NCBI GenBank assembly: GCA_021819825.1
Contig: JAKAEZ010000011.1
Coordinates: forward strand, 6,209 to 70,208
Length of the DNA: 64,000 bases
Direction: 5' to 3'
Source: Planctomycetota bacterium
Lineage (GTDB): Bacteria; Planctomycetota; Phycisphaerae; WQYP01
In this document: piece by piece, positions 1 to 64,000 of the stretch
Layout of the letters: every line of letters begins with the position of its first letter
How positions within the stretch are numbered: the first letter of the stretch is position 1
Position numbers and translations under genes: made by a program
The notes under the pieces: generated by a model
Seen by the model: the letters and a program-made list of their open reading frames with translations, nothing else
The model's database searches: none
Told to the model about the DNA's origin: nothing

Positions 1-242
1 TCCGCCGGCTCAAGCACGACTAACTTGCGGCTGGAAAACATGCCAAAGGTCCGGCATTCATCCAGTAATGCTGTGACGGACACATTGGGTTCCATACGAA
101 TGTATCCCGCGTCCATGGAAGACTCATCCAGAGCCGTCCGCCGTATTCGCCCCAGCCACTGGCGGCGCAAGTACGCCTCACTTCCCGCCAGCACCATGAC
201 CGGATGTATCTGAATTTTAGATTCGCTGATCTTCGCTGCCAT
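1..242 (-). CDS. holA: DNA polymerase III delta subunit, N-terminal 80 codons; the gene continues beyond the left edge
   Basis: Not in the ORF track because no stop lies in the window. Hand translation of the minus strand from the ATG at 242 gives MAAKISESKIQIHPVMVLAGSEAYLRRQWLGRIRRTALDESSMDAGYIRMEPNVSVTALLDECRTFGMFSSRKLVVLEPA. The pattern LxGxExYL ... LLDExxTxxxFSxRKLVVL is typical of HolA N-termini. By-eye call only. Confidence 0.5.
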   Translation of the reverse strand, partial: MAAKISESKIQIHPVMVLAGSEAYLRRQWLGRIRRTALDESSMDAGYIRMEPNVSVTALLDECRTFGMFSSRKLVVLEPA

Positions 243-562
243 GATGGTATGTTACGTGCGGATACCATAAATGCCAACACGCTTTATAGGCTCAATGTTA
301 TGTTGTATCCGATCCGTCATGCCGCGCAAATGGTGTACGACTGCGCGCAGTGAAAGTGCTATGATCCCCTTATTATTTTGCTTTAGAATCCGCCGTGACC
401 CCTTGTCCGCCAAATATCCTGCCGGCTCCGGATTTGGTAATGCGCGGGCGAAATATACCCTACAATTTGCGATCTCCAGGCGCTGGGATTATGCTTCCAA
501 CGTGTAAAAGGAAAATTTGAAAAGCCACGGCCATCGATCCTCAAAGTTCACGGCCTTGAGAA

Positions 563-3500
563 ATGGGCAGGAGACACGCATTGCAGGTTAATGGTGAGCA
601 ACTCCAAGAGGTGTTGAAGCTTTACGATGCGGGTCAATACCTTCAGGCTTATGAGCGGGGATGCAGCCTGGCACCCTTGCCACAGTGGAAAGGCGTTGCC
701 GGGCGGATCATGGCGGGCCGGCTGGCGGGAAATCTGGGTGGGGGGAAGATGGGAATAGTCTTGCACTATTTAGCCTATCGCGAACATCCCGATGAACCGG
801 AGGCCTGGTATTATTATGCGTTTGTGATTTTAGGTTGGCGCGGCCCCCTGGAAGCGTGGCAATTTCTTCGCGACCATTCGATGCCCCATAGTGCGTCACT
901 GGAATTGCAGGCACATTGGTACGCCATAAAAGCTCGAATTCTGGGAACGATGCGCGACTTTAAAGGCGCACACCGCATGCTGGCCGCCGCTGAAGAGATG
1001 CATCCGGATGATGCGTGGCTTGCCGTGGAGCATAGCAGCGTATTGGAGCGGGAGGATCGCTATGATGAGGCTCTGTCTGTAATCATGCGGGGATTGGAGA
1101 TTCGTCCATGGTACCGGCCCGCGGTACAGTCCGCGGCCCATTTGATGCAATTGTTGGATCAGGAAGATCAGTCGCTGGAGCTTTTGCGACAGGCAACGGC
1201 GCGAAATCAAAGTATGGCCCTGGTATTGCAATTGGCCGCCTTGCAAACCGAAATGCGCCTCTATCCGGAAGCCCGGTTGAACTATTCTCGGGCTATTGAA
1301 TTGTCCCCGCTGATGGACAGACAAGTACGTGACTGGCTTTACGGAATGCAGTCGGACGCCGCCTATTTTTGCGCCGATTATTCCGCCGCCGTCGATCTGG
1401 CGGAAAAATCTAAAAATCGTTTCTATCAGAAAATTGCCGCTAAATTAAAATCCGCTGAGAAAGATGGCAAGCGGGTCATGTTGCCGGTGGGTTTTGTACG
1501 GCAACATCACCTGACGTGCGGACCGGCGGTGGTGGCCTGCCTCGGGCGATTCTGGCAAAAGCCGGTGGATCAGCAGACGCTGGCAAAAGAAATCTGTTAC
1601 GACGGCACGCCCAATCACGCACTGCGGCAATGGGCCAATGAGCACGGTTGGCTGGTACGCGAATTTCGCGTGACATGGGAGGCCGCCAAGTCGCTTATTG
1701 ACCGGGGCATACCCTTTGCGATTTCTACGGTGGAGCCTGGCAACGCCCATCTGCAGGCCGTTATCGGCTACGATGATCTGCGCGGAACATTGATAATTCG
1801 CGATCCCTATATTCGTCCTGTGGTCGAATTTGTCTCGGATATCACGCTGGAACGCTACGCCTCGACCGGGCCGCTGGGAATTGTACTGGTCCCGGAGGAG
1901 AAAAAGCAGCTTCTGGATCAAGTCAGCTTGTGCGACGAATCGCTTTATGATCAACTTCACGCCCTGAATGCCGCATTACACCGACATGATCGTGATGCCG
2001 CCTGTGCGGCCTGTGCCAACCTGCGGGCCTCGGCACCGGAACACCGCCTGACGCTTACGGCCCAACAGGCTATTGCCGCGTACGATGCCGATCCCGTGGC
2101 GCTGCTTGATTGTTATGAGAAACTTCTTGCCCTGTTTCCGGCGGATTCCGGACTGTTGATCGCGAAGCTGCAATGCCTGAAGACTTTGGCGCGTCGGGAT
2201 CAACGCATCGACATGCTTGGAACAATATGCGCCTCTTCAACCGCGCATCCGATATTCCGGGAGATGTATGCCAAGGAATTGATGCATGACGCGCGCCAAC
2301 ACACCGCGGTCCGCCGGATGTTGCGCCGGGTCATTCGAGCAATGCCGCTGGCCGCCAATGCCTATTCGGATTTGGCCTCCATATTCTGGGAGCAGCGCCG
2401 CTTTGAGGGGTCTGTGGAACTTTATCGGTTCGCGTGCTGCCTCGACGATAAAAATGAGGACTTTGCGCGTTCTTATTTTGTCGCTTGTCGGCACTTTAAG
2501 CAGGAATCCGACGTGCTGGAAATGCTCAGGGAGCGATTTAAGCAATTCGGTGCCACGACCGGGCGTCCGGCCGAAATGCTGTTTTGGGCCTTGGACGCAT
2601 TGGATCGCACCACTGAGGCTTTCGCCCTGCTGGACGAGGCCCTTGGCTTACGCCCAGAAGATGGATCGCTGTTGCTGCTGGCCGCCGACAACAATGCTCG
2701 CCACGGCCGATTAACCCAGGCGGAGGCCTGCATGGCACGAGCCAAAGGGCTTTGTGCGGAACGTGAATGGTTGCGGGTAGCAGCGGATATGGTGCTCTAC
2801 AAAGGTGACCCGCGCGAGGCTCTCGGACTGTGGCAAAAAATTGTGGACGCCGAACCCCTGGCAATGGACGCTCTGCGCAGGGTGACAGAACTGTTGGTAC
2901 AAAGCGTTGGCACCCAGGCTGCCGAGTCCTATCTGGATGCCCATTGCGCCCGGTTTCCGCACCACTATCCTCTTCTGCAGTTGCGGGTCATCTGGTTCCG
3001 GGATCAACTGCCGCACCGTTATGAAGCGGCGGTTCGACAATTAATACACTTGCATCCGCAGGACGGCTGGTCGCGTCGGGAACTGGTGGCGGCCCTGCTG
3101 GCTTTGCAGCAGTTTGACCAGGCCGCCGCCGAGGCGGAAATGGCCCTGACGTTGGAGCCTAACAATCCCGCGGGGCATTACTATTCCGGGTTGGTGACTT
3201 TACGGCGCGGAAATCCGTCCGAGGCGGTGGCCGCGTTCAAGCGGGCAATCACACTGTCGGTCGACTACACCCCGGCCATTCATGAGTTGCTGGCCAGTGA
3301 AAATTCTCCGGCCCAACGGAAGGCCGCTCTGGCGTTTGTACATGCCGAGATTGTCCGCCAGACGATTTTTGGGGAATGTCTCACAGCGTATCGCGAGCAG
3401 GCCGCGCAAATACTTGATGCCGACGAGGTGCTTGCGTCCCTTCAGGCCGCACTGCGGGCACGACCGGATTTATGGCAAGCCTGGTCCGGTGTAACGCTGC

Positions 3501-5554
3501 AACTCACGCAGATGGGAAAACTTGATGACGCCCAACGCCATGGCTGTGCCGCTGTGGAAAAGTTCAGCCTGTTGCCCGCACTGTGGCTGGATTTGGCCGG
3601 GGTGTATCGGGCGATGGCGGATGCGGATCGTGAGCAAAGCGCATTGCGGCAGGCGCTGGAGATTAATCGATGCTGGAGCGTTCCCGCCCGGCAACTCGCC
3701 GCGCTGCATATTCGCGCTGGTGATCTGGTGAGTGCCCGAACCGTGTTGGAAGAAATTATTTCCCGCAGCCCCTTCGACGTGCGAAATCAGGGCATGCTGG
3801 CCGATGTGCTTTGGCGAATGGGAGTGCGGCAAAAAGCGATCCAGCAATTACAGCAGGCGTTGGAGCGTGAACCAAACTACCCCTGGGGCTGGGACGCACT
3901 TAGAAATTGGAGCCGCGAACTCAATGAACCGGACGCTCCCCTGGCGTTAGCCCGGCGACTTACGGTCAGTCACGGCGGTGACAGCCGCATGTGGCTGAAT
4001 CTGGCACACATGCTGTATCTGCCCGAACAACAGGAAGAACGGATGGCCGCTTATCATCGGGCCATCGCGGCTGATTCGCGTTGTGCCGAGGCCTACGATG
4101 AACTCGCCACCGCATTGGCCGAAGCGGGGCGTCTGGAAGAAGCGCTGGCGGCATGTCACCCCGCGGTATTCAACGGCGATATACCGTTCGAGTTGCGCGG
4201 TCGCGCCGCTTGGATTCAGTACCAGCGGGGAAACCGTCATCAGGCCATTGAGGATATGGCAGCCCTGACCCGCGAGTCGCCCCGTTATTTCTGGGGAATC
4301 TGTCGCCTGGCGGATTGGTATCAGGTCGCCGGCGATAAAAACCAATATCTTCGCACCGCTGAAACGCTCGTTCGCACGTGGCCCGTCAGTGCCGTGGCAC
4401 ATGGCTATCTCGGTGATGCGCAGCGCGGAAAAGGTGCCATACCGGAAGCGCACAAAAGTTTCCAACGCGCTGTGGAGCTGGATGCCGCCTATACCTTCGC
4501 CATTGAGAACCTTCTGGAAATGGATTTGGCGGCCGGTAACGTTTCCGATGCGGCAAAATGGGAAAAGCAACTGGAGCAACACGCCACCGCCGAACGCTCC
4601 GCCCTGGCCCGGCTGCAAATTGCCGCCGCACGCAAGGATAAGAAAATGGCGATGGTTGAACTCCAGGCGTTGTGCCGGATATCTTCCGCCCCAACCTGGA
4701 TGCTCGAGCGGGCGCTGGACGTGCTGGTTGGAAAAAAATGGAGTGATTCAATCGGATATTACGTCCGTGGCGCGTTGGATCACGATGATTGCAACCCGCG
4801 GATCAGTGAAGTGTGTGTACGTTGCCTGGCGCGGCATCGGCAGTGGAAACTGTGCCGAGCGTTCGTCGCCTCTTTAGATACGCGCACCGATAATTTTCGC
4901 CCAGCCATGCTCGAATTTATTCAACAGATTGTCAACAGCAATAACTTCGCGATGCTCGGATGGCTTATTCGTCGTTACCACAAGGTATTGCATGAAAATA
5001 CAGCGTTATGGGGAAAAATTGGCTATGCCTTGAAACGTTTTGGTCGTCATCGCAGGATTATCAGGTGGATGCGGGATTGGCGCCAACGCCCGGACGTAAA
5101 AGCATGGATGCTGGGCAACCTTGCCGCAACGTACCGCGCTATGGGCAGCCGGGCTAAGGCCACGGAGGTTAGTACATTCGCCATGAAAATCGACGGGGAT
5201 CCCGCGGACCGCACGATCCATGCCCTGTGGCTGGCTGCGGACGCCGCCGTTCTTAAGCGACTCGACAGCGCCCAGGCGTGGTTATCACAAGCCGGCATCT
5301 CGCCCAACAGTCCGCCGCATCACCAGTTTATTCAAGCGATCACGGACGCCGCGCTGCAGCGGCTCCGTGAACCGACAACACCCTTCTCCAGTACGAAGGC
5401 GCAAATGGCCGCGGCCATCAAATTATATCCCGCGTTTCGCAAAACCCGTGAAATAAAATTCCTCTATTGCCAAATTCTCACGCGAATTTCCAGATCAAGC
5501 AGTGGTCTTTCCGGTATGATATGGTGCTGGCGGCAGATAGTTCGCGCGCTTTAA
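563..5554 (+). CDS. 1663-aa TPR-repeat protein with an embedded C39-like (papain-fold) cysteine peptidase domain
   Basis: This is the longest uninterrupted ORF in the region. It has many TPR-like helical repeats (A/Y/L periodicity, e.g. ..AEAYDELATALAEAGRLEEALAA..). All antisense ORFs over it are short and compositionally odd. Confidence 0.8.
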   Translation: MGRRHALQVNGEQLQEVLKLYDAGQYLQAYERGCSLAPLPQWKGVAGRIMAGRLAGNLGGGKMGIVLHYLAYREHPDEPEAWYYYAFVILGWRGPLEAWQFLRDHSMPHSASLELQAHWYAIKARILGTMRDFKGAHRMLAAAEEMHPDDAWLAVEHSSVLEREDRYDEALSVIMRGLEIRPWYRPAVQSAAHLMQLLDQEDQSLELLRQATARNQSMALVLQLAALQTEMRLYPEARLNYSRAIELSPLMDRQVRDWLYGMQSDAAYFCADYSAAVDLAEKSKNRFYQKIAAKLKSAEKDGKRVMLPVGFVRQHHLTCGPAVVACLGRFWQKPVDQQTLAKEICYDGTPNHALRQWANEHGWLVREFRVTWEAAKSLIDRGIPFAISTVEPGNAHLQAVIGYDDLRGTLIIRDPYIRPVVEFVSDITLERYASTGPLGIVLVPEEKKQLLDQVSLCDESLYDQLHALNAALHRHDRDAACAACANLRASAPEHRLTLTAQQAIAAYDADPVALLDCYEKLLALFPADSGLLIAKLQCLKTLARRDQRIDMLGTICASSTAHPIFREMYAKELMHDARQHTAVRRMLRRVIRAMPLAANAYSDLASIFWEQRRFEGSVELYRFACCLDDKNEDFARSYFVACRHFKQESDVLEMLRERFKQFGATTGRPAEMLFWALDALDRTTEAFALLDEALGLRPEDGSLLLLAADNNARHGRLTQAEACMARAKGLCAEREWLRVAADMVLYKGDPREALGLWQKIVDAEPLAMDALRRVTELLVQSVGTQAAESYLDAHCARFPHHYPLLQLRVIWFRDQLPHRYEAAVRQLIHLHPQDGWSRRELVAALLALQQFDQAAAEAEMALTLEPNNPAGHYYSGLVTLRRGNPSEAVAAFKRAITLSVDYTPAIHELLASENSPAQRKAALAFVHAEIVRQTIFGECLTAYREQAAQILDADEVLASLQAALRARPDLWQAWSGVTLQLTQMGKLDDAQRHGCAAVEKFSLLPALWLDLAGVYRAMADADREQSALRQALEINRCWSVPARQLAALHIRAGDLVSARTVLEEIISRSPFDVRNQGMLADVLWRMGVRQKAIQQLQQALEREPNYPWGWDALRNWSRELNEPDAPLALARRLTVSHGGDSRMWLNLAHMLYLPEQQEERMAAYHRAIAADSRCAEAYDELATALAEAGRLEEALAACHPAVFNGDIPFELRGRAAWIQYQRGNRHQAIEDMAALTRESPRYFWGICRLADWYQVAGDKNQYLRTAETLVRTWPVSAVAHGYLGDAQRGKGAIPEAHKSFQRAVELDAAYTFAIENLLEMDLAAGNVSDAAKWEKQLEQHATAERSALARLQIAAARKDKKMAMVELQALCRISSAPTWMLERALDVLVGKKWSDSIGYYVRGALDHDDCNPRISEVCVRCLARHRQWKLCRAFVASLDTRTDNFRPAMLEFIQQIVNSNNFAMLGWLIRRYHKVLHENTALWGKIGYALKRFGRHRRIIRWMRDWRQRPDVKAWMLGNLAATYRAMGSRAKATEVSTFAMKIDGDPADRTIHALWLAADAAVLKRLDSAQAWLSQAGISPNSPPHHQFIQAITDAALQRLREPTTPFSSTKAQMAAAIKLYPAFRKTREIKFLYCQILTRISRSSSGLSGMIWCWRQIVRAL
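1475..1912 (+). other. C39-like cysteine peptidase core inside the TPR protein
   Basis: The segment VGFVRQHHLTCGPAVVACLGRFW...GNAHLQAVIGYDDLRGTLIIRDPY carries Gln313 (1499-1501), Cys319 (1517-1519), His396 (1748-1750) and Asp414 (1802-1804). Their spacing and context match Peptidase_C39 / C39_2 (Q-x5-CG ... H-x-x-V-x-GYD ... I-x-DP). Confidence 0.6.
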
Positions 5555-5593
5555 GCGGCAAACTGCAAAAGGCCGGCGTGGCAGTGAGGCGGT

Positions 5594-6424
5594 ATGAAAA
5601 TACATGGCGTATCTGATCTGATCACAAACCTTCACGGCGGCTCTGGAAACCTCTTAGGCCGGAGCGGGCATAGGATCGCTGTGGCCGTTTTTGGCCTCTT
5701 GACGTTTGTGTTGCTTCCCGGCGGGGCAACGCTTATTGCCCGACCAAGTGCCCCGGGGGCCGCCAATGGGGAACTGGTAAGGACGCTCGCCGCGATGAGA
5801 TTCGTGAAATCAATTCAGTCAGCATTTTTGTGCGAAAAGAAGTTGCGGGTGCTTCGGAAGCCCTTTTTCAGCAAGGGAATTATTACCATCGCCCGGCCCA
5901 GGCAGGTTCGCTTTGAAACGATTTGGCCCTATCGCTCGTGCTATATTCTTAATAAGCGACATATTGACATGCGTAATGAATCTAATTCGCATTGGCGCAC
6001 CGGGTCGGTGGATTCGCAGCCGGCGATCGGGATGATGATGCGGCAATTCGCGGCCTGGTCTTTGGGAAACATTGGTAAAGTCAGCCGGAAATATCAGGTC
6101 AGCGTGCGGCGTGCCACGCGTCGGGTCCCACAGGATGCTCCCGCCGGCTCCCCGTCGAGTAACCATAAGCCAACACGCTTAACACTTGAACTCTTTACTT
6201 TGCGCCCGCTTAGCGGAGTGCTCAAAGAAGCTATCCATGAGATTCAGCTTGGTTTTGCCACGTCAGCGGGCCAGGGTGCCGCGCGGCGGCAAGCCGCCGC
6301 TAAGCCATTAAAATATATCCGTATTGTGGCAAAAAATGGGGATCAAAGCATCTTCTGGTTGCGCCGCACGCAACTGAATCCGCAATTAAGGCCGCAGTGT
6401 TTTGCGCCGGTAGGGCCGCCATGA
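5594..6424 (+). CDS. LolA-like (outer-membrane lipoprotein carrier-like) protein with an N-terminal hydrophobic signal/anchor
   Basis: The segment FVKSIQSAFLCEKKLRVLRKPFFSKGIITIARPRQVRFETIWPYRSCYILNKRHIDM fits the LolA-like pattern F-x-Q...L..P..S.G.......R.....P. Its TGA overlaps the next ATG (ATGA at 6421-6424). Confidence 0.5.
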   Translation: MKIHGVSDLITNLHGGSGNLLGRSGHRIAVAVFGLLTFVLLPGGATLIARPSAPGAANGELVRTLAAMRFVKSIQSAFLCEKKLRVLRKPFFSKGIITIARPRQVRFETIWPYRSCYILNKRHIDMRNESNSHWRTGSVDSQPAIGMMMRQFAAWSLGNIGKVSRKYQVSVRRATRRVPQDAPAGSPSSNHKPTRLTLELFTLRPLSGVLKEAIHEIQLGFATSAGQGAARRQAAAKPLKYIRIVAKNGDQSIFWLRRTQLNPQLRPQCFAPVGPP

Positions 6425-9400
6425 GCGAACCGACTAGCCAAAGCGAGGCGAGCGCTTCCGGTACTAAGCCTGATCCACTTGCGCGATGGATGATCTGGTG
6501 GTATGGACGATTGCAGGCTCACCGAATTGTTTTAAGCGTGGTGCTTTTGATTCTTGGCGTGCTGCTGTTTGCCGCGTCGCGAAACATCGTGTGGCAGACC
6601 AGTCTGCTGAGTTTTTTTTCCTCGCACAGCGCCGCGATTCATGATGTGCGACTGTCCGAGGATCGTAACGGTTTGGCCGATGCCATGCGGTTGGACGTGC
6701 ATTTTGCTTCGGGGCGAAAAGGGAATTTAGGCCTCGCGGTGCGATTGCTGGCGCAAGACCTGAAAAACTCCCACGTGTTTTCCAAACTTTGGTACGGCGC
6801 GCCGGTATCGCAGCAACTCAAAGTACAGGCGGATTTACAGAATATCGCGCCAATTCTCCTTACACGGCCGCAATTCATTACGCTTCGCCATCGGTTGTCC
6901 GCACACTGGCTGGATCATTATTTTCACCGGCAAGTGCGGAAAATGGCGGGACCGGCCGGGCAAATGGTTGCCGCGGAATTGCAGGCTGATCCATTGGATA
7001 TGCGGCAACTGCTGCTGGCGCAATTTAAATCCGTTCATGCGGGGGCGGGATCACACTTTTCCGGCCCGCTGCTGGTGAGCAGCAATGGCCGCCACGCGAT
7101 GATGATCCTGGTGCCTCCCTTCAGACCGGAGAATGTCGCGGCGTCTGAAAAAATGCTCGGCACCATTCGCTCTGCGATTGGTTCGGTAAAAAAGCACATG
7201 CCCGCTTTACGCGTCTGGATCGTGGGGCCTTATCGTAATTTTGTTGAGAATCAACGGCTGGTGAAGCGTGATCTGAAAATGATTTCAATGGTCGGATCGC
7301 TGCTGGTGGCCGGGGTTATCGCGTGGTATTTCCGGCGCATCGGTTCGGTGGTTCTCTGCATGATTCCGCCCATGATGGGGCTGGGTGCCGCATTGGGCCT
7401 TGCGGGTCTATTGAGCCTGCATATTCCGCTCATCGTTCTGGGGTTTGATGGCCTGCTGTGCGGAGCCACGACCGATTACGGCATACAGCTTATTGCGGCA
7501 CTGCAGCGGCAGGCCGATCAGGTTGGGCACTACCGGGCGGATATGCCGGCTTTAGCGGCCAGAGATCTATTTGGTCCCATATCCATGAGTGTATGTACCA
7601 GCATGACGGGCTACGGAGCACTGGCCGCCAGTTCAGCCCCGGGGTTGCGGACGTTGGGACTTTTTATCGCCGGTGCCACCGGCTGTATCTGGCTGGTAAC
7701 TTTTCTGGTTTTGCCGGCTTATCTGGGAGCCTGGGTAAGCTGTCCCCGGGGGCACACACTCAAGCCGCTTTGCAACGCCGCACACGTGGGCCGGCACCGA
7801 TTAATTAAGCCATTGGGACTGCTTGGTTTTGCCTTGATAACGCTTTGGCTTGGCAGTCGGGCACTGGCGGTGGGTTTTACGGCTAACGGGCAATCCTTAG
7901 ATGGTTCGTCCGCGGCCCTTAAACATGACGAGGCCGAATTTTCCTCTGTGTGGGGGCATTTGCGGCAATCAGGTGTGATTACAATTCACCAGGCGTCCGC
8001 GGACGGGGCCTTAACGGAACTGCACACGTTTGATCACCTGCTTGGCGTGCTCCAAGCTAAACGATTAATTGCGGGGTATACCACGGCCGCGGCCATTCTT
8101 CCCGATACCCATCTCGCGCAACGGCGATTAACCGCGTGGCGGTCATTTTTTACGTCTGAACAAATAGAGCATGACCGGGCGCTCCTGGCGCATGCCGCCT
8201 TAGCCAATGGCTTGCGGGCTAGCGCGTTTCAAGGCGCATTAAAGTCCTGGCAGGTGGCGCAGCGTGCTCCCTCCGCGTTGCATCGGTTACAGCAATCACC
8301 GGCAACTTTGTTTCCCGGCGTAATTAATATTCGCCCGCATGACATTTCCATTTCTTCAACCGTGCAACTTAATACATCTCTGTCGCCAAAGCTTGCCACG
8401 CGATGGGCTGCCGATGTACGGCATGATGTTCCCGGCGTTTCCATCATTTGCGGGCAGGTGCTGTATCTGAACGCATCGCATCATGCCCAGTTGGAAGCCA
8501 GGCGATTATTCCCCTGGGTGACACTGTTTATTTTAATTCCCATGTGGATTTATTTTCGGCGGCTGGATATTGCGGCGATCGCCGCACTTTCCCTGGGCAT
8601 CGGTTTTATCTGGCTGTTGGGCGTAGCGCAGTGGTGGGGAGGCGGCTTAAACCTTCTTTGTCTGGTACCAATACTTTTTACCATGGGGGTGGCTGTGGAT
8701 TATGGCATCTATGCCGCCAGCGATCCATCTCTGCGGCCCGGCGGCGGCATGATGCAAAATCGGAATTCCGCGACATTCCTTTGCGCCGCAACCACGATTC
8801 TGGGCACAGCGGCAATGATTCTGGCAAGTCACCCTGTTCTGCATTGGATTGGTATGACGCTGACGGCTGGAATTCTGGGCGGGTATCTGGCGAGTTATTT
8901 TGTCGTGGGACCCCTGGTAAGGATTGTTCTTAATCCACCGGCAGCGCCCAAACGCAGAGGGATTTACCTGAAGATATTAAATGCGTGGCGAATCATCGTG
9001 GTGCTGGCGATGGTGATGCTGGTGATCGGTCTATTGGCAGGCTGTTGCAATGTGCGACCGCCGCGGGCCTATCGCCCTCCCATGGCTCCCGCGCCAACCA
9101 CGGCGGCGGCACATCGCGCATTGTCGAAATTTCCACGACGATGGGATCGGCAATTTTTTGCAGCACTGGACTGGCGCGGTCATCGCGTAAGCATGATCGG
9201 CAGAATAAAAGGAAACTCGCCAGGCACGCTGCGCGTTACGTGTGCGTCAGAATTTGGAACACTGCTTTGTGACGTGCGAGTGGCGGCAAACCGTTGTCAG
9301 GTCCTGCACAAGGCCGCGGCATTTCCGAAGGCTCTGGCACGGCATATTGGGGTGGATACCGCCTTGGCGCTGCGCTTGCCTGTAGCGGCGGCATTACGGT

Positions 9401-9627
9401 TGAAACATTTTCGTCGTGGCACGCACTTACTTTCCGGAACTCTTCATCAGACATGTTATATATTTGCCGGGCCGGCTGGAAAGTTGCGGGGTTGTCATCT
9501 GCGCCAGTCGCGACAGAACTTTGAAATGCAATATTTGCACTATCAGCGTGGCTATGTTCCGCACAAGGTAATTATCTGGGATGCTGGCGATTGTTTACTG
9601 TTGACTATAAACTTTGATGCGAAATAG
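6421..9627 (+). CDS. MMPL/RND-superfamily predicted exporter fused to a C-terminal lipoprotein-like domain of about 190 aa
   Basis: The protein has two bundles of about 6 TM helices separated by large soluble loops, which is MMPL/COG4258-like topology. The C-terminal part begins with KRRGIYLKILNAWRIIVVLAMVMLVIGLLAGCC, a lipoprotein-signal-like segment. The start is set at ATG 6421, which overlaps the upstream stop. The ORF track starts this ORF at 6397. Confidence 0.7.
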   Translation: MSEPTSQSEASASGTKPDPLARWMIWWYGRLQAHRIVLSVVLLILGVLLFAASRNIVWQTSLLSFFSSHSAAIHDVRLSEDRNGLADAMRLDVHFASGRKGNLGLAVRLLAQDLKNSHVFSKLWYGAPVSQQLKVQADLQNIAPILLTRPQFITLRHRLSAHWLDHYFHRQVRKMAGPAGQMVAAELQADPLDMRQLLLAQFKSVHAGAGSHFSGPLLVSSNGRHAMMILVPPFRPENVAASEKMLGTIRSAIGSVKKHMPALRVWIVGPYRNFVENQRLVKRDLKMISMVGSLLVAGVIAWYFRRIGSVVLCMIPPMMGLGAALGLAGLLSLHIPLIVLGFDGLLCGATTDYGIQLIAALQRQADQVGHYRADMPALAARDLFGPISMSVCTSMTGYGALAASSAPGLRTLGLFIAGATGCIWLVTFLVLPAYLGAWVSCPRGHTLKPLCNAAHVGRHRLIKPLGLLGFALITLWLGSRALAVGFTANGQSLDGSSAALKHDEAEFSSVWGHLRQSGVITIHQASADGALTELHTFDHLLGVLQAKRLIAGYTTAAAILPDTHLAQRRLTAWRSFFTSEQIEHDRALLAHAALANGLRASAFQGALKSWQVAQRAPSALHRLQQSPATLFPGVINIRPHDISISSTVQLNTSLSPKLATRWAADVRHDVPGVSIICGQVLYLNASHHAQLEARRLFPWVTLFILIPMWIYFRRLDIAAIAALSLGIGFIWLLGVAQWWGGGLNLLCLVPILFTMGVAVDYGIYAASDPSLRPGGGMMQNRNSATFLCAATTILGTAAMILASHPVLHWIGMTLTAGILGGYLASYFVVGPLVRIVLNPPAAPKRRGIYLKILNAWRIIVVLAMVMLVIGLLAGCCNVRPPRAYRPPMAPAPTTAAAHRALSKFPRRWDRQFFAALDWRGHRVSMIGRIKGNSPGTLRVTCASEFGTLLCDVRVAANRCQVLHKAAAFPKALARHIGVDTALALRLPVAAALRLKHFRRGTHLLSGTLHQTCYIFAGPAGKLRGCHLRQSRQNFEMQYLHYQRGYVPHKVIIWDAGDCLLLTINFDAK

Positions 9628-9642
9628 TATGAGGGACACCCT

Positions 9643-10965
9643 GTGAAGAACAATCGCACATCAGGTAATAGATCAGGCAAAAGACACACGGGGCAGGTCG
9701 GCGGGCATTTATTCTGGCCGGTAGAACGCTGGCAGGCCTTGCAGCTTGATGCCCTGCGCCGGCATATTAGCCACGCGGGCAAGTCCACCTATTACGCCGG
9801 GGTGCTTCCCGGTACCATTCAGTCGTTGGAACATCTTGTTGAATTTTCGCTGACGCATAAAGATCAGTTGGCCGCGGCAGGCGACGCCGCCTTTGCCTGC
9901 AAAAGCCAAGATGTGCGGGAGTGGGTTACCACTTCCGGTACCACCGGTAAGCCGTTGCGCGTTCCACTGACCGAGAGCGATCTGCATCGCCTGGCGGAGA
10001 ATGAGGCCGTTGCCTTGAACATTGCCGGGCTAAACCGGGGCGATACTCTGATTCTAGCCTTGGCGCTGGATCGTATGTTTGTTGCGGGTTTGGCATATTG
10101 GCTGGGCGCACAGAAATTAGGCGCGGCATGTATTCGGGCGGGGGCCGCATATTGTGCGCAGCTCGACATTTTACAATCTCTTGTGCATCGCGGTGCCCGG
10201 ACGTTTGTCATCACCGTTCCATCGCTATTGGCTGGTGCCGGAAACGCGGCGTCCCGTGATAGGCCAGCGCCGGAAATTCAGGCCGTTATCGGAATTGGAG
10301 AACCATTGCGCACCGCCGCGCTGGTCCCCAATGCTTTGGCGTTGCGCTTGATGGATAAACTTGGGGTGCCGGCGATTAGCACCTATGCGTGTACGGAAAC
10401 CTGCTCCACTTTTGCGGAGGGACCGTTGTGTGTGGGGGGGCATTTGAATCCCGCGCTGGCGGTTGTGGAAATAATAAATGAGCAAGGCTCTCCCGTCGCC
10501 GCCGGCACCATGGGAGAGGTAGTCGTTACACCGCTGGGGGTGGAGGGTATGCCGCTGGTACGCTTCTGCACCGGTGATATCGCCGCACTGTATACCGATC
10601 CATGCCCATGCGGCCGCACCACTCCGCGCCTCGGGCCGATATTGGGAAGAAAGCGGCAATTATTAAAGGTGCGCGGTTCGAGTTTATTTCCATCGGCGAT
10701 TGCCGACTGCCTCAATGGGATCCCGGAGGTGCGGGACTACGCCATTATTGCCCATCGGGAGCATGATTTAAGTGATCGCATAGAACTGCACGTTTGCTTA
10801 ACCAAAAGCAGCTCCGCCATTCGTGAGCGCCTGGCCTTAACCGTTCGGGCGCTGTTAAAAGTTCAGCCAAAAATTATCTTTTCGAGCATCTCCGCCATCC
10901 GCGAGTTGCAAAGCGCTGCCAACCCCCGCAAACCCGCGCGATTTATTGATCGACGCGTTTCCTGA
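9643..10965 (+). CDS. Phenylacetate-CoA ligase-like (PaaK / coenzyme F390 synthetase family) adenylate-forming enzyme
   Basis: It carries the AMP-binding core motif TSGTTGKPLRVPLTESD, and its size (440 aa) and overall layout match COG1541-type ligases. The start is GTG 9643, 12 nt after a gaggga RBS-like sequence. Confidence 0.7.
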   Translation: MKNNRTSGNRSGKRHTGQVGGHLFWPVERWQALQLDALRRHISHAGKSTYYAGVLPGTIQSLEHLVEFSLTHKDQLAAAGDAAFACKSQDVREWVTTSGTTGKPLRVPLTESDLHRLAENEAVALNIAGLNRGDTLILALALDRMFVAGLAYWLGAQKLGAACIRAGAAYCAQLDILQSLVHRGARTFVITVPSLLAGAGNAASRDRPAPEIQAVIGIGEPLRTAALVPNALALRLMDKLGVPAISTYACTETCSTFAEGPLCVGGHLNPALAVVEIINEQGSPVAAGTMGEVVVTPLGVEGMPLVRFCTGDIAALYTDPCPCGRTTPRLGPILGRKRQLLKVRGSSLFPSAIADCLNGIPEVRDYAIIAHREHDLSDRIELHVCLTKSSSAIRERLALTVRALLKVQPKIIFSSISAIRELQSAANPRKPARFIDRRVS

Positions 10966-10984
10966 AACGTGCTTGCGGTATAAT

Positions 10985-11671
10985 ATGGGAATGAATCAGA
11001 TGCCGACTCCCAAACATGACGCCACGGACTTACTGCAAACTCAGTCTGGGAAGCTTGCCATTGAACCGTTATCTGTCCCGTTGCTGGCGACTTTTATAAC
11101 CTGTGGATTTTACATGCTGTTGCCACGGACCATGATGCTAGGTCCGCCTTGGCTGCTGTTAATTGTGGTTACGGCCGTGTTGATTCCGTTGATTATTTTC
11201 CGATTGCGGCAGCGTTTTTTCCTCAGCCATGTGTGCGGCCACATTTCCGCGGCCCTTATTACGCTGTTCACCGGGTATTCACTATTGGCACTGGTACGGG
11301 ATTTGCCAACACAACATGATACGCCCATCCAGATGCTCAGAGCGGCGGGAATGCTTTGGATGATTAACGTTCTGATTTTTTCCTTTTGGTACTGGCGGCT
11401 TGATGGCGGGGGGCCGCACGCGCGGGCTTCGCGCGGCCACTACCAGACGGGGTGTTTTTTATTCCCCCAGATGACCATGCGAAACGGTGATCCATCCTGG
11501 TCTCCGCGATTTCTGGATTATTTATTCGTCGCTTTTACCACCAGCACCGCCTTCTCCCCAACCGATACGCCCGTGCTTTCCCGCTGGGCCAAACTCTTGA
11601 CCATGTTGCAGGCCATTATTTCACTGGGCATTGTGGTGTTAATTGCCGGTCGGGCGATCAATATTATTTAA
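10985..11671 (+). CDS. Polytopic membrane protein, DUF1345-like
   Basis: It has 4-5 hydrophobic helices. The C-terminal segment FLDYLFVAFTTSTAFSPTDTPVLSRWAKLLTMLQAIISLGIVVLIAGRAIN resembles the DUF1345 signature (DFLYFSFT.G.T...SD). The start is set at the first ATG. The track ORF begins at 10946. Confidence 0.45.
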   Translation: MGMNQMPTPKHDATDLLQTQSGKLAIEPLSVPLLATFITCGFYMLLPRTMMLGPPWLLLIVVTAVLIPLIIFRLRQRFFLSHVCGHISAALITLFTGYSLLALVRDLPTQHDTPIQMLRAAGMLWMINVLIFSFWYWRLDGGGPHARASRGHYQTGCFLFPQMTMRNGDPSWSPRFLDYLFVAFTTSTAFSPTDTPVLSRWAKLLTMLQAIISLGIVVLIAGRAINII

Positions 11672-11997
11672 AGGCTTCCCCAATAGCGGGGCAGATTCAT
11701 ACCCTGAATTATCCAACATGCGTGGCAATATTTCCCGGCATGCGGAGTGATCGACGGCATCAATGCCCGCGCTAAGAAAAATGGCGGGTCTTGGAAGCTC
11801 GCGCCGCGGAGGCCTGCCCGGGTTTATTGCCAGCCACAATCCAACCGCCGCCTGTTTCCCCCATTGATTCTCCGGCCTCGGGGCGCTAACATCTCAAGTG
11901 TGTTGGAGGAATTAACCAATACCGGCTGCCGCCGATGAGTAACGGACCGGCGATGGCAGGAAGTACATTCGTGTTGTAGATCGTGATGAGGATAAAC

Positions 11998-13419
11998 ATG
12001 GCCAATCCCCCTTCCGCGCGTACTGTAGCTGAACTAAAAAAAATGCCGTATCAACCCTGCTCGGTGAAAGATGAGTTGCGGCGTAACGTCATCGCCGCTC
12101 TGCGGACCGGTAAACCGTTATTTCCCGGTATTGTGGGCTACCGGGAGACAGTCATTCCCGAGATCGTCAATGGCATTTTGAGCCGGCATGACATGCTTTT
12201 TCTGGGTCTGCGCGGGCAGGCTAAAACGCGGCTCCTGCGAATGCTGCCGGATTTACTGGATCCATGGATTCCCGTTCTGGCACAATGTGAAATCCCGGAT
12301 GATCCGCTGGACCCGCATTTGGCTTCGGGAAAAAAAATCATTGCCGAGCAAGGCGATAATGCGGCCATAGAATGGGTGCATCGCAGCAATCGCTACCATG
12401 AAAAGCTTGCCACACCGGATGTCACCATTGCCGACTTAATCGGGGAAATTGATCTGGTGCGCCATGCGCAGGGGCGTTATTTATCGGATGAAAGTACCAT
12501 GCACTTTGGCTTGATCCCGCGCTGTAATCGCGGCATATTTGCCATGAATGAACTGCCCGATCTGGCTCCCAAAATTCAAGTCGGACTTTTTAACGTGCTG
12601 GAAGAGCGCGACGTGCAGATTCGCGGTTACCCCATTCGCCTGGACCTGGACCTGTGCATGGTATTTTCCGCCAACCCCGAGGATTACACCAATCGCGGCC
12701 GCATTGTGACACCGCTGAAAGACCGTATCGGCACGGTGGTGCGGACCCACTATCCGCATACCATTGGCGAAGCCATTAAAATCACACAGGACAATGCATG
12801 GCTGGAGCGCGACAGCGGCGTTCAGGTGACTGTTCCGCTTTATATGCATGAAATCCTCGAGGAATTTGTTCGCTTGGCGCGGCAAAGCCCGCATATTAAT
12901 CAGGCCAGCGGCGTAAGTGTTCGGTGTTCGATTACCAATACGGAAAATCTGGTCAGCTCCGCCGAGCGGCGCGGCATTGTGCATGGGGAAAACAGGGTCA
13001 CTGCGCGGACGGATGATCTGCCATTTATCCATGCCAGTTGCCGGGGAAAAATTGAACTCATGCTGGCGGAAGGTGAATCCGCGGAAGATAAACTGGTGAC
13101 CTCCCTGATCGGGGAAGCGGTGAAGCTGGTGTTCAGCCGGCAGGCTGATATGGATGATTTCGATGACATTTGCCAGCAATTCAAAGGCGGCTTGACGTTG
13201 CAGGTGGGCGATGAAGTTTCCACCGCCACCATGCTGGAAAATTATGCGCATATCAAAGGCCTGAAGGCCGCGGCGGCACGAATGGCCGGCAAATTGGGTA
13301 TGGCCTCCGATGATTCCGCATCGCTGGTAAGTGCCGGCGAATTTATTCTTGAGGGGTTGTACGTCAACAACCGCCTGAGCAAAGTGAATATGCCGGGAAA
13401 AACTTTTTTCAGGAAATGA
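11998..13419 (+). CDS. AAA+ ATPase of the Mg-chelatase ChlI-like / sigma-54-interaction-domain family
   Basis: It has a Walker A-like GLRGQAKT, a Walker B-like IFAMNELPDL, and a conserved VGYRETVIPEIVNGILSRHDMLFLG N-terminus. The sequence gagga lies 5 nt upstream of ATG 11998. Confidence 0.65.
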   Translation: MANPPSARTVAELKKMPYQPCSVKDELRRNVIAALRTGKPLFPGIVGYRETVIPEIVNGILSRHDMLFLGLRGQAKTRLLRMLPDLLDPWIPVLAQCEIPDDPLDPHLASGKKIIAEQGDNAAIEWVHRSNRYHEKLATPDVTIADLIGEIDLVRHAQGRYLSDESTMHFGLIPRCNRGIFAMNELPDLAPKIQVGLFNVLEERDVQIRGYPIRLDLDLCMVFSANPEDYTNRGRIVTPLKDRIGTVVRTHYPHTIGEAIKITQDNAWLERDSGVQVTVPLYMHEILEEFVRLARQSPHINQASGVSVRCSITNTENLVSSAERRGIVHGENRVTARTDDLPFIHASCRGKIELMLAEGESAEDKLVTSLIGEAVKLVFSRQADMDDFDDICQQFKGGLTLQVGDEVSTATMLENYAHIKGLKAAAARMAGKLGMASDDSASLVSAGEFILEGLYVNNRLSKVNMPGKTFFRK

Positions 13420-13472
13420 GCGCAGGTAAGATAAATGCCGTAGCTCGAGCCGTTAAATTATAGGGAATCGCG

Positions 13473-14009
13473 ATGAAAACACGCGGGGGTGATCAAGCTG
13501 ATCCGGGGCGCGAGATGTTTCGGATTCTGGGCCTTATTGTGCTGATGGCGGCGCTATACGGTATTGTTCATGACCAGATTACGGCGCGGATTTATCCGGC
13601 GTATTTCAATGTTGATCATCCGGATTTGGGTTATCCGGCGATATTTCATAGCTCCAATCCCACGGTTCTGGCGTTTGCGTGGGGAATCGTGGCAACTGTA
13701 CCTCTGGCTACAGTTTTGAGGACGATGATCGCCATTGCGGCACAGGCGGGAGGAGGTTCCCGCATTTCCGCCAACGATCTATTTAAGCCGCTGCTGCTGG
13801 TATTCGGTAGCATGGCTCTGATGGCTGTGGCGGGGGGAATCTGGGGTTATCACGCGTGGCAGGCCGATTCAAAATTGTTTGTAGCGCGGCGCGAAATGGC
13901 GGATTTCTGCGCCCATCTGATGTCGTATTGTGGCGGATTATTGGGGGCGGTCATGCTGGTGATATGGATTGTAATTCATCGGCGCACCGCGGGGTCGCTT
14001 GGCGCGTAG
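13473..14009 (+). CDS. Small integral membrane protein (4 predicted TM helices), unknown function
   Basis: The hydrophobic helix pattern is clear and it follows the ATPase gene on the same strand after a 53-nt gap. I recognised no family. Confidence 0.45.
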   Translation: MKTRGGDQADPGREMFRILGLIVLMAALYGIVHDQITARIYPAYFNVDHPDLGYPAIFHSSNPTVLAFAWGIVATVPLATVLRTMIAIAAQAGGGSRISANDLFKPLLLVFGSMALMAVAGGIWGYHAWQADSKLFVARREMADFCAHLMSYCGGLLGAVMLVIWIVIHRRTAGSLGA

Positions 14010-14191
14010 CGTTCTCGGATATGCGACTGATTCGGTGTCGCGATTTCGCTGCGGGAATATGGACAGTCGGGAATTTGGACCTGTTCAAAGTTGTACCGCG
14101 GTAGTATATTGACCTTGCGTTTATGGAGAACTTGCAACCAGCGCCACTTGGCTGACATTGTTTCCCACAATCTTACACGTGAGGAGTCATC

Positions 14192-15385
14192 ATGCAGCGA
14201 GAATCTGAAATTCCCATGCCCCAGGTAAGCCGTAGAGAATTTGCGATGCGGGTTGCCTTGGCCGCAGGTGTTCTTGCGACCGGTTCCACCCATCTGGTTC
14301 GTGCCGCGGTATCCTGGAATCAATTGCCGGTTTCGCCGCTGGTCCATGCTGATCGCCGCGTGACATTTCTGTTTCAGGATGCCGGGGCAAAAACTGTTAT
14401 TCTGGAAATGGGCGGAATTCCCCCGATACCGCTGAAAAAAAATGTCCATGGCATGTGGGCGGTTACCGTCGGGCCGTTGGCACCGGAAATATATACCTAC
14501 GCCTTTTCTGTGGACGGTGCGCGGGTGCTGGATCCCTTGAATCCCTGGGTAAAGCCAAACCTGTTTTATTCTGCCAGCATGGTTCTTGTTCCCGGAAATC
14601 CGCCATCCCTTTGGCAGGATTGTAACGTGCCGCACGGTGTGGTTCACCGGCATTTTTATCATTCTAAAGTCGTCGGCGATAATCGCGATTACTATGTCTA
14701 TACGCCGCCAGGATATCGCGGTGATAGTTCGCAAAAATATCCGGTTCTCTATCTGCTGCACGGCTACAGCGATCTGGCGGACGCCTGGACCAAGGTGGGA
14801 AGGGCCAATTTTATTCTGGATAATCTTATTGCCCAGGGAAAAGCCCGGAAAATGATTGTGGTTATGCCGCTGGGGTATGGAGATTTGCGGGTTATTTCCC
14901 GCACGGGGCCGGGCCTGGGGCAGCCGCAGTTGTATCAAAGCAATCTGAAAAAATTCCAGGCCACGTTGCTGACGGAAGTCATGCCGCGCATCGCCCGGCA
15001 ATATCGGATTCACAGCCACCGCGATCAAACCGCGATTGCCGGTTTATCCATGGGGGGCGGGGAGTCTTTGTCAATGGGGTTAAATAATCTCAATCGCTTC
15101 GCGTGGATTATCGGCATGAGTTCCTACTTGAATACCAATGGTCCGGACTTTTCCAGCGTTTTCCCGACATTAAATAAAAGCGATAACGCCCGAATCAAAT
15201 TGCTGTGGATCGCCTGCGGAAAACAGGATCCCATTGTGGCCAAAGCCAACCATAATCTCGACGCCTGGATGACCGCCAAAGGAATTAAATTTACACCCGT
15301 CTGGACGCCCGGTCAGCACGCCTTTCGCGTGTGGCGGGGAAATCTTTCCGCGTTCGCGCCATTGTTGTTTCAATCCAAAGCGTAA
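14192..15385 (+). CDS. Secreted esterase (esterase D / enterochelin-esterase-like fold, CE1-like) with an N-terminal E-set/CBM48-like domain
   Basis: It has a Tat-like signal (SRREFAMRVALAAGVLATGS), YVYTPPGY...YPVLYLLHGYSD, and the nucleophile elbow GLSMGG. The RBS gaggag lies 7 nt upstream. Confidence 0.75.
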   Translation: MQRESEIPMPQVSRREFAMRVALAAGVLATGSTHLVRAAVSWNQLPVSPLVHADRRVTFLFQDAGAKTVILEMGGIPPIPLKKNVHGMWAVTVGPLAPEIYTYAFSVDGARVLDPLNPWVKPNLFYSASMVLVPGNPPSLWQDCNVPHGVVHRHFYHSKVVGDNRDYYVYTPPGYRGDSSQKYPVLYLLHGYSDLADAWTKVGRANFILDNLIAQGKARKMIVVMPLGYGDLRVISRTGPGLGQPQLYQSNLKKFQATLLTEVMPRIARQYRIHSHRDQTAIAGLSMGGGESLSMGLNNLNRFAWIIGMSSYLNTNGPDFSSVFPTLNKSDNARIKLLWIACGKQDPIVAKANHNLDAWMTAKGIKFTPVWTPGQHAFRVWRGNLSAFAPLLFQSKA

Positions 15386-15573
15386 TGTTCGTAGCCTGAT
15401 GCGGCAGCATCATGGTTGGTTGCGGAACGGGGTTTGCTGAAAATAGCGAATGTCATAGTCCATTGCTGCGCTGGTGCTGCCGAAGTGGTTATGGCGCAGA
15501 CTGGCATAATATCTCGCATCCAACTTGATGCTTCCGCATCAAGCTAATGTGCGGTATGGCGCGTGGTTATGCG

Positions 15574-15610
15574 CCAAAACAAAACCGGCCGGGATTTCAA
15601 CACCGGCCGG
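15574..15610 (-). terminator. Rho-independent terminator of the pseudopilin-like gene
   Basis: The minus strand reads CCGGCCGG-tgttgaaatc-CCGGCCGG followed by TTTTGTTTTGG, about 58 nt downstream of the stop at 15668. Confidence 0.55.
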
Positions 15611-15667
15611 TGGGATTTACCGCGTCTGATGGCCCTGCCATCAGATGCAAGAAAGGAAAAATTGTAA

Positions 15668-16645
15668 TTAATGGTCTTGGAAATCCTGGCTGAATATCTG
15701 CCGCCACCCAGTGGTAACCGGAGCAGGCGGATTCCCTCCCGCGGCCCATGCCGGCGCACCCGAGATCGCCGGCACGATTGTGGGTTGGCCGGCCGGTGCC
15801 CAGGTGTCGGGCCACTTCACCGTCTGGCAATGGCCGTCGAGGTATGCGACGTTAAATTCACCCGAGTGGATCGTCGTATTAATGTTGTTGGTATCATTTG
15901 TACCTTTGTTGGGGTTGTTGGTGTAGCCCAGCGCTTCGGGGGCGGTGGAACTCCAAGTTGCGACATCCGGCGTTGTTTGCCAGCCCGCTGAGTACCCACC
16001 ATCACAAATAACGATCGATTGTGACGGCGCGTTGACGCTGCTGATGGCGTAGGCGTTATAGCCCGGTTCGTTAAAGGGCTTGGTCGCTGCGACGTCTTCC
16101 GGCTGGTTGCTAGCGTTCAATCGGTACGATCCGGGGAGATTCTGATAAGGCTGTGCTGCCGCCAACGAAAGTGAGGAGTAACGCAAGTTTCCGTTTCCGG
16201 ACCTGTTGTAATCGTCCTGAGTATCGGCTGGATCCTGCAGGACGCTAAACGTTACGTACTTGTCGACGACAAGCACCTGATCCCAGTTTAACGGGGAGGC
16301 AGCGCCAAGTGTCAGGTTCGTGCTGTATCCCCACGCCTGCGGAGCGCCGTAATACGCCCCGTCAGAAACTGTCGTATTACCGGCTACCCCGTACCCATTA
16401 TTCTGCCCCTTGACCATATAGCCGTTATGCTGATGGGCGAACATAAGTAGTGATTGGGCGATAGTTCTTTGATTGGCCAGGCAGGCCACGGTCTCAGATT
16501 CCGCTTTGGCGGCTGCCAAGGCCGGGATCAGGATCGCTATAAGGATGGCGATAATAGATACAACCACAAGAATTTCGATGAGCGTAAATGCCCCGCGGGA
16601 TATTCTACGGGACAGTGAACCGGTTTGGGGAAGTTTATTGGCCAT
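15668..16645 (-). CDS. Prepilin-type N-terminal cleavage/methylation domain protein with DUF1559 and an H-X9-DG motif
   Basis: It carries SRGAFTLIEILVVVSIIAILIAILIPAL (N_methyl motif) and a C-terminal FNVAYLDGHCQTV. The start is set at ATG 16645, preceded by gaggaa. The track ORF starts at 16696. Confidence 0.8.
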   Translation of the reverse strand: MANKLPQTGSLSRRISRGAFTLIEILVVVSIIAILIAILIPALAAAKAESETVACLANQRTIAQSLLMFAHQHNGYMVKGQNNGYGVAGNTTVSDGAYYGAPQAWGYSTNLTLGAASPLNWDQVLVVDKYVTFSVLQDPADTQDDYNRSGNGNLRYSSLSLAAAQPYQNLPGSYRLNASNQPEDVAATKPFNEPGYNAYAISSVNAPSQSIVICDGGYSAGWQTTPDVATWSSTAPEALGYTNNPNKGTNDTNNINTTIHSGEFNVAYLDGHCQTVKWPDTWAPAGQPTIVPAISGAPAWAAGGNPPAPVTTGWRQIFSQDFQDH

Positions 16646-16890
16646 GGGCGTTTCCTCTCGTAAAAATTGTAGGACCTTCACTCCTGCCGGCCGCATCGCG
16701 ATCTTCGGCTCTATATAGAATGGTACATCATATAGAGGTAGAAAGTAAAGAAAAAAACGTAGTATTTTCCTTATCGGGCGACCCGCCGGCCCGCAGGACC
16801 GGTAAAAACTGGCTCTCCAGCATTTGCCGGCCTAGAATAAATTAGCCTTCGCAGTGGTTCGATGGCGTGAAAACTATTTTGGAGTTGAAT

Positions 16891-17904
16891 ATGGCGACGA
16901 TGCGTGCAGTTCAGGTTTCTCATGCAAAAGGGGCGTTTGAGTTGGTTCAACGGCCCATTCCCGAGCCGGGGGTTTCGGGTATACGAATTAAGGTTCAGGC
17001 TTGTGGCGTTTGCCACAGCGATATGTTTGTTAAAGAAGGATTATTTCCCGGCATCAGCTATCCGCGTATTCCCGGCCATGAAATAATCGGTACCATAGAT
17101 GCCGTGGGAAGCGCGGTAAAAAACTTTAAGCCCGGGCAGCGGGTGGGTGTGGGTTGGCACGGTGGGCATTGTTTTGTCTGTGAACCGTGCCGCCGGGGGG
17201 ATTTTATTCATTGCGGCAAAGAACAGATTGCCGGTATCACTTACGACGGCGGTTATGCCGAATATTGCGTCGTCCCGCAGGAGGCGGCGGCGCTTGTGCC
17301 CGAAGCTCTGGATCCTACCAATGCCGCGCCACTGATGTGCGCCGGCGTGACCACGTATAACGCGCTACGCAACAGCGGGGCCAGAGGCGGGGATTTGGTG
17401 GCCATACAGGGCCTGGGCGGATTAGGCCATTTGGGCGTGCAATTCGCGCGGGCCATGGGATTTCACACGGTGGCTATTTCCGCTTCCGATGCCAAACGTG
17501 ATCTGGCCATGAAACTTGGGGCACATGAATATGTAGACACTTCCAAACAATCGCCGGCGCAGGCCTTGAAAAAATGGGGCGGCGCGCGGGTTATTTTAGC
17601 GACCGCGCCGGACAGCAAGTCCATGGCACCGCTGATCGCCGGCCTGGGCATTGCCGGGCACCTGGTCATTGTGGGTGCCGGGACGGATCCCATTCCGGTT
17701 GCGCCCCTGCAACTGATCGGCGAAAGTAAATCCGTTTCCGGTTGGCCCTCCGGTACAGCGATGGATTCACAAGATACGCTGAACTTTGCGGCCCTTACGG
17801 GTATTAAGGTGATGGTGGAAAAATTCCCACTGGAAAAAGCCGTAGACGCCTACGAGCACATGATGGCTAACAAGGTGCGGTTCCGCGCGGTGCTGGTCAT
17901 GTAA
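16891..17904 (+). CDS. Zinc-dependent alcohol dehydrogenase (MDR family)
   Basis: It has CGVCHSD, GHEIIGTI, the structural-Zn cluster CFVCEPCRRGDFIHC, and GLGGLGHLGVQFA (Rossmann fold). ATG 16891 sits after a ggag. Confidence 0.85.
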   Translation: MATMRAVQVSHAKGAFELVQRPIPEPGVSGIRIKVQACGVCHSDMFVKEGLFPGISYPRIPGHEIIGTIDAVGSAVKNFKPGQRVGVGWHGGHCFVCEPCRRGDFIHCGKEQIAGITYDGGYAEYCVVPQEAAALVPEALDPTNAAPLMCAGVTTYNALRNSGARGGDLVAIQGLGGLGHLGVQFARAMGFHTVAISASDAKRDLAMKLGAHEYVDTSKQSPAQALKKWGGARVILATAPDSKSMAPLIAGLGIAGHLVIVGAGTDPIPVAPLQLIGESKSVSGWPSGTAMDSQDTLNFAALTGIKVMVEKFPLEKAVDAYEHMMANKVRFRAVLVM

Positions 17905-17932
17905 GTAAAGCCTTGGCTGTGGCGATCGCGCG

Positions 17933-19060
17933 CTACGCCCGGCCGCGCCAGGCGATGTTTTTGCCCAGCAGTTGCCGCAGCCAGGCGTACCACTGAATAA
18001 CCACCAGCAGGCAAATTCCCAACGGATGCAAAATGGCTCCGAGCGTTGATTGGCGAAACCGGATCGTCAGAAGCATCCGCGGCAAGTAAACAAGCCCGGT
18101 CGCAAGCGCTGCGCCGGCAATGATGACTGGGGCGGCGTGCAGCAGCACTGCGGTGATCAGCAAAATTAACGGCACAACTTGGCCGCCCAGAAGAATAATC
18201 GTTGCCGGAACAATCATTTTTCGCGATGCCAATGCCTCGGTTGCGTTTTTCGCCAATCCATGAAATACCTCTCCGGCGGTGTGATACATCCGACATGATG
18301 CTAAGGCGGTGGCGTCAAAAATATCGGTGGCAAATCCCGCTTGCCGAAAGGCGCGCGGCAGTGTGATTCCGTCATGGCGGGAAGCACGGATGGCGCTATG
18401 CCCGCCGACGGCCATATACGCCGATTTCCTGGCGATAAATAATTGTCCGCAACCGGCACTGTACGCCGGGGAGTTACTTTTTCTCATCCGATTCAGCGGG
18501 AGAAAACCCAGGAGAATAAAGTACATCAGGGGAATCAGCAGTTTTTCAAACAAGCTGCCGGTTTTCTGCAACGGAAATCCGCTGGCCAGTGCCGTCTCGC
18601 TGGTCTGCATGAATCCGGCCATGCGCGCCAGGGCCTGGGGCGCAAGTTCAACGTCGGCATCCATAAATACCATCAGATCATAGTGGGCTTGCTGGGCCAA
18701 TTGCCAGCACGCGTGCTGTTTGCCGCACCAGTTCTCCGGCAGCGCGGAAGAGTTTATCAGGGTGATGCGGGAATCTTTCACGGCCAGAGTTTGTACAATA
18801 TCTTCGGTTGCGTCGGTGGATTGGTCGTTGAGAATAATTAATTCAAGCGTCACATCTTGATTGGCCAGAACCGATTGCATCGCCGTCCGGATATGGTTGG
18901 CTTCATTTCGGGCGGGGATCAGAACGGATAGTTCAGGGGCGTGGCCGTGCGATGTGCCCGGCTCAGGTGCGCGAAATAAGGAAAGATTCACCGTCAGCAG
19001 CGCGGCCGGAACTCCCGCCAGAAACAGAGCCATAATCACTAAAATCAGCAGCATTATCAA
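17933..19060 (-). CDS. Family-2 glycosyltransferase with C-terminal TM helices (CrtQ/CruC-like or aryl-polyene-cluster type)
   Basis: It has LSVLIPARNE, ILNDQSTD and FMDADV (the DxD region), and is 375 aa with membrane helices at both ends. The start is either TTG 19060 or ATG 19054. It abuts the upstream stop (TGA 19059-19057). Confidence 0.7.
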   Translation of the reverse strand: MIMLLILVIMALFLAGVPAALLTVNLSLFRAPEPGTSHGHAPELSVLIPARNEANHIRTAMQSVLANQDVTLELIILNDQSTDATEDIVQTLAVKDSRITLINSSALPENWCGKQHACWQLAQQAHYDLMVFMDADVELAPQALARMAGFMQTSETALASGFPLQKTGSLFEKLLIPLMYFILLGFLPLNRMRKSNSPAYSAGCGQLFIARKSAYMAVGGHSAIRASRHDGITLPRAFRQAGFATDIFDATALASCRMYHTAGEVFHGLAKNATEALASRKMIVPATIILLGGQVVPLILLITAVLLHAAPVIIAGAALATGLVYLPRMLLTIRFRQSTLGAILHPLGICLLVVIQWYAWLRQLLGKNIAWRGRA

Positions 19061-19845
19061 GCGTCCTGTTCCTCCGGGCTTACGGATGCGGATAAAGGCT
19101 TTTTGCCGCCGTAGCGCAGGCGCAAATCGTAAATTCCCCCCACGCCTGATTGGCGCATTAACAGCGTGGTAAAACCATCGCCCGATCTTAAGACGGCCTT
19201 GGCCCGCAATACATTTTGTTGCTGTTCAAGCGCCGCCGCGAGGCGTTGTGTCCATTGAGCCGCCGTTTTCTCCCCGTGCCTATCCGGACTAATCGGCGCT
19301 CCAAGGGAAATTAAGGCTTCCGGCAGGCGGTCTTGCCAAAAAATATATTCTATCGCCATCGGTACAAAAGTTATGGGATAAATATCTCTGGCCAGATGTC
19401 CCAAGCCGGGTTTAAGCGCAACGGGTCGAACCAACGAATCCACAAAATCCCCCTGCGGCGTGACCCAGAGAATGGAATTATTCTGTCGCAAAACGCTTCG
19501 GCTGGCCTGCAAAAACTCAGCCGCGCCACGGGCGGTATTTTTATGCACGGGAAAAAAGCCTAACTGGCGCATGATCGGGTATTGCGTGAGGGATTGGGCA
19601 TCTATGGGGCAATAGTGTTTATGCCGTGGATAAAATCGGCACGCTATCACAGCTCCAATCAGTGGGTCCCACCATGAGGGATGATTCAAATAAATAACTG
19701 TTGGTGTGGCTGCGGGGGGAATGGCGCTTTGGGCGTCCAGCCGCACGGCATGAAAGGCTTTGCGTACAAAACGGGGGATGTACCATCGGGCCAGAGCTGC
19801 CACAACAGGGCGGTAGGCGGGGGGCGGTCGCTCTTTCATGGGCAA
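19057..19845 (-). CDS. Lysophospholipid/glycerol-3-phosphate acyltransferase family protein (PlsC-like)
   Basis: It has the HX4D acyltransferase motif NHPSWWDP and downstream VTPQGDF. It lies in an operon with the GT2 gene. Confidence 0.7.
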   Translation of the reverse strand: MPMKERPPPAYRPVVAALARWYIPRFVRKAFHAVRLDAQSAIPPAATPTVIYLNHPSWWDPLIGAVIACRFYPRHKHYCPIDAQSLTQYPIMRQLGFFPVHKNTARGAAEFLQASRSVLRQNNSILWVTPQGDFVDSLVRPVALKPGLGHLARDIYPITFVPMAIEYIFWQDRLPEALISLGAPISPDRHGEKTAAQWTQRLAAALEQQQNVLRAKAVLRSGDGFTTLLMRQSGVGGIYDLRLRYGGKKPLSASVSPEEQDA

Positions 19846-20239
19846 CTCCGCTTAGGCCGCTGATCGCTATGGCCACGCTCCACGCGGCACCCGATGCCAC
19901 AATAAAAAGTCGCCTGATAACGCACATTTGGATTTGCCGGCACCGTCATATTCCAGCTCATGCAAGCCTCCCGGGCATTTATTACCGCCTGTTAGTTTAG
20001 TCGTAATGGTGCCCGAAGTCTTGGACAGCAGGTTTTCCGCCGGAAAATTGTGTTTCTGTTAAAAAGGCCGAATTGTATCCCTGGGGAAAATTACATGCCC
20101 CCGGCAGGTGCGCAGCATTGAGCCGTCCGGCGGGGGGCGTCCGCAGAGTAGCCGGTTAGGCGGCTGTGGATTAGACTTTAGCGAGGTTCAGGGGAAGCAA
20201 CGCCGAACGGGTTTCGGAACGTATGCAATCCCCGTGTGG

Positions 20240-22315
20240 ATGGGTTCGTTGCCGTTAATGATCTATGCTAATACCATTTTGCTGCTGGCCCCCGGCTTTT
20301 TGCTGGCCGGCTTTCTGATCATAGCCGCCCTGGCTCGACGCTCGGCCTCCACCGCGGCTTATATAAGCATTATTTCACTACTGGCGGCCCTGGGGGCGGC
20401 TCTGGCGGCCATTATCCTCCGCCTGGCACACGCCGGCGTACCGGGACAATCGCAGACGCACAGTCTTTCATTTAACTGGTTGCCTCTGCCGCGGGCCATG
20501 GCCATAGGCGGCACGCCGATGATTACACTGGGCATTTCCAGTGGATCGTTGAATCTGGCTTTTTTCATGTTGTTTCTGTTCATTGTGCTGTTGGTTCAGG
20601 TGCACACGCTGGGGATGCTTAAGTATAAATCCATTCTGCCGGATTACTTTGCCCTGGGCAATTTAACCGCATTTTTCCTGGTTCTGGCGGCGTTGTCCAT
20701 CAATGTGGCGCAGATGTATCTGATGCTGGAACTGGCGGTTTATACGGCCTGCTGCATGATGCAGTGGACCCATCGACCGCCTGAGCAGCCCATTTCGCGA
20801 CGTATCCTGCTGCCCCATGTTATTGCCGATGCCTTATTTGTTCTGGGGATTACCATTTTTGCGCTGCATGGAACTTCGCTGGACCATCAGCTTCTCTTTG
20901 GCCATGCATCGACACGGATGGCCGGATTTGTCCCGGGAATCGAACAGCCCATTGCCTCACTGAACCCTTGGTTCCCTGGTTTAACTTGGCGGAGCCTGGG
21001 AGGTGTGTGCCTGGCGGCCGCGGCGTTGGCGAAAGCCGGGCAGTTTCCCCTGCATACCTGGGTGCCCGAAACCATCCCCGCCTTGTCAGAGGCAAACGCC
21101 CTGCTGGCCGGAACACTGATCGCCGGCGGCGGACTTTTGCTTTTGGCGCATTGCGTGGGGCTGCTGAATCTTAACGCCGCGTTAACGGTGACGATGATGG
21201 GTGCTACGACGCAGTTCTGTGGATCATGTATCGCGCTGGTGCAGAAAGATATTAAACGCGCTGTGGCTTGGCTGTTAATTGCTCAGACGGGTCTGAATTT
21301 AGTATTTTTTGGCTCCGGGAATCAGGCGGCGGGTTTGCTGGGCGGGCTGCTGACCGCTCTGATTTATTGTGGACTGTTTCTGGCTGCCGGCACGGTTTTA
21401 CGCGCCAGCGACGGCCAACGCGATATGACCCAACTCGGCGGTGTGTGGAGACGCTTGCCCATCACCGCTATCGTTAGCGGCGTATTGGTATTGGCAGCCG
21501 CTGGTGTGGGCTTGTCAGGAATGACGGAAATTATGCGGCAGGGGCTGCTGCACGTTCACGCCTATGCCTGGGGAATTGGGGAGTTCGGCAAGTGCTTATA
21601 TTGGGTGCCGCTGATGATGTGCTATGTGACGGCCCTGGCCTTGGCGCGCTGGTGGTATCTGATTTTCGCCGGTAAAGCGCGAGGCCAACCCCTGGAAGAG
21701 GGCGAATTGGCGGTGCAGACATTTCCCCTGCTGATTTTGCTGGTGGGGGTCATGATTGCCGGTCAGCCGTTTGTCGATCTTTCCGGTTTATTTGCCCATG
21801 TAATGGGAATGCCGGGGATTCGACATGTGCGTCACATTCCGGCAGGGTTTGATGGAATGTTATTGCGGCCATTGGAATGGCTGGGGCCTGCGGCCTTGGC
21901 GGTAGTGGCATTGGTCTACGCCGGCGGATTGCGGCAGGCCGATGCGTTGCGCCGGCGCGCGGGGCTGAATCTGGTATACCGGTGGCTGGCGGCGGATATG
22001 TATTTCGCGGATCTGTTTGCGGTTCTGGTGGGTCTGCCCGTGCATGTGATTGGAAAGGCGGCGGCGTTTCTGGACCGGTGGGTGGTGGAATGGCTGCTGG
22101 TAACTCTGGCGATTGTGATCCGCCTGGCCAGCATTCTTGTAGCGGCGGCGGAAACTGGATTAAATGTTTCTTTCTGGGAACGCCTGGACCGTCCGGCGGG
22201 GACGGCGGTCGGCCGGCTTAGGTTGCTGAAGCGCGACAGGCCGATGGTGTATGTCGTCTTGGCGCTGGTCATGCTGGGTGTTATCGCGTTGCTTTCGGTA
22301 TGGGTTAGTAAATAA
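20240..22315 (+). CDS. NuoL/MrpA-like proton-antiporter-family membrane subunit (divergent)
   Basis: It has MLELAVYTACC (TM5 Glu context), LAKAGQFPLHTWVPE (TM7 Lys/His context), QKDIKRAVAWLLIAQTG, and a NuoL-type C-terminal extension (YFADLFAVLVG...DRWVVEWLL) ending in a final TM helix. The start is set at ATG 20240. The track ORF starts at 20108. Confidence 0.7.
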   Translation: MGSLPLMIYANTILLLAPGFLLAGFLIIAALARRSASTAAYISIISLLAALGAALAAIILRLAHAGVPGQSQTHSLSFNWLPLPRAMAIGGTPMITLGISSGSLNLAFFMLFLFIVLLVQVHTLGMLKYKSILPDYFALGNLTAFFLVLAALSINVAQMYLMLELAVYTACCMMQWTHRPPEQPISRRILLPHVIADALFVLGITIFALHGTSLDHQLLFGHASTRMAGFVPGIEQPIASLNPWFPGLTWRSLGGVCLAAAALAKAGQFPLHTWVPETIPALSEANALLAGTLIAGGGLLLLAHCVGLLNLNAALTVTMMGATTQFCGSCIALVQKDIKRAVAWLLIAQTGLNLVFFGSGNQAAGLLGGLLTALIYCGLFLAAGTVLRASDGQRDMTQLGGVWRRLPITAIVSGVLVLAAAGVGLSGMTEIMRQGLLHVHAYAWGIGEFGKCLYWVPLMMCYVTALALARWWYLIFAGKARGQPLEEGELAVQTFPLLILLVGVMIAGQPFVDLSGLFAHVMGMPGIRHVRHIPAGFDGMLLRPLEWLGPAALAVVALVYAGGLRQADALRRRAGLNLVYRWLAADMYFADLFAVLVGLPVHVIGKAAAFLDRWVVEWLLVTLAIVIRLASILVAAAETGLNVSFWERLDRPAGTAVGRLRLLKRDRPMVYVVLALVMLGVIALLSVWVSK

Positions 22316-22372
22316 CGCCATCCTCCGCGGATCGAAAATGCGGTTATTTACCGGCAAGTTTGAAAGGTTGAC

Positions 22373-23950
22373 TTGAAACCATTTTTTTACAGTTCGATTC
22401 TGACATGGCTGATGCTCCTGCCGTTAATCGGCTCATTTATACTGGGGATTTTGCCCATCGGCCGTCTGAGGCTGATTCGCTATAGCGCCGTGGCCGTCAG
22501 CGCGGGTAATATGCTCATTGCGCTGGCGGCGGCGCGGCTGTTTAACTGGTCGCCGCGGTTTGCCGACCAAGCGCAGTTGCAGCAAAATGTGATGTGGTTT
22601 CGCGATTTAAATGTACACTATCATGTCGGTGTGGATGGCTTGTCCATGGTGACGGTGCTGCTGATCTGCGGCATAAGCCTGATCGCGATCCTGGCCAGTT
22701 ACGGCGTGAATGCCCAGGTAAAGGCTTATTATGTGGTCATGCTGCTTCTGGAAGGTTGCGTGGTGGGGGCGGCCGCCAGCATGGATTTGTTCCTTTTCTA
22801 TCTGCTTACTACCGTTTCGCTATTTCCCTGCTTCCTGCTCATTGGCGTGTGGGGTGGGGCACGGCGAAGGCCGGCGGCACTGAAAATGGCGCTGTTCTGG
22901 ATTGCCGGCTCGGCGGCAATGCTGGGCGCATGTCTGCTGATAAGTCTTTCAACACGCGGTGTTGCAGGCTTCGGGCAAGGAACTTTAAGCTTTACACGCA
23001 TCGCCCAAGACCCGCAATTGCGACTGGCTTTGGGGCCGGCCAACCCGTGGACAACAGCGGCCTTTTGGCTGCTGATGCTGGCGCTAGGCATTCGGCTGGG
23101 AACTGCGGGCGTACATTTCTGGCTGCCCGACACCGTGGCTGAATCCGCAGCGCCGTCCGCGATGATGATTATTTGCTCGCAATTTCTCCTCGCGGGTTAT
23201 GCGCTGGATCGCTTTGTGGTGGCCCTGTTTCCGATGCAACTGGTGATCTGGCGCAATACCTTGGCCATTATCGGCGCTGCCGGCGTGATTTATGCGGCCC
23301 TTTGCGGCCTGGCGCAAAGTGATTTCCGCCGTGTGATTGCCTATTGGCTGATCGGGCAGGCTGGCTTTGTTCTTCTGGGAGTTGCCGCGGGAAATATAAC
23401 GGGCTTCAATGGGGGCTTTTTGTTAACGCTTGGCGCGTCGGTAACGACGATGGCTATGCTATGGACCAGTCATATTATTGAAGTGCGGGCCAGCCACCGC
23501 GACTTGCCGCGCCTGGGGGGGCTGGCCCAGGTAATACCGGATTTATTTATTTTCTCGATGATTGGCTTTATGTCGGCGCTGGCCTTGCCCGGTCTGGCGG
23601 TGTTCGGCGGCGACCTGCTGACCATACTGGGAATGTTTCGTGCGGCATCCGTTAGCGCAAGACAGCACGTGCTGATGGGTCATGCCCTGTTGCCGGCGGC
23701 GCTGGCGATGTGTATTGCGATGGTGCTTATGGCGGCGGTGCTGTTGTGGACCATTGAGCGGCTGTTTTTTGGGCCGGGGCGTCCGGAGCATCAGCACTTT
23801 CATGCCTTGTCGCTGCGTGAACGACTGGTATTTTTGCCTTTGATCATCGCATTGCTTGCGGGAGGAATTTTGCCTACGCTGCTGGTGCTGGATCCCATTG
23901 CGCCGGTGCTCCAGACACTGGTGCGCGAGCTAAGTGGCGTTCTGCATTAA
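22373..23950 (+). CDS. NuoM/NdhD-like antiporter-family membrane subunit (degenerate motifs)
   Basis: It has VHFWLPDTVAESAAPSAMM, PCFLLIGVWGG and RRVIAYWLIGQAGFVLLG, which match the Proton_antipo_M layout. The start is TTG after gaaagg. Confidence 0.7.
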   Translation: MKPFFYSSILTWLMLLPLIGSFILGILPIGRLRLIRYSAVAVSAGNMLIALAAARLFNWSPRFADQAQLQQNVMWFRDLNVHYHVGVDGLSMVTVLLICGISLIAILASYGVNAQVKAYYVVMLLLEGCVVGAAASMDLFLFYLLTTVSLFPCFLLIGVWGGARRRPAALKMALFWIAGSAAMLGACLLISLSTRGVAGFGQGTLSFTRIAQDPQLRLALGPANPWTTAAFWLLMLALGIRLGTAGVHFWLPDTVAESAAPSAMMIICSQFLLAGYALDRFVVALFPMQLVIWRNTLAIIGAAGVIYAALCGLAQSDFRRVIAYWLIGQAGFVLLGVAAGNITGFNGGFLLTLGASVTTMAMLWTSHIIEVRASHRDLPRLGGLAQVIPDLFIFSMIGFMSALALPGLAVFGGDLLTILGMFRAASVSARQHVLMGHALLPAALAMCIAMVLMAAVLLWTIERLFFGPGRPEHQHFHALSLRERLVFLPLIIALLAGGILPTLLVLDPIAPVLQTLVRELSGVLH

Positions 23951-24083
23951 CCGCGGGAACTGATGGGTAAAAGGGCTGTCACAAACTCGGGGCGTTTAAA
24001 ATGTTTTTATCGGAAATTATTGCACAGGAGAGCCACGCCTGACGTACCACGTTCTTGCCATCTTAGCCCCGCAGATTGTACTG

Positions 24084-25523
24084 TTGCTTACCCTTGGGGT
24101 TCTGGCACTTGCGGCGCTGCTGCCGAGCGGCACGTCGCGCTCGGCCAGTGTCATGGTCTGTTTTACGGGCCTGACGATTGCAACGCTGGCGCAACTGCGG
24201 TTTTATCCTCGAACATTTGGTACGGTGGCATCAAACTATACCTCACACTGGTTGGTGATAGACCCTATGGGATGGATATTTACCAGTGTTATTTTGCTTA
24301 TCGCGACTGCGGCGGTGATGACCTGGCGGCTAATAAGTCCCAGCGGGCAGGGAGATTGGCGATACTGCCTGTTGGTTACCTTAAGCACGCTGGGCTGGAG
24401 CGTGATGCCGGCATTGCATAGTTTGCCGATGATGGCCGGATGTATGCTGCTGGCATCGCTTCCTCTGGCGGTGCCATTTACCTTTGGGACAGGCGGTGAC
24501 AGGACGTTTGCAACGGTGGCGCTGCTGGCCAGTTTGCTGATAATGCTTTTAGCCCTGGCGGCCCTGACACAGGGAGGTTTTGGCCTGCGGATCGGCCAAG
24601 CGCTCATATCCGCATCGCACGGCGCATCAGCATGGGGCGGCGTGCTGGTGGTTTTATTTATTTCACCCATATTATTCTGGGCAGGCAGCCTTCCACTGAT
24701 CTGGTGGTACGGTAGTGCCGCCGGGGATGCGCCCGCGTCGACCGTTTTGTTTTTGCTGCTGGTGCCGGCCATTGGATCCTGCGCGGTCTATCTGCGAATT
24801 ATGCATCGTTTAATTTCCGTCGCGCCCGCGGCCGCCAATGTCGTCACGCTAACGGTGGTTTTTCTGGGCGCTCTGGCCGTTATCGCGTATGGAATTAAGG
24901 CTATGTTTCAAGTCGTGGTTCCGGATATTTTGGGAAATATAGTCGGGATATTCATGGCCTGCACTTTTGTGACTCTGGCCGCGGGGATTTCGTTAAGTCA
25001 TGTGGCCCCTGCGGATTTGGTGGGGTGTGTGCTGTTATACGCCCTTGCCGCGGGGATTACGGTCGGTTCATCCGGGGGAATTATCGGCCGAAAATCGTTG
25101 GGATTAAAACATCAATGGCCTTCATTTACTCGCGTAAAACCCTTGTATTCACTGCTTTTGCTCGTGGCCCTGTTATCGCTTGGCGGCCTTCCGCCGACAC
25201 TGGGAAGCATTGCCCGAGTTGACTTGTTTCTCGCCGTCGGACGCGGCACCGTATTGGGGCTGACAGTATTGGGGATCAACATGCTGGGAATTCTACTGGG
25301 CGGCAGTGCCGTGATGCGCGTTGGAACTTATGCGCTTATGGGGCTGCCGGAAATAGACTCGCCACAAGTAGGTACGGGTAAACGCCGAAAGAAGCGGCAT
25401 TTGACCGCTGGGCTGTTGCTGCTGCTGACGGCGGCCGCGATCTTAAACGCCTTCGCGTTGCCGGCGTACAATCCGATTCAGCAACTGGTGACCGCCTTTG
25501 CTCCGACCTGGGTAGCGCGGTGA
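24084..25523 (+). CDS. NuoN-like antiporter-family membrane subunit (highly degenerate)
   Basis: It is about 14 TM helices long and of NuoN-like length, with LVIDPMGWIFTSVILLIATAAVM and GDAPASTVLFLLL in NuoN-like positions. TTG 24084 is the first canonical start after the in-frame TAA at 23997. Confidence 0.6.
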   Translation: MLTLGVLALAALLPSGTSRSASVMVCFTGLTIATLAQLRFYPRTFGTVASNYTSHWLVIDPMGWIFTSVILLIATAAVMTWRLISPSGQGDWRYCLLVTLSTLGWSVMPALHSLPMMAGCMLLASLPLAVPFTFGTGGDRTFATVALLASLLIMLLALAALTQGGFGLRIGQALISASHGASAWGGVLVVLFISPILFWAGSLPLIWWYGSAAGDAPASTVLFLLLVPAIGSCAVYLRIMHRLISVAPAAANVVTLTVVFLGALAVIAYGIKAMFQVVVPDILGNIVGIFMACTFVTLAAGISLSHVAPADLVGCVLLYALAAGITVGSSGGIIGRKSLGLKHQWPSFTRVKPLYSLLLLVALLSLGGLPPTLGSIARVDLFLAVGRGTVLGLTVLGINMLGILLGGSAVMRVGTYALMGLPEIDSPQVGTGKRRKKRHLTAGLLLLLTAAAILNAFALPAYNPIQQLVTAFAPTWVAR

Positions 25524-25788
25524 ACAAATCGATCGCGGCGCTGGCGTGAAACGCCTCCCCGCCAACTTGCCGGCTTTATTTTTGCGTCAAGGCATTTTCG
25601 TTTTCCGTCAAACGCACAATACGCTCTGGGCATTGTCTACGCTGTGCGGTAATATTTAATCACATGCCGAACGGGCGGTTTTCAAAGCCGGTGGAATATC
25701 GACTTGTCGCACTTGTCCGGCGGTTAAGCGCCGGCAAAATGAGCCGCGGCGATTAACCAAAGTGTGCGCCGTCAATCAGAAGGACCCA

Positions 25789-27612
25789 ATGATGAGCAAA
25801 ACTGAAACTATCGTTGTCAACGCTCCGAAAAACCGGTTGGTGGTACCGAACGCCAAAATTGGTATTCGTCCCGCCATTGATGCGCGGCGCGGGGGAGTGC
25901 GGGAATCCCTGGAAAAGCAGACCATGGAAATGGCGCGAAGCGTGGCGGAGTTATTCACCGCCAATTTGCGTCACGCGGATGGAACGAAAGTGCAATGCGT
26001 CCTGGCGGATACCACGATCGGCTCTATGGCGGAAGCGGCACGCTGTGCGCGAAAATTCGCCGTGCAGGGCGTGGGGGCGTCCATCACCGTCAGCCCCTGC
26101 TGGTGCTATGGTTCAGAAACCATGGATATGGATCCGCTGATTCCCAAGGCGGTGTGGGGATTTAACGGTACCGAACGACCCGGTGCGGTGTATCTGGCGG
26201 CGATCGGAGCGGCCCACAGTCAGAAGGGGCTGCCGGCGTTTAATATTTACGGTCAGGATGTGCAAAGTGCCGACCAGACCGCGATTCCGGATGATGTGCG
26301 GGAAAAATTGCTGCAATTCGCCCGCGCGGCCGTGGCGGTTGCGGATATGCGCGGCAGGTCGTATTGCTCGATTGGTTCTGTGTCGATGGGTATCGCCGGG
26401 TCGGCGGTGGATGCAAGTTTTTTTGAAGCGTATCTGGGCATGCGGGTCATGAATGTGGATATGACCGAACTGGCGCGAAGAATTGACCGCAACATTTTTG
26501 ATACCCGGGAATTCGCGCAAGCTTTGACATGGACGAAAGCCAATTGCGTTGAAGGGCTTGATGCCAACAGCGCCGCAAGCCGACGAAGTAGAGCACAAAA
26601 AAATAAAGAATGGGAACACTGTGTAAAAATGGCGATCATCGTGCGCGACCTGATGGTCGGTAATCCGCAGTTGGCAAAACTCGGGTATGGAGAAGAAGCC
26701 CAGGGGTATAACGCGATTGCCGCCGGTTTTCAGGGGCAACGACAATGGACGGATCATTATCCAAATGGCGATTATCTGGAAACAATTTTGAATTCCTCAT
26801 TTGATTGGAGCGGTATCCGCCAGCCGTACATTGTCGCAACTGAAAATGACGCCCTCAACGGAGCGACCATGCTTTTCGGCCATTTGCTTACCGGATCGGC
26901 CCAGGTATTTGCCGATGTGCGCACGTATTGGAGTCCGCAATCGGTGTTTCAGGCCACCGGGCACGAACTTCAGGACGATGCGGCCGGTGGAATACTGCAT
27001 TTGATTAATAGTGGCTCGGCGGCATTGGATGCAACGGGTTGCCAAACGCACAATTCGCATCCGACCATCAAGCCCTGGTGGCGGATTAAGCCCCACGAGG
27101 CGGCGGCTTGTATTCGTGCGGCTCAATGGTGTCCGGCTATTTATGAATATTTCCGCGGGGGTGGCTTTTCCGTGCGCTATCGTACCCGGGGCGGAATGCC
27201 GGTGACCGCGGCTCGCCTGAATCTTATCAAGGGATTGGGGCCGGCGTTGCAGATCGCGGAAGGCGTGACAATTGATTTGCCATCCAACGTTCATGATATT
27301 CTGGACAAACGTACCAATCCTACATGGCCCACCACCTGGTTTGCGCCGCGCTGCACGGGGCAGGGGGCGTTTCGCGATGTGTATACCGTGATGAACAACT
27401 GGGGGGCTAATCACTGCGCATTAAGCTCGGGGCATATTGGCCATGAGCTGATCACCCTGGCCTCCATGCTGCGCATTCCGGTGTACATGCACAATGTGCC
27501 GGAAGATCGCATTTTTCGTCCATCTGTCTGGACCGCCTTTGGCGCTGCCGAGCCACAAGCCGCGGATTTTGCCGCCTGCCGCAATTTCGGCCCGCTGTAC
27601 GGGAAATATTAA
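25789..27612 (+). CDS. fucI: L-fucose isomerase
   Basis: It is colinear with E. coli FucI nearly end to end: [86 protein letters not shown] near the C-terminus. The start is set at the MMSK ATG. Confidence 0.92.
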
Positions 27613-27824
27613 TCCGCGCCTTCCGCCGCTCGCCGGATGATCAATCCGCTGAATAATCCCGTGCCGCCAAACGACCATCAGGTTCTCATCACGGTGTTCT
27701 ATGGCACAATGCGACTTCGGTGCCTTCGGCGATATAGTTGCGCGACGGATTAACGGATACAATTGTTACCTTGCCGCGGCGTTGGCTGCGGTTGATTGTG
27801 TTTGCACGGCTGGAAGACAAAAAT

Positions 27825-28913
27825 ATGGCATCGAAGGAAGACGTACTTGAAGCATTGCGGTCGGTTCAGGATCCCGAATTATTTAAGGATATTGTGAGCC
27901 TCAACATGGTAAAGTCGGTTGAGGTGCACGGCACAACGGCCAAAATTGATGTGGAGCTTACCACGCCGGCGTGCCCGCTTAAGGACCGAATTCGCGCGGA
28001 TGTGACGGCGGCGGTAGCGCGGGTGTCGGGCATTACAAAAGTGGATGTTACCCTCAGCAGCCGGGTGCGATCGGGAAGCGATCCGCGGACGATTCTTCCC
28101 GGCGTAAAAAATATTATCGCGGTGGGAGCGGGCAAAGGGGGCGTTGGTAAAAGCACAATTTCAGTGGCCATCGCGGCCGGACTGGCTTTGCGCGGTGCCA
28201 CTGTTGGGCTTATGGATGCCGATGTCTATGGCCCATCGATTCCCACGATGACTGGTTTGGAAGCCCAATCACCGGCGGTGCAGGGTGACAAGATCATCCC
28301 GTTTGTCGTGGGGCCGCACGGGCAGAGCATCAAAGTCATGTCCATTGGGTTTATTGTTCCGCGTGAAAAAGCTCTCATCTGGCGTGGCCCGATGGTGCAC
28401 GGCGTCATCAAGCAGTTTCTTGAGCAGGTGCAATGGGGTGATCTGGATTATCTGGTGGTAGATTTACCGCCGGGCACCGGAGACGTGTCTTTGACTTTGG
28501 CACAGTCTATTCCATTGACCGGCGCGGTGATCGTGGCGACGCCGCAAGAAGTGGCGCTGATGGATGCACGCCGGGCGGTGCGAATGTTTCAGCAACTGGG
28601 CGTCTCGATTCTGGGGGTGGTGGAGAATATGAGTTATTTTGTCTGCGATCATGGAACACAATACGATCTTTTCGGGCGCGGCGGCACGCAACGCATGGCC
28701 CAGGAAATGGGCCTGCCCTTCCTGGGCGAACTGCCTATGGATATCCGCATTCCGCGGCATGGTGATAAGGGAGAACTCTTTGCGGGTTTTAAAGCGGGTT
28801 GTCCTTCCCAGAGCTTCCTTGACAGCATTGTGGAAAACCTCGCCGGCCAGATCAGCGTGCGCAACATGACCCGCCCGGCGGCAAAATCTTTGAAACTCGA
28901 GGTCACCGAGTAA
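27825..28913 (+). CDS. apbC: Mrp/ApbC/NBP35-family Fe-S cluster carrier ATPase with an N-terminal DUF59 domain
   Basis: It has VQDPELFKDIVSLNMV (DUF59), the deviant Walker A GKGGVGKST, and a later CDHG motif. ATG 27825 was chosen within the longer track ORF. Confidence 0.85.
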   Translation: MASKEDVLEALRSVQDPELFKDIVSLNMVKSVEVHGTTAKIDVELTTPACPLKDRIRADVTAAVARVSGITKVDVTLSSRVRSGSDPRTILPGVKNIIAVGAGKGGVGKSTISVAIAAGLALRGATVGLMDADVYGPSIPTMTGLEAQSPAVQGDKIIPFVVGPHGQSIKVMSIGFIVPREKALIWRGPMVHGVIKQFLEQVQWGDLDYLVVDLPPGTGDVSLTLAQSIPLTGAVIVATPQEVALMDARRAVRMFQQLGVSILGVVENMSYFVCDHGTQYDLFGRGGTQRMAQEMGLPFLGELPMDIRIPRHGDKGELFAGFKAGCPSQSFLDSIVENLAGQISVRNMTRPAAKSLKLEVTE

Positions 28914-28985
28914 TCGCGACATACCAGCGGCATTACGTCATTGGCGGCGGGAAACGGTTCGCATACAATTCATGGGTAACGGCCG

Positions 28986-30401
28986 ATGGTGGCCGAGCAG
29001 GAGTTTTTTGTGGCAGAAGAAAAATTTGATCTGGTTATTGTCGGGTCCGGTCCCGCGGGTTATGTCGCGGCGGTGCGGGCGGGTCAGCTTGGAAAAAAAG
29101 TGGCGTGTGTTGAGCGTGCGGAACTGGGCGGTATTTGTCTGAATTGGGGTTGCATTCCCACCAAAGCGTTGATTCAGGATGCCCATGTCATGCACCAGAT
29201 GCACCGCGCGGCAAATGATTACGGCATTACGGTGAACACGGAAAAAATGCAGTGGGATAAAATTGTGGCGCGCAGCCGGTCGGTGGCGGTCACCATGAGC
29301 AAGGGCATTGAATTTCTGTTCAAGAAAAATAAAGTCTCAAAATTTTCCGGCACGGGCTTTATTCCCAAGCCCGGAATGGTGGAAGTGCGCGATGAGAAGG
29401 GCGCGGTGACCAGCACGTTACAAACCAATAAAATCCTGATTTGTACCGGGGCACGAAGTAGAGATTTGCCGAATATTAAGCCGGATGGAAAAAGAATTAT
29501 TACCAGCCGGGAGGCGATGATCCTACCGAAAATACCTGGAAAAATGCTCATTATTGGTGCCGGCGCGATCGGCGTGGAATTTGCGTATGTGTACAACGCG
29601 TTTGGCGCGCAGGTGACGCTCGTGGAAATGCTGCCTAATATCCTGCCTATTGAGGATTCCGATGTTAGCACCCGCCTGGAAGCCATTTTCAAGAAGCGTG
29701 GCATTGATATTCGCACCAACAGCAAAACTGAAAAAGTCGAGGTAAAGCCCGATGGCGCTGTAGTAACGCTGTCACGGGATGGTAAAAGTGAAACATTATC
29801 GGTTGATCTGGTACTCCTTGCGGTCGGCGTAACGGGTAACGTGGAAAATCTTTTTGCCCCCAGTGCCACGCCCATGATGGATCGCGGTGCCATTAAGGTC
29901 GATAAGAGTTTCAAAACATCGGTGGATGGCATCTACGCCGCCGGTGATGTGATCGGCCCGCCCTGGTTGGCGCATGTGGCAAGTATGGAGGCGACCATTG
30001 CCGTAGAGCGTATGTTTGAGGTCAACAATCGGGAAATGGATTACGCTACCATCCCCGGTTGCACTTATTGTTACCCGCAGGTGGCCAGTGTTGGCCTAAC
30101 TGAGAAACAATGCCGGGAAAAATCGCTGGACTATGAAATCGGCAAATACAATTTCGCAGCCAATGGCAAAGCGCAGGCCATGGGCGAGCCGGAAGGCTTT
30201 GTTAAATTAATTTTTGACAAGAAATATGGTGAGCTTCTCGGAGCGCATTTGCTGGGAGCCGAAGCTACGGAAATGCTCGCTGAACTGGTTTTGGCCCGCA
30301 GGCTGGAGGCCACACGCACTGAAATTGCCTCAACCATTCACGCCCATCCGACGCTTTCAGAAGCGGTGATGGATGCCGCCATGGTGGATGGGGGGCACTG
30401 A
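28986..30401 (+). CDS. lpdA: Dihydrolipoyl dehydrogenase (E3)
   Basis: It has GSGPAGYVAAVRAGQLG, the redox disulfide GGICLNWGCIPTKAL, and the C-terminal HAHPTLSE. Confidence 0.9.
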   Translation: MVAEQEFFVAEEKFDLVIVGSGPAGYVAAVRAGQLGKKVACVERAELGGICLNWGCIPTKALIQDAHVMHQMHRAANDYGITVNTEKMQWDKIVARSRSVAVTMSKGIEFLFKKNKVSKFSGTGFIPKPGMVEVRDEKGAVTSTLQTNKILICTGARSRDLPNIKPDGKRIITSREAMILPKIPGKMLIIGAGAIGVEFAYVYNAFGAQVTLVEMLPNILPIEDSDVSTRLEAIFKKRGIDIRTNSKTEKVEVKPDGAVVTLSRDGKSETLSVDLVLLAVGVTGNVENLFAPSATPMMDRGAIKVDKSFKTSVDGIYAAGDVIGPPWLAHVASMEATIAVERMFEVNNREMDYATIPGCTYCYPQVASVGLTEKQCREKSLDYEIGKYNFAANGKAQAMGEPEGFVKLIFDKKYGELLGAHLLGAEATEMLAELVLARRLEATRTEIASTIHAHPTLSEAVMDAAMVDGGH

Positions 30402-30559
30402 TCATCCTGGTGCCAAGAGCATGGGAAATTGTCCCGAGGATCGCGTCGGCTCATGTAGAATGGTATCCGACGCTCTCCATGCAGCGTACCGCCGCGGAAA
30501 TTCAGGATGCACAACTGCGGGCCAAATAGTACTGCGACGAGTTAAAAAAAGGGATTCGC

Positions 30560-32389
30560 ATGGAATCAGATAACAATCCGCTGTTAAATAACCCCAACAT
30601 GCCGCCGGTACCGCAGACCCCGGATGTTCGCAACTCGCCCGCTGCGCCATCGGCGGCCGGCTTGCCGCCCGCTGCCGCAATAGCCCCTGTTTCTCCTGTG
30701 CTTCCCGGACCTGCCCGTCCCTCTGGCAAGCCCAATCCGGGCATTAGAGAAACCCTGGAAACGGTGATTCTGGCGCTTATTCTCGCGTTCACGTTCCGCA
30801 CATTTTGCGTGGAAGCATTTGTTATTCCGACCGGTTCCATGGCTCCAACGCTAAGTGGTGCGCATTTCCGGGCCGTGTGCCCCATGTGCGGATATAATTT
30901 CAATGTCAATGCCAATGTTGATCAGCAATGGCTCCCCGTCCGTGATCCGGAAACCGGTCAGGTTGAATCCACGCTCGTGCGTGTGAACAATGGTGAATTG
31001 ACCGATCCCCATGCCATTCCCGCACCGGGTTACACCATGTGCCCGAATTGCCATTTTTTAATTCCCGCGGACGATTTGCGCGGCAAACCCATCCTCAAGC
31101 GAATTTACAGCAGCAATAATTCCTCTGAAACCTTGCACTTTCCATACACCTCCAACGGCGATCGTATTCTGGTGATGAAATATCTTTATTGGTTCTCGCC
31201 TCCCAAACGATGGAACGTCGTGGTATTCCGTGAGCCGATGTTTGGCAAGCAAAATTTCATCAAGCGGCTGGTGGGATTGCCGGGCAATACCGTTGAGATC
31301 GTCAATGGGGATGTATTTATTGACGGAAAAATCGCACACAAGCCGGTGCATGTCGAAAAATCCATGCTGCAGGTGGTCTACAACAACGACTTTTACCCCA
31401 CCGATGCCGGGCGCGAACGCATGAATGGCAATCGCTGGAGTAACCCATGGGTGGGCGAGCCGCAAAGCAGTAGTGCCGGAAAATGGTTTACCGGCGGCCC
31501 GGTAATTCATTTTTCAACCGGGCGCTCCGATGCCCTTGGGCATCTGGAGTTTATTCAGCGTAATAGTTATCTCTATAATGATCTGGGCTACAACGCGAAT
31601 CCTTATTGGAATGGGCACCACCTGGTCGGTAATCTGTATTTGCGGACGGTCTGGATATCGCACAGCCCTGATTCAGCCGTGCGCATGACGCTTGGTCCGG
31701 CCACCAATCGGTTTCAAATTACTCTGGCGCACGATGGCGCGTTAAAACTTTATCAATGGGATGCTGCGCTGCGCACCTACCGAGCCATCGCACGCAAATC
31801 CATGAGCATTTTTCACACGCCCGGGGCTTTGCAAGCCGGTCAAGCATACCGACTGGCGATGAGCAATACACAACATGAAGCGCGATTCTGGATCAACGGG
31901 CAATTGGTGTTGCAGTATGCGGCACCGTGGACCTTGGCCGATGCTTTGGCTGTTGCGCGCGTGCGTGAGGCGACCGGTGAACAGGAAACGCCCAAAGTAC
32001 AAATTGACGTAACCGGCGGCTGCACCTTGCGCCATCTGCTTTTAATGCGTGATATTTACTACACGCAAATGAAGATTCGCTTCCCCTTAAACAGCTCCGT
32101 GGATCCCGGCGGCACACGACCCGGAACCGGCACGATGGGCCATCCCATCACCCTGAAGAAGGGCCAGTACTTTATGCTGGGTGACAATTCCAATGACAGC
32201 GAGGATTCGCGAGCCTGGTACCGTGTCGAACCGGTGCTGCGACACATGCACCTGCCGCTGGGGGTGGTGCCGCAACGTTATATTCTGGGCCGCGCCTTTA
32301 TGGTTTACTGGCCCGCCGGCTTCCGTCCGATGCGTGCCATCAACTGGGCCATCATTCCCAACATCGGCCGCATGAGATTTATACGGTAG
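30560..32389 (+). CDS. lepB: Signal peptidase I (S26), unusually long (609 aa), with a Cys4 zinc-ribbon-like insertion
   Basis: It has GSMAPTL (Ser box), FIKRLVGLPGNTVEI (Lys box) and MLGDNSNDSEDSRAW (box E). CPMC (from 30878) and CPNC (to 31051) lie between the Ser and Lys boxes. Confidence 0.8.
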   Translation: MESDNNPLLNNPNMPPVPQTPDVRNSPAAPSAAGLPPAAAIAPVSPVLPGPARPSGKPNPGIRETLETVILALILAFTFRTFCVEAFVIPTGSMAPTLSGAHFRAVCPMCGYNFNVNANVDQQWLPVRDPETGQVESTLVRVNNGELTDPHAIPAPGYTMCPNCHFLIPADDLRGKPILKRIYSSNNSSETLHFPYTSNGDRILVMKYLYWFSPPKRWNVVVFREPMFGKQNFIKRLVGLPGNTVEIVNGDVFIDGKIAHKPVHVEKSMLQVVYNNDFYPTDAGRERMNGNRWSNPWVGEPQSSSAGKWFTGGPVIHFSTGRSDALGHLEFIQRNSYLYNDLGYNANPYWNGHHLVGNLYLRTVWISHSPDSAVRMTLGPATNRFQITLAHDGALKLYQWDAALRTYRAIARKSMSIFHTPGALQAGQAYRLAMSNTQHEARFWINGQLVLQYAAPWTLADALAVARVREATGEQETPKVQIDVTGGCTLRHLLLMRDIYYTQMKIRFPLNSSVDPGGTRPGTGTMGHPITLKKGQYFMLGDNSNDSEDSRAWYRVEPVLRHMHLPLGVVPQRYILGRAFMVYWPAGFRPMRAINWAIIPNIGRMRFIR

Positions 32390-32918
32390 GGTTTCCGGGC
32401 GACTCGCGGAACAACCCGACTTTTTTATCACGATATTCCCGCAGGTGGGTAATAACCCCCGGCGGCAGCAAGGCGCTTAAATTATCCAGATTGCCCCCCA
32501 GGGAGGCGATTTGTCTGATCAGGCTGCTGGACGTAAAGCCGAAGCGTTCATTGGTCATAATAAAAACGGTATCCACATCCGCCACGGCTCGATTGGTGAG
32601 AGCCAGTTGAAATTCGTACTCGAGATCGGTCATGTTTCGCAGGCCGCGAAGTATGGCAATAGCTCCACGTTTACGCACCAATTCCACGGTCAGCCCCTCG
32701 TAGGCCTCCACCGATACCGTGGGGAGATCGGCCACGAGGCCCCGAATTAATTCCAATCTTTGGTCCACCGGGAAGAGTTCCGATTTCTCCGGATTTTTCC
32801 CAATGGCCACAATCAGATGATCGAAAAGTTTATAGCCTCGGCGGATCACATCCAGGTGCCCCAACGTCGGCGGATCAAACGTGCCGGGAAAAACCGCGAT
32901 TTTACTGGCTTTTATCAT
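32379..32918 (-). CDS. coaD: Pantetheine-phosphate adenylyltransferase
   Basis: It has AVFPGTFDPPTLGHLDVIRRG and ILRGLRNMTDLEYE. The start is ATG 32918. Its 3' end overlaps the convergent lepB by 11 nt. Confidence 0.9.
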   Translation of the reverse strand: MIKASKIAVFPGTFDPPTLGHLDVIRRGYKLFDHLIVAIGKNPEKSELFPVDQRLELIRGLVADLPTVSVEAYEGLTVELVRKRGAIAILRGLRNMTDLEYEFQLALTNRAVADVDTVFIMTNERFGFTSSSLIRQIASLGGNLDNLSALLPPGVITHLREYRDKKVGLFRESPGNPTV

Positions 32919-33169
32919 AAAATTTCCTTTCGCATCCAAATACCGCGCCTTGCACGGAGGCCTTACGGACTATTGCCCTTGGCATTATCGGGTGTAATTA
33001 TCGCCGGAGCCATTGACTTGTCCAAAATTGACTGTATTTTACCGGCGGTTGGATTGCTCTTTACCGGGGTGCCGGGGGATAGTTCCGCCGCTTGCATGGA
33101 TCTCGATCTAAGATTGGGGCGGCGGTGGAAAGCCGGCATACTTGGTTGGCAGATTATGGAGAACCGTAT

Positions 33170-33550
33170 ATGGTCATGCAGTGTAGTGTCGAAGATTTTG
33201 GGGCGGGCCAATCTAAATTGTCGGCACCGCAGGATTCGCTGGAGTCGCTTTTTTCCGCGGGCGGGCCGGAAACAGCCGATGCGGAGGAGTCATTAGCGGC
33301 CATCATCGCTGAGCCGGAAGATCCATGTGAAGATACGGCATTAGGGCAGGCGAAACGTCGGCGGGATGAAGAGGACGACGATCTGGATGAGGATGAAGAC
33401 GATGAGGACGATCTGGATGACGATGAAGATGAAGATGACGATGAAGAGGATGATTTTGAGGACGACGACGTAGGCGGCGCGTATGATGATGATGATGATC
33501 TTGATGATGAAGATGAAGACATCTTCTACGATGAAGATGATGATGATTAA
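33170..33550 (+). CDS. Hyper-acidic small protein (126 aa; the C-terminal 65 residues or so are almost entirely Asp/Glu)
   Basis: ATG 33170 follows a ggag. The tail reads DEEDDDLDEDEDDEDDLDDDEDEDDDEEDDFEDDDVGGAYDDDDDLDDEDEDIFYDEDDDD and is encoded with mixed GAT/GAC/GAA/GAG codons. The coding call is tentative because the region is low-complexity. Confidence 0.45.
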   Translation: MVMQCSVEDFGAGQSKLSAPQDSLESLFSAGGPETADAEESLAAIIAEPEDPCEDTALGQAKRRRDEEDDDLDEDEDDEDDLDDDEDEDDDEEDDFEDDDVGGAYDDDDDLDDEDEDIFYDEDDDD

Positions 33551-33606
33551 TTCCAAAGCTACGGAACCTTTTTGGGGCCATAGTCGCTGCGCCCGAGGTT
33601 CTGACT

Positions 33607-34545
33607 GTGGATGATTTTCGCCCACTGCCTGCTGCGATCCGTTCATTGATTGAATTGGCGATACGGGAAGACCTCGGTGATTTGCCGAACACCGCGGATA
33701 AAACCGCCATCCGGTTGGATCGCACGGTTGCTTTAAGTATTCCCCCCGATATATCCGCCGTGGGAAAAATTGTTGCTCGCAAAGAAGCGGTGATTTCCGG
33801 CTCAGTTCTGGTGGCCGAGATTCTTTCATATTATGACCCGCGGATTAAAAGTTCCATTTTGATTCCGGACGGCGGCCTGGCGCAGCCCGGCGGAGCGGTT
33901 GCGGAAATCATGGGGCCGGCTGGCGCGATACTTGCCGCCGAACGGGTGGTGTTGAATTTTCTGGGACGCCTTTCGGGCATCGCCACGTTGACCAGGCAAT
34001 ACGTTCAGGCTGCCGCCGGGGGATCCAACCAATCGGGAAAGCCGGTTATTTGTGACACCCGAAAAACGACCCCCGGCTGGCGGGAGTTGGAAAAATATGC
34101 GGTGCGGTGCGGTGGGGGAGTTAATCATCGCATGGGGCTTTTTGACGGGGTCATGCTGAAGGATAATCATCTTGCGGCCTTGCGCCGATCCGCGGGAAAG
34201 GCATTATCTTTATCGGAAATCACCCGTCAGTTGCGCGCCGGCATCCCCCGGCATATTCCCCTGTGGCTGGAAATTGATCTTCTGGATCAACTGCGGGAAG
34301 CTCTGCCGGGTGCGGCGGATATTATTCTTCTGGACAATATGACGCCATCGCAGATGCGGCAAGCCGTTATGCTGCGCGATGAATTCCGCCCGGGCGGGCC
34401 GCCATTGCTGGAGGCTTCCGGTGGCGTTACGCTCAAGACTATCGCGGAGATCGCCGCCACGGGCGTGGACCGTATCAGTGTCGGCGCACTGACGCATTCG
34501 GCACCCGCCTCGGACTTGGCAATGGATTTTCTCGAACATGAGTGA
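33607..34545 (+). CDS. nadC: Nicotinate-nucleotide pyrophosphorylase (quinolinate phosphoribosyltransferase)
   Basis: It has AERVVLNFLGRLSGIAT, DTRKTTPGWRELEKYAVRCGGGVNHRMGL, LKDNH and the C-terminal GALTHSA. The start is GTG. Confidence 0.9.
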   Translation: MDDFRPLPAAIRSLIELAIREDLGDLPNTADKTAIRLDRTVALSIPPDISAVGKIVARKEAVISGSVLVAEILSYYDPRIKSSILIPDGGLAQPGGAVAEIMGPAGAILAAERVVLNFLGRLSGIATLTRQYVQAAAGGSNQSGKPVICDTRKTTPGWRELEKYAVRCGGGVNHRMGLFDGVMLKDNHLAALRRSAGKALSLSEITRQLRAGIPRHIPLWLEIDLLDQLREALPGAADIILLDNMTPSQMRQAVMLRDEFRPGGPPLLEASGGVTLKTIAEIAATGVDRISVGALTHSAPASDLAMDFLEHE

Positions 34546-35359
34546 GTCAATTTGTAATTCCATCGCAGAAGATTCCCTGCGGGCCATGCTTTCTGAAAAT
34601 CAAATCACTCTCGAAGTCCGGGCATTTCTGCAAACGCCCAGCACCAATGATGAATGTTTTACCCTGGCAGCCGCTGGAGCACAGCAGCCGGTAGCCGTCT
34701 GTGCGGATCTCCAGACGAGGGGGCGGGGCCGTCGGGGAAATCGCTGGGACGCTAAACCCGGGCAGTCCGCATTATTGTCGCTCTTACTTCCGGGGCGGGA
34801 CCTATCGGTCGAAACCTTATCTCTGGCTGCGGGATTGGCCGTGGCGGATAGCGTTACGCTGTTTACCGGGCGGGTTCCTGAACTCAAATGGCCCAACGAT
34901 GTGTTGGTGGACGGGCGCAAACTGGCGGGCGTTTTGATTGAAACGCGAGCCAATATAAAAAATCCCGCGCTGACGGATTACGTTATTGGTGTGGGTATAA
35001 ATGTCTTACAGAAGCAGCATGATTTTCCGCCGGAGCTTGCGGACCGGGCGGTGGCACTTAATATGATTTCCAATCAGTCCTGGGATATTCCCGCAGTGCT
35101 TGTGGTACTGATCAAGAATCTGCAACAGTGGTGTAATCCGCCGGCACCGATCGAAAAAATTCTACCGCTTTGGCGATCGCGATGTCGAATGCTGGGGCGG
35201 CATATCCGCGTATCCTGTGCTGGGCATATTATTGAAGGCACCGTGGCGGATATTGATCCTCTGGAGGGGCTGATTGTTCGAGATTATCTTGGCATGAACC
35301 ACGCCTGTCTGGCTTCGCAGACTACCGTATTACGGGATGGCCCCCGGACCCATGAATGA
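34538..35359 (+). CDS. birA: Biotin-[acetyl-CoA-carboxylase] ligase (no N-terminal HTH domain evident)
   Basis: It has QTRGRGRRGNRW and LKWPNDVLVDGRKLAGVLIE. It overlaps the nadC stop by 8 nt. Confidence 0.8.
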   Translation: MSESICNSIAEDSLRAMLSENQITLEVRAFLQTPSTNDECFTLAAAGAQQPVAVCADLQTRGRGRRGNRWDAKPGQSALLSLLLPGRDLSVETLSLAAGLAVADSVTLFTGRVPELKWPNDVLVDGRKLAGVLIETRANIKNPALTDYVIGVGINVLQKQHDFPPELADRAVALNMISNQSWDIPAVLVVLIKNLQQWCNPPAPIEKILPLWRSRCRMLGRHIRVSCAGHIIEGTVADIDPLEGLIVRDYLGMNHACLASQTTVLRDGPRTHE

Positions 35360-35390
35360 TCCTCTGCGCTCATGGTGCCGGCCCTGACGA

Positions 35391-36338
35391 TCAAAGAGCG
35401 GTCCTGTTCGTAGCGTTAAAGTCCCCGGATTCTTTTTTGCGATACTGTTGAGGAGTCGTGCCCAGTTCGCGACGGAAGACCACCGCCAGATGCGTAGGGC
35501 TGGAAAAGCCGGCGGCATAGGCAATACGCTTCACCGGCAAACGTGTTTCACGCAGCATCCGCTGGGCTCGCGCCAAACGGCAGGCCGTTAATTCCTCCAG
35601 CACATTTCGACCACGTGCGGACAGGAAATGCCGCGACAGCGTTCGGCGTTGAATTCCCAACGCGCGGGCGATGTCATGCACCGACAAATTTCGATGGCTC
35701 TGGTTCCAAATCAGATGCAGCCCCGCATTGACAATGGCATCCTGTGTGGGCACGGCATGGGATGCCGGAGGCTTTCCGACTTGGCGAGCCTCGGTGGCCT
35801 CACCGTTGCCCAGGGCAATGGCCAGCGCCTCCAGGGTTAAGAGGGCCAATTCCCGGGGCGAACCGCTTGGGTTCTTGCGAGTAAATTCGATAATCGCATC
35901 CATGCTTTCGGCCAGACGTTCTGGTGTTTTGATCGTGCGGACCAGATTTGCCGGCGAAATAAGCCCGGTGGTCTGCCACATGTGCGGTATCTGGCCGTTG
36001 AAAGATAAATACACCTCGGCCCAACCGGTTCCCGCGGTGGGACGGTACCGGTGCCATACGTCGGGAAGCAGCAGCAATGCTGTTCCCGCTTTAATGTTGG
36101 TGCGACCGGTAACGTGTGATTCAAACTCTCCCGATCCCGAATAGATGTAAACCAGTTGGTATTCCGGCAGCACCCGGCCGGTTTCCCACGTGAACATGTA
36201 CATGCGCGGGTGTGCGGTATGCGGATAGCGTTCAAAGGGCCTATACTGTTCGCGCCCCGCACCGGTAAGATACAACCCGGTAGCCATCGCTGCGTCGTCC
36301 ACCGGAAAATAGATGGGGCGTTCAATGTCATTTTTCAT
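35391..36338 (-). CDS. AraC/XylS-family transcriptional regulator (N-terminal cupin, C-terminal double HTH)
   Basis: It has the C-terminal AraC signature (IARALGIQRRTLSRHF ... IAYAAGFSSPTHLAVVFRRELGTTPQQYR). It is divergent from rhaT. Confidence 0.8.
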   Translation of the reverse strand: MKNDIERPIYFPVDDAAMATGLYLTGAGREQYRPFERYPHTAHPRMYMFTWETGRVLPEYQLVYIYSGSGEFESHVTGRTNIKAGTALLLLPDVWHRYRPTAGTGWAEVYLSFNGQIPHMWQTTGLISPANLVRTIKTPERLAESMDAIIEFTRKNPSGSPRELALLTLEALAIALGNGEATEARQVGKPPASHAVPTQDAIVNAGLHLIWNQSHRNLSVHDIARALGIQRRTLSRHFLSARGRNVLEELTACRLARAQRMLRETRLPVKRIAYAAGFSSPTHLAVVFRRELGTTPQQYRKKESGDFNATNRTAL

Positions 36339-36649
36339 AGATCATGTAACCTAATAAGAGGATAAATCGTGCCGATAATTATGATTTTATATTAAAAATA
36401 AGATGTCAAAAAATCAATAGAACTTGTTGTTGACTTGGTGCCCAAAATCGTTAGCATACCGCATGAAAGAATGGCGGAGTGTTGGTTGGGTACCCCCGGC
36501 GTACCGGCCGGCAGATGCGGAAATATCCCGGTTCTTGGAGCCGTGCCCGGCAGTTGTAGTAGTCTTACTGCTGTTTTCCGTGCAGCGTTCAGGTTTTCAG
36601 GGCCGCTGTTCTTCTTATTGCTGTTTCAATAGGTTTTGCTCTAAAAGCT

Positions 36650-37882
36650 ATGGAGGCTGTTTTGAATACCGGCTCAGGTACAAATTGGTTTGCGGCCGTG
36701 GCGCTGCATTGGACAGGTGGCTTGGCTTCCGCGAGTTTTTATCTGCCGTTCCGAGGAGTAAAGCGCTGGAGTTGGGAAACCTACTGGCTGGTGGGCGGGT
36801 TCTTCAGTTGGATTGTCGCGCCCTTATGTTTCGCGTGGCTCCTGGTGCCGGATTTCTGGCAGGCCATTCATGCCGCCAGCGCCTCAACGATTTTCTGGAC
36901 CTATTTTTTCGGGGTGCTCTGGGGGTTGGGAGGTCTGACCTTCGGCCTGACCATGCGGTATCTGGGCATTGGCCTGGGCATGGCTATTGCCCTGAGCTAT
37001 TGCGCGGCGTTCGGCACGCTGATGGTTCCCATATATGACGGACAATTTGGTAATCTGGTGACTCATCTGTATGGTCAGGTCCTTCTGCTGGGTGTGCTGG
37101 TATGCTTGGCGGGGATCGCGGTCAGCGGCATGGCCGGGATGTCCAAAGAGCGGGAACTTCCGGAGGATCAAAAACAAAAGGTGGTCAAGGAATTCAACTT
37201 CAAAAAAGGAATTATGGTGGCCACCTTTTCCGGCATTATGAGTGCCTGCTTTAATTTTGGCCTCACCGCCGCAACGCCGATTAAGAATACCGCCAAAGTC
37301 TTATTGGCGACGCATCATGCCAGCAACATGTGGAATGGCCTGCCATCCCTGGTGGTTCTGCTCTGGGGTGGATTTACCACTAATTTTATATGGTGCCTGA
37401 TTCTGCATTTGAAAAATCGCAGCGGTCGGCAATATCTGGCCGCAACTTCCGCGCCGGAGGAAAATCGGATCGTCACGGGTCTTGATGGGCCGGGTTATTC
37501 CGAGCCAGTGGGTAATATCGAATTACCCTCTAATCGGGTGCCTCTGTTGAATAACTACACCCTTTCCGCGCTTGCCGGTGTTACGTGGTATTTCCAGTTC
37601 TTCTTCTATACGATGGGCCAGACCAAAATGCCGGAAGCGGGCAAATTCTCTGGTTGGACGCTGCACATGGCAAGCATCATTATTTTCGCCACGCTTTGGG
37701 GCGTGATACTTCATGAGTGGAAAGGTACCAGCAAAAAAACCCACGCGCTTATTACCGGCGGAATTATCGTACTGGTGCTTTCCACGATTATTGTCGGTAT
37801 GGGCAACTATCTGAAAAAGAAAACACCCGCGAAGCCGGCCAAGCCGACCGCCGCTTTGGTTGTGCCGCAGCACACGGCATAA
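36650..37882 (+). CDS. rhaT: L-rhamnose/H+ symporter
   Basis: It is colinear with E. coli RhaT: SASFYLPFRGVKRWSWETYWLVGG, GLTMRYLGIGLGMAI, FNFKKG, WYFQFFFY. It has one extra loop and a Lys/Pro-rich C-terminal tail. Confidence 0.85.
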   Translation: MEAVLNTGSGTNWFAAVALHWTGGLASASFYLPFRGVKRWSWETYWLVGGFFSWIVAPLCFAWLLVPDFWQAIHAASASTIFWTYFFGVLWGLGGLTFGLTMRYLGIGLGMAIALSYCAAFGTLMVPIYDGQFGNLVTHLYGQVLLLGVLVCLAGIAVSGMAGMSKERELPEDQKQKVVKEFNFKKGIMVATFSGIMSACFNFGLTAATPIKNTAKVLLATHHASNMWNGLPSLVVLLWGGFTTNFIWCLILHLKNRSGRQYLAATSAPEENRIVTGLDGPGYSEPVGNIELPSNRVPLLNNYTLSALAGVTWYFQFFFYTMGQTKMPEAGKFSGWTLHMASIIIFATLWGVILHEWKGTSKKTHALITGGIIVLVLSTIIVGMGNYLKKKTPAKPAKPTAALVVPQHTA

Positions 37883-37917
37883 TCGTGGTTTCACCCATCG
37901 TATTTTAACCCCCGGCG

Positions 37918-38997
37918 TTAGCGCTGATATAGCGGCAAATAATGGTAGGGTACGCATAACGCCAGCACCGCCATGGCCGTCGCATAAGCTTTGGACCCTT
38001 GCTGCTCAATGCCGTCCTTGGGGGTCCAGGAGCCATTGCTATTTTGTAATTGAATTAATTCATGGCGGATAGTACCGTAAATCTGCTGGTAATATTTGCC
38101 ACCCAATTCATTGGCCGCCTGACTGCAATAATAGACCGCATAAAAATAAAAATTCTCATTGGGTGATAGCGGATGATTCAATAAAAAATCTCCGCCCGCG
38201 ATGGCCTGGTGTGAATTTCTCTGGCCCATAAGTTCTAACGCCAGAATTCCGGTACCCGTGCGTGCGCGCCCTGGGGGGCCGCCCGGCTGATACGCGAAGC
38301 CGCCATTGACGTTGGCATCGCGCAGCACGAACGCGATACCATTTTTGATCGCCGCCGCGGGAATGGCCGCTCCGCAGTCCGCCGCGCCCCGCAGGGCCAT
38401 GAGTTGCCAGCCCGTGCAGGAAATATCCGCATCCGTTGCCGTGGGCTGATACCGCCAGCCGCCCGCAAAAATGCCACGCGAATTTTTTTGTGCCGCAAGA
38501 ATTAGCGCCACCGCCTTGGCTAAAACCTTTCCAATACGCTTGCGCAACGTCGGATTTGCCACACCATAAGCCTCTGAGAGCATCACCGTGGATATGCCGT
38601 GATCATACATGGTGCCGCCGGGCACAGTGATGTACCCATCGGGGAGTTGGTGCTCCAGCACCCAGTTGATGCCCCGATCAATGACCTGATGGTGGGGCCC
38701 GGTGCCCGGAGTGTATCCGCGCGCTAAAAATGCCATCACCGCCAGAGATGTCACGGCGGGGCGGTCATTGCGGTTGCAGGGGAATGTTCCACTGGTTTTC
38801 TGATGTTTCGTCAGCCACCCAAGCCCATGGGCGATCGCGCTTTTTACATACACCGCAATGGGGCGTTCTGCCTGCACTGCGGTTACGTTCAGCGAAAGAC
38901 CGGCCGAGATAATTGCAATCGCAGCCAGGACGACCGGCCGCCGATAGCGGATACGTTTGATAAATCCTGTCTGTGGTAATGGTGAGCAAAAAATCAT
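37918..38997 (-). CDS. Secreted prenyltransferase/squalene-oxidase-repeat (alpha/alpha-toroid, terpene-cyclase-like) protein
   Basis: It has an N-terminal signal/anchor and repeated G-G-W/F-x-Y motifs (GGWRYQPT, NGGFAYQPGG, NGSWTPKDG). Its ATG overlaps the upstream stop (ATGA at 38997-38994). Confidence 0.6.
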   Translation of the reverse strand: MIFCSPLPQTGFIKRIRYRRPVVLAAIAIISAGLSLNVTAVQAERPIAVYVKSAIAHGLGWLTKHQKTSGTFPCNRNDRPAVTSLAVMAFLARGYTPGTGPHHQVIDRGINWVLEHQLPDGYITVPGGTMYDHGISTVMLSEAYGVANPTLRKRIGKVLAKAVALILAAQKNSRGIFAGGWRYQPTATDADISCTGWQLMALRGAADCGAAIPAAAIKNGIAFVLRDANVNGGFAYQPGGPPGRARTGTGILALELMGQRNSHQAIAGGDFLLNHPLSPNENFYFYAVYYCSQAANELGGKYYQQIYGTIRHELIQLQNSNGSWTPKDGIEQQGSKAYATAMAVLALCVPYHYLPLYQR

Positions 38998-41900
38998 CGC
39001 ACCCGCATTTCTGAAAGCCGGATGTAATAGTCACGCACCATGCGTTTATAGCCGGCGGGAATATTTTGCCGCGCTGTATTTAACAATTGTCGTTTGGCCA
39101 GTGGGCCTAGATTGCTCCACTGGGCCGGACTGATTCCCATAGCCAGTACCGGCTTGGGCGGCGCGCCCGCGGGGCCGCCGGGGCCGGTCATGCCGGTGGG
39201 GTTGCCGCTTAAGCCTTGGCCTGCTGCGCCGGGGGTGCCGGCCTGACCCGCCATGGCCACACCCTCACCGCTACCGCCGGTCGGTGCGCCCCGATTGCCA
39301 TTTGCACCTTGCGTATTCATGGTTTCTCCCGCCGCTCCAAGGGATTGCGCCGCCTGTTGTGCCGCCTGTGAATTCCCCTGCCCGGCCTGCTGTTGGGCCT
39401 GCAGGGCATTTTGTACCTGTTGGGCGGCGGACATAATGCGCTGGTAGGAACTTTGGCCGGTCTGGGCCTGTTGGTTGCCGCTGGGGCCGTTATTGCGATT
39501 CGCCGGCTGCTTGTCTGCGCCTTTGCCGTCGGTTCGGTTCTGCTGCTGGATTTGTCCGGCAATCATGTTTTTATATTGCGGTACATTCCGCATTTCCGGC
39601 GAATGCAAGGCCCCATTTAAATCATCCAAGGCAATCCGTAAGTGTTGTAGAGCAGATTGCTGATGTTCCACGGCTGCTGCCTGGTTTAATTTGCCAAGGG
39701 CCCGCGCGGAATCTTTTTGGTCACGTGTTCCTGATTGCATCTGCCGACGCGCTTGAGCAATATCTGAATTTAAATCCGGTGCACCGGTCTGGGTTTGCTG
39801 CTCAAGCTTTTTGGCAAGCGCTGCGGCTTCCGCAATTTGATCGGCAATCTTTCGGGCATTTTGTGCCTGCTGCCCCGGATTTACCGCGGGTGCGGCAATC
39901 TGAGCCATCAATTGTCTTGTCTTTGCGGCCAACTGTTGCTGCTGTTGTGCCAGTTGGTTGGCATTGCGGGCCAACTGCTGGAGTTGTCCGCTTTGGCCGG
40001 CGTGTGTTTGGGTGTGTGCCAACTGCTGCTGCACCGCGTTATTCATAAATTGCTGGGCACGTTGCAGCGACGCCGAGGCCTGCTCCGCATTCTGATCCGC
40101 CGCCGCCCGCATGGCCGCCTGAGCCTGCGTCATGGCGGCATTGAGGTTTTGAGCTTCCGTCTGCGTGGGAGCCTGGTTGAGCATTTTTTGGGCCAATTGA
40201 TTCATTGCACCGGCTGCGCGCTGCAGGGCGTTGGCTTGCTGCACGGGTGAGGTATTGCCTTGGGGATTGGTTGCCGCATTGATATGCGCAAGTTGATGCT
40301 CATTGGCCATTGCCGCCTGATGAGCCTGCCGCTGTTGCGGCGTGGGGGGCTGTGCCGCGTGATTTAAATTAGCAGCGGCTTGTTGCAGATTGCGGGCAAT
40401 GTTGTTCTGGCCTTCCAAGGCCGCCGGCCCTGCATGTTGCCGCAGATTGCTTACTACAGCATTCATTACTGGTTCATTGGGCAAATTCGGTTGTGCCTGA
40501 TCCGCGGATTTGGCTGATGTTTCAAGGGCTTTAATGTGCTTATTGAGCTGTTGCTGCTGGACGGCAAGCTGCGCGATCCGCGTTTTTGCCCACTGGGCGT
40601 GTAATTGCTGCTGGAGCGTGGCGGTCGCTTGTTGCTGAGCGGAGATAATTTGTCCCAGTTGATTTTTCAAGCTCGCCATGGTGGGTTGCACCTTTGCGGC
40701 TACCGGCGTTTGTAACGCCTTGTGTTGCTGCAGAAGTTTGACGAGCTGGCGATGTAATGTCTGCTGCTGACGCTGCACGTTGGGTGAATTCGGTTGTTCG
40801 GTCATTTTTTTCGCTAACGCCCGTTGTCGCCGGGCCAGAGTTTTCAAACTGTCCGCCAGTTGTTGTTGGCCCGCCTGTTGGGCCATCTGCTGTTGAAGTT
40901 TGTTTAGCGCCTGTTGCGACTGCCCGAGGTTCTGTTGCGCTGCCGCCAGATCGGCGTTCCGTTGTGCGGATTGTTGCGGCGTGGCGAAACTGGCGGCCGC
41001 CACATTATTGGCGGCCTCGGGTAAATGTTGTTCAGCGGCTGCGGCGGCTTTCTGAGCGTTTGTTGAAAAAGCGGAATTTTGGGATGCTTTAGCTGCCGCC
41101 TGCAAATTATCCACCGTCTGGGCCAGATTCTGCTGCAGTTGTTCCGCCGCGCGTTTTTGTCCATCTGAAAATCGTCGATTTCCCGGCGTGCGCTGTAAAT
41201 TGGCGATACGTTGCTTATCTCTATTAATGGTGTTTTGCGCTTTGGCAATGGCGGCCTTTACCGCGCGATAGGCCGCCATGTCTCGCCGCTGCTGATAGCT
41301 TTGCTGCAAATGCCGGTCGATGAGCAGTTCATGCAGGGCGGTGCGGGTTTTCTGATGCCCTGGCCGGCGGTTGTCGATCGCTTCAAGTCGATAGAATATT
41401 GCTCTGGCATGGGGGCGGTCGGCGGTCAAGAGTTGATCCGCGACTGACAGATTCCAGGTTTGTTGCACATGCCGGGGATCTTTCATTCCCAAATCAATGT
41501 TGTAACTCATCGGCAAAGAATGGCCTACCGTGACAATGGCCTGCACCCCGGAAAGTCCAAATTCATCCGATGCGTCAAACAGAATCGGCACGGAATCATC
41601 CACGCGCACCCGCACGCGCCGGGCCGGCTGCACAATGTGAATTAGCGGCGGTTGATCCGGAATCGCGACGATGGGCCATAAATGATTATCGTTGTTTTTT
41701 ATTCCCTGCGCATTGATCAGATTGATGCGATAGGTGCAACTGTACTCTACCGGAAAGGTTGCCTGATATTCCAGGCCGGTCAGTTGCGTCAACGGCAGCG
41801 GTTGCACCACGCCGGCCACGGGCGTGCCCATGGCGACAAAACTTTTCTTCGCCAACGGTTCGGAAGCATGAACAATTAATTGCACCTGCGTGCCGATGAT

Positions 41901-42938
41901 AGCTTTAATTGAACCGTTTTTTCCTGCCGTGCTCCGAGCCGGCAGGGCGGTGTATGCTGGGAAAGTGTACTTGATTTGCAATTCGGAAATGCGCGGCCGG
42001 GCGATAACATTCGCGTGATACCACGGGCTTTGGGCGTTTCCTGATGTAAGTTGATAGCGGAATGTTCCCGCAATATCCGTGAGATTGGCACGAAAGATAT
42101 TGGGCCCGATGTGCGTCATCGCGATCAGCCGCTGCGATCCGGCGGTATTGGTCAAATTCAACGTCATGGATCGCACGGGCTTACCCCCCAGCGGCGGCCT
42201 GGCTTTGCCGAGAATTTCCAGATTAGCTCCCTGCCCCAGCGTGATATCCCCCGGCGTTACATGGATAGCCAGGCGTGAGGCCACCGCCGCGCTCCAGGGG
42301 GCGAAAATCCGCCGCACGCCGGTAGTTACCGTTTGCGGAAATAACGGCCAGAGAATCAGCCACGCCAGAACCGCCGGTATACAATAGACCGCCCATTGCA
42401 TAATAGTTTTACGGGATAAAACCCTGTCGACATCAATACGATCGGTATGCGCCTGTGCTTCCGCAATGACATGGCGCACCATTTCCGGTGACGCGTGTTC
42501 CACCGGCGGCGGACTTTGGGAAAATTCAACGGCACTGATAATGCGCTCTTCATGTTCCGGCTCGCGCTGTTCCACCATCCCCGCCGCCGCCTGCAGGTCC
42601 AGTTCACGCCAGACAGGCCGCAGCAGCCCCACCGTAACGGCAATCATGCTGCTCCATGCCGCAATCGCTATCATCCATCGCAACACCGGCGGCATGGTCG
42701 GCTGCCCACCCAAGAGCAATACCACCAGCAGAGAAATCAACAGACAAATCAGTATCGCCTTGAGCAGGGCGCTAATAATCTGTAATCGCCGATGGCGTCC
42801 GGCCACATGGGCGAGAATTTCCACAATATTCGTCGGCAATGCACCCGGTGCGTCCGAGCTGGTGTGTAGTGTGTTTTCCGGCATGGTTAAAACCTCGCCA
42901 AAAAGGAAGTCCATTCCGGGCTTCCAATGAATGAACAC
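38994..42938 (-). CDS. 1314-aa membrane-anchored protein with N-terminal TM helices, a beta-rich middle region (DUF4175-like) and a Q/A-rich low-complexity coiled-coil region of about 670 aa
   Basis: It is a single long ORF. The N-terminus has TM helices and AAGMVEQREPEHEERIISAVEF. The middle region contains YTFPAYTALP. The tail is Gly/Pro-rich and ends IPAGYKRMVRDYYIRLSE. The true start may be the Met at 42884. Confidence 0.7.
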   Translation of the reverse strand: MFIHWKPGMDFLFGEVLTMPENTLHTSSDAPGALPTNIVEILAHVAGRHRRLQIISALLKAILICLLISLLVVLLLGGQPTMPPVLRWMIAIAAWSSMIAVTVGLLRPVWRELDLQAAAGMVEQREPEHEERIISAVEFSQSPPPVEHASPEMVRHVIAEAQAHTDRIDVDRVLSRKTIMQWAVYCIPAVLAWLILWPLFPQTVTTGVRRIFAPWSAAVASRLAIHVTPGDITLGQGANLEILGKARPPLGGKPVRSMTLNLTNTAGSQRLIAMTHIGPNIFRANLTDIAGTFRYQLTSGNAQSPWYHANVIARPRISELQIKYTFPAYTALPARSTAGKNGSIKAIIGTQVQLIVHASEPLAKKSFVAMGTPVAGVVQPLPLTQLTGLEYQATFPVEYSCTYRINLINAQGIKNNDNHLWPIVAIPDQPPLIHIVQPARRVRVRVDDSVPILFDASDEFGLSGVQAIVTVGHSLPMSYNIDLGMKDPRHVQQTWNLSVADQLLTADRPHARAIFYRLEAIDNRRPGHQKTRTALHELLIDRHLQQSYQQRRDMAAYRAVKAAIAKAQNTINRDKQRIANLQRTPGNRRFSDGQKRAAEQLQQNLAQTVDNLQAAAKASQNSAFSTNAQKAAAAAEQHLPEAANNVAAASFATPQQSAQRNADLAAAQQNLGQSQQALNKLQQQMAQQAGQQQLADSLKTLARRQRALAKKMTEQPNSPNVQRQQQTLHRQLVKLLQQHKALQTPVAAKVQPTMASLKNQLGQIISAQQQATATLQQQLHAQWAKTRIAQLAVQQQQLNKHIKALETSAKSADQAQPNLPNEPVMNAVVSNLRQHAGPAALEGQNNIARNLQQAAANLNHAAQPPTPQQRQAHQAAMANEHQLAHINAATNPQGNTSPVQQANALQRAAGAMNQLAQKMLNQAPTQTEAQNLNAAMTQAQAAMRAAADQNAEQASASLQRAQQFMNNAVQQQLAHTQTHAGQSGQLQQLARNANQLAQQQQQLAAKTRQLMAQIAAPAVNPGQQAQNARKIADQIAEAAALAKKLEQQTQTGAPDLNSDIAQARRQMQSGTRDQKDSARALGKLNQAAAVEHQQSALQHLRIALDDLNGALHSPEMRNVPQYKNMIAGQIQQQNRTDGKGADKQPANRNNGPSGNQQAQTGQSSYQRIMSAAQQVQNALQAQQQAGQGNSQAAQQAAQSLGAAGETMNTQGANGNRGAPTGGSGEGVAMAGQAGTPGAAGQGLSGNPTGMTGPGGPAGAPPKPVLAMGISPAQWSNLGPLAKRQLLNTARQNIPAGYKRMVRDYYIRLSEMRVR

Positions 42939-42982
42939 TATTGTACCGTTTCACAAGGCAAATAGGCAGTTCTCAATGCCGT

Positions 42983-43010
42983 CAACGCTGTTCAACACAA
43001 CGCTGTTCAA
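42983..43010. repeat. Tandem 13-bp direct repeat CAACGCTGTTCAA-ca-CAACGCTGTTCAA in a divergent intergenic region
   Basis: The copies at 42983-42995 and 42998-43010 are identical. A flanking CAATGCC also occurs twice. Confidence 0.8.
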
Positions 43011-43081
43011 TGCCTTGCTATCTATCGCAAAGCGCATGACAATACCGCTTAACCATTCGGTTACCTGGCGCACTGGGTGTA

Positions 43082-43657
43082 ATGGAGGCTGATATGCCGC
43101 GATGTCCCGGTTGTTTTGTAATGCTTACCATGACGAATTATGGTGGCGTGAATGTTAAAACCTGCAACAGTTGCTTCGGGACCTGGATTTCCCGTGTGAG
43201 TCTCATGCACATTGTCCGGGCCGTGGAACCGCCTGATGCCGGCCCAGACACGCCATCGCTTAAGGATTTGGCGGCTTTGGTTACTGAAGGGCATAACAAA
43301 CGCCGCTTTCCCTGCCCCGAATGCCGACAACAAATGACCATCGACCGGCTGCATCCGATGATTCCTGTGGATATGCAGTTCTGTGGTAAGTGTGCTTATG
43401 TCTGGCTGGATGTCGGAAAATTAGCTATGACCCAGCGACTGTACCACGCGCTTACCAACAGCACCGATCCCAAAATTATCGAAATTCGTGAGCGTTACGC
43501 CTTGGCAAGTCTGGGAATGGAGGTTCAGAAAGAACGCATGCCCGCCATTGGCGGTGCTGCCGCGGGGGCGTTGGGGCAGGCGATGCGATATCCCACGCCT
43601 TACGGTGTCGGCGGCGGATTTGACCTTAATACGCTTGTAGGCATGTTGGACTTTTAA
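43082..43657 (+). CDS. Protein with two zf-TFIIB-type zinc ribbons and a Gly/Ala-rich C-terminus
   Basis: The two ribbons are CPGC...CNSCFGTWI and CPECRQQM...CGKCAYVWLDVGKL. Confidence 0.6.
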   Translation: MEADMPRCPGCFVMLTMTNYGGVNVKTCNSCFGTWISRVSLMHIVRAVEPPDAGPDTPSLKDLAALVTEGHNKRRFPCPECRQQMTIDRLHPMIPVDMQFCGKCAYVWLDVGKLAMTQRLYHALTNSTDPKIIEIRERYALASLGMEVQKERMPAIGGAAAGALGQAMRYPTPYGVGGGFDLNTLVGMLDF

Positions 43658-43678
43658 ACACACCTCGCAGGGACGCAG

Positions 43679-44689
43679 ATGAATTTTGCCGTTATAGGAA
43701 TCAATCATGGCCACGTTTATGGACAGGTGGAAGGGCTTTTATCCATTCCGGGAGCCACATGTTCAGGCGTTGCCACCGCGGAGCCGCGCCTGCTGGAGGA
43801 ATTCTCCCGGCGGTTTCCTGGAGTTGCGGTTCGCACCAAAGAATCAATTCTCGCCGATCCCACAATTGATTTGATCACCTGTGCCGCGATAAATTCCCAG
43901 CGCGGTGCCTTGGCTGTTGAAGCACTGTCTCATGGCAAACACTTTTTTGTTGATAAGCCGCCATTGACCGATCTAAATCAGCTCGATCCGCTGCGCCGCG
44001 CGGTCGAAAAAAGCGGGCGGCTCTTTTTTGTCTATTTTAGTGAGCGGCTAAGCCAACCTTTTGACGATCTGGCACGACAAATATTTCGGCAGGGGGGCAT
44101 CGGCGACCTGGTGCATTTAATGGGTGTTGGGCCGCATAAACTCAATGCGGCCACCCGTCCTGACTGGTTCTTCGATCCATGGCAATATGGCGGTGTGCTC
44201 AACGATCTGCTGTCGCACCAGGTGGATTGGTTCTGCTGGTTTACCGGTGAAAAAATAAAACACTTCAGCAGCCGCGTGGGCCGCTTTGGCGCTGCGCCTC
44301 AAAAGACCTTTGACGATTTTGGGGATGTCACAGTGACCGCGGAAAGCGGCATCACCGGCTATTTTCGTGCGGACTGGTTTACGCCCGAAAAAAATCCGGT
44401 CTGGGGAGATGTCCGCGGATTAATTGTCGGCACGCGCGGCACCATCGAAATTCGCCGCATCGCCAACCTAAGCGCTATCGATGCAACCGACAGCGGGCCG
44501 TGCATGATTCTGACCAATGACACATCCGGCCCGATGCGCCTTGTGCCGGAGAATAAAACTTTGGCCTGGCCGCGGGAGATCATGACTTCTCTGCGCCTGG
44601 GAAAAAACCAACTCAATGAGCCGGAAATGCTCTGGCATGTCATGGAAACCACCCTGCGCATACAAGTCCAGGCGGTTCGTGTGAAATAA
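43679..44689 (+). CDS. Gfo/Idh/MocA-family NAD(P)-dependent oxidoreductase
   Basis: It has the N-terminal Rossmann motif FAVIGINHGH and ALSHGKHFFVDKP. Confidence 0.8.
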   Translation: MNFAVIGINHGHVYGQVEGLLSIPGATCSGVATAEPRLLEEFSRRFPGVAVRTKESILADPTIDLITCAAINSQRGALAVEALSHGKHFFVDKPPLTDLNQLDPLRRAVEKSGRLFFVYFSERLSQPFDDLARQIFRQGGIGDLVHLMGVGPHKLNAATRPDWFFDPWQYGGVLNDLLSHQVDWFCWFTGEKIKHFSSRVGRFGAAPQKTFDDFGDVTVTAESGITGYFRADWFTPEKNPVWGDVRGLIVGTRGTIEIRRIANLSAIDATDSGPCMILTNDTSGPMRLVPENKTLAWPREIMTSLRLGKNQLNEPEMLWHVMETTLRIQVQAVRVK

Positions 44690-44966
44690 AATCTCCGACC
44701 TTGCGACCTTGGTAAATAAGTAGATCAACTATCGATCCGACTGGCCGAAGATTAGTCGCTTAAATTATAAGCAGTCGCGTTGCGGTATTGTGACTCTTGC
44801 TCGCAAATCAGCACACAGGCGGCCCCGGCAACCCAAGGGCCGTATTTAAAAAGTTGGTCGGAATTCACGCGAAATATCCCCAATTTATCGGTTGAGCGGG
44901 GATATTAACGCGAAATTCCAGAAGCCATTCACATCGCGGCATTGTATTTGCATGAATTACAAACGT

Positions 44967-45005
44967 GGTGAGATTCACCGCGTTCCCCGATTCTTGGTGA
45001 ATCGG
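44967..45005 (+). promoter_or_regulatory. Candidate alternative-pairing RNA element in the long leader of the porin/ABC operon
   Basis: GGTGAATCGG (44996-45005) can pair either with GATTCACC (44972-44979) or with CCGATTC (44987-44993). The two pairings are mutually exclusive. The function is unproven. Confidence 0.3.
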
Positions 45006-45247
45006 CGTTGTTCTGTGAGGCATTTTTTGCATCCGGGCGGCGGTACAAAGCTTGAATCTCCCTTTTTTGTTCTTTCTTTTTTTAAGGAGGACACATGCCT
45101 GTATTATGAGAATTTCCAGTTGATTATCCGTGCAGTCGCGGAAATGTGCGTCCGCCGACGTGCCGCCAAAGTTCACAGGATGCTGCAATCTGGTGTGTCA
45201 TCAGATTCGCCATGGATATTTGTTGACTTTATTTGGGAGTATTTTCA

Positions 45248-46300
45248 ATGTTGTCGTCTCTTACGGGTAACCCCAGGATTGCCAGTGCATTGGCCGCCGC
45301 GGTGATGTTGAGCGTCGGCGGCGTTTGTGTCGCGGCAAACACCGCCTCTAGCTCATCGAATGTCGCCGCGCCGCCTGCGGCCTTATCAGGTGCTGCCACC
45401 GGCTCCGCAGCGGATCAGGCTGTCAATGATCTTTTGAGTAAGTCCAGTGCGGGTTCCTCTGACACTGTTGTGTCATTGGATGATGCAGGCAGTGGTGATA
45501 CGCTGGGTTCGGCCATGTCCGTGTTTATCCAATCCACGTTTGCCACTGATTACATTACCCCGCGCGGTTTGCATGTATCGGACAAGGGCGTTACCTGGCA
45601 GCCCTTAACGGTCATTAATATGGATGTTTACAGCGGGAAGGGATTGATCAATGATGTGACCGCGTACGGGGGCATCTGGCAGGACTGGAATAGCCAGCAG
45701 CATATTAAACCTGATGGAGCATTCCAGGAAATCGATCCCTTTGTGGGTGTCAAGACCACCCTTGCCAAGGCTTTTACCCTCGATTTTCAGTATGTTGATT
45801 TTATCAGCCCGAACGGCTCCTACACGACGGAGCAAAATTTGTCGTTGAAACTAAGTTATCACGATACATTCCTCAAAAACTTCTCTTTTAATCCTTACAT
45901 CAACCCGTTTTACGAAGTTACGGGAAGTTCAACCGTAGTCACCGGTCGAAACGGCGGGACGTTTGATGTGGAAGTGGGTATGGTTCCAACGTACACGTTG
46001 GCGGCGATCAAAAATTATCCGATCACGCTGACATTTCCGACCTGGTTTACCGTCGGGCCCAAGGACTTCTGGGATGCCACGGGACAGACCAAAAACAATT
46101 TTGGCGTGCTATCCTCCGGCCTGCAGTTAGCGGTTCCGCTGTCCTTTATTCCCAAGAAATTCGGGGCATGGACGGCCTTTACCGGCTTCCAGTATTACAA
46201 CGAACTCAATAACAATCTGATGACCGCTTCGCATATTCTTGGTACCGGCGGACACCGGAATATTTATATCGGCACCGTTGGTGTCAATGTGTTTTTCTAA
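45248..46300 (+). CDS. Putative outer-membrane beta-barrel (porin-like) protein
   Basis: It has a signal peptide (ALAAAVMLSVGGVCVAAN), an alternating amphipathic beta pattern, and a C-terminal ...GTVGVNVFF ending in Phe. ATG 45248 follows a gggag. Confidence 0.55.
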   Translation: MLSSLTGNPRIASALAAAVMLSVGGVCVAANTASSSSNVAAPPAALSGAATGSAADQAVNDLLSKSSAGSSDTVVSLDDAGSGDTLGSAMSVFIQSTFATDYITPRGLHVSDKGVTWQPLTVINMDVYSGKGLINDVTAYGGIWQDWNSQQHIKPDGAFQEIDPFVGVKTTLAKAFTLDFQYVDFISPNGSYTTEQNLSLKLSYHDTFLKNFSFNPYINPFYEVTGSSTVVTGRNGGTFDVEVGMVPTYTLAAIKNYPITLTFPTWFTVGPKDFWDATGQTKNNFGVLSSGLQLAVPLSFIPKKFGAWTAFTGFQYYNELNNNLMTASHILGTGGHRNIYIGTVGVNVFF

Positions 46301-46346
46301 ACCCGTGTTGAATGTTTCAGGCAGTTTATGTTAAGAAAGGAAAAAA

Positions 46347-47480
46347 ATGAAAACTGGTAAAAACTATCTTGTCCACTATGCCGCCAGGCGGATGCAGCCG
46401 CTGCTGGTGGCATTGGCGGCGTTGCTTTTGCTGGCCGGTGCCGCCAGACCGCTTTGGGCCGCTTTCACCGTCGGGGTTATTACCGTGGGTTCCACCAAGG
46501 ACTGGGGCTACAACGAAGCCCAGGCGGTGGCCGGAAAATCGCTTAAAAAGATTCCGGGAGTTAAAGTGGTGGTTCAGGACAATGTCCCGGAAACCATCGC
46601 CGTCACACAGACGATGCAAAGTATGATCAACTTTGATAATGCCAAAGTGATATTTGCCACATCTTACGGGTATTTTCCATTTGTCTGCAAACTGGCACCC
46701 AAATACCCCCATGTTCTGTTTGTTCACTGCGGTGGCGATTATGTGCCGGGGAAGACGCCTAAAAATGTTGCCACGTATTTTGGTGATGTTGATGAGGTGG
46801 AATATCTCAGCGGAATCGTAGCCGGCTACAGCAGCAAAAGCGGCAAACTCGGTTTTATTGCCGCCAAACCCATTCCGCAGGTATTGCGGGACATTAATGC
46901 CTTCACTCTCGGTGCACGTTCAGTCAATCCCAAAGCCACCTGTACCGTTGTTTTCACTGGCGACTGGTTCCAGCCCGTCAAAGAAGCTCAGGCGGTAAAC
47001 AGTCTGGCTGACCAGGGAATTGATGTCGTGACTATGCACGTCGATAGCCCGAAGCAGATTATTCTCACCGCCAAGAGTCGGGGGATATATGTGTGTGGTT
47101 ATCACTTTGATGGCGCTGCGTTATACCCCAAAGGTTTTCTCACCGGCTCCGCGTGGAACTGGGCACCGATTTATAAAGAACTGGTTACCGACGCCATGAT
47201 GGGCAAACCCTATCCCCACAGCATTATGGAAGGCTTCCGTGATGGGGTGGTGAAGCTTGATCCGTTTGGTCCGGCCGTTTCCCCCGCCGCCAAAACCGCG
47301 GCACTGGCGGTGAAAAAAGAGTTCATGGCCGGCAAGTTCCAGATCTTCAAAGGCCCGCTTTATTCCAACACCGGAAAACTCGTGATTCCCGCGGGGGTCG
47401 TGTACCACGATGCCGCCCCCACGCTGGATGGGATGAATTATCTGGTCAAAGGTGTTATCGGTAAGATCAGTTGGAATTGA
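46347..47480 (+). CDS. BMP-family (PnrA/Med-like) ABC transporter substrate-binding protein
   Basis: It has a signal peptide, VGVITVGSTKDWGYNEA, and GFIAAKPIPQVLRDINAFTLGAR, as in basic-membrane-protein family binding proteins. Confidence 0.8.
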   Translation: MKTGKNYLVHYAARRMQPLLVALAALLLLAGAARPLWAAFTVGVITVGSTKDWGYNEAQAVAGKSLKKIPGVKVVVQDNVPETIAVTQTMQSMINFDNAKVIFATSYGYFPFVCKLAPKYPHVLFVHCGGDYVPGKTPKNVATYFGDVDEVEYLSGIVAGYSSKSGKLGFIAAKPIPQVLRDINAFTLGARSVNPKATCTVVFTGDWFQPVKEAQAVNSLADQGIDVVTMHVDSPKQIILTAKSRGIYVCGYHFDGAALYPKGFLTGSAWNWAPIYKELVTDAMMGKPYPHSIMEGFRDGVVKLDPFGPAVSPAAKTAALAVKKEFMAGKFQIFKGPLYSNTGKLVIPAGVVYHDAAPTLDGMNYLVKGVIGKISWN

Positions 47481-47482
47481 AA

Positions 47483-48595
47483 ATGCGTATCAGTCAAGGC
47501 CAAATCTGGCTTAATTTTCCTGTGGTCAACGCCGTGCGGGCGCGTAGCAGCTTTCTGCTGCGACTCGCTGAATCGCTGACCATCACCGGGGCGGCTCTCC
47601 TCGCCTCGGTGATGGTCTTCAGCATCTTCGTGGCTATCATGAAAGTCAATCCGCTGCAGGCCTTGTATGCGATGTATCTCGGGGCCTTCGGCACAAGCTT
47701 CTCCTGGCAGGTCACGCTGGTGAAGGCTTCGCCGCTGCTGCTGACAGGATTATGCACCGCGTTGCCCATGCGCACCGGTCTGATTGTCATCGGCGGAGAA
47801 GGAGCGTTTGTGCTCGGAGGGCTCTTCGCCGCCGAGGCTGCGCACATGGTAATGGGTGCTCCCACAATCATTGTCTGGCTGGTCATGGCCGCAGCCGGAT
47901 GTCTGGTGGGGGGGATCTGGATCATGATCCCGGCGGCGCTGCGCGTATACCGGGGCGTTAACGAAACCATCAGCACGCTGCTGATGAATTACATTGCCAT
48001 CGCCATATTCAATCAGTTGGTTGAAGGGCTTTTTCATGATCCCAATTCCTTGAACAATCCCTCGACGTACAGCATCGGTGATAACAATATGATTGGCGAT
48101 ATCGGTAATTCCCAGGTGCATTGGGGATTGATCGTGGGTATAGGTATTTGTATTCTCGCATGGATACTGGTGCATCACACTACACTGGGCTTTTCAGCGG
48201 ATCTCGCTGGTGGAAATCCCAAGGCCGCCCGGCTTTCAGGCATCCGAATAAACCGTGTGATACTCTGGTTCGCTTTTCTGGGCGGAGCCTGCGCGGGACT
48301 TGCCGGCATGATACAGGTCGCGGCCGTGCAGGAGCGCGCCAATGACGGATTAAATGTTGGTTATGGATATGCGGGAATTCTTGTGGCATTCATGGCCCGA
48401 CAGGATCCCCTGGCCATTATTCCCGTAGCTGTATTACTGGGGGGCGTACATGCCGGGAAAATTCTGCTGGCCACGCAATTGGGGCTGCCGAATTCCGCAG
48501 CATTGGTTTTCCAGGGATTACTGTTTCTGTTTATTCTGGGGGCGGAAACGCTTTATGGTCGTTTTTCGATTTTCCAACCGCGGGTGCGAACATGA
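47483..48595 (+). CDS. ABC transporter permease (BMP/simple-sugar type)
   Basis: It has about 10 TM helices, with TLLMNYIAIA and GYGYAGILVAF typical of this permease family. Confidence 0.8.
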   Translation: MRISQGQIWLNFPVVNAVRARSSFLLRLAESLTITGAALLASVMVFSIFVAIMKVNPLQALYAMYLGAFGTSFSWQVTLVKASPLLLTGLCTALPMRTGLIVIGGEGAFVLGGLFAAEAAHMVMGAPTIIVWLVMAAAGCLVGGIWIMIPAALRVYRGVNETISTLLMNYIAIAIFNQLVEGLFHDPNSLNNPSTYSIGDNNMIGDIGNSQVHWGLIVGIGICILAWILVHHTTLGFSADLAGGNPKAARLSGIRINRVILWFAFLGGACAGLAGMIQVAAVQERANDGLNVGYGYAGILVAFMARQDPLAIIPVAVLLGGVHAGKILLATQLGLPNSAALVFQGLLFLFILGAETLYGRFSIFQPRVRT

Positions 48596-49518
48596 GTCAA
48601 TCACTGGGATATTGGGGTGTACCCCTGGCAGTGCTCGGAGGTATTCTCCGATTAAGCCCGCCTTTTCTTTTTGTGAGCCTGGGTGAATGCCTGACCGAAA
48701 AAAGCGGACGCATCAATCTGGGGCAAGAAGGTACGCTGGTTATGGGGGCCATGAGCGCCTACGGAATTTCATATCTCAGCGGATCGCCGTGGCTGGGAGT
48801 GTTGGCCGCCGGTGCAGTGGGATTTATTCTCGGCAGTATTCATGGCTGGTTCTGTTCACGCCCTCGGGTTAATGATATCGCGCTGGGCATCGCCATGATG
48901 TTTCTGGGAGAGGGTCTGGCTTTTTATCTTGGGCGCGGATTGATTCAGCCCCAGGCGACGCAGTTGGCTTCCGTCAATCTTGGCTGGTGGAGTCATCAGC
49001 CGGAAATTGTCGCGGCGCTGAAAATTAATATTCTGCTTCCGGTGGGCTTGGCGCTGGCCATTATCATGTGGTGGGCGTTTCGGTATACCCGGTGGGGTAT
49101 GGTCGTGCGGTTGGCGGGTGAAAGCACCGATGCCTCGCGTGCCATGGGCTACAGCATTAACACCATTCGATTCCTGGCAACGGCAGTCGGCGGATTTATT
49201 GCCGCCATCGGCGGCGCATTTCTTTCGCTTTATTATCCGGGATCATGGAATGACAACATTTCCAGCGGCCAGGGACTTATGGCCGTGGCGCTGGTGATTT
49301 TTGCGCGATGGAATCCCATTAATTGTATTTACGCCGCTGTGATTTTCGGCGGTGCCAAAGCGATTGGACCGGCGTTACAGGCCGCCGGTTACAGCTCCTA
49401 TACTTATCTGATGAACGCGGCACCGTATGTCCTGACGATGGTGATAATGATCATTACCTGTTCACGCACCAGAGCGTGGGTTGGCGCGCCGGCGGAACTG
49501 GGAGCGAGCTTGAGATGA
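48592..49518 (+). CDS. ABC transporter permease (second subunit)
   Basis: It is polytopic, with GECLTEKSGRINLGQEGTLVMGA. Both of its junctions are ATGA overlaps. Confidence 0.8.
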   Translation: MSQSLGYWGVPLAVLGGILRLSPPFLFVSLGECLTEKSGRINLGQEGTLVMGAMSAYGISYLSGSPWLGVLAAGAVGFILGSIHGWFCSRPRVNDIALGIAMMFLGEGLAFYLGRGLIQPQATQLASVNLGWWSHQPEIVAALKINILLPVGLALAIIMWWAFRYTRWGMVVRLAGESTDASRAMGYSINTIRFLATAVGGFIAAIGGAFLSLYYPGSWNDNISSGQGLMAVALVIFARWNPINCIYAAVIFGGAKAIGPALQAAGYSSYTYLMNAAPYVLTMVIMIITCSRTRAWVGAPAELGASLR

Positions 49519-50222
49519 CAAAAATGACTGATCCAAAAAAAACGTATCCGAAAGTTGACGCGCAATTATACGCGTGGCCGTTTGACGGCGACTTGCGAGC
49601 CGCCAATACCGCCCTGATGATCATTGATATGCAGCATGATTTTTGCAGTCCCGGCGGTTTTATTGATCGGTTGGGCCTGCCGGTGGCCGGTACGCGGGCC
49701 ATAATTCCAAGCGTGGCGCGCGTGCTTGCGGCCATGCGGGCGGAGGGTTTTCATATTATCCACACGCGCGAAGGACACCGCCGGGACGGGACGGATGTAC
49801 CGGCTAACAAGGCCTGGCGTCTGGCGCGGGCTGGTGTGCCGATCGGGGCGGCACCGGGGCCTTGCGGTATGGTGCTTACACGCGGTGAACCGGGTTGGGA
49901 AATTGTTCCGGAATTAGCGCCATGGCCTGATGAGCCGGTGATTGATAAACCGGGCAAAGGGGCATTCTACGCCACTGATCTGGAACTCCTGTTGCGGACA
50001 CGTAATATTCGTAATCTTGTTTTTACGGGTGTCACAACCGATGTGTGTGTCCATACAACCTTGCGCGAGGCCAATGATCGGGGTTATGAATGCCTGCTGC
50101 TTGAGGACTGTTGTGCCGCGATAAACCCGGCTAGCCATGACATGTCCGTTTGGCAGGTGCGGGTGGGAGCGATTTTTGGCGTTGTGGCAAAGTCCGGAGA
50201 ATTATTGAGGGCCATTGCATGA
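49515..50222 (+). CDS. Isochorismatase-like cysteine hydrolase, paralogue 1 (BiuH/TrtA/RutB-like)
   Basis: The Asp/Lys/Cys triad contexts are present: [33 protein letters not shown]. It also has IIHTREGH. The start is ATG 49515 inside the longer track ORF. Confidence 0.8.
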
Positions 50223-50920
50223 ACCAGACATCTGTAAGGCAAGGCACCATGATGGCTTCGGCACCCTATCCGTGGCCCTACGACGGTGATTTTCGCCGCG
50301 AAAATACGGCGCTATTTATTATTGACATGCAGACGGATTTCTGCGGTAAAGGTGGGTATATTGATCTGCTGGGATATGACATTTCCATAACCCGCGCCTG
50401 TATTGAACCCATTGGTCGATTGCTGTCAGCCATGCGCGCGGCTGGTTTTCATATTATTCACACACGGGAGGGGCATCGAGCGGATTTATCTGATCTTCCA
50501 GCCAATAAGCGCTGGCGGTCGCGCCAGGGCCATGCCGGAATTGGTGATCCGGGGCCGTGCGGACGCGTGCTGGTCCGCGGTGAACCGGGCTGGGAGATTG
50601 TCCCGGAATTAGCGCCGCTTCCCGGTGAGCCAATTATCGACAAGCCGGGAAAAGGATCGTTTTACGGCACTGACCTGGACATGATTTTGCGGCAGCGCGG
50701 TATACGAAACATTATTCTCACCGGCATTACCACGGATGTATGCGTGCATACGACCATGAGGGAAGCCAATGACCGCGGTTATGAATGCGTGCTTTTAAGC
50801 GATTGTTGCGCCGCCACGGATCCCGCTAATCACCTGGCCGCAATGAATATGATCAAAATGCAGAACGGCGTTTTCGGTGCTGTGGGGACATCCTTACAAC
50901 TGATGGAGATAATCCAATGA
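50219..50920 (+). CDS. Isochorismatase-like cysteine hydrolase, paralogue 2
   Basis: It has [22 protein letters not shown] and [11 protein letters not shown]. By eye it is roughly 60% identical to paralogue 1. Confidence 0.8.
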
Positions 50921-52482
50921 GTCCTGGACGAATCGAAGTAACCAGACATGGAGCGCCGGGGCTGGAAGTTATCGGCATGAGTAAGCGCTTCGGCTCGCTG
51001 AAGGCTCTGGATAATGTGAGCCTGAAAGTCCAACCCGGGACGATCCATGCGCTCCTGGGCGGCAATGGTGCCGGAAAAAGCACGCTGGTTAAATGTGTCA
51101 TGGGCTTTTATCACGCTGATGAAGGCGCTATTGTTCTGGGACCCAAGCAGGTCACCGTCAAAGACCCGCGCGAGGCGCGGGAACTGGGAATGGGTATGGT
51201 GTATCAGCATTTTACGCTGGTGCAGAATATGACCGTCCTGGAGAATCTGGTTCTTTCGCGCGGCACGGTTCCGGGCGTTATCAAGTGGCGGCAGGAGCGG
51301 CAGGAAGTAGAGCATTTCATGGCCACAACGCCTTTTAAGCTCAGTACCGACATTAAAATCAGCAGTCTTTCCGCCGGTGAAAAGCAGAAATTGGAAATTC
51401 TCAAGCAGTTGTATCTGAATACCAAGTTGCTGTTTCTGGATGAGCCGACCTCCTCACTTACGCCCGGCGAAACCGAAGAGGTGCTGGGAATGTTGCAGGC
51501 CATGGTCAGGCGTGGAGAATTAACCATTGTGCTTATTACGCATCGGTTCCGCGAAGTCATGCGATTCGCCGATGCCTGCACCATCTTACGCAACGGCAAA
51601 TTCGTCGGCACCGGACTGGTGGCGGAATTGGATCAACAGCGCATGTCGGACTGGATGATCGGCTCAGATCAGGTTATCCAGACCGCGGCACGTAAAGACA
51701 TTCCCAGCGGCTCGATCAAACTTGAATTGCGTGATTTACAGGCCCGGAGTGATTCCGGGGTGCCGGTGTTGGAAAAACTCAATGTTTCGGTGCGCGGCGG
51801 CGAAATTGTGGGTATTGCCGGAGTCTCCGGCAACGGTCAGAAAGCGCTTATTGAAGTCATTGCCGGACAAAGACCACTTACCGCCGGGCAGATTCTCGTG
51901 CGGGATCAGCCGTATCGGGGGACACGCAGAGAAATTCAATTCCACCGTCTGAACTGCCTGCCTGAAGAACCACTGCACAACACGTGTGTGGGGCACATGA
52001 GCGTGACCAGAAATATGGCGATGCGGAAATTTGATCAGAAACCCAACCGTATGTTCGGCTTCTTCCTGCACAACGGTCGGTTACGCCGTCACGCGTTGGA
52101 TCTGATCAGGCGTTACAATGTTAAAACGCCATCCCCGGAATCCCCCATTCGCAATCTTTCGGGAGGCAATATTCAGCGGGCGGTCCTGGCACGGGAGTTG
52201 TGCGAACCCAGCGAGGTTCTGATTACCGCCAATCCCTGTTATGGCTTGGATTTTCATGCCACCGCTGATATTCGTTCGCAAATTATGGAAGCCCGTAACC
52301 ACGGAGCCGCAGTTCTGCTGATCAGCGAGGATCTTGATGAAATTCTGGAACTGGCCGATCGTATATTCGTTATTTTTGAAGGGAAGTTGATTTATGAAAC
52401 TTCCGCGGCCGCCGCGGATATTTCACACATTGGTCAAGCCATGGCCGGGCATTCATCGGCTGAAGAACTGGTGCACGCATGA
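50917..52482 (+). CDS. ABC transporter ATP-binding protein with two nucleotide-binding domains
   Basis: It has GGNGAGKST (Walker A1), [26 protein letters not shown] (A2), LSGGNIQR and LLISEDLDE. Confidence 0.9.
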
Positions 52483-53159
52483 AAACTGTTGACGCCCAAC
52501 CGTTTCCCTATGAACTGCCGGAACAGGGAGTAGCGCTGATCGTGATTGATATGCAGCGGGACTTTATTGAACCGGGCGGTTTTGGCTCCATGCTGGGCAA
52601 TGACGTTCGCCCGCTGGCGGCCATTGTTCCGGCGGTGCATAAGTTGATCGCCGCTTTTCGTCGCCGGGCCTGGCCGATTATTCATACGCGCGAAGGACAT
52701 CAGAGCGATTTGTCTGATTGTCCGCGGGCCAAACGTTATCGCGGATTTCCGAAACTGCGCATCGGAGATGTCGGCCCCATGGGCCGAATTCTAATTGATG
52801 GACAACCCGGCAATGAAATTGTCGCGGAACTGGCACCGGCCCCGGGAGAATACCAGATCGTCAAACCCGGCAAAGGCGCCTTTTATAAAACCGATCTCTC
52901 GGCGATTCTCGCTGACCTGAAGACCACACATCTGGTTTTTGCGGGTGTTACAACCGAAGTTTGCGTGCAGACTTCCATGCGTGAAGCCAACGATCGCGGC
53001 TATTACTGTTTATTAATCGAGGATTGCACCGCCAGCTATTTTCCCGCATTTCGGCAATCCGCACTGGATATGATCCGGGCCCAGGGGGCCATTGTTGGTT
53101 GGACCGCAACATTAAAAAGTTTCCTGCAATCGGTAGAGGATAATCGCGCCTATGCCTGA
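52479..53159 (+). CDS. Isochorismatase-like cysteine hydrolase, paralogue 3 (more divergent)
   Basis: It has [32 protein letters not shown] and IIHTREGH. Confidence 0.8.
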
Positions 53160-53505
53160 AGAAACACCCTTGGTACTGTGCAATTTGTTCGGCCCGGATG
53201 TTGACCTGGATCGCTTCGCCTGGCAGCCGTTCAAAGAAGGAGTTGAGATTTTTCGCATCTATGGCGACGGTAAATCAGGTGCCGCGGCCGCGCTTTTGCG
53301 CTATCAGCCCGGAGCAAGTGTACCTCTGCATGAGCATCCCGATTATGAGCTGGTGCTGATCCTCCGGCAGGGACAGCGTGACGCGCGTGGGGGTTATGAG
53401 GCCGGCACGTTACTGGTAAGTCCGCCGGGCAGCCGCCATGAAATACGCAGTCCGGGAGGGTGCGTGGTGCTGATTGTCTGGAACCAGCCCGTGAAGTTTA
53501 TTTAA
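53152..53505 (+). CDS. Small cupin-domain protein (ChrR-like cupin)
   Basis: At 117 aa it carries the motifs [18 protein letters not shown] and PPGSRHEI. It overlaps the upstream gene by 8 nt. Confidence 0.5.
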
Positions 53506-53585
53506 TATGGTAGAATTTCAAATGGGCCCCGGTGTTTGGCGGCAGCAGGGCGACGGCATCATTGATTTGCGGGAAACATGGAATC

Positions 53586-55472
53586 ATGGCAGAGGATTTG
53601 CAACGGCTGGCTTTTACGCTCGATTCAATTACCGAAGCGTACAGGCAAAAAACGTATACGGTCACGCAGGTAATTGAAGAATCGTTGCGCCGTCTTGCGC
53701 TGTCGCCGGAGGGCGTCTGGATTTCCGCCACAGAACGTCATGTGCTAATGCGCCGGGCCGCGGATGCGGACACTTGGCTCTCCACCGAGCCTGACGTTCT
53801 AAGCCGCCTGCCGCTTCTGGGAATTCCGTACGCGGTGAAAGATAATATCGATGTTGCCGGTCTGCCTACCACCGCCGCCTGCCCGGCGTTTTCTAATATG
53901 CCCCCGGAAAGTTCCCCTGTGGTCAGGCTGCTGGATCAGGCCGGCGCAATATGTATGGGCAAAAACAATATGGACCAGTTCGCCACGGGGCTGGTCGGCG
54001 TGCGATCCGCGTTTGGCCCCTGTCCCAACGCGCTGAACTCTGAATATATTTCAGGCGGTTCAAGTTCCGGATCCGCAGTGGCCGTGGCGCTAAACCAGGT
54101 GAGTTTTTCACTGGGGACCGACACCGCGGGATCGGGGCGCATTCCGGCGGCCCTGAATAATATCATCGGCTTTAAACCCACACGCGGGCTGCTTAGCACG
54201 CGCGGCGTGGTGCCGGCATGCCGCTCTCTTGATTGTGTATCAGTCTTCTCGCTGCTGGCCGCCGATGCGTGGCGGGTTTTTACGGTTCTGCGGCAACCGG
54301 ATGGCGCGGACGAGTTTTCAATTGCCAATCCACCCGCTCTCCAGGCACCGGCTCCGCTGCCGCCCGCGTTTGTGGTGGGCGTGCCGCAACGTAATAAGCT
54401 CGAATTTTTCGGCGATTCGGAGGCGGCTGAACTATTCCAGAATGCGGTCAAGAGAATTATCGCGCTGGGCGGCAAGGTGGTGGAAATTGATTTTACCCCC
54501 TTTCAGGAGGCAGGTGAACTGCTCTATAACGGCCCCTGGATCGTAGAGCGTTATGCCGGACTCCAAGCGTTTGTGGTGTCTCATCCCGGCGAGTGCCTGC
54601 CGATTATCGAACAGATTTTTTCCGCTTCCCGCAATTATTCCGCGGAAGATGTATTTGCCGCTTTACATCGGCTGCGAAAGCTGCTCATGCAAACGCGGCA
54701 AACCTGGAAAAATATTCAGGCTCTGGTGTTGCCCACAGCCCCCACGATCTATCGACGTTCTGAGATTCACGCCGATCCGATCCGCCTGAATACTCAATTG
54801 GGGTATTACACCCGCTTTGCCAATCTTCTGGATTGCTGTGCCGTGTGCGTGCCGGCCGCAATTCGTTCCGACGGACTGCCTTTTGGAATTTCGTTTGTCG
54901 CGCCGGCCTTTCATGAGCATGAGTTAATTGCTCTGGCGGGCCGCTTCCACAGCGACGCACAACTGCCACTGGGAGCCACGGGGCACCGTGTTGCCGCCCC
55001 TCCCGGCGCGATTGAATCGGCACCGGATGAGCACGGAATTGATTTGGCGGTGGTCGGTGCCCATCTTTCTGGTCAACCGCTGAACCATCAGCTTATCCAG
55101 GTCCATGCCCGCTTTGTACGTGAAGCTCGCACCGCGCGTTGTTACCGCCTTTCCTGTCTCGCCAACAGCAAGCCCGCAAAACCTGGATTGCTGCGCGTCA
55201 CCGGCGACGGGGGAGCCATTCGTTTGGAGATATGGCGAATTCCCCGCCGCAACTTCGGTGATTTTCTGGCACTGGTGCCGGCACCCTTATGTATCGGGAC
55301 TATTGAACTGGACGACGGCACCAGCGTTAAAGGCTTTTTATGTGAATCCATCGCGCTGGAGCAGGCGCGGGATATAACCGCCTTCGGCGGCTGGAGAGAG
55401 TTTTTGATTGAAGATCGGGGCGAAGCGGGGTATAACGCTGCCTATGACAGCTTCACACAGCGGGAAAGTTAG
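53586..55472 (+). CDS. atzF: Allophanate hydrolase (amidase-signature domain plus AH-specific C-terminal domain)
   Basis: It has YAVKDNIDVAG (catalytic Lys), GGSSSGSAVAVA (Ser-cisSer), and a C-terminal LAVVGAHLSGQPLNHQL...KPGLLRV...LEIWRIP...FGDFLALVPAPLCIGTIELDDGTSVKGFLCE typical of allophanate hydrolases. Confidence 0.8.
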   Translation: MAEDLQRLAFTLDSITEAYRQKTYTVTQVIEESLRRLALSPEGVWISATERHVLMRRAADADTWLSTEPDVLSRLPLLGIPYAVKDNIDVAGLPTTAACPAFSNMPPESSPVVRLLDQAGAICMGKNNMDQFATGLVGVRSAFGPCPNALNSEYISGGSSSGSAVAVALNQVSFSLGTDTAGSGRIPAALNNIIGFKPTRGLLSTRGVVPACRSLDCVSVFSLLAADAWRVFTVLRQPDGADEFSIANPPALQAPAPLPPAFVVGVPQRNKLEFFGDSEAAELFQNAVKRIIALGGKVVEIDFTPFQEAGELLYNGPWIVERYAGLQAFVVSHPGECLPIIEQIFSASRNYSAEDVFAALHRLRKLLMQTRQTWKNIQALVLPTAPTIYRRSEIHADPIRLNTQLGYYTRFANLLDCCAVCVPAAIRSDGLPFGISFVAPAFHEHELIALAGRFHSDAQLPLGATGHRVAAPPGAIESAPDEHGIDLAVVGAHLSGQPLNHQLIQVHARFVREARTARCYRLSCLANSKPAKPGLLRVTGDGGAIRLEIWRIPRRNFGDFLALVPAPLCIGTIELDDGTSVKGFLCESIALEQARDITAFGGWREFLIEDRGEAGYNAAYDSFTQRES

Positions 55473-56313
55473 CCCACGGCATACATTTTGTACCGGCTAT
55501 TATCGTGAGCCGTTTCTAACGCTATGTTCAAACCTTCCCGATGCTACGGCGTATTCGCCGAAAGATTTCTATGTGGAATGGGGGCCGGTGTTTCATCGCG
55601 GACGTCTGGATGGCACAGCGCGCGTGTTGATTCTGGGAATGGTTCCAACCCAGCTTGAACTTATTGCCCGCCGAATTCTTATGGGCGAGGCCGGCCAGCG
55701 CGTGCAGGGATTTCTGGCCAAGCTCGGGCTGGAAAGAAGCTATGTAATGCTCAATACCTTCATCTACAGCATCGCCAACAGCAAGGCACCGGGAGCCTAT
55801 CAGGATCACCCGGTCATATCCGGTTATCGCCATGCCTGGATTGATGCTTTGGTCACTGCGGATATTGATGCGGTGGTCGGTTTGGGGGCGCGGGCTGATG
55901 CCGCATTTGCCGCCTGGCGACAAACCCCCAACGGGAAATCGTTTTCCGGAGCGTATGTTAATATCGTGCATCCGACACAGCCCGAAAGCGCGGCACACGG
56001 CGATCCGGCGCGACTGGCTGCGGCCACTGCGGCATTACTTGATAACTGGAATGGGGGGCTGGCGTTGCTGCATAAAACAATCCGAATTCCGGATCATGAT
56101 GTAAAACTGACCCCCTATCGGAGTGGATTCACTCCGGATGATTTGCGGCCGGTTCCGTTGTTTGACCTTCCGGTTGCCACACCCGCGTGGATGGGCCAGG
56201 CAACGTCATGGGCTACTCGGCCGAGCGGCGATCGTATGGAGAAACGGGCCAGCATTATTGTTTGCCCGCCGGAAAGCGTCTACCGGCAATTCGGTATCGC
56301 AGATTCCCGATAA
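55444..56313 (+). CDS. Uracil-DNA-glycosylase-superfamily fold protein with non-canonical motifs
   Basis: LILGMVPTQLELIARRILMGEAGQRVQGFLAKLGLERSYVMLNTFIYS parallels the family-4 UDG layout (GEAPG..E...G.PF.G.AG..L...L..GL.....Y.TN), and IVHPTQP parallels HPS. The start is uncertain (55408 or 55444). Confidence 0.4.
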   Translation: MTASHSGKVSPRHTFCTGYYREPFLTLCSNLPDATAYSPKDFYVEWGPVFHRGRLDGTARVLILGMVPTQLELIARRILMGEAGQRVQGFLAKLGLERSYVMLNTFIYSIANSKAPGAYQDHPVISGYRHAWIDALVTADIDAVVGLGARADAAFAAWRQTPNGKSFSGAYVNIVHPTQPESAAHGDPARLAAATAALLDNWNGGLALLHKTIRIPDHDVKLTPYRSGFTPDDLRPVPLFDLPVATPAWMGQATSWATRPSGDRMEKRASIIVCPPESVYRQFGIADSR

Positions 56314-56320
56314 TGTTTGT

Positions 56321-56968
56321 TTATTGGGCCGCAGCGCGGATCGTGGGATCCTCCTTTGGATCAGCAGCAATTGCTTTGAGTTCCGCTGCGGCCTGCGGCC
56401 CGCCCAATGCCTTTAATGCGACGACCGCCGCGCTCCGCACGCTTGGTAGAAAAAAATGATCGGCATTATGCAGAATGTTTATCAGCGGAACAATCGCCCG
56501 CGCGTCTTTTCGGGTGCCTAGCGCCTTGATGGCTTCCTCACTGACTTCGGCCATTGTATCGCGGGTTGCGGTGATCAGAGCCTCCAATGCCCGCGGATCG
56601 GTAATAGCTCCAAGACTTTTAATGGCCGCCACCCGTACGACTGTATGAAAATAGTGATCGTCATTGCGGGCCACTTCAATAAGTACGTCCACGGCCGCGG
56701 GGTCGCCGCAGACGCCCATTGCCATCACGGCATCACTGGCTTTATCTGCCGACCGATCTCGAACGGCGATCAATAATTCTGCAAAAGACACCTTGGCTTC
56801 GCGTGCCGTGGATCGGTTCGCCGCCGCTGCCACGGCGGTTCCCGGCAGCACGGCCGCGGGAGCTTCCCGAGTTGGAGCAGGCTTCTGCGCCGGCTCTGCT
56901 GCCGGCGCTGTCGAGACCTGTTTCAGTGTTTGCGGTTTGTTTCTTGATTTTTTTCTGAAGTTAAACAT
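56321..56968 (-). CDS. HEAT-repeat (PBS-lyase-type) protein with a basic, Ala/Pro-rich N-terminus
   Basis: It has repeats of ..AAI.ALG...D..A...LI....D. The start is set at ATG 56968 (MFNFRKK). The track ORF extends to 57139. Confidence 0.6.
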   Translation of the reverse strand: MFNFRKKSRNKPQTLKQVSTAPAAEPAQKPAPTREAPAAVLPGTAVAAAANRSTAREAKVSFAELLIAVRDRSADKASDAVMAMGVCGDPAAVDVLIEVARNDDHYFHTVVRVAAIKSLGAITDPRALEALITATRDTMAEVSEEAIKALGTRKDARAIVPLINILHNADHFFLPSVRSAAVVALKALGGPQAAAELKAIAADPKEDPTIRAAAQ

Positions 56969-57264
56969 GCCATATTCTCTCTGTTCAAGGGATAAAATCC
57001 TACCGGCATCCGAGTTGGGCGGACGCTGATTCCACAATGAATACTCTAGCAAATTCAACATCCACAAACAAATCATCTGCGTAAAAAAAAAGATAAAATC
57101 ACCCATGATCGCGTCTGTCTGGCTGCGTCTGTTTGACAAATGCGGCAGTTTGCATGGATCATATCTTGGTCAATGGCCTAATCATCGTACGCCACCGTGA
57201 TTAGACCGGCGACTGCTTCCGGGGTGTCGCGCCACGACATTTTTTGTATTTTAGGAGTTCATGT

Positions 57265-59064
57265 ATGCACCGTAGAGAATTCTGTAAACTGCTGGCCGGC
57301 GCAGCGACTGCCGCGGCCCTTCCGACGTTGGGTCAATCCGTTAACGCGGCTCCGATGGGTGCCGGCGGATTTGATCGGTATACCGAAACGTTCCCTGAAT
57401 TCTGTGCCACACCCGCCAATCAGCGTGTGTTTTATGCCTTGCGTGGCCAGTCCATTGTACGCGAGAAACTTCACAACACCGGCTGGCGACCCACGGGTTG
57501 GGGCAATCCGCCGGCGATTCCGGTTCCTGGTGGATCACATGATGGCGTGCCGATGGAATCGCCGATTCCCAATCTAGCCGGAGATGGGCCTTATGAGCCT
57601 ACCTGGCAGTCGCTGCTGAACTATGACTGTCCGGAATGGTATCGCGATGCCAAGTTCGGCATTTGGAATCACTGGAGTCCCCAATGCGTTCCGGAAGATG
57701 GGGACTGGTACGCCCGTAACATGTACATTCAAGGCTCCTGGCAAAATAAATATCAGGTGCAACATTACGGCCCGCCATGCAAATTTGGCTATAAAGATCT
57801 TTGCGCTCAATGGACTTTGCTGAACTGGGAGCCTGAGCACCTCATGGATCGCTATAAAAAGGCCGGTGCCAAGCTCTTTATTGCTCTGGCCAACCATCAT
57901 GACGGCTTTGACACCTGGAATTCCAAACATCATCAATGGAATGCTCACAACATCGGGCCGCATCGAGATGTCATCGGCACATGGGCCAACACCGCCCGCC
58001 GGCACGGTATGCGATTCGGTGTTACCGTCCACCAGGCCCGTAACTGGTGGTGGTTCCAAACCTCGCACGGGGCGGATAAGTCGGGTCCGTATGCCGGCAT
58101 CCCCTATGATGGAGTTTTGACCAAAGCGGATGGCAAGGGCCAATGGTGGGAAGGCTATGATCCCCAACAACTCTACAACGCCAAGCATCCCTTTAATGCC
58201 TTACCCGATATTTCCTATGTTAAAAATTTCTATGATCGCACGCGTGATCTGGTGGATCAGCACAATCCTGATTTACTGTATTTTGATAATCCCCTTTTCC
58301 CGCTGGGTTGGGCGGGTATGAACATTGGTGCCTATTTCTATAACCACAACCTGAAAACCCACGGCGGTAAAATGGAAGGGGTGATCAACATTAAAAATGT
58401 CCCGCCAAAATTGCTTAAAAGCGTGGTAGCCGATATTGAACGCGGGCTTAGCGGCGGGATTATGCCCTACCCCTGGCAATCCGAAACATGCATCGGACAA
58501 TGGCATTATCTGCGCGCATTATTCGATCACCCCGGCGAATATGGCGGCTACATGCACCCGCGCGAGGCCATCCACTGGATGATTGATACCGTCAGCAAGA
58601 ATGGTACATTTATTCTCAATATTCCCGGCAAGCCTGACGGCACCATTGATCGCAAAGAAAAACTGATTCTCGAAAAGCTCGGCGAATGGTTCGCGGTAAA
58701 TGGCGAGGCTATTTATTCCACGCGTCCATGGAAAGTGTATGGCGAGGGTCCCAACATGATCAAAGCCGGTTCCTTCCAGGGAAACAGCATCCGCAGCATG
58801 GGCGTTAAGGATATTCGCTTTACCCGTAATAAAGCCAATACCGTGGTCTATGCGCTGGTACTGGGCTGGCCGCACGATGCCTTTTTAATCCACGCTTTGG
58901 GCACGGCCTCCGCCGCTAAACCTGGAAAAATTGCTCATGTGCAATTGCTGGGCACCGAGGAAAAACTGCAATGGAAACAATCCGCGACGGCCTTACGCGT
59001 GGAATTGCCGAAGTACCGCCCCACAACGGACTATGCGGTGGCGCTGAAAGTGGTCTTGGCGTGA
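57265..59064 (+). CDS. Alpha-L-fucosidase, GH29, with a Tat-type signal
   Basis: It has MHRREFCKLLAGAATAAALP (twin-Arg), WYRDAKFGIWNHWSPQ, and YKKAGAKLFIALANHHDGFDTWNS. The RBS aggag lies upstream of ATG 57265. Confidence 0.85.
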   Translation: MHRREFCKLLAGAATAAALPTLGQSVNAAPMGAGGFDRYTETFPEFCATPANQRVFYALRGQSIVREKLHNTGWRPTGWGNPPAIPVPGGSHDGVPMESPIPNLAGDGPYEPTWQSLLNYDCPEWYRDAKFGIWNHWSPQCVPEDGDWYARNMYIQGSWQNKYQVQHYGPPCKFGYKDLCAQWTLLNWEPEHLMDRYKKAGAKLFIALANHHDGFDTWNSKHHQWNAHNIGPHRDVIGTWANTARRHGMRFGVTVHQARNWWWFQTSHGADKSGPYAGIPYDGVLTKADGKGQWWEGYDPQQLYNAKHPFNALPDISYVKNFYDRTRDLVDQHNPDLLYFDNPLFPLGWAGMNIGAYFYNHNLKTHGGKMEGVINIKNVPPKLLKSVVADIERGLSGGIMPYPWQSETCIGQWHYLRALFDHPGEYGGYMHPREAIHWMIDTVSKNGTFILNIPGKPDGTIDRKEKLILEKLGEWFAVNGEAIYSTRPWKVYGEGPNMIKAGSFQGNSIRSMGVKDIRFTRNKANTVVYALVLGWPHDAFLIHALGTASAAKPGKIAHVQLLGTEEKLQWKQSATALRVELPKYRPTTDYAVALKVVLA

Positions 59065-59109
59065 AGGCGGTCGCTGGCCGGAAAATAAAGCGCCTGCTAT
59101 AGTGTGTAC

Positions 59110-60876
59110 ATGGCAGCAGGTTACACAGTTTTGGCTCGGCGGTACCGCTCGCAGAACTTCGACCAACTCATTGGTCAGGAAGCAATCGCCACGACGTTGA
59201 AAAACGCCGTATCCACCGGGCGTTTGGCCCATGCTTTCCTCTTCACCGGCACCCGCGGAGTTGGGAAAACGTCATCTGCCCGCATTCTGGCAAAGGCGAT
59301 TAACTGCCCGAATTCCGGCGGTGGCCAGCCGTGCGGCCAATGCCCGACCTGCAAAGCCATTGCCGCCGGCGAAGATATTGATGTTATTGAAATCGATGGA
59401 GCCAGCAACAACGGTGTTGATCAGATTCGTGATTTAAGGCAAAGTGCCGGTATTACGCCCAGCCACAGTAACTTTAAGATATATATTATTGACGAAGTTC
59501 ACATGTTGTCGATGGCGGCGTTCAACGCCTTGCTGAAAACCCTGGAAGAACCGCCTCCGCACGTAAAATTCATTTTTGCCACCACCGATGTGCATAAAGT
59601 TCCGGCCACGATTTTAAGTCGCTGTCAGCGCTATGACTTTAAAAACATTCCCGCCGCCCGCATCACCGACCATTTGATGGAAATCTGTCGGCAGGAAAAT
59701 GCCGAGGCGGAAAAAGCAGCGCTGCATCGTATCGCGATTCTGGCCGCCGGGTCCATGCGGGATGCGCTTTCACTGCTGGATCGGGTGTTGTCCCTGGGCG
59801 CGGGACGGATCACTGAAAAGCTGCTGGATGATCTGCTGGGTAAGCCATCCCTGGCCAACATGACGGACTTGGCGGCGGCAATGGCGGCGGGGGACGCGGC
59901 GGCGGTGCTGAAGCTTTCTGATCGGATGCTTCTGGAAGGCATGTCTGCGGAGCAGGTGCTTAGCGAATTAACAGATCTGTTGCGTCATTTGATGATTCTG
60001 CGCGTGTGCGGGGCGGAAACGGAAATTTTGGATATTCCAGGTGAATGGCGGGGCGCTCTGGTAAAGCTCGCCCCCGCATTTGATGCTTCGCTGCTGGTGC
60101 ATCATATTGCATTATGCGATCAGACACTACGCTCTTTGCGTGGCTCAACCATGCAGCGGCCTTTATTTGACGCCTTAATGGTTCGACTGGCTATGGCGGG
60201 GCAGTTCAGCAGTATCCGGCAGATACTGGAATCAGGACAACTGCCGCCTCCGGACGCGCAAAAAAAAAATGATTCACCAAGCATTGCAGTCCAGCCCGAC
60301 TCCCCGCATGTGACAATTTCCACCCGACCGCAAAGCCGCCAACTCACCAGTCCGCCCTCTTCGCAACCGCCGCCGGACTCGCCGGCACCGTTGCGGTCGC
60401 CCGCGCTGACCGCCACCGTTACGCCCAGTGTTGAAGACGGCAACTCAATGTGGGAATCCGTGGAAGCGTATCTGCTGGAAAATCAGGGGGCTTCCCTGGT
60501 TAATTTGCTTAATGGCCAAGCGCGCATTATTTCTTCGGATGTCGGCACGGGTGCAATAAAATTGGAAGTGCCCGGTCACACGCATACCATGGTGAGTAGT
60601 GATCGCTACATGCGGATGATTGAGACGGCTTTTGCGGCGCAAATGGGCAAAGCGTGTCGCCTGGAAATTATCGCTGCAGCGCGCCCGGTCGCCATGGCTG
60701 CGCCCCAGGCAATCGCGCCGGTTCGTCCGGCCCCTGTGTCCAGCCCGCGCGTTTCCCCGGAGTTAATGAAACGTGCCCAGGACATGCCCGCCGTTAAGCT
60801 GTTGATGGAAAAAATGGGGGCAAAACTTGTGAATGTGGAACCGCTGGAAGTCAGTTCGGAACCTTCGGATCATTGA
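59110..60876 (+). CDS. dnaX: DNA polymerase III subunits tau/gamma
   Basis: It has YRSQNFDQLIGQE, FTGTRGVGKTS, the Zn module CGQCPTC, IIDEVHMLS and SRCQRYDF. Confidence 0.92.
   Translation: MAAGYTVLARRYRSQNFDQLIGQEAIATTLKNAVSTGRLAHAFLFTGTRGVGKTSSARILAKAINCPNSGGGQPCGQCPTCKAIAAGEDIDVIEIDGASNNGVDQIRDLRQSAGITPSHSNFKIYIIDEVHMLSMAAFNALLKTLEEPPPHVKFIFATTDVHKVPATILSRCQRYDFKNIPAARITDHLMEICRQENAEAEKAALHRIAILAAGSMRDALSLLDRVLSLGAGRITEKLLDDLLGKPSLANMTDLAAAMAAGDAAAVLKLSDRMLLEGMSAEQVLSELTDLLRHLMILRVCGAETEILDIPGEWRGALVKLAPAFDASLLVHHIALCDQTLRSLRGSTMQRPLFDALMVRLAMAGQFSSIRQILESGQLPPPDAQKKNDSPSIAVQPDSPHVTISTRPQSRQLTSPPSSQPPPDSPAPLRSPALTATVTPSVEDGNSMWESVEAYLLENQGASLVNLLNGQARIISSDVGTGAIKLEVPGHTHTMVSSDRYMRMIETAFAAQMGKACRLEIIAAARPVAMAAPQAIAPVRPAPVSSPRVSPELMKRAQDMPAVKLLMEKMGAKLVNVEPLEVSSEPSDH
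60260..60272 (+). promoter_or_regulatory. dnaX: Candidate recoding/slippage site in dnaX: an A10 run followed by a -1-frame TGA
   Basis: Codons 384-387 read CAA AAA AAA AAT. A shift of -1, or one extra A in the mRNA, gives CAA AAA AAA AAA TGA. Confidence 0.4.
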
Positions 60877-60914
60877 ATCGCAAAATCATGAAGAATATTC
60901 AGAAATGAGGAACC

Positions 60915-61265
60915 ATGTTTGATTCGCTAAAATCTCTGGGCCAGCTTGGGCCTTTAATGGCTAAAGCCCGGGAAATGCAAACTAAAATGGCGGAAGTGCA
61001 GCAGAAACTCGGCGATATTAAAGCTGAAAGTTCGGCTGCGGGCGGAATGATTACTGTCACCGCCAACGGCCGCATGGAAATTATAGAATTGTACTTTTCG
61101 CCTGATGCCGTGCGCCTGGAGGCACCGGTGCTGGCGGATTTAACCCGCTGTGCCGTCAATGACGCGCTGGTGAATGTTCGCAATAGGGTGCAGCAGGAAA
61201 TGCAGGGGGTGGCCGGCGATATGGATTTATCCGGAATTCAAAAAATGATGGGAATGCCTTCATGA
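60915..61265 (+). CDS. ybaB: Nucleoid-associated protein YbaB/EbfC
   Basis: It has LMAKAREMQTKMAEVQQKL...GGMITVTANGRMEI and sits in the conserved dnaX-ybaB-recR order. Confidence 0.9.
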   Translation: MFDSLKSLGQLGPLMAKAREMQTKMAEVQQKLGDIKAESSAAGGMITVTANGRMEIIELYFSPDAVRLEAPVLADLTRCAVNDALVNVRNRVQQEMQGVAGDMDLSGIQKMMGMPS

Positions 61266-61891
61266 CAGACCATTCCATTGCTTACAGCGCCAGCGTCCGG
61301 CGACTCATGGACATGCTTGGGCAATTGCCCGGTGTCGGCAGTCGCTCCGCGGAGCGGATGGTTTTTCACATCCTCAAAGCCAGTTCTGAAGATGCATTGG
61401 CGTTAGCGGATGCTATTCGCGCTGTTAAGCAACAGGTCCGTCATTGCAGTACATGTTATCACTTAACGGAATTTGACCCGTGTGAAATTTGTCGCAATCC
61501 CAGCCGCGACACATCCGTGATTTGTGTTGTCGAACAACCTAAGGATTTGTTTCAAATTGAAGCCACCGGCACCTATAGGGGGGTGTACCACGTTTTGCTG
61601 GGGCACCTGGCCCCTTTAGATGGTATTACTCCGGAAAATCTCACCGTTGACGCTTTGGTCGCCCGCATAGAGCAACGTGATGCGACGGGAAATCCGCTGA
61701 TTCGGGAAGTTATTATCGCCACAAATCCGACCATGGACGGGGACGGTACGGCGCTTTATTTACAAAGTCGTCTGGAAAATTCCGGCGTGGTTATTACGCG
61801 GCTGGCTCGCGGCCTGCCGACCGGAGCGCAGATTGAACACGCCAACAAGGCTATCCTGGCTGATGCTCTCTCCGGACGCATTAAAATGTAA
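61262..61891 (+). CDS. recR: Recombination protein RecR
   Basis: It has LPGVGSRSAERMVFHIL (HhH), CSTCYHLTEFDPCEIC (Cys4) and a Toprim region VICVVEQPKD. It overlaps ybaB with an ATGA. Confidence 0.95.
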   Translation: MTDHSIAYSASVRRLMDMLGQLPGVGSRSAERMVFHILKASSEDALALADAIRAVKQQVRHCSTCYHLTEFDPCEICRNPSRDTSVICVVEQPKDLFQIEATGTYRGVYHVLLGHLAPLDGITPENLTVDALVARIEQRDATGNPLIREVIIATNPTMDGDGTALYLQSRLENSGVVITRLARGLPTGAQIEHANKAILADALSGRIKM

Positions 61892-62110
61892 GATGAAATG
61901 TAAGTTCGCCGCCGCGCTGCGGTGTGGAATAATTCCGTTCGGCAAAACCCGACCGCGGTAAACGTCCATGCAAAGGACATATCGGCTTATCGAGTTCGGT
62001 GGGCGCGTGCGCACCAGTCGCTGGCATACGCCTGATGGTGATCAGGCCACGTTTTTCGGCATGGCAGCCTCGGCCGCCGTCGGCGGATTCCCAAAGCAAA
62101 AATAATTCAC

Positions 62111-62142
62111 TTGACCTTACACCTAAGTGCAAGGTGTACAAT
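62111..62142 (+). promoter_or_regulatory. MerR/CueR-family-type promoter: TTGACC, 20-bp spacer containing a 7-7-7 dyad, then TACAAT
   Basis: The -35 is TTGACC (62111-62116) and the -10 is TACAAT (62137-62142). The dyad is TACACCT (62118-62124) / AGGTGTA (62132-62138). An over-long spacer with a centred dyad is the hallmark of MerR-family activated promoters. Confidence 0.45.
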
Positions 62143-62230
62143 TACCCAGTCATCCAAATTCCGGGCTATCCCGGCTTATCTGGAATGAGGATTATTTGGG
62201 TACAAGCCGGGCTTAATAAGGAGGTGTCCT

Positions 62231-62437
62231 ATGAAGGGCACACTGTTATCGCTGGCCGTAGCGTTGCTGGCGGCGGGTATTGGATTGCCGGGGCTGGCCA
62301 ACGCCGGTCCGAGGGTTCCGGGGCATTCAATCACCAGTGCATTGAAGGTAATGACTGCCAAGTGCAAGGAACCCCAGTGCAATCCGAAGGCCCCGCGCTG
62401 CAACAAGCCCGGGTGTCAGCCTGGCTGTTGCCACTGA
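62231..62437 (+). CDS. Secreted Cys-rich peptide (68-aa precursor; 7 Cys and a terminal His in the last 25 residues)
   Basis: A strong SD (taaggagg) lies 6 nt before the ATG. The signal peptide is MKGTLLSLAVALLAAGIGLPGLANA. The C-terminus is KCKEPQCNPKAPRCNKPGCQPGCCH. It lies between the MerR-type promoter and merA. Confidence 0.55.
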   Translation: MKGTLLSLAVALLAAGIGLPGLANAGPRVPGHSITSALKVMTAKCKEPQCNPKAPRCNKPGCQPGCCH

Positions 62438-62470
62438 TCGGCTTTAGCGGTGGAACCGCCAGCCTCGCTT

Positions 62471-62522
62471 CACCGGGCAACCGTGCAGGCGCGTGCATCA
62501 CTACGCCTGCACGGTTCCGGTG
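62471..62522 (+). other. Strong intercistronic stem-loop between the Cys-rich peptide gene and merA
   Basis: AACCGTGCAGGCG (62479-62491) pairs perfectly with CGCCTGCACGGTT (62504-62516). The stem extends through CACCGG/CCGGTG with a 2-nt bulge. No U-tract follows. Confidence 0.55.
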
Positions 62523-62574
62523 GGTTTGAATTGCTAAGTTGAATACCGCGGATTGTGCGGAGAAATGAGTGTAT

Positions 62575-64000
62575 ATGATTTCTTGTTGTGGTAACGGTGG
62601 GTGTGAAGATTCAGTTGAAAGTTTGATTATTATTGGCGGCGGGTCCGCCGCATTTTCAGCCGCCACGCGTGCGGTGGAACTCGGGGCTAAAAAAGTCACC
62701 ATCATGAATGATGGCTTGCCGACGGGGGGTACTTGTGTAAATGTCGGCTGCGTTCCTTCCAAAACCCTGATCCGCGCTGCTGAGTCACTGCATCGCGCAA
62801 CGCACAATCGCTTTGCCGGCATTAAGACCAGTGGGATACTGACGGATTTTTCCGCCGTTATTGAAGAAAAGCGTCAACTGGTTGCTGATCTGCGGCAGGC
62901 CAAATATGTCAACGTGATCCAGGATTTGCCGCAGGTGCGGTTGGTCAAAGGGCACGCCAAGCTGCTTGATGCTCGTAGCGTGCAGGTGGGTGAGATGCGG
63001 CTGTCAGCCGACCATATTCTTATAGCGACCGGCGCTACCGCCGGGATACCGAATATTCCGGGGTTGTCTGAAGCGGGTTATTTAACGAATGAATCGGCGT
63101 TTGACTTGGAAACTCTGCCGGAGTCGCTGATCGTTCTGGGCGGACGATATATCGCGCTGGAATGCGCACAGATGTTCGCGCGGCTGGGCAGCCATGTAAC
63201 GGTGCTGCAAAGATCGAATCGTATATTGCCTGCGGAATCTGAGGATATCACCAACGCGTTGACGGGCTATCTCACGGAGGAAGGCTTGGAGATTCTCACC
63301 GCTGTTGCCGTTGAACGGGTTCATCGTGGGAAGCAGGGCGTTGTTGTAATGGCTAAAATCAATGGTGAAAGTCGGGAACTTACCGCCTCGCAAATTCTTG
63401 TGGCCACCGGCCGTAGACCCAACACCCGTAATATGGGCTTGGAAAATGCCGGCGTGTTGCTTGATGACCGCGGCTATATTCAAGTCAGTCCAACGCTGCA
63501 AACTACGTTGCCCGGCGTTTGGGCGGCGGGGGATGTACTGGGACAGAATATGTTTGTCTACACGGCGGCCTACGAAGGCGCGCTGGCGGTAGAAAACATG
63601 CTAACCAAAGCGGATCGGGTAGCGGATTATACCGCGTTGCCATGGGTGATCTTCACCGATCCGCAGGTTGCCGGTGTGGGCATGGATGAGCGGCAGGCTG
63701 TTGCGGCAGGCCATGATGCTGAGGTTGCCACATTGCCTTTGAGCCATGTCCCACGCGCTATTGCCGCCCGTGACACGCGTGGTCTGATCCAACTGATCCG
63801 CGATAAGAAAACCGATTTGCTGCTGGGTGCCCGAATTCTGGCTCCGGAAGGCGCGGAACTGCTGATGGAATTGGCCATGGCGATCAAATTCGGCATTTCA
63901 GTTACGCAACTGCGCAACAGTTTCCATGCGTATTTGACACTGAGCGAAGGAATCAAACTGGCGGCGATTACTTTTGGTAAAGATGTTGCGCAATTAAGTT
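62575..64000 (+). CDS. merA: Mercuric reductase core (no NmerA/HMA domain); the 3' end runs off the window
   Basis: Not in the ORF track because no stop lies in the window. Hand translation gives MISCCGNGGCEDSVESLIIIGGGSAAFSAATRAVELGAKKVTIMNDGLPTGGTCVNVGCVPSKTLIRAA...VWAAGDV...LPWVIFTDPQVAGVG...SFHAYLTLSEGIKLAAITFGKDVAQLS. The MerA C-terminus normally continues with CCAG. An alternative GTG start lies at 62569, 6 nt after GGAG. Confidence 0.85.
   Translation, partial: MISCCGNGGCEDSVESLIIIGGGSAAFSAATRAVELGAKKVTIMNDGLPTGGTCVNVGCVPSKTLIRAAESLHRATHNRFAGIKTSGILTDFSAVIEEKRQLVADLRQAKYVNVIQDLPQVRLVKGHAKLLDARSVQVGEMRLSADHILIATGATAGIPNIPGLSEAGYLTNESAFDLETLPESLIVLGGRYIALECAQMFARLGSHVTVLQRSNRILPAESEDITNALTGYLTEEGLEILTAVAVERVHRGKQGVVVMAKINGESRELTASQILVATGRRPNTRNMGLENAGVLLDDRGYIQVSPTLQTTLPGVWAAGDVLGQNMFVYTAAYEGALAVENMLTKADRVADYTALPWVIFTDPQVAGVGMDERQAVAAGHDAEVATLPLSHVPRAIAARDTRGLIQLIRDKKTDLLLGARILAPEGAELLMELAMAIKFGISVTQLRNSFHAYLTLSEGIKLAAITFGKDVAQLS

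Follow-up and report, generated by a model that had tools for sequence, protein, structure and literature searches.

A transport and starter-activation locus of a probable aryl-polyene/flexirubin-like pathway with a split layout in a Phycisphaerales planctomycete

Described systems and the layout of the locus

The aryl-polyene (APE) clusters of E. coli CFT073 and Xenorhabdus doucetiae encode ApeL (LolA-like), ApeM (RND/MMPL, the 'APPE' family), ApeN (DUF3261, LolB-like) and the acyl-ACP synthetase ApeH, and the roles of the CFT073 transport proteins have been characterised (PMC8253772; bioRxiv 10.1101/2020.12.19.423268). The flexirubin clusters of Chitinophaga pinensis and Flavobacterium johnsoniae contain the ligase FlxY and, in flxP-flxU, genes for LolA, exporter, acyltransferase and polysaccharide deacetylase proteins; 4-coumarate-CoA ligase activity has been proven for the Chitinophaga FlxY only, an enzyme which starts flexirubin synthesis (PMC3992019). 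A third point of comparison is the Lol pathway, with LolA as periplasmic chaperone and LolB as outer-membrane receptor.

In the window (the whole 64-kb stretch of DNA analysed here), three head-to-tail genes at 5594-10965 encode a LolA-like protein, an MMPL/RND transporter that includes a lipoprotein domain, and a PaaK/FlxY-like ligase. The LolA-like gene (5594..6424, + strand, 276 aa) shares the ATGA at 6421-6424, as its stop, with the start of the MMPL ORF (6421-9627, + strand, 1068 aa), and a spacer of 15 nt (9628-9642) leads to the ligase gene (9643..10965, + strand, 440 aa), so that the ORF calls, the overlap and the gap given in a preliminary description were all correct. That description had counted four coupled functions, which are indeed homologous to export and activation components of aryl-polyene and flexirubin clusters, but the DUF3261 lipoprotein is fused to the MMPL protein and is not a gene of its own. 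Its family names were also recovered by profile searches (Pfam, NCBIfam), which gave LolA/LolA2_flexi, MMPL, AMP-binding/FlxY, GT2 and PlsC matches. Our reading, which we consider probable, is that an aryl-polyene/flexirubin-like type II polyketide-lipid pathway of a Phycisphaerales planctomycete from mine-drainage habitats has its transport-plus-initiation sub-operon here.

Like the APE cluster, the window keeps its transport trio in the order LolA, MMPL, DUF3261, with profile-level homology to ApeL and ApeM and with LolA- and LolB-like predicted folds, and the partner core block at a second locus matches ApeO (37.5%), ApeE, ApeD, ApeI and the C-terminal acyltransferase half of ApeJ. The differences are that ApeM and ApeN form a single ORF with an internal lipobox, that the adenylating enzyme is of PaaK/FlxY type, that homologs of ApeG, ApeK, ApeQ, ApeB and ApeR were not found nearby, that the system occupies two loci, and that the LipA-type acyltransferase of the core is without the GT2 half of ApeJ. 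As for flexirubin clusters, the best families of the ligase (FlxY, full length) and of the LolA-like protein (LolA2_flexi) are shared, sister-clade loci have polysaccharide deacetylase and PlsC acyltransferase genes adjoining the ligase, and a 41%-identical homolog lies in the L008 locus with TAL, halogenase, KR, KS and ACP genes; unlike in those clusters, the ligase scores under the FlxY equivalog cut-off, and tyrosine ammonia-lyase, dialkylresorcinol (darA/darB) and halogenase genes are absent beside the module and the core block. The predicted folds match LolA and LolB of the Lol pathway, and a lipobox is common to LolB and the LolB-like part. By contrast, the window system is coupled to an RND pump and not to the LolCDE ABC transporter, its cargo is presumably a pigment lipid and not lipoproteins, and its LolB-like part is made as the C-terminal end of the pump protein.

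Transport proteins and ligase

The LolA-like protein, a putative periplasmic carrier of ApeL type, has an N-terminal hydrophobic signal or anchor at about residues 27-48. It scored 20.1 bits against Pfam LolA, under the cut-off of 23.6, and its top NCBIfam match was LolA2_flexi (28.8 bits). The family alignment matched ApeL of E. coli CFT073 with a probability of 97.4% (hhalign, E 1.5e-11), and the top PDB matches of the AlphaFold model (pLDDT 79) were LolA (2w7q, E 3.5e-12, TM 0.69). By profile and predicted fold, the protein thus qualifies as an ApeL homolog within an ApeL/ApeM/ApeN triad.

The transporter body (6421..8976, + strand, residues 1 to about 852) matched Pfam MMPL with 40.7 bits. 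Against E. coli ApeM, hhalign gave a probability of 99.9% (E 3e-34, 728 aligned columns), a kind of score that is expected between any MMPL pair. Both proteins also have the same weak NCBIfam pattern (HAE3 about 50 bits, HpnN about 45), and the window protein can be regarded as a putative full-length ApeM homolog. An HpnN/BstA-like transporter of hopanoid or sterol-type lipids, assisted by accessory proteins and working with an HpnB/CruG-like GT2 7 kb away, would agree with the weak HpnN and BstA matches and with HpnB as the best NCBIfam match of this GT2 (138.6 bits; CruG, also a lipid glycosyltransferase, 100 bits), but we find it very improbable. The scores are far under the cut-offs (HpnN, 42.2 against 752 bits for TIGR03480 and 18.1 against 1100 bits for NF052374; BstA, 31 against 1400 bits), E. 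coli ApeM scores the same, and the relatives of the module are in KS/CLF clusters, not in hpn clusters. No hpn context was found, and hopanoid or carotenoid genes were detected neither among the ORFs of 1-30401 by Pfam nor in 30402-64000 by tblastn with APE-cluster proteins only; a canonical HpnN identity was rejected.

The GT2 gene (17933-19060, - strand; Pfam, NCBIfam) and the PlsC-type acyltransferase gene (19057-19845, - strand; Pfam), which the preliminary description had associated with the module, are both real, but they have no detectable relation to the acyltransferases or GT2 of the cluster itself. The cluster acyltransferases or GT2 of the related loci L005, L006 and L056 gave no tblastn match to the pair, and the GT2 had a generic GT2 match only (E 8e-5) to the N-terminal half of ApeJ. 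Linkage of the pair to the module is confined to the closest relatives, which also speaks against the hopanoid reading; in L010, L011, L056 and L060 the pair is not near the module. Neither a specific module link of 17933-19845 nor cluster membership is supported.

The DUF3261 function is located at the C-terminal end of the MMPL ORF, in its final 194 residues (9043..9627, + strand; ApeN-type). Ahead of it, an internal in-frame lipoprotein signal (8977..9045, + strand) consists of a basic stretch, a 13th hydrophobic helix and the lipobox LLAG-C, with the codon of Cys875 at 9043-9045. Each of the seven fused versions, which were assembled independently, keeps the basic-hydrophobic-[LVS][AGN]GC pattern; it is missing at the end of the unfused MMPL of L011. 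A direct Pfam search of the domain gave no match. It shares 29% identity (E 2e-16) with a 240-aa lipoprotein which has a gene of its own in L011, and its profile matched Pfam-positive DUF3261 proteins with a probability of 97.8% (hhalign, E 1e-12); the domain of the window clade did not significantly match E. coli ApeN by itself, the link being via intermediates only. The top PDB matches of its AlphaFold model (pLDDT 82, pTM 0.80) were LolB (8cm1, E 6e-7; 1iwm, TM 0.55-0.60). The profiles and the modelled fold qualify this domain as a putative DUF3261 (LolB-like) lipoprotein.

It seems that a LolB-like lipoprotein gene joined the 3' end of the pump gene in the window lineage with retention of the signal helix and lipobox, and the fused domain would probably be lipidated and then released post-translationally by signal peptidase II. 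We propose tentatively, with somewhat less than even confidence, that the ApeM-type pump and the ApeN/LolB-like lipoprotein make up one polyprotein, which Lgt and LspA would lipidate and cut at Cys875 through the internal signal helix and lipobox, or whose domain would stay tethered and act at the inner membrane. If it is cut, a single gene would supply both the RND pump of the inner membrane and, in a fixed 1:1 ratio to it, a free lipid receptor at the outer membrane; this would be a lipid-export system with an internal fusion processed by signal peptidase II. If the domain stays tethered, the accepted view of how aryl-polyene lipids are handed from LolA to LolB would change.

For the ligase, the Pfam AMP-binding score was 49.2 bits, and the best NCBIfam family was FlxY (NF053551; 343.4 bits, profile positions 16-424 of 424), followed by the DVU_1553 family (146 bits) and PaaK (142 bits). 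The curated cut-off of this equivalog (flexirubin acyl-CoA ligase) is 520 bits, and the window ligase is a relative of FlxY and not a member. Its motifs are intact, including the P-loop TSGTTGKP at residue 97 and the C-terminal Lys/Arg motif. An identity as ApeH-type acyl-ACP synthetase was rejected: there was no BLASTP match to E. coli ApeH at E < 0.01, and in NCBIfam ApeH groups with 4-coumarate-CoA-ligase-like ANL enzymes while the window ligase groups with FlxY/PaaK. By these family matches we class it as FlxY-type (flexirubin) and not as ApeH-type, and presume that it activates an aromatic (aryl-acid) starter.

The biosynthetic core at a second locus

KS, CLF, ApeI/ApeP dehydratases, ACP, KR, radical SAM and acyltransferase genes of five related clusters were searched by tblastn, and none of them was found in the 64 kb; all 18 Ape proteins of E. 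coli likewise gave no core gene in the window. The earlier statement that KS, ACP, dehydratase and reductase are missing therefore holds for the window, but the claim that the module lacks any biosynthetic core does not hold for the organism, in which the core is at a second locus. Measured against an antiSMASH-style complete APE cluster (KS apeO/R, CLF apeC, ACP apeE/F, DH apeI/P, KR apeQ, transporter apeM), the window supplies the transporter only, and the second locus has KS, CLF, ACP, ApeI and ApeP without KR and without a second KS.

In several relatives the two parts are side by side. For L056 (ligase 73% identical), the same three genes are located 303 bp from a compact core of seven genes, which encode a LipA-type acyltransferase, an ApeI-like DH, an ACP, an ApeP-like DH, a PlsC acyltransferase, KS and CLF. 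The ligase also adjoins KS/CLF genes in L060 (59% identity) and in L005, L006 and L012 (49-55%), and in KS-anchored loci from Desulfobacterota, from Sedimentisphaerales and from a PVC-group MAG the genes likewise keep the order LolA-MMPL-DUF3261. The module is thus associated with APE-type KS/CLF, ACP and ApeI/ApeP dehydratase genes, by adjacency in these five loci and through a second locus in the window clade.

All four closest MAGs (JAKATV01, DAHVEJ01, JAJZDN01 and JAKBCC01) contain the seven-gene core intact on a different contig from the module, and these core-bearing contigs have no nucleotide overlap with the window, to which JAKATV01 is 98.8% identical. In run X1, the source metagenome of the window, positions 4000-12000 are present with 0 differences at a depth of 28.5, and the core block is on a single contig of 6316 bp at a depth of 30.1, 97.5% identical to L068 and without frameshifting indel; the presence of the core in the window's own genome is based on the conspecific MAG and on this equal depth. 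The preliminary description had suggested that the cluster may be split, and the contigs and matching depth support it. The Phycisphaerae system is probably an ordinary APE/flexirubin-like one, in a split layout with fused ApeM-ApeN.

With only 5.6 kb of the window upstream of the module, an ordinary contiguous cluster could have its core just beyond the 5' end, which we regard as improbable: L002 and L003 reach 2.0 and 3.6 kb past the window start without a core gene, the ftsY and DAHP synthase genes which flank the core locus in relatives match neither the window nor the module loci, and the contig geometry of JAJZDN01 sets the loci at least about 30 kb apart. Another possibility is an autonomous exporter, in which the LolA/MMPL/LolB-like set and the ligase were recruited for another acylated lipid unrelated to the KS/CLF block. 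The physical separation in the window clade fits it, as do L011 (a 59% relative), where the module stands alone and a core was detected neither within 20 kb nor by searching the MAG, and a new upstream partner gene in the window, L003 and L010. But both loci are intact in the four closest MAGs and have equal depth in the source sample, they are contiguous in L056, a relative of the same divergence, and without ACP and KS it is not evident where a starter activated by the ligase would go, so that we consider this exporter unlikely. The locus is read as a split cluster and not an orphan exporter because the biosynthetic genes are intact elsewhere in the organism's genome, and a different, unknown cargo, as once suggested, is therefore not needed.

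The separation from the core, together with small metatranscriptomes of the same study without expression signal, would also suit a decaying remnant after cluster break-up. However, dN/dS is 0.10-0.33 across the three module genes (0.24-0.33 for the LolA-like gene and 0.10-0.15 for the ligase gene), and purifying selection acts on all of them. This already contradicts decay, as do the intact reading frames in seven independent assemblies, the ligase motifs and the conserved lipobox, and a remnant is hardly credible.

Proposed pathway and the upstream gene

In the split pathway which we prefer, the FlxY/PaaK-type ligase would adenylate an aromatic carboxylic acid starter, probably of 4-coumarate or 4-hydroxybenzoate type, and hand it to CoA or straight to the pathway ACP. 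From the second locus, KS and CLF, a single ACP and the two dehydratases of ApeI and ApeP type would turn the starter, by extension and dehydration, into a polyene acyl chain, which PlsC-type and LipA-type acyltransferases would join to a membrane lipid. The ApeM-type RND pump may then extract the finished lipid from the inner membrane, the LolA-like carrier would cross the periplasm with it, and the LolB-like DUF3261 domain would be the outer-membrane acceptor. KR, thioesterase and methyltransferase genes were found near neither the module nor the core locus; therefore, the pathway is incomplete as seen, and a classical aryl polyene product is not required.

The upstream gene mentioned above encodes a giant TPR protein whose peptidase core is C39-like (563..5554, + strand; Pfam TPR families, Peptidase_C39_2 50.6 bits) and ends 39 nt 5' of the module. 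It is a possible operon partner; it precedes the module in L003 and L010 as in the window, but is not upstream of it in L004, L011, L056 and L060.

Module genes and the lipoprotein domain fused to the pump

The module consists of three co-directional genes on the + strand. The LolA-like gene (5594-6424, 276 aa) scores 20.1 bits with Pfam LolA, just below the cut-off, and 28.8 bits with NCBIfam flexirubin LolA2, and the top structure matches of its protein model (pLDDT 79) are LolA. An ATGA overlap at 6421-6424 joins it to the MMPL transporter gene (6421-9627, 1068 aa; Pfam MMPL 40.7 bits), and the gene of an adenylating enzyme (9643-10965, 440 aa) lies 15 nt further on. Over its full length, this ligase scores best with the NCBIfam model of the flexirubin acyl-CoA ligase, FlxY (343 bits, against a curated cut-off of 520), followed by the DVU_1553-family and PaaK ligases; a TSGTTGKP P-loop and a basic motif at the C-terminus are both present. 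Downstream of the ligase there is a gene for a DUF1345-like membrane protein (10946-11671, 241 aa), 80-84% identical in the related loci L003 and L004. From the TTG listed as its start it would overlap the ligase gene by 20 nt; an internal ATG (MNQMPTPKH...), which is conserved, is likelier to be the start. We ruled out ApeG as the identity of this gene, since it is DUF1345-like and shares no similarity with ApeG.

The aryl-polyene (APE) cluster of E. coli CFT073, in which ApeL is LolA-like, ApeM is an RND transporter, ApeN is DUF3261/LolB-like and ApeH is an acyl-ACP synthetase (PMC8253772; bioRxiv 10.1101/2020.12.19.423268), was fetched as the reference for comparison. The MMPL family alignment matched ApeM over 728 columns (hhalign 99.9%, E 3e-34), and the LolA-like family matched ApeL (97.4%, E 1.5e-11). 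Besides, ApeM and the MMPL of the window have a weak NCBIfam pattern in common (HAE3 about 50 bits, HpnN about 45 bits), and a canonical HpnN was ruled out. BLASTP found no similarity between the ligase and ApeH, which is 4-coumarate-CoA-ligase-like, whereas the ligase of the window is FlxY/PaaK-like; FlxY of Chitinophaga is a proven 4-coumarate-CoA ligase and starts flexirubin synthesis (PMC3992019). The gene order LolA-MMPL-DUF3261 was also found in KS-anchored loci of Desulfobacterota, Sedimentisphaerales and one PVC-group MAG. The preliminary description, which had likened the module to the export/tailoring half of aryl-polyene-type clusters, is borne out by Pfam, NCBIfam, hhalign and fold matches.

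It had also listed a small DUF3261 lipoprotein as a fourth function, and a homolog is indeed present, but as the C-terminus of the MMPL protein and not as a separate gene. The MMPL ORF extends about 200 residues beyond the twelfth helix, through a basic stretch and a 13th hydrophobic helix to a lipobox, LLAG-C (Cys875, codon 9043-9045). Searched alone, this tail had no Pfam match; it shares 29% identity (E 2e-16) with the product of a separate 240-aa lipoprotein gene, 3' of an 841-aa MMPL gene, in L011, a 59% relative. The profile of the tail family pulled out proteins from KS-anchored loci in other phyla, three of which exceed the Pfam DUF3261 threshold, and hhalign of the family with this DUF3261-positive group gave 97.8% (E 1e-12). 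Against E. coli ApeN the tails of the window clade gave no direct match, and they are linked to it only through intermediates. When the tail was modelled with AlphaFold (pLDDT 82, pTM 0.80), the top structure matches were LolB (8cm1, E 6e-7; 1iwm, TM 0.55-0.60). The pattern of signal helix and lipobox is kept in all fused versions (7 of 7) from independent assemblies, indicating that the fusion is real and that the lipobox is under constraint.

The core genes at a second locus

No homolog of KS, CLF, ACP, dehydratase, KR, radical SAM or cluster-type acyltransferase was found in the 64 kb of the window, and in the nearest related loci (L001-L004 and L010) no core gene lies within 10 kb of the module. 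Other ligase homologs are placed differently. Those with 49-55% identity (L005, L006 and L012) adjoin a KS/CLF pair, a PlsC acyltransferase and an ApeP-like dehydratase, and those of L060 (59%) and L056 (73%) belong to compact clusters. The core of L056 lies 303 bp from the LolA-MMPL(fused)-ligase operon, is divergent to it and runs in the order LipA-type acyltransferase, ApeI-like dehydratase, ACP, ApeP-like dehydratase, PlsC acyltransferase, KS and CLF. In L011, no KS was found in a further 10 kb walked downstream of the module, past a nadD-like gene. L011 has an unfused, stand-alone module with SDR/KR and 4HBT thioesterase genes (L011 15242-16810, the same as L055 5382-6950) 4-5 kb downstream of the ligase, functions missing from the compact core of the window clade. 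In L060 (8381-9107; same in L061) a HEPN and nucleotidyltransferase pair, resembling MNT-type toxin-antitoxin genes, is inserted between the ApeI-like dehydratase and ACP genes.

We searched the genome collection for KS with L056-type seeds (P0173, P0185 and P0180); the window clade has the motif PYNDAM, whereas the pattern from an alignment of distant Phycisphaerae KS requires [RK]YNDAM. It turned out that all four closest MAGs contain the KS, always on a contig other than that of the module (module and core on contigs 531 and 52 in JAKATV01, 114 and 34 in DAHVEJ01, 31 and 4 in JAJZDN01, and 19 and 26 in JAKBCC01), and tblastn found the seven-gene core whole in each. JAKATV01 is conspecific with the organism of the window, as their DNA is 98.8% identical across 9.2 kb. 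In JAJZDN01, contig geometry implies that module and core are at least about 30 kb apart. No DNA of the core loci recurs in the window or in the module loci, and neither locus has a KR, thioesterase or methyltransferase nearby. The core proteins match E. coli ApeO (37.5%), ApeE, ApeD, ApeI and the acyltransferase half of ApeJ; the LipA-type acyltransferase lacks the GT2 half found in ApeJ.

The core block is flanked by ftsY and a DAHP synthase gene (11912-12934 in the core locus L068; also in L062-L067), which is convergent to CLF throughout the core loci of the window clade. DAHP synthase is the entry to the shikimate pathway, and the gene could provide the aromatic starter or be there by chance. 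In L057 and L059 its position is taken by a rhamnosidase gene, and the truncated gene found there in L056 is probably a rhamnosidase too.

In the mine-drainage metagenome that is the source of the window (run X1), positions 4000-12000 were recovered on one contig with 0 differences at depth 28.5, and a single 6316-bp contig at depth 30.1 carried the core block (L068:6041-12353), with 158 substitutions relative to L068, one in-frame GGG insertion and no frameshift. Given the equal depth, and a divergence comparable to that separating the window from the JAKATV01 MAG, the genome of the window very likely carries the core block. Near-identical DNA of the window also occurs in mine-drainage, mine-tailings and sediment metagenomes of several studies (runs X1-X20); the organism is a Phycisphaerales planctomycete of these habitats.

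The earlier statement that KS, ACP, DH and KR are missing therefore holds within the window, while the core block is present on other contigs of the four closest MAGs. Of the two explanations then offered, a split cluster agrees with the separate contigs in these MAGs and the paired loci in X1, and an exporter of different, unknown cargo is disfavoured by the same second locus. The apparent orphan exporter is thus explained and no new cargo or system is required.

A GT2/acyltransferase pair 7 kb away had also been pointed out. The GT2 and PlsC-type acyltransferase domains at 17933-19845 are confirmed and the genes are coupled. The best NCBIfam matches of the GT2 are HpnB (138.6 bits) and carotenoid 2'-O-glycosyltransferase CruG (100 bits), neither gene was matched when the cluster's own acyltransferases and GT2 were used as queries, and the pair is missing from the module neighbourhood in L010, L011, L056 and L060. 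Membership was rejected on these grounds. The two genes appear to form a lipid glycosylation/acylation pair of their own, and neither hopanoid nor carotenoid genes are in view. As the core LipA-type acyltransferase has no GT2 half, a GT2 may be supplied to the core pathway in trans.

Selection, proposed pathway and related fusions

For the window against L003, L004, L010 and L056, dN/dS was 0.24-0.33 for the LolA-like gene, 0.16-0.24 for MMPL-DUF3261 and 0.10-0.15 for the ligase, low values which indicate that the split module is kept by selection. In the ligase tree, the window falls in a six-member clade with L001, L003, L004, L056 and L010. The outgroup ligases adjoin KS/CLF, so the contiguous layout is probably ancestral; with support of 83/83, either contiguous L056 or split L010 may branch first, and there may have been one split event or more. 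None of the module's words were present in three small metatranscriptomes of the same study, and promoter and terminator sites were no more numerous than in shuffled sequence.

The locus belongs to the APE/flexirubin-type family, which is already known, and is a variant of it in architecture: the genes are divided between two loci, ApeM is fused to ApeN, the ligase is of the FlxY type and the core is minimal. The five steps proposed for it are modelled on characterised homologs. The ligase would activate an aromatic acid starter; KS/CLF, ACP and the ApeI/ApeP dehydratases would build a polyene acyl chain together with a reductase encoded elsewhere; the two acyltransferases would attach the chain to a membrane lipid; and the RND pump, LolA-like carrier and LolB-like lipoprotein would carry the lipid to the outer membrane. 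Conservation of the internal lipobox suggests that the fused LolB-like domain would be lipidated and released by signal peptidase II. ApeLMN transport systems are poorly understood, and a pump fused to its LolB-like receptor with the lipobox retained is a simple natural test of how they assemble.

Elongation and transport genes of the APE type are combined in this pathway with a starter ligase of the flexirubin type (FlxY-like). The aryl-polyene-like pathway of Phycisphaerae is very compact, as it has seven core genes and lacks its own KR, thioesterase and methyltransferase, and it can be broken into two unlinked loci while remaining under selection, so antiSMASH and like cluster miners would miss or mis-score it. 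"Arylpolyene" calls of the antiSMASH type already exist for Phycisphaerae, and the colour of cultured planctomycete strains is ascribed to carotenoids (PMC8882080); in the literature consulted, we found no APE/flexirubin-type pigment lipid from a planctomycete.

Another fusion occurs in one sister clade within the Phycisphaerae, where the ApeM-type MMPL carries a C45/AAT autoproteolytic acyltransferase domain and TPR repeats at its C-terminus (L006 4831-9327, with NCBIfam C45_proenzyme at 143.8 bits; L012 5896-9330; also L014 and L076). These pump-acyltransferase fusions have 1144-1498 aa, and the DUF3261 lipoprotein there is a separate gene. In the flexirubin-type locus L008, the gene of a 560-aa AAT protein precedes the ligase. 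In the window, a TPR protein with a C39-like peptidase core (563-5554, 1663 aa) ends 39 nt upstream of the LolA-like gene; its gene is in the same position in L003 and L010 and absent from L004, L011, L056 and L060. This protein may be the functional counterpart of the C45-TPR fusion of the sister clade.

Follow-up and report, generated by a model that had tools for sequence, protein, structure and literature searches.

Three consecutive open reading frames were found at positions 20240-25523 of a 64,000-nucleotide stretch of Planctomycetota DNA (the window). All three were intact, and they encoded complex I antiporter-like proteins in the order L-M-N. Few known membrane proteins are as conserved as such subunits, and their buried chain of Lys, Glu and His residues is central to every current model of pumping. 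We propose that the trio is what remains of the distal membrane arm of complex I, now autonomous, non-pumping and put to another use, and we give this reading about an even chance.

The NuoL-like gene was located at 20240..22315 (plus strand, 691 aa) and the NuoM-like gene at 22373..23950 (plus strand, 525 aa). Both products exceeded the gathering threshold of the Proton_antipo_M family (PF00361, 21.5 bits), with 85.5 bits (E=4.9e-24) for the L-like protein and 122.1 bits (E=3.4e-35) for the M-like protein. The best NCBIfam models for the L-like protein were those of NuoL, aligned over the full length (residues 15-642), and the scores were far under the NuoL cutoffs (137 vs 407.5 bits for TIGR01974 and 153 vs 556 bits for NF005141). 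The M-like protein passed TIGR01972 (NDH_I_M) with 289.8 bits over residues 10-517 against a cutoff of 263.8, and it fell far under the cutoffs of all NuoM equivalog models (e.g. 237 vs 550). The assignments also drew on phmmer matches to PDB NuoL and NuoM chains and on MAFFT alignment. The L-like protein carried a NuoL-type C-terminal extension (21950..22312, plus strand). Alignment with the NuoL proteins of E. coli and of a canonical Phycisphaerae nuo operon (L022), together with a hydropathy scan, identified TM15, a lateral amphipathic (HL-like) helix and TM16. The lateral helix covered approximately residues 571-650, with the invariant D612 and R613 within it, and was followed by TM16 at 665-691.

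The NuoN-like gene was assigned to 24039..25523 (plus strand). Its listed start was TTG 24084, which gives 479 aa, and a start at CTG 24039 gives 494 aa. The segment upstream of 24084, RLTYHVLAILAPQ, was conserved at the protein level in relatives, and a Shine-Dalgarno-like AGGAGAG was read in the sequence at 24026..24032 (plus strand), 6 nt before the CTG. The start was therefore placed most likely at CTG 24039 rather than at TTG 24084. The N-like protein of the window gave no Pfam match. Against the NuoN models of NCBIfam it reached only an E value of about 6e-4, and its 18.3 bits (E=9e-4) against TIGR01770 were far below the cutoff of 332.6. Its orthologue in the related locus L018 scored 28.8 bits against PF00361, and the N protein of a sister clade scored 74.4 bits. 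A family profile of the N-like protein matched PDB NuoN with E=5.5e-5. An AF2 model was obtained with a pLDDT of 79 and a pTM of 0.83, and it leans towards the NuoN fold because of the canonical NuoN sequences in its alignment. In a Foldseek search with this model, the top 29 matches were NuoN/NdhB/ND2 chains (TM 0.70-0.80). An earlier run with a 10-sequence family alignment gave a pLDDT of 47 and was discarded. Together, the profile and the predicted fold place the N-like protein in the antiporter-like family despite the absent Pfam match. The broken (discontinuous) helices TM7 and TM12 were kept in the trio. These results showed that the trio descends from NuoL, NuoM and NuoN.

Channel residues were mapped with phmmer searches of PDB chains and with MAFFT alignments to L022 and to E. 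coli NuoL/M/N, whose numbering was verified; the alignment set also included 108 canonical NuoM sequences. Only 3 of the 21 canonical channel residues were identical in the trio. All three were in the L-like protein, and the M- and N-like proteins retained none of 12. In the control, the L022 nuo operon, 21 of 21 were intact. The L-like protein kept the TM5 Glu (E164, 20729-20731), D197 and the TM7 Lys (K265, 21032-21034). It had lost the TM8 His, with A290 (21107-21109) at the H254 position, and the TM11 His/His/Lys, with G368, T372 and Y376 at H334, H338 and K342. The SKD position in TM12 held neither Lys nor Asp. In the M-like protein, the TM5 Glu was replaced by T147 (E144T, 22811-22813), the TM7 Lys by R241 (K234R, 23093-23095), the TM8 Lys by L272 (K265L, 23186-23188), the two His by Q329 (H322Q) and A355 (H348A), and the TM12 Glu by D414 (E407D, 23612-23614). 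In the N-like protein, L137 (E133L, 24447-24449) took the place of the TM5 Glu, W214 (K217W, 24678-24680) that of the TM7 Lys, I221 (H224I) that of the PFHxW His, A244 (K247A, 24768-24770) that of the TM8 Lys, F305 (H305F) that of a further His, and R393 (K395R, 25215-25217) that of the TM12 Lys. The first-pass annotation had called the L-, M- and N-like substitutions by eye. Its calls were all reproduced and its register was confirmed, and its view that a trio with no charged relay is not a conventional pump was supported by these rigorous alignments.

Of the 109 closest NuoM homologues that do not belong to the family, 108 carried EKKHHE at these six M-like positions and one carried EKKHFE; the M-like family representatives had TR[LV]... 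in 13 of 13. Against this background, the loss in the M-like protein was far from chance. The last Glu/Lys pair of the L-like protein was also variable within the family, being Ala in L001, Gln/Asn/Gln in L020 and Ala/Arg in the sister clade. This indicated that even the remaining pair was dispensable in the family. In E. coli NuoN, K247A and K395A lowered NADH oxidase activity and proton pumping to approximately 6-17% of the wild type in proteoliposomes (PMC13073174). The N-like protein of the window has a natural Ala at the K247 position. Family-specific polar residues were invariant, namely R433, H438 and H440 in the L-like protein and H367, E370 and H375 in the M-like protein. Together with the charge-preserving K234R, E407D and K395R, they could build an unrecognised pathway. 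Since the canonical charged relay was absent, the trio would not be a conventional pump.

The neighbourhood of the trio contained no other part of complex I. An acyltransferase gene and a GT2 gene lay upstream in divergent orientation, and fucI lay downstream. No nuoA-K homologue was found anywhere in the 64-kb window, and searches of the window and of 10 kb on either side of 12 related loci yielded no homologue of NuoA, B, C, D, H, I, J or K. As for a hydrogenase, no NuoB, NuoD or NuoH homologue was present in the window or flanks. No Mrp small-subunit gene (MrpB/C/E/F/G) flanked the trio, and the Pfam annotation of the flanking genes held no DabA/MpsB (PF10070) partner. No Rfam family or tRNA was detected in the window, and scanning the surroundings of the trio for promoters and terminators gave results no better than those from shuffled sequence. 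The trio was a rare family, seen only in Phycisphaerae/Planctomycetota metagenome genomes, and its loci fell into at least four unrelated neighbourhoods. L, M and N were the sole genes common to all 10 loci compared, and among these loci there was no conserved neighbour or partner gene hinting at function. Three further loci from a metagenome scan repeated these architectures and brought no new gene context. In the loci and flanks examined, the trio is thus an autonomous operon. The first-pass annotation had described a stand-alone L-M-N set derived from complex I, with a lateral extension on its first protein and with these flanks. That description was borne out by the profiles, PDB matches, predicted N-like fold, hydropathy and flanking genes.

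Two candidate associations were rejected. Genes for fucI or a fucosidase were found downstream in several sub-clades. They were missing in L020, L014 and L015, so the fucose association was treated as synteny and not as a functional link. A gene for an ApbC/NUBPL-type Fe-S ATPase lay two genes downstream, and its link to the trio was judged coincidental housekeeping synteny.

A sister clade (L014, L015 and L025) had the order J?-K-L-M-N with the same substitutions. It alone had a NuoK/MrpC-like gene (PF00420, 26.5 bits), whose product carried Leu at E36 and Gln at E72. Since this clade with its J?/K-like genes was also charge-less, the charge loss is ancient. The canonical L022 operon, from a MAG other than the trio carriers, was contiguous in the order A-B-C-D-H-J-K-L-M-N. 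It followed that a split operon was not the lineage norm, and the earlier proviso that the trio might be the distal half of a split nuo operon typical of the lineage found no support.

Selection on the three genes was then compared with the idea that they are decaying paralogues or pseudogenes heading for loss, an option raised by the first-pass annotation. Most functional residues were gone, and the N-like protein was beyond Pfam detection. Evolution was also faster than in canonical subunits, with identities to L022 of 24/33/21% for the window proteins vs 43/38/33% for those of E. coli. The N-like protein was the fastest-evolving subunit and only approximately 20% identical to canonical NuoN. 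However, each of the loci, more than 15 in number, carried intact, full-length open reading frames, and this was so over lineages in which identity falls to approximately 20% (N), 31% (L) and 46% (M), and long invariant motifs were present in the family. The dN/dS values were 0.04-0.09 for M, 0.08-0.14 for L and 0.17-0.31 for N. The adjacent apbC and lpd genes, used as controls, gave 0.03-0.07, so the constraint on the M-like gene equals that on neighbouring housekeeping genes. The trio is under purifying selection. Because intact copies were combined with low dN/dS (0.04-0.31 over the trio), these are not decaying genes; decay was effectively refuted and is left with a very small probability.

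Two further explanations were weighed. The trio could belong to a genuine complex I, or to a ferredoxin-dependent 11-subunit relative, as its distal arm and non-pumping structural tail, with nuoA-K elsewhere in the genome; pumping would then proceed solely via the proximal E-channel with a lower H+/e- ratio. The trio has the gene order of complex I and has kept its lateral helix, NuoK-like and perhaps also NuoJ-like genes lie immediately upstream in the sister clade, and Phycisphaerae orders often encode an NADH dehydrogenase without nuoF/G (PMC11266412). However, nuoA-K were absent from the 64 kb and the 12 flanks examined, and the contiguous, fully canonical L022 operon speaks against splitting. 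The N-like protein, which would be required to dock NuoK/J/A, evolves fastest (dN/dS up to 0.31), and the K-like protein of the sister clade is without both essential Glu residues. In addition, a single K247A or K395A mutation in NuoN already cripples electron transfer in E. coli (PMC13073174). We therefore consider this explanation unlikely. A transporter with new chemistry, whose remodelled cavities would pass a different ion, or else a hydrophobic or amphipathic compound, by means of family-specific polar residues, would fit the housekeeping-level purifying selection on the M-like gene, the discontinuous TM7 and TM12 that are typical of transport sites, and the family's own invariant charged and His residues. 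Isolated antiporter modules are reported to be able to conduct by themselves (PMC11496545). Against it, the central-axis replacements (Leu, Trp, Phe, Ala and Ile) fill the polar path and rebuild none, Arg is unable to shuttle protons, and the sister clade shares only a few of the polar residues specific to the family. No substrate-related gene was consistently adjacent. This explanation was likewise given a low probability. A structural or scaffold module and a repurposed transporter or sensor, both named in the first-pass annotation, are both candidate roles.

For the preferred reading, a relic of the distal arm put to other use, the following course is suggested. In an ancestor of the Phycisphaerae clade, the arm would have become separated from the redox and proximal part of complex I, either by loss of that part or by duplication. 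The Glu/Lys/His relay of each antiporter-like subunit would have been swapped for hydrophobic or non-titratable residues, and the J/K-like genes, still present in the sister clade, would have been lost subsequently. The L, M and N proteins may still assemble side by side into an arm of the order N-M-L, with the lateral helix as its clamp. We infer this assembly from charge-preserving residues at complex I subunit-interface positions, namely R393 in N, R241 and D/E414 in M, and K/R265 in L. Canonical proton translocation by the trio would be gone, and the trio would be retained because its role depends on the arm's shape and not on its relay. The most likely role would be that of a membrane-embedded structural or docking module. 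The full form of this proposal is a self-sufficient 'ghost arm', which shed relay and redox partner and was long kept in the Phycisphaerae cytoplasmic membrane for a structural, docking or sensing role. We hold it as tentative, at somewhat below an even chance.

Literature searches for a charge-less or orphan nuoLMN set gave no relevant description, and none was found for the MAG accessions. If the proposal is true, the ghost arm would represent, for bacteria, the first descendant of this part of complex I that is dedicated to a non-bioenergetic role, and it would show a scaffold value that is independent of pumping. The sister clade with its J?/K-like genes would be an intermediate stage, giving a stepwise view of a respiratory machine that was dismantled and reused. 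The trio would also be a ready-made 'dead' reference assembly, in which residues for folding and assembly could be told from residues for conduction. Should the trio instead dock onto a proximal module, the result would be a naturally occurring complex I whose distal arm is silent, which bears directly on the debate over where the four protons are pumped.

The trio was compared with known systems. It resembles NuoL/M/N (Nqo12/13/14, ND5/ND4/ND2) in its L-M-N order, in the M-like protein that passes TIGR01972 and in the TM15-lateral helix-TM16 of the L-like protein, and the predicted N-like model superposes on NuoN/NdhB/ND2 (TM 0.70-0.80). However, it keeps 3 of 21 channel residues and has no nuoA-K or peripheral-arm genes nearby. 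With the Mrp (Mnh/Pha) antiporter it shares the plan of a redox-independent membrane complex of PF00361 subunits. It differs in being without the MrpB/C/E/F/G genes and the MrpA C-terminal domain, in having Nuo and not Mrp as its best profiles, and in the loss of the Glu/Lys residues common to Mrp and complex I. DabB-DabA, MpsA-MpsB and NdhF3/NdhD3-CupA are also PF00361 proteins repurposed outside complex I. To our knowledge, they keep the relay and a dedicated partner gene is always present, whereas the trio has no DabA/CupA-type gene, holds three subunits together and has lost the relay. Antiporter modules that were engineered as isolated units (Beghiah et al. 2024, PMC11496545) are likewise autonomous outside complex I; they are reported to keep their ion pairs and conduct protons, whereas the natural trio has lost the ion pairs that those modules retain. 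Outside complex I, metazoan ND2 serves as an adaptor through which Src kinase is anchored to NMDA receptors (PMC13073174), a precedent for the use of an antiporter-like subunit in membrane docking rather than in bioenergetics. However, that is eukaryotic moonlighting of a still-functional subunit, whereas the trio would be a dedicated, charge-stripped bacterial paralogue.

The trio of consecutive complex I antiporter-like genes was present at window 20240-25523, as the first-pass annotation had observed. The L-like ORF (20240-22315, plus strand) encoded 691 aa, the M-like ORF (22373-23950, plus strand) 525 aa, and the N-like ORF, as listed from TTG 24084 to 25523 (plus strand), 479 aa. In Pfam, PF00361 was matched by the L-like (E=4.9e-24) and M-like (E=3.4e-35) proteins. 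The best matches of the L-like protein (residues 15-642) were NuoL models, at 137-153 bits and under their cutoffs of 407.5-556. At its C-terminus it could be aligned to the TM15, lateral-helix and TM16 segments of NuoL from E. coli and from a Phycisphaerae bacterium. The M-like protein passed the NuoM subfamily model TIGR01972 (289.8 bits, cutoff 263.8). The window N-like protein had no Pfam match, and NuoN models reached only E of about 6e-4. When the N-like family profile was compared with the PDB, Paracoccus and Mycobacterium NuoN chains were matched over nearly the full length (E=5.5e-5). An AF2 model from a 35-sequence alignment gave pLDDT 79.4 and pTM 0.83, and its top 29 Foldseek matches were all NuoN/NdhB/ND2 chains (TM 0.70-0.80); canonical NuoN sequences were included in that alignment, so the model was biased towards the NuoN fold. 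Discontinuous helices were seen in TM7 (198-214 and 224-230) and TM12 (368-382 and 388-400).

The N-like frame was open 5' of 24084. The upstream segment RLTYHVLAILAPQ was also present in relatives and conserved as protein, and the in-frame segment RLTYHVLAILAPQIVLL, likewise conserved at the protein level, formed the first half of TM1. No ATG, GTG or TTG start was found before TTG 24084 (window 24000-24084). A Shine-Dalgarno-like AGGAGAG (24026-24032, plus strand) lay 6 nt before CTG 24039. Because of this motif and the conserved upstream segment, CTG 24039 was taken as the likely, non-canonical start; the 24084 start was disfavoured since it would halve TM1. With a non-canonical start, gene callers will shorten the N-like protein.

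Key residues were compared in MAFFT alignments that combined the window proteins with their relatives and canonical controls; textbook positions were checked in the E. coli K-12 nuo operon, which served as the reference. In the M-like protein, E144 was replaced by T147, K234 by R241, K265 by L272, H322 by Q329, H348 by A355 and E407 by D414. In the N-like protein (numbered from 24039), the changes were E133 to L137, K217 to W214, H224 to I221, K247 to A244, H305 to F305 and K395 to R393. The L-like protein kept E144 (E164), D178 (D197) and K229 (K265), and lost H254 (A290), H334 (G368), H338 (T372) and K342 (Y376). Lys/Asp at the K399/D400 position was absent in every run, though the register there varied among runs. 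The window trio was thus identical to the canonical subunits at only 3 of 21 positions, with charge sign kept at 3 more. All 21 were present in L022, a canonical Phycisphaerae nuo operon used as control. The nearest non-family NuoM homologues (n=109) read EKKHHE in 108 cases and EKKHFE in one; all 13 family representatives began with T, R and then L or V. Pairwise HMMER alignments to PDB chains agreed with these assignments, and the residue register and codon coordinates read by eye in the first-pass annotation proved correct. Separately, R433, H438 and H440 of the L-like protein (window 21536-21559, TM12b region) were invariant within the trio-only clade; conservation did not extend to the sister clade, and canonical NuoL lacks them at these positions.

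In canonical subunits, protons move laterally along a chain that starts at the TM7 Lys, passes the TM8 Lys/His and the TM11 His, and ends at the TM12 Lys/Glu. This path was broken in all three window subunits. Arg, found at M241 and N393, is unable to shuttle protons, and the L-like Glu/Lys pair was itself substituted in some family members. For these reasons, conventional pumping by the trio would be excluded, by inference from the established mechanism. The single changes K247A and K395A in E. coli NuoN each left roughly 6-17% of the wild-type NADH oxidase activity and proton pumping when assayed in proteoliposomes (PMC13073174). In the window N-like protein, Ala occupied the K247 position, and most of the other axis positions were hydrophobic.

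The trio makes up a very small family. Querying 5.8 billion proteins with the N-like sequence gave 11 clusters; in a set of 1.84 billion, the N-like profile picked up 5 representatives at E<1e-30 plus one at 3e-14. With the M-like or the L-like protein as query, 12-14 close clusters each were obtained, followed by a jump to canonical NuoM/NuoL at <=37% identity. All named sources were Phycisphaerales, Phycisphaerae or Planctomycetota MAGs. The trio lay in at least four unrelated neighbourhoods. GT2 and acyltransferase genes were upstream and fucI downstream in the window and the related loci L004, L007 and L009-L011; DUF218 and YkuD preceded the trio and fucI followed it in L001, L005, L012, L013 and L023. 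L018 and L019 had a P-type ATPase upstream and alpha-fucosidase downstream, and L020 and L021 had glutamate synthase upstream and a convergent Na_H_Exchanger downstream. In an all-against-all comparison of flanking ORFs, only L, M and N were common to all 10 loci compared. An ApbC/Mrp/NUBPL-type Fe-S cluster carrier ATPase (27738-28913; ParA PF10609 and FeS_assembly_P) lay two genes downstream of the trio, with the same arrangement in L004. In eukaryotes, NUBPL acts in complex I assembly. The adjacency of this ATPase to the trio was judged to be coincidental housekeeping synteny. Elsewhere, the window carried a Bmp/PnrA-type ABC transporter operon (46347-53159; binding protein, two permeases, ATPase) interleaved with three isochorismatase-family genes (49323-50222, 50150-50920 and 52479-53159), and three very large ORFs (563-5554, 6397-9627 and 38994-42938, minus strand; 1663, 1076 and 1314 aa).

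Three sister-clade loci (L014, L015 and L025) showed identities of 46-50% for M, 31-35% for L and about 20-24% for N. Two additional small membrane genes lay immediately upstream of L-M-N (L014:6924-7822, L015:6950-7841, L025:6950-7838). The first encoded a membrane protein of 182-188 aa, about the size of NuoJ, that matched no family significantly, and the other was a NuoK homologue (PF00420, 26.5 bits). The relay was also absent here: M read T, R, L, I/M, C, E; N read N, F, N/H, A/V, L, K; and L read A, D, R, A, A, L, A. Both essential Glu residues of the K-like protein were gone (E36 to Leu, E72 to Gln). This five-gene version appears to capture the dismantling partway through. The canonical L022 operon (L022:1-12416; GCA_046754505.1, JBHHVX010000083.1) was contiguous as A-B-C-D-H-J-K-L-M-N, with no E/F/G. 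It had a Uma2-family endonuclease gene between nuoC and nuoD, an unusually long NuoH (570 aa, possibly a NuoI fusion) and an 808-aa NuoL. In the simplest history, deletion or segmental duplication would have left a 3'-terminal J-K-L-M-N remnant of an ancestral nuo operon, charges would have been lost before the two clades split, and J and K would then have been lost in the window's clade. A solitary NuoM-like gene (L016:623-2230, 535 aa), whose product shares 37% identity with the M-like protein of the window, kept all six canonical residues; it adjoined gcvH and three genes without a Pfam match, and no other nuo genes were found on its 4.4-kb contig.

The first-pass annotation had proposed that the trio was not a conventional pump, which stood, and had offered decay as one option, which did not. 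Every trio copy had full-length ORFs. By the Nei-Gojobori method (11 pairs, dS 0.08-1.5), dN/dS was 0.04-0.09 for M-like, 0.08-0.14 for L-like and 0.17-0.31 for N-like genes; the adjacent controls gave about 0-0.035 (apbC) and 0.04-0.07 (lpd). These values meant that constraint on M-like was equal to that on housekeeping enzymes. The N-like protein was relaxed and clearly not neutral. Decay was effectively rejected and is highly improbable. The trio kept its fold, its lateral helix and its broken helices, and charge-bearing residues remained at positions that, judging from published structures, would face the adjoining subunit in complex I. What is retained suits an N-M-L arm that still assembles and is kept for architecture. 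The preferred reading, held at about even odds, is that the trio is an autonomous module repurposed for a structural or docking role. That it is instead the silent distal arm of a complex I with its proximal genes elsewhere in the genome seems unlikely. With every E. coli and L022 Nuo subunit as a phmmer query, no NuoA-K homologue was found in the 64-kb window or any flank (10 kb either side of 12 related loci), and Pfam annotation found no hydrogenase, Mrp small-subunit or DabA genes in the window. According to a published survey, some Phycisphaerae orders include lineages with NADH dehydrogenase, and at the other extreme are strict fermenters that lack a respiratory chain (PMC11266412). That the trio is a transporter with new chemistry is doubtful to a similar degree as the silent arm.

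Literature searches found no published description of such a trio, which occurs only in a small group of uncultured Phycisphaerae. It is a derivative of the distal arm of complex I that has been stripped of its charges, is autonomous and has been maintained by selection. Identities for L, M and N were 24, 33 and 21% between the window and L022, and 43, 38 and 33% between E. coli and L022. The trio was therefore far further from canonical subunits than these were from one another across phyla, and this divergence is consistent with an episode of rapid change that then gave way to new constraint.

Follow-up and report, generated by a model that had tools for sequence, protein, structure and literature searches.

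Comparison with described triuret and biuret gene clusters

Published triuret/biuret clusters, among them that of Herbaspirillum sp. reported in 2021, combine trtA, biuH and atzF with a GntR regulator and an ABC cassette (PMC7948467). Nitrifiers possess clusters of the form atzF-biuH-trtA-trtB-bmpA-nupABC, described with trtB or, in comammox Nitrospira, lacking any decarboxylase, with allFGHK sometimes present and a proposed role in organic nitrogen scavenging (PMC12625717). Within a 64,000-nucleotide stretch of a planctomycete genome (hereafter, the window), we found an operon on the plus strand that, judged from its sequence, is probably (at roughly 80% in our estimate) the Phycisphaerae version of this known mineralisation operon, which would take up triuret and biuret, both condensation products of urea, and degrade them to ammonia and CO2. 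The initial annotation had offered it as a candidate new system, but it corresponds to the published trtA-biuH-atzF cluster plus ABC cassette (PMC7948467, PMC12625717). Compared with the Herbaspirillum cluster, it possesses the same TrtA and BiuH orthologues with all published specificity residues, the same allophanate hydrolase and an ABC importer of BMP type whose genes are interspersed with those for the enzymes, whereas it differs in its host (a planctomycete of the Phycisphaerae), in being without the GntR regulator, atzD and AtzH-like gene and having a cupin instead, in adding a third-clade hydrolase between permease 2 and biuH, and in being led by an outer-membrane channel gene behind a sigma-54-type promoter and long structured leader (PMC7948467). 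The ammonia oxidiser and comammox clusters likewise share the enzyme set and BMP-type ABC transporter, while a third hydrolase and porin are not reported there (PMC12625717). No regulator gene adjoins the operon in the window, nor did the 64 kb contain an AtzH-like gene (probably of the family of the published decarboxylase TrtB) or homologues of AtzD, formamidase-like proteins or UreG.

Operon structure and conservation

Where an eleven-gene operon had been described at 45248-55472, the co-directional plus-strand cluster stands, but this range holds ten genes and the eleventh lies outside it. Intergenic spacings from the porin to the allophanate hydrolase are +46, +2, -4, -4, -4, -4, -4, -8 and +80 nt, and the six overlapping junctions (ATGA-type, 4-nt or 8-nt) support translational coupling and a single transcription unit, in which the ten genes and the overlapping eleventh would be co-transcribed. 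That eleventh gene (55444-56313, +) encodes a Blr0248-type UDG-superfamily protein (PDB 5GN2, E = 1.6e-75) and shares 29 nt with the 3' end of the allophanate hydrolase gene, an overlap that makes co-transcription with the operon probable. It also follows the allophanate hydrolase gene in three related loci (L004, L006, L088); this uracil-DNA-glycosylase-like gene lies outside the triuret/biuret pathway and is a feature particular to the lineage.

Four more metagenomic lineages (L004, L006, L088 and, partly, L003/L005) carry the same block in unchanged order, so it is a conserved unit and no chance juxtaposition, and the L088 operon adjoins urease and urea ABC transporter genes, in agreement with a nitrogen-scavenging role. 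The planctomycete gene order matches that of many Alphaproteobacteria. The order BMP-permease-permease-biuH-ATPase-trtA-cupin-allophanate hydrolase is also found in Rhizobium, Devosia, Hoeflea, Bauldia, SAR324 and others, and bmp, biuH, trtA, cupin and allophanate hydrolase occur all together in 12 fetched loci. This recurrence makes the BMP importer and cupin standard parts. Nor are BiuH loci unusual for PVC bacteria, as had been supposed: they are common there, and many of the 80 best genome matches are Verrucomicrobiota or Planctomycetota.

The importer, all on the plus strand, comprises a BMP/PnrA-family periplasmic substrate-binding protein (46347-47480; Pfam PF02608, E = 1.8e-38), two BPD_transp_2 permeases assigned by Pfam/NCBIfam and by their position in BiuH loci (47483-48595 and 48592-49518), and a duplicated ATPase with two Pfam ABC_tran domains (50917-52482). 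BMP orthologues (46-63% identical) occupy the equivalent position in 55 of 87 fetched BiuH loci, and the duplicated ATPase sits between biuH and trtA in most of them, such that the importer, once taken for an oddity, is the usual partner of biuH/trtA. The accessible literature on biuH/trtA clusters reports no ligand for the BMP protein; here a pathway substrate is its presumed ligand.

Downstream of trtA, the single-domain Cupin_7 (ChrR-like) protein (53152-53505, +; Pfam PF12973) has metal-site residues His/His/Glu/His that align with the H-x-H-x3-E...H of its nearest PDB entry, 3O14. The cupin is a widespread and conserved member of biuH/trtA clusters, standing after trtA or biuH in 32 of the 74 loci with enough sequence, and across the loci compared it never shares a locus with the AtzH-like gene.

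Enzymes of the predicted pathway

Pfam and NCBIfam bore out all of the gene families initially named, and the Asp/Lys/Cys triad occupies invariant alignment columns in all three isochorismatase-like hydrolases (IHL-A, IHL-B and IHL-C). With the specificity residues published in PMC7948467 and PMC5806882 as reference, we assign IHL-B (50219-50920, +) as BiuH, the biuret amidohydrolase: it scores 404 bits on the NCBIfam equivalog NF050097 (cut-off 370), matches R. leguminosarum BiuH (PDB 6AZO) at E = 9e-113 and carries the BiuH-type residues Y47, Y53, S147, D173, T200, Q215 and V218. IHL-C (52479-53159, +) is assigned as the triuret hydrolase TrtA, aligning gap-free over residues 3-213 with the crystallised Herbaspirillum enzyme (PDB 6XIX, E = 1.6e-89) and possessing F35, N41, A134, E160, Y187, Q202 and I205, with all six TrtA-specific residues listed in PMC7948467 present. 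The amidase (53586-55472, +, with an alternative GTG start at 53532) is assigned as allophanate hydrolase by its amidase-signature and AH_C domains (Pfam Amidase, AH_C) and by scores of 772 bits on NF006043 (cut-off 487) and 741 bits on TIGR02713 (cut-off 511). As with the barrel fold and conserved gene order, these identities are based on homology and residue-level comparison, and their substrates are those predicted from it. In agreement with the earlier reading, ten large ORFs of the window were scanned and lack urea-carboxylase domains that would indicate a urea carboxylase partner.

A third clade of BiuH-like hydrolases and alternative readings

The hydrolases had been described simply as three diverged paralogues with a retained triad; relatedness and triad hold, but phylogeny and active-site comparison place them as BiuH, TrtA and a distinct third clade. 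The member of that clade, IHL-A (49515-50222, +), scores 320 bits on NF050097, under the cut-off of 370, and its closest characterised relative is BiuH of R. leguminosarum (PDB 5BK6, 6AZO, 6AZQ; PMC5806882). Like that enzyme it keeps the Cys/Asp/Lys machinery (Asp36/Lys142/Cys175), Phe41, Lys145, Glu84 and the cis-peptide Thr171 region; unlike it, IHL-A has a deletion at Gln215, Phe for Tyr47, Leu for Tyr53, His for Thr39, Ala for Ser147, Ile for Thr200, Ile for Val218 and a one-residue insertion in the 105-110 loop, and NKRWR and CGR become NKAWR and CGM. The signature reads H39, F47, L53, A147, D173, I200, no Q215 and I218, with a clade-invariant WQ four residues ahead of the deleted position. 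Among 5.8 billion proteins the clade comprises nine 90%-identity clusters (74-100% identical), the next proteins being at most 67% identical, and it is recovered at 100% bootstrap as sister to BiuH at 98%. On these sequence grounds we consider IHL-A a rare, distinct third clade of BiuH-like cysteine hydrolases that is peculiar to the lineage.

In BiuH, Gln215 positions the substrate by clamping biuret at its distal amide, and Gln215Ala lowers kcat/KM roughly 400-fold (PMC5806882), so its deletion makes IHL-A unlikely as a second efficient biuret hydrolase. A redundant or degenerating biuret hydrolase that lacks any separate function might be suspected from the position of the gene directly 5' of biuH, its 59% identity to BiuH (multiple alignment) and its match to BiuH in the PDB (E = 4e-87), yet we regard this as unlikely: besides the missing glutamine, whose loss cripples BiuH, the clade is kept at 74-84% identity over at least five lineages, has its own invariant signature and an intact triad, branches outside every sampled BiuH without any acceleration in rate (depth 0.31 vs 0.30), and persists in L003/L005, whose clusters lack trtA and the allophanate hydrolase gene. 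Still less probable is a guanylurea hydrolase, by which the operon would also handle guanylurea/guanidine-type compounds with allophanate hydrolase as a shared last step. GuuH enzymes are isochorismatase-like and near BiuH, the guanidine pathway finishes at allophanate hydrolase (PMC9800807), and IHL-A shares 53% identity with the GuuH of P. mendocina MET, whose activity has been confirmed experimentally (of the two known GuuH enzymes, from MET and from strain GU, the former was compared); however, BiuH is equally similar to it (51%), GuuH(MET) carries Glu in place of Gln215 and Tyr in place of Lys145 where IHL-A has a deletion and keeps the lysine, IHL-A and GuuH grouped in 0 of 100 bootstraps, and no sign of a guanidine carboxylase or CgdAB was found, the large window ORFs scanned being without carboxylase domains. 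IHL-A would most likely feed a further ureide into the same funnel.

For the operon as a whole, catabolism of the cyanuric acid/s-triazine ring (AtzD to carboxybiuret, then BiuH and allophanate hydrolase, the route of Rhizobium leguminosarum) has in its favour that BiuH was first described from that pathway (PMC5806882) and that seven fetched loci carry atzD within the same cluster type (e.g., L084, bmp-perm-perm-amidase-biuH-atzD-ATPase-trtA-cupin). We hold it to be very unlikely, given that an AtzD homologue is absent both from the 64-kb window and from sister loci L004, L006 and L088, and that biuH is reported to be largely independent of atzD (PMC7948467). The remaining alternative is a Rut-like nucleoside/pyrimidine salvage operon, whose importer would bring in nucleosides and whose hydrolases would be of RutB or nicotinamidase type. 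In its favour, nucleoside binding is what BMP proteins are best known for, and RutB ranks second among the NCBIfam matches; nevertheless the hydrolases score 92-132 bits on RutB (cut-off 378) against 230-404 bits on the BiuH model, PDB matches to RutB (E = 1e-24 to 1e-30) fall far behind those to BiuH/TrtA (1e-87 to 1e-113), other rut genes are absent, and the BMP gene is orthologous to that within biuH/trtA clusters, leaving this reading scarcely credible.

Outer-membrane channel, promoter and structured leader

The first gene (45248-46300, +) encodes a 350-aa protein with a signal peptide, a disordered Ala/Ser/Gly-rich linker (residues 26-86) and an invariant C-terminal Phe (Phe350). It had no match in Pfam or NCBIfam, but its AlphaFold2 model is a barrel with some twelve or more strands (pLDDT >90 over most of the barrel), and its top Foldseek matches are outer-membrane barrels, mostly channels/porins (OmpC, OmpG, PcoB, COG4313 channel, NanC, VhGalP, Tsx), in line with the original suggestion that the operon carries its own barrel. 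In predicted fold, signal peptide and terminal aromatic it resembles the small monomeric channels OmpG, the KdgM/NanC family, PcoB and COG4313, from which it differs by the 60-residue disordered N-terminal linker and by a family confined to PVC bacteria. Its 58 homologues are all annotated 'hypothetical', those with names being Phycisphaerae, Tepidisphaeraceae or Humisphaera. This gene is a PVC-restricted, lineage-specific addition at the operon head, and the modelled fold points to an outer-membrane channel that may admit the pathway substrate.

Upstream lies a sigma-54-type -24/-12 element (GGCAT-N5-TTGCA, 44938..44953, +) detected by pattern search with 2 mismatches; the pattern is not enriched across the window and alone is not above chance. 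Its GG and GC positions do not vary among L004, L006, L088 and L090 (GGCAC-N5-TTGC in L088/L090), sequence alignable between lineages starts at the element, and its distance to the first start is 309-310 nt in four of five lineages (in L004 the called start is 336 nt away, with an aligned ATG ~310 nt away). The operon may be sigma-54 dependent. The conserved leader (44960..45110, +) comprises hairpins P2 (44987-45005) and P3 (about 45006-45042), the loop region of P3 being an invariant GGYAUUUUUUGC. It also contains a pyrimidine tract, an AAGGAGG at 45084-45090 and, at 45095-45109, a mini-ORF of four codons encoding MPVL*, which reads MPAL* in L004 and L006 and MPDR* in L088 and L090. Across P2 and P3 the paired cells amount to 95.5%, 10 of 22 pairs have both-side changes, and the covariation score of 0.63 (vs 0.06-0.19 for slid partners) was reached by 0 of 500 shuffles. 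Without a match in Rfam, this unusual 310-nt leader, conserved in length and containing covarying hairpins and the mini-ORF, is peculiar to the Phycisphaerae lineage.

Proposed pathway

Matches to BiuH, TrtA and allophanate hydrolase uphold the earlier proposal of uptake and stepwise deamidation of a carbamoyl-chain compound via allophanate to NH3 and CO2. We propose that the sigma-54-type promoter, presumably nitrogen-controlled, would yield one transcript with the 310-nt structured leader; that substrate would cross the outer membrane via the dedicated small beta-barrel channel, be bound by the BMP-family protein and be taken in by the two-permease, fused-ATPase ABC system; and that TrtA would convert triuret to carboxybiuret and one ammonia, carboxybiuret would lose CO2 to give biuret (spontaneously or perhaps aided by the cupin), BiuH would deamidate biuret to allophanate, and allophanate hydrolase would release the final two ammonia and two CO2. 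The pathway itself is already known; the Phycisphaerae copy supplements it with an outer-membrane channel, a hydrolase of a third type and a conserved RNA leader.

Operon layout and its match to a published pathway

Eleven co-directional genes on the + strand span 45248-56313, encoding in order a 350-aa protein without a family match, a BMP/PnrA-type binding protein, two BPD_transp_2 permeases, the isochorismatase-like cysteine hydrolases IHL-A (49515-50222) and IHL-B (50219-50920), a duplicated ABC ATPase, the third such hydrolase IHL-C (52479-53159), a 117-aa Cupin_7 protein, a 628-aa amidase with an AH_C domain (53586-55472) and a 289-aa protein. All junctions from permease 1 to the cupin are 4-nt or 8-nt overlaps, the other gaps are 46, 2 and 80 nt, and the 3' end of the amidase gene shares 29 nt with the last gene; gene calls made independently on the source contig match this layout. 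The initial annotation had placed an eleven-gene operon for a candidate biuret/triuret-type system at 45248-55472; the co-directional run of genes and its gene families stand, but that range covers ten genes and the eleventh ends at 56313.

Profile, structure-database and residue comparisons converge on identities for three of the enzymes. Against NF050097 (biuret amidohydrolase equivalog, EC 3.5.1.84), IHL-B scored 404.3 bits and passed the curated whole-protein cut-off of 370 bits, which IHL-A (319.8) and IHL-C (230.5) missed. IHL-B also matches R. leguminosarum BiuH (PDB 6AZO; E = 9e-113) and, judged by a residue list taken from PMC7948467 and PMC5806882, has the triad Asp36/Lys142/Cys175, the substrate ligands Phe41, Lys145 and Gln215, and all of the BiuH-consensus residues Tyr47, Tyr53, Ser147, Asp173, Thr200 and Val218. 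For IHL-C the match is crystallised Herbaspirillum TrtA (PDB 6XIX; E = 1.6e-89), in a gapless alignment with identical residue numbering, and the protein carries D24, K129, K132 and C162. At the six positions that split TrtA from BiuH (F35/Y, N41/Y, A134/S, E160/D, Y187/T, I205/V; Tassoulas et al., PMC7948467), IHL-C has the TrtA residue at 6/6, plus Q202, and IHL-B the BiuH residue at 6/6, plus Q215. Our trees, all neighbour-joining and of 61-62 sequences, hold a TrtA clade apart from BiuH (bootstrap 98-100%) with both IHL-C and the PDB TrtA inside it. The amidase scored 741 bits with TIGR02713 (cut-off 511) and 772 bits with NF006043 (cut-off 487), has the Pfam domains Amidase and AH_C, and shows KDN and GGSSSGS motifs in its translation. 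Rut, nicotinamidase and isochorismatase identities for the hydrolases are ruled out by the profile and PDB match scores. Residue comparison and trees together make IHL-B BiuH-type and IHL-C TrtA-type and set IHL-A in a separate clade.

From these sequence criteria we assign IHL-B as BiuH, IHL-C as TrtA and the amidase as allophanate hydrolase, with substrates inferred, and the earlier proposal of uptake followed by stepwise deamidation through BiuH/TrtA-type hydrolases gains support. The window holds no AtzH-like (DUF3225) gene and no homologue of AtzD, the formamidase-like protein or UreG, and the ten large window ORFs that were scanned contain no urea-carboxylase domains. Operons in which trtA, biuH and atzF accompany an ABC cassette and a GntR regulator have already been described (PMC7948467), as have nitrifier clusters of the order atzF-biuH-trtA-trtB-bmpA-nupABC (PMC12625717), and the window operon has trtA, biuH and atzF co-located with an ABC transporter cassette, as in the published cluster. 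We read the system as this published triuret/biuret pathway, taking homology and gene context as our guides to its substrates and regulation.

Distribution of the cluster

To place the operon among its relatives, we fetched the best 80 BiuH loci, one genome per GTDB species, and mapped the window proteins onto them. Of the fetched loci, 55 have the BMP protein, 61 the permeases and 72 the ATPase, and 32 of the 74 with enough sequence have a cupin gene after trtA or biuH (e.g., locus L017 from 12856). Twelve fetched loci combine bmp, biuH, trtA, cupin and allophanate hydrolase genes, and the order bmp-perm-perm-biuH-ATPase-trtA-cupin-AH is common to Rhizobium, Devosia, Hoeflea, Bauldia and SAR324 genomes and to the window's sister lineages. 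Given this recurrence, the importer and cupin, which had seemed puzzling, are standard parts. The host likewise loses its supposed oddity, as many of the best 80 loci belong to Verrucomicrobiota or Planctomycetota.

Several variants of the cluster were seen along the way. In L088, a sister lineage with the same block, the operon adjoins genes for urease accessory proteins and a urea ABC transporter; positions 1-9479 of this locus (GCA_027451365.1) carry a urea-type ABC transporter and, for urease, the subunit genes and ureD/F/G, which with the operon form a larger urea/ureide nitrogen island. A multi-pass permease of ~530 aa without a Pfam match lies in the biuH/trtA cluster of many loci, mostly Verrucomicrobiota (L072 4869-6449; also L012, L014, L020, L030, L031, L039, L040, L042, L043, L057, L064, L079 and L085), and in several takes the apparent place of the BMP ABC importer, with L072 having both. 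At L084 8940-9956 and in 12 other loci, in Rhizobium-type and some cyanobacterial clusters, the position between permease 2 and biuH, which IHL-A takes in the window, is occupied by a formamidase-like CN_hydrolase gene. Two contigs titled 'uncultured Klebsiella sp.' (L039 and L043) have the arrangement channel-biuH-trtA-cupin-allophanate hydrolase that is otherwise known from Limisphaerales (L042), and the Klebsiella label of these MAG contigs is probably a binning or labelling error.

The last gene of the operon (55444-56313) matches Bradyrhizobium Blr0248 (PDB 5GN2; E = 1.6e-75) and gives faint UDG-family matches, and four lineages have a Blr0248-type UDG-superfamily gene in this place, 3' of the allophanate hydrolase gene. 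Blr0248 is reportedly a new class of uracil-DNA glycosylase, and we saw no link of this gene type to ureide catabolism.

A third hydrolase clade

IHL-A is 59% identical to BiuH, and its clade keeps the Asp, Lys, Lys145 and Cys in all members. It falls below the 370-bit cut-off. The Gln215 position is a one-residue deletion in all nine clade members, so we do not file it as BiuH. In BiuH, Gln215 is supplied by the neighbouring subunit and binds the distal amide of biuret, and Gln215Ala raises KM 26-fold and lowers kcat 16-fold (PMC5806882). The clade has its own signature (His39, Phe47, Leu53, Ala147, Asp173, Ile200, Ile218), one extra residue within the 105-110 loop and an invariant Trp-Gln four residues before the missing Gln215. 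It is supported at 100% bootstrap and is sister to all sampled BiuH, with the node uniting IHL-A and BiuH at 98% and no excess branch length. Guanylurea hydrolase was weighed as an identity by comparison with one of the two known GuuH enzymes, the plasmid-borne and experimentally confirmed one of P. mendocina MET; that enzyme has Glu at position 215 and Tyr at 145, IHL-A never groups with it, and we reject the identity for that type.

The clade is also rare and fixed in place. Among 5.8 billion clustered proteins, only nine clusters lie at 74-100% identity to IHL-A, the next matches (<=67%) being ordinary BiuH, and with one genome per GTDB species the best among the matches listed is again an ordinary BiuH, at 65% identity. 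In L001, in the sister lineages L004, L006 and L088, and in L003 and L005, two loci with a partial block, the gene always sits between permease 2 and biuH. In this last pair IHL-A is kept with biuH (and with the cupin in L003), and trtA and the allophanate hydrolase gene are missing from the cluster. We conclude that IHL-A is a distinct enzyme within the BiuH-like group, for which a longer, carboxylated or substituted ureide would be a plausible but speculative substrate. The partial loci (L003 1-13470 and L005 1-12822), from a more distant lineage, also keep the channel and BMP importer, and directly upstream have genes for a CHASE-domain histidine kinase and a sigma-54 activator; the frameshifted look of several of their genes probably reflects long-read assembly errors.

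Cupin and AtzH-like genes

The Cupin_7 protein keeps a His-x-His-x3-Glu...His metal site, its database names are generic, and we found no literature linking a cupin with biuret hydrolase. Of the 74 loci, 12 have an AtzH-like (DUF3225) gene (e.g., locus L022 14507-14926), and the loci with this gene also carry an AtzE-like amidase; cupin and AtzH-like genes co-occur in 0 of the 74 (Fisher p = 0.0008, not corrected for phylogeny). This exclusivity fits either non-homologous replacement or two alternative branches. As for the published carboxybiuret decarboxylase gene trtB, it may be the cupin gene; its placement in one tree with atzH and hpxZ (PMC12625717) makes it probable instead that TrtB is AtzH-like and the cupin a separate, uncharacterised protein.

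Putative promoter and leader

Upstream of the operon, a GG-N10-GC element at 44938-44953 marks the point where alignable sequence among five lineages begins (element plus leader: window 44938-45247, L004 5427-5740, L006 5149-5460, L088 9692-10000, and in the fifth lineage, L090, 767-1075). It reads GGCAC-N5-TTGC in L088 and L090 and lies 309-310 nt before the first ATG in 4 of the 5 lineages; in L004 the called start is 336 nt from the element and the aligned ATG ~310 nt. Its conserved spacing and retention across lineages are those of a sigma-54-type promoter; the pattern is weakly present upstream in L003 and shows no enrichment within the window. No enhancer-binding protein gene lies beside the operon in the window, and sigma-54 activators are encoded upstream in the related loci L003 and L005 and in three further loci (L042, L047, L072).

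The leader contains two hairpins with clear covariation (95.5% of cells paired; 10 of 22 pairs changed on both sides), with a score reached by 0 of 500 shuffles and slid controls 3- to 10-fold lower; its outer stem is predicted separately per lineage group. It also holds a U-rich loop region with the invariant sequence GGYAUUUUUUGC, a tract of pyrimidines, a strong Shine-Dalgarno sequence (AAGGAGG) and a mini-ORF of 4 codons, conserved as MPVL*, MPAL* or MPDR*. Rfam covariance models gave no gathering-threshold match in the window and only noise in the leader (E >= 0.58), two exact-pattern scans of JGI metagenome contigs turned up no further copies, and a covariance model built from the five leader sequences recovered only those lineages among 40 sources. 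We regard a regulatory RNA here as a lead, not as demonstrated, on five sequences that form two or three groups.

Putative outer-membrane channel and a possibly strain-variable block

An AlphaFold2 model (44 homologues) of the first gene product predicts a beta-barrel of some twelve strands or more, preceded by a signal helix and a disordered linker, with pLDDT >90 over most of the barrel. The best Foldseek matches are outer-membrane barrels, mostly channels/porins (target-normalised TM-score 0.71 for PcoB, ~0.6 for NanC and VhGalP), and the C-terminal Phe is invariant among homologues, which are all annotated as hypothetical, the named ones coming from Phycisphaerae relatives. Signal peptide, closed antiparallel barrel, C-terminal aromatic and porin-like matches together identify the modelled protein as a putative outer-membrane beta-barrel channel; among the fetched loci its gene is restricted to PVC-type clusters.

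The window's housekeeping proteins belong to 90%-identity clusters, in which the named members are labelled Phycisphaerae bacterium. One Phycisphaerae MAG contig (L092, ~95% nucleotide identity) is colinear with the window to 44688 and resumes at 57125, has only 222 bp (L092 11011-11232) in place of 44689-57124, and passes from a Gfo/Idh/MocA gene almost straight to a fucosidase gene. Being absent there, the 12.4-kb block of leader, eleven genes and a minus-strand HEAT-repeat gene looks strain-variable, although the L092 junction has an N run flanked by a 17-nt repeat and is a possible assembly gap. The HEAT-repeat gene (56321-57139, - strand), with weak NblB/CpcE-like matches, converges on the operon end.

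Joint reading and significance

One reading that joins these features, to which we give a probability of only about 0.3, is that IHL-A has a fourth specificity in the BiuH/TrtA/GuuH group, that the Cupin_7 protein is a decarboxylase and that the leader is a new cis-regulatory RNA. Under it, candidate substrates of IHL-A are a longer or carboxylated carbamoyl chain (tetrauret, carboxybiuret) or an N-substituted biuret, and the distal anchoring role of Gln215 would pass to the invariant Trp-Gln, which lies one helical turn before it. The cupin would be a metal-dependent decarboxylase for carboxybiuret or allophanate, a non-homologous stand-in for the AtzH-like protein, and the 310-nt leader with its mini-ORF would sense a ureide or nitrogen status.

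Triuret and biuret are fertiliser impurities and urate oxidation products, and the enzymes that free nitrogen from them are, to our knowledge, characterised from a few bacteria only. The new elements are lineage-specific: a third clade of hydrolases, a putative outer-membrane channel of PVC bacteria, a sigma-54-type promoter that precedes a structured leader, and the exclusivity of cupin and AtzH-like genes across loci. Because the pathway is already published, the finding is of moderate interest and does not overturn current understanding; it exposes gaps in that pathway, namely a third hydrolase clade, a very widespread cupin partner and regulation without GntR. Its practical value lies in enzyme discovery and in annotation that uses residue signatures to tell BiuH, TrtA and the new clade apart. 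The locus shows how the pathway is packaged in a diderm planctomycete, where it has a putative route of its own across the outer membrane.

What the first reader, a model, noticed from the sequence alone, without database searches (positions are those of the whole stretch)
62231..62437. Secreted Cys-rich mini-protein in the position where mer operons carry merT/merP
The 68-aa precursor has a textbook signal peptide (cleavage predicted after ANA) and a mature peptide of about 43 aa ending KCKEPQCNPKAPRCNKPGCQPGCCH. That is 7 Cys with Pro/Lys spacers and a vicinal CC-His terminus. It has a near-perfect SD and lies between a MerR-type promoter and merA. It has neither the ferredoxin-like HMA fold nor the GMTCxxC motif of MerP, and no merT, merC or merF transporter gene is present. 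It could be a novel periplasmic thiol-rich Hg/Cu/Au scavenger or hand-off peptide, a metallothionein-like buffer, or a disulfide-rich signal peptide.
Basis: partly seen in the sequence, partly recalled or inferred. Interest (0 to 1): 0.62.

Follow-up and report, generated by a model that had tools for sequence, protein, structure and literature searches.

The report
Secreted cysteine-tailed peptide in mercury operon
A real, conserved 68-residue gene for an exported, cysteine- and proline-rich peptide opens the mercury-resistance operon of a group of mine-drainage Phycisphaerae; it is most likely an optional mercury-binding helper outside the cytoplasm, from a protein family nobody has described.

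Summary
The ORF (62231-62437, +) is real. It has a strong ribosome-binding site and a Sec-type signal peptide. It sits between a MerR-type promoter/operator (62111-62142) and merA (62575 to the window end).

- The peptide has 6 Cys, not 7.
- "No merT" is a window-edge artefact. On longer contigs carrying the same gene, merA is followed at once by a merT::HMA (MerT-MerP) fusion and merR.

About a dozen sequence clusters of homologues exist, all in Phycisphaerae/Planctomycetota from mine drainage, tailings and sediment. Every one looked up lies directly upstream of merA-merTP, whatever lies further upstream. dN/dS is 0.2-0.27, and the Cys tail is the most constrained part. Only the signal peptide and the C-terminal PGCC[H/R/Q] are near-universal. 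Internal Cys number varies from 3 to 8, which argues against a disulfide scaffold and for free thiolate ligands. The gene has been deleted or degraded repeatedly in sister operons, so it is accessory.

No Pfam, NCBIfam, PDB or literature match was found, and AlphaFold predicts no fold.

Best reading (about 0.55): a Hg(II)-induced, exported, disordered thiolate peptide that captures Hg(II) in the periplasm and buffers it or passes it to MerTP. Binding, export and phenotype are untested.

The parts
62111..62142 (+). MerR-type promoter/operator: -35 TTGACC (62111-62116), 20-bp spacer, -10 TACAAT (62137-62142). The 9-4-9 dyad ACCTTACAC (62114-62122) / GTGCAAGGT (62127-62135) lies inside the spacer.
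   Evidence: Read. Single match in the window with 0 expected in shuffles. Nearly invariant in all related mer loci, and also present in front of a redoxin-HMA gene in L014/L015/L017/L028.
62153..62191 (+). Conserved stem-loop in the 5' leader (ATTCCGG...CCGGAAT core). It belongs to a leader (62143-62217) that is more conserved than the peptide coding region.
   Evidence: Alignments A1 and A5. RNAalifold predicts 13 pairs, one with a compensatory CG->GC change. The leader is also present in operons that lack the peptide.
62218..62224 (+). Shine-Dalgarno AAGGAGG, 6 nt upstream of the ATG.
   Evidence: Conserved in alignment A1. In L020 and L022-L024 the same leader and SD run straight into merA; L026 and L063 carry a more diverged form of the same arrangement.
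62231..62305 (+). Signal peptide, residues 1-25 (MKGTLLSLAVALLAAGIGLPGLANA); predicted SPase I site ANA|G.
   Evidence: 12-residue hydropathy maximum 2.5. The -3/-1 small residues are conserved in homologues. Cleavage is inferred, not tested.
62306..62359 (+). Variable linker, residues 26-43 (GPRVPGHSITSALKVMTA).
   Evidence: Least conserved segment (dN 0.137 and 0.35 in two pairs; alignment).
62360..62437 (+). Basic Cys/Pro/Lys tail, residues 44-68 (KCKEPQCNPKAPRCNKPGCQPGCCH), plus the stop codon. 6 Cys; the C-terminal PGCC-x is the near-universal motif.
   Evidence: dN 0.017 against dS 0.635 versus L015. The PGCC[HRQ] ending is kept in nearly all intact homologues. Tail pI 8.4-10. AF2 pLDDT 54, no fold.
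62471..62522 (+). Strong intergenic hairpin (core arms 62479-62491 / 62504-62516) between the peptide gene and merA. No U-run follows it.
   Evidence: MFE structure. Not scored as a terminator. Conserved in A1 and retained in L018, which has lost the peptide gene.
62575..64000 (+). merA (mercuric reductase), cut off by the window end. The full protein is 479 aa. It has no NmerA/HMA domain, an N-terminal MISCCGNGGC tail, and a C-terminal ...SCCAT seen on L001.
   Evidence: TIGR02053, 518.5 bits against cutoff 454.45; Pfam Pyr_redox_2/dim; full length on L001.

Best explanation
The ORF encodes an accessory component of a Phycisphaerae mercury-resistance operon. The operon reads: operator - peptide - merA - merT::HMA - merR.

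Proposed mechanism:
1. Hg(II)-bound MerR activates the long-spacer promoter at 62111-62142. The peptide gene is the first cistron and has the strongest ribosome-binding site.
2. The 68-aa precursor is exported by Sec and probably cleaved after ANA. This releases a basic, proline-rich, intrinsically disordered peptide of about 43 aa into the periplasm.
3. Its free thiols, above all the conserved C-terminal vicinal Cys-Cys, bind Hg(II) by thiolate ligand exchange.
4. The peptide then acts as a diffusible periplasmic Hg(II) sink. It probably also donates Hg(II) to the membrane-tethered HMA domain and the TM1 Cys-Cys pair of MerTP. MerTP would pass Hg(II) to the Cys-Cys tails of MerA for reduction to Hg(0).
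5. It improves the system but is not required for it.

Shown: the gene is real, under purifying selection, always linked to merA-merTP, behind a MerR-type operator, and dispensable.
Inferred: export and cleavage, the reduced thiol state, Hg(II) binding, and the direction of transfer.
For: 1. Coding and selected. dN/dS is 0.20-0.27 in intact pairs. The Cys tail is by far the most constrained part (dN 0.017, dS 0.635).

2. A small, specific family. Word-indexed and exhaustive HMM searches of 5.8e9 and 1.84e9 proteins give about 12 clusters of 68-82 aa, all from Phycisphaerae/Planctomycetota.

3. Invariant synteny in varied surroundings. Every member looked up sits directly upstream of merA -> merT::HMA. 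The upstream neighbour differs: recR, merR, or a redoxin-HMA fusion.

4. Hg-type control. The dyad-in-20-bp-spacer promoter is conserved in all these loci. The MerR has its best NCBIfam match to TIGR02051, though below cutoff, and carries Cys at the three expected positions.

5. What is conserved points to ligand chemistry, not fold. The signal peptide and the C-terminal PGCC[HRQ] are kept. Internal Cys count and spacing drift from 3 to 8, including odd numbers. AF2 gives pLDDT 54.

6. Vicinal Cys-Cys on flexible ends recurs in the same operon's proteins: MerA N-terminal SCCGNGGC and C-terminal SCCAT, MerTP N-terminal NCCTPK and TM1 ACCWLP. Established knowledge of MerA, MerT and MerF says this motif is used for Hg(II) hand-off.

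7. Habitat. The sequence is found in mine drainage, tailings and sediment metagenomes.

8. Related loci place a TlpA/ResA-like periplasmic thiol reductase fused to HMA behind a second copy of the same operator. That is a plausible way to keep exported thiols reduced.
Against: - There is no biochemical or genetic evidence of any kind: no proof of export, cleavage, Hg binding or phenotype.
- The gene is often lost. L018 has a clean 249-bp deletion. L020, L022-24, L026, L027 and L028 lack it. L025 has a nonsense codon plus two Cys->Arg changes. L021/P0004 and P0002 lost the CC end. Any benefit is therefore conditional or small.
- The operon already has a MerP-equivalent HMA domain. Outgroup operons with the same MerTP fusion work without such a peptide.
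- A periplasmic peptide with 6 Cys could be oxidised.
- The lysine-rich, basic character is unusual for metal-binding proteins.
- Transcript evidence is weak. Metatranscriptome contigs cover relatives at about 87% identity, but they extend upstream of the -35, so DNA carry-over or read-through is not excluded.
Confidence: 0.55

Rival explanations
1. Membrane-anchored helper rather than soluble peptide. The N-terminal hydrophobic segment is not cleaved and acts as a signal-anchor. The product is then a single-pass inner-membrane peptide whose CC tail reaches into the periplasm. It would feed Hg(II) to MerTP, or be a minimal importer partner, in the manner of the small mer membrane proteins MerE/MerF.
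For: Only one hydrophobic segment exists, about 20 residues long if the Gly/Pro c-region is counted. MerF and MerE are also 78-81 aa proteins with Cys pairs (established knowledge). The basic tail would sit well on an anionic membrane surface. Synteny and regulation fit equally well.
Against: The segment has the classic n-h-c layout: a helix-breaking Pro at -6 and small residues at -3/-1. That layout is conserved across homologues although the residues themselves change (ANA, VMA, VSA, ASA). This is what SPase I substrates look like. There is no Pfam MerF/MerE/MerT/MerC hit at E<=1, and hhalign against MerTP gives 6.8% probability.
Confidence: 0.15
2. Sacrificial periplasmic thiol/redox buffer. 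The peptide is not a specific Hg carrier. It is an abundant decoy that protects envelope protein thiols and DsbA/DsbC-type systems from Hg(II). It may be recycled by the redoxin-HMA protein, or lost with bound Hg.
For: First-cistron position and strong SD suggest stoichiometric abundance. A TlpA/ResA-like redoxin-HMA sits behind the same operator in related loci. Loose conservation of internal Cys number fits bulk thiol capacity. Dispensability fits a buffer.
Against: The strongest constraint is on one specific terminal motif (PGCC-x), not on Cys count. P0014 keeps only 3 Cys but retains PGCC. The redoxin-HMA gene does not co-occur strictly with the peptide: L028 has it without the peptide, and the window locus has the peptide without it nearby. 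This rival overlaps largely with the best explanation.
Confidence: 0.12
3. Regulatory leader peptide or upstream ORF. Translation of a Cys-codon-rich short ORF, together with the downstream hairpin, tunes merA-merTP expression, for example by sensing Cys-tRNA or thiol depletion. The peptide itself would have no function.
For: The ORF lies in the 5' region of the operon. A strong conserved hairpin sits between it and merA (62471-62522). Six Cys codons are clustered in 23 codons.
Against: - Selection acts on the amino-acid sequence (dN/dS 0.2-0.27), and a Sec signal peptide is conserved, which a leader peptide does not need.
- The ORF is long (68-82 aa).
- Its stop lies 33 nt before the extended stem (41 nt before its core arms), and the hairpin has no U-tract.
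- The hairpin persists in L018 without the ORF. Other operons lack both the ORF and the hairpin, and their merA follows the leader/SD directly.
Confidence: 0.06
4. Disulfide-rich secreted peptide with a non-metal role (signal, antimicrobial or envelope-structural peptide, or RiPP precursor) that merely travels with the operon.
For: It is small, secreted, Cys-rich and basic, a composition shared with many disulfide-stabilised peptides.
Against: - The Cys framework is not conserved (3, 4, 5, 6, 7 or 8 Cys, with shifting spacing). Disulfide-stabilised peptides normally keep their frameworks.
- No maturase, radical-SAM, protease or ABC-exporter gene is conserved next to it.
- It is never found outside the operator-merA interval.
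Confidence: 0.05

Closest known systems
MerP (periplasmic Hg(II)-binding protein of mer operons; HMA fold, GMTCxxC)
   Same: Sec signal peptide. Encoded in a MerR-controlled mer operon ahead of merA. Presumed to bind Hg(II) through a pair of Cys thiolates in the periplasm and pass it to MerT. Dispensable for resistance in classical operons (established knowledge).
   Different: No sequence or fold relation: no HMA hit and no GMTCxxC motif, and AF2 predicts no fold. It is about half the size, basic, Pro-rich and probably disordered. The ligand is a C-terminal vicinal CC rather than CxxC on a loop-helix. It coexists with a true MerP-like HMA domain fused to MerT.
C-terminal Cys-Cys tail of MerA and the vicinal Cys pairs of MerT/MerF
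   Same: A vicinal CC on a flexible terminus used to acquire and hand over Hg(II) (established knowledge). The same operon shows SCCAT, SCCGNGGC, NCCTPK and ACCWLP.
   Different: Those are parts of cytoplasmic or membrane proteins. Here the CC tail is a free-standing exported peptide.
PcoE / SilE periplasmic metal 'sponges' of copper and silver resistance systems
   Same: Small, exported, intrinsically disordered. Metal-induced. Accessory first-line binders that buffer metal in the periplasm beside the main machinery (established knowledge; the disorder here is inferred).
   Different: PcoE and SilE use Met/His motifs for Cu(I)/Ag(I) and are about 120-145 aa. This peptide uses Cys, is about 43 aa when mature, and belongs to a Hg system. 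There is no sequence similarity (no Pfam hit).
Bacterial metallothioneins (SmtA/BmtA, MymT) and the exported copper storage protein Csp1
   Same: Cys-rich thiolate metal buffering. Csp1 shows that Cys-rich metal stores can be exported.
   Different: SmtA/BmtA and MymT are cytosolic, and SmtA/BmtA and Csp1 are folded (zinc-finger-like fold, four-helix bundle). Csp1 is Tat-exported. No hit to these families. The metal cluster chemistry is different from the linear bis-thiolate coordination expected for Hg(II).

Membership tests
MerP (TIGR02052 / Pfam HMA PF00403) | Ferredoxin-like beta-alpha-beta-beta-alpha-beta HMA domain detectable by the family models | tested here: not met
   No Pfam or NCBIfam family at E<=1. 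AF2 model has pLDDT 54, pTM 0.17 and only two short helices.
MerP (TIGR02052 / Pfam HMA PF00403) | GMTCxxC metal-binding motif | tested here: not met
   Absent from the sequence. Cys spacings are CX4C, CX6C, CX4C, CX3C, CC.
MerP (TIGR02052 / Pfam HMA PF00403) | Cleavable Sec signal peptide and mer-operon location | tested here: met
   n-h-c architecture with ANA|G, conserved in homologues. Located between the MerR operator and merA. Cleavage itself was not tested.
Small mer membrane transporters (MerT, MerF, MerE, MerC) | Two or more transmembrane helices and a match to the family models | tested here: not met
   One hydrophobic segment only. No Pfam hit. hhalign against a MerTP alignment gives 6.8% probability.
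Small mer membrane transporters (MerT, MerF, MerE, MerC) | Vicinal or closely spaced Cys pair used for Hg(II) transfer | tested here: met
   C-terminal CC (residues 66-67), conserved as PGCC[HRQ] in nearly all intact homologues.
Bacterial metallothionein (SmtA/BmtA, PF02069) | Family model match with the conserved Cys/His cluster pattern; cytosolic | tested here: not met
   No Pfam, NCBIfam or PDB-sequence match. Has a signal peptide. The Cys pattern is not conserved within the family.
PcoE/SilE-type periplasmic metal sponge | Exported, intrinsically disordered in the apo form | tested here: inconclusive
   Low-confidence AF2 model and Pro/Gly/Lys-rich composition are compatible with disorder but do not prove it.
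PcoE/SilE-type periplasmic metal sponge | Met/His-rich metal-binding motifs | tested here: not met
   The mature part has 1 Met and 2 His. The candidate ligands are 6 Cys.
MerR-type activated promoter | Over-long (19-20 bp) spacer between -35 and -10, containing a dyad operator | tested here: met
   TTGACC-20 bp-TACAAT with a 9-4-9 dyad. Conserved in 27 related loci. Hg responsiveness is not testable here.
RiPP precursor peptide | Conserved neighbouring maturation enzyme(s) and leader/core organisation | tested here: not met
   Neighbours are only mer genes, recR, merR or redoxin-HMA.

The most novel reading that the evidence does not exclude
This would be the first natural example of a free-standing, secreted, natively disordered thiolate 'mercury chaperone or sponge'. 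It would be a mer-operon component of about 40 residues, unrelated to MerP, whose working part is little more than a C-terminal Pro-Gly-Cys-Cys on a basic Pro/Lys-rich thread. It would shuttle Hg(II) across the periplasm to a tethered MerTP. That would add a new gene to the mer repertoire (beside merP/T/C/E/F/G/H) and give a minimal natural Hg(II)-binding tag.
Probability: 0.4. Interest if true: 0.65.

Novelty: new variant of a known kind. Interest (0 to 1): 0.5.

Why it matters
Mer operons are among the best-studied resistance systems, yet almost nothing is known about them in Planctomycetota. A 2021 survey listed a single planctomycete MerA (PMC8261052).

If the reading is right, the periplasmic capture step can be done by something much simpler than the HMA fold. 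This clade would also run a relay built almost entirely from vicinal Cys-Cys tails: peptide, MerTP N-terminus and TM1, MerA N- and C-termini.

Practical value: a natural, secretable Hg(II)-binding sequence of about 40 residues would be useful for biosensors and bioremediation constructs.

Evolutionary value: the many independent losses give natural with/without pairs (for example the window against L018, or L016 against L024). These could be used to ask when the peptide pays off.

Tried and rejected
- Pfam and NCBIfam scans of the peptide at E<=1: nothing.
- PDB sequence search with the mature peptide at E<=10: nothing.
- AlphaFold2 with the family alignment: pLDDT 54, no fold. No fold search was run, because a low-confidence model gives meaningless matches.
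- Rfam on 61850-62650 at E<=1: only noise hits (a plant miRNA and a lncRNA model, far below gathering score).
- Terminator/promoter scan. No terminator lies between the peptide gene and merA. The sigma-70 scan misses the promoter because it allows only 16-18 bp spacers.
- Origin from MerT TM1 or MerTP: hhalign probability 6.8%, rejected.
- The alternative overlapping frames are not conserved. The 176-aa + frame at 61999..62529 is split in L012. The 163-aa minus-strand ORF at 62331..62822 is antisense to merA.
- Leader-peptide attenuation: rejected on geometry and on conservation of a signal peptide.
- Literature: three full-text searches found no description of such a peptide or of Phycisphaerae mer operons. 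PMC9948709 (mine-drainage MAG study) does not mention it.
- Transcription: metatranscriptome contigs from two hot-spring runs cover relatives of the leader, both ends of the ORF, and merA at about 87% identity. They reach upstream of the -35, so this is only weak support. Mine-drainage RNA runs gave only a short generic merA match.

Full report
**1. What is at the coordinates**

The + strand ORF 62231..62437 encodes the 68-aa protein MKGTLLSLAVALLAAGIGLPGLANAGPRVPGHSITSALKVMTAKCKEPQCNPKAPRCNKPGCQPGCCH.
- AAGGAGG lies at 62218-62224, 6 nt before the ATG.
- The N-terminus has the n-h-c layout of a Sec signal peptide: MKG, a hydrophobic core, Pro at -6, and Ala-Asn-Ala at -3 to -1. This is read directly from the sequence. 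No signal-peptide predictor was available, so cleavage is an inference.
The tail is basic and proline-rich.

**2. The immediate surroundings in the window**

At 62111-62142 there is TTGACC, a 20-bp spacer, then TACAAT. A 9-4-9 dyad (ACCTTACAC / GTGCAAGGT) sits inside the spacer. This is the architecture of promoters activated by MerR-family regulators (established knowledge). The sequence is unique in the window and not expected by chance.

The ORF that starts at 62575 and runs off the window is a mercuric reductase: TIGR02053 gives 518.5 bits against a curated cutoff of 454.45, with the Pyr_redox_2/dim Pfam domains.

Upstream lie dnaX, ybaB and recR.

**3. What lies beyond the window edge**

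The identical peptide is encoded on 11 public contigs. On the long ones (L001, 101 kb; L002) merA is 479 aa and ends ...SCCAT. It is followed at once by two genes:
- A 261-aa MerT+HMA fusion. It has CC in TM1, a CAPGEVC loop and a C-terminal GMDCQEC domain. With three TM segments and an N-terminus inside, the HMA domain is periplasmic, which makes it a tethered MerP.
- A 142-aa MerR-family regulator. Its best NCBIfam match is TIGR02051 MerR (below cutoff), and it has Cys at the three expected positions.

The peptide is an extra component, not a replacement.

**4. Is the ORF a real gene?**

Yes.
- Homologues exist.
- Between intact copies dN/dS is 0.20-0.27, against 0.07-0.10 for the adjacent merA. 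Constraint is concentrated in the Cys tail: dN 0.017 against dS 0.635 for window versus L015.
- The overlapping 176-aa frame is broken in L012. The antisense 163-aa ORF lies on the opposite strand of merA.
- Cys-richness alone would not have been convincing. 9 of 485 six-frame ORFs of 40-150 aa in this window have >=5 Cys in their last 30 residues; at least five of them, at 39253-41055, are antisense readings of a Gln/Ala-rich gene.

**5. The family**

A word-indexed search of 5.8 billion proteins with a family profile was run, followed by an exhaustive HMMER profile search of 1.84 billion cluster representatives. Together they found only about a dozen clusters of 68-82 aa. Beyond those there were only low-complexity false positives. 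All named sources are Phycisphaerae/Planctomycetota MAGs or metagenomes, and the only annotation is 'hypothetical protein'.

Runs holding the window sequence come from mine drainage, mine tailings and sediment metagenomes.

Two things are conserved: the signal peptide and the C-terminal Pro-Gly-Cys-Cys-[His/Arg/Gln]. A C-K-x-P-x-C element is common. The number of Cys in the exported part ranges from 3 (P0014) to 8 (L041) and includes odd numbers. Insertions of Pro/Lys-rich spacer occur, as in P0006 and P0007.

The family has no Pfam, NCBIfam or PDB-sequence relative. AlphaFold2 with the family alignment predicts no fold: pLDDT 54, pTM 0.17.

**6. Genomic linkage**

Every family member whose context could be read lies directly upstream of merA, followed by merT::HMA. 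The gene further upstream varies:
- recR in the window lineage;
- merR for P0003, P0006, P0008, P0014 and P0018;
- a redoxin-HMA fusion for P0001 and P0011.

The same operator precedes all of them. This is strong comparative evidence for a role in the Hg response.

**7. Presence and absence**

An NJ tree of MerA (no bootstrap) was built from 51 related loci in GTDB genomes plus the loci above. The peptide occurs from the deepest Phycisphaerae branches (L041, L071, L075) to the crown. It is missing at scattered tips.
- L018 (MerA 94% identical) has a clean 249-bp gap equal to window 62218-62466. The gap removes the SD, the ORF and 29 nt more, and keeps the leader and the downstream hairpin.
- In L020 and L022-24 the conserved leader and SD run straight into the merA start codon. 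L026 and L063 keep the leader in a more diverged form.
- L025 has TGA at codon 6 and two Cys->Arg changes.
- L021/P0004 carries a 43-nt insertion with a stop that removes the CC end. P0002 also lacks it.
- Outgroup operons (Pirellulaceae, Verrucomicrobiota, Gemmatimonadota and others) have merTP upstream of merA and no peptide.

The simplest history is one gain at the base of this MerA clade, followed by repeated loss or recombinational replacement. The peptide is therefore accessory.

**8. Mechanism proposed**

The constant features are export, a flexible basic Pro-rich thread and a terminal vicinal Cys pair. The Cys framework is variable. That is the opposite of what disulfide-stabilised peptides show, and it is what is expected of thiolate ligands.

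The same operon's proteins carry vicinal CC on flexible ends throughout:
- MerA N-terminus SCCGNGGC, in place of an NmerA domain;
- MerA C-terminus SCCAT;
- MerTP N-terminus NCCTPK;
- MerTP TM1 ACCWLP.

In the classical system such pairs relay Hg(II) by ligand exchange (established knowledge of MerA, MerT and MerF).

I therefore propose the following. The peptide is made first and most abundantly on Hg(II) induction. It is exported and binds Hg(II) through its thiols, chiefly the terminal CC. It then acts as a diffusible periplasmic sink and probable donor to the tethered HMA domain and TM1 pair of MerTP.

Related loci place a TlpA/ResA-like thiol reductase fused to HMA behind a second copy of the operator. 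That could keep exported thiols reduced.

None of these steps (export, reduced state, binding, transfer) has been tested. Confidence is about 0.55.

**9. Rivals**

- An uncleaved signal-anchor version, giving a membrane-tethered CC tail like a one-helix MerE/MerF: 0.15.
- A non-specific sacrificial thiol buffer, which overlaps with the main idea: 0.12.
- A regulatory leader ORF acting with the 62471-62522 hairpin: 0.06. This is disfavoured for four reasons. Selection is on the protein. A signal peptide is conserved. The stop is 33 nt before the extended stem, which has no U-tract. The hairpin persists without the ORF, and other operons lack both the ORF and the hairpin.
- A disulfide-rich peptide or RiPP with a non-metal role: 0.05. 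This is disfavoured by the variable Cys framework and the lack of any maturase.

**10. Comparison with known systems**

- Functionally it resembles MerP (periplasmic Hg(II) capture). It fails both defining features, the HMA fold and GMTCxxC.
- It resembles MerA/MerT/MerF Cys-Cys tails in chemistry.
- It resembles PcoE/SilE 'sponges' in being a small, probably disordered, metal-induced periplasmic accessory. It uses Cys rather than Met/His.
- It is not a bacterial metallothionein by sequence or location.

I found no paper describing it. A 2021 survey of mer diversity lists a single Planctomycetes MerA (PMC8261052).

I rate it a new variant of a known kind: a non-homologous, minimal periplasmic Hg-binding accessory.

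**11. Expression**

Metatranscriptome contigs from two hot-spring runs match relatives of the leader, both ends of the ORF, and merA at about 87% identity. One contig continues upstream of the -35, so DNA carry-over or read-through cannot be excluded. RNA runs from the mine-drainage study gave only a short generic merA match. This is weak support only.

**12. Verdict**

Interest is moderate. This is a genuine, undescribed, narrowly distributed mer-operon gene with a plausible and easily testable mechanism. It is dispensable and so far supported only by comparative genomics.

Noticed in passing
window 62143-62217 (stem-loop 62153-62191): The 5' leader between the -10 and the SD is more conserved than the peptide coding region. 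It is kept even in operons that lack the peptide. It contains a conserved stem-loop (ATTCCGG...CCGGAAT) with one compensatory CG->GC pair. No Rfam family matches. It may be a regulatory or stabilising RNA element of Phycisphaerae mer operons.
   Followed up: partly
window 62471-62522: A strong hairpin (13-bp core, extended by CACCGG/CCGGTG) lies between the peptide gene and merA, with no U-run. It is conserved and is retained in L018 after deletion of the peptide gene. It could set the peptide:MerA expression ratio or be an RNA processing or stability site.
   Followed up: partly
window 62575-62604; L001 10345-11784 and 11811-12596: MerA here lacks the NmerA/HMA domain. Instead it starts with a short Cys-rich tail, MISCCGNGGC. 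The MerT::HMA fusion has an extra cytoplasmic N-terminal NCCTPK pair, conserved across the clade except in L026 and L028. The whole pathway seems built from vicinal Cys-Cys tails.
   Followed up: partly
L014 4686-5790 (also L015, L017, L028, L069-L071): A 325-347-aa TlpA/ResA-like thiol:disulfide oxidoreductase fused to an HMA domain sits behind a second copy of the same MerR-type operator in related loci. This suggests a Hg-induced periplasmic thiol-reducing activity in this clade.
   Followed up: partly
window 59104-61891 versus related loci: In the window lineage the mer operon sits directly after dnaX-ybaB-recR, with merR last. In relatives it follows merR or redoxin genes. In outgroup phyla merTP precedes merA. 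So both the operon's position and its gene order have been rearranged.
   Followed up: partly
window 38994-42938 (- strand); + strand ORFs at 39253-41055: A 1314-aa Gln/Ala-rich protein with an N-terminal membrane segment is encoded on the minus strand. Its antisense frames produce a cluster of spurious Cys-rich ORFs on the + strand.
   Followed up: no
L014 6813-6930: An inverted second copy of the operator/leader segment follows the peptide gene on this contig, in place of merA. It is probably an assembly chimera or a local inversion.
   Followed up: no
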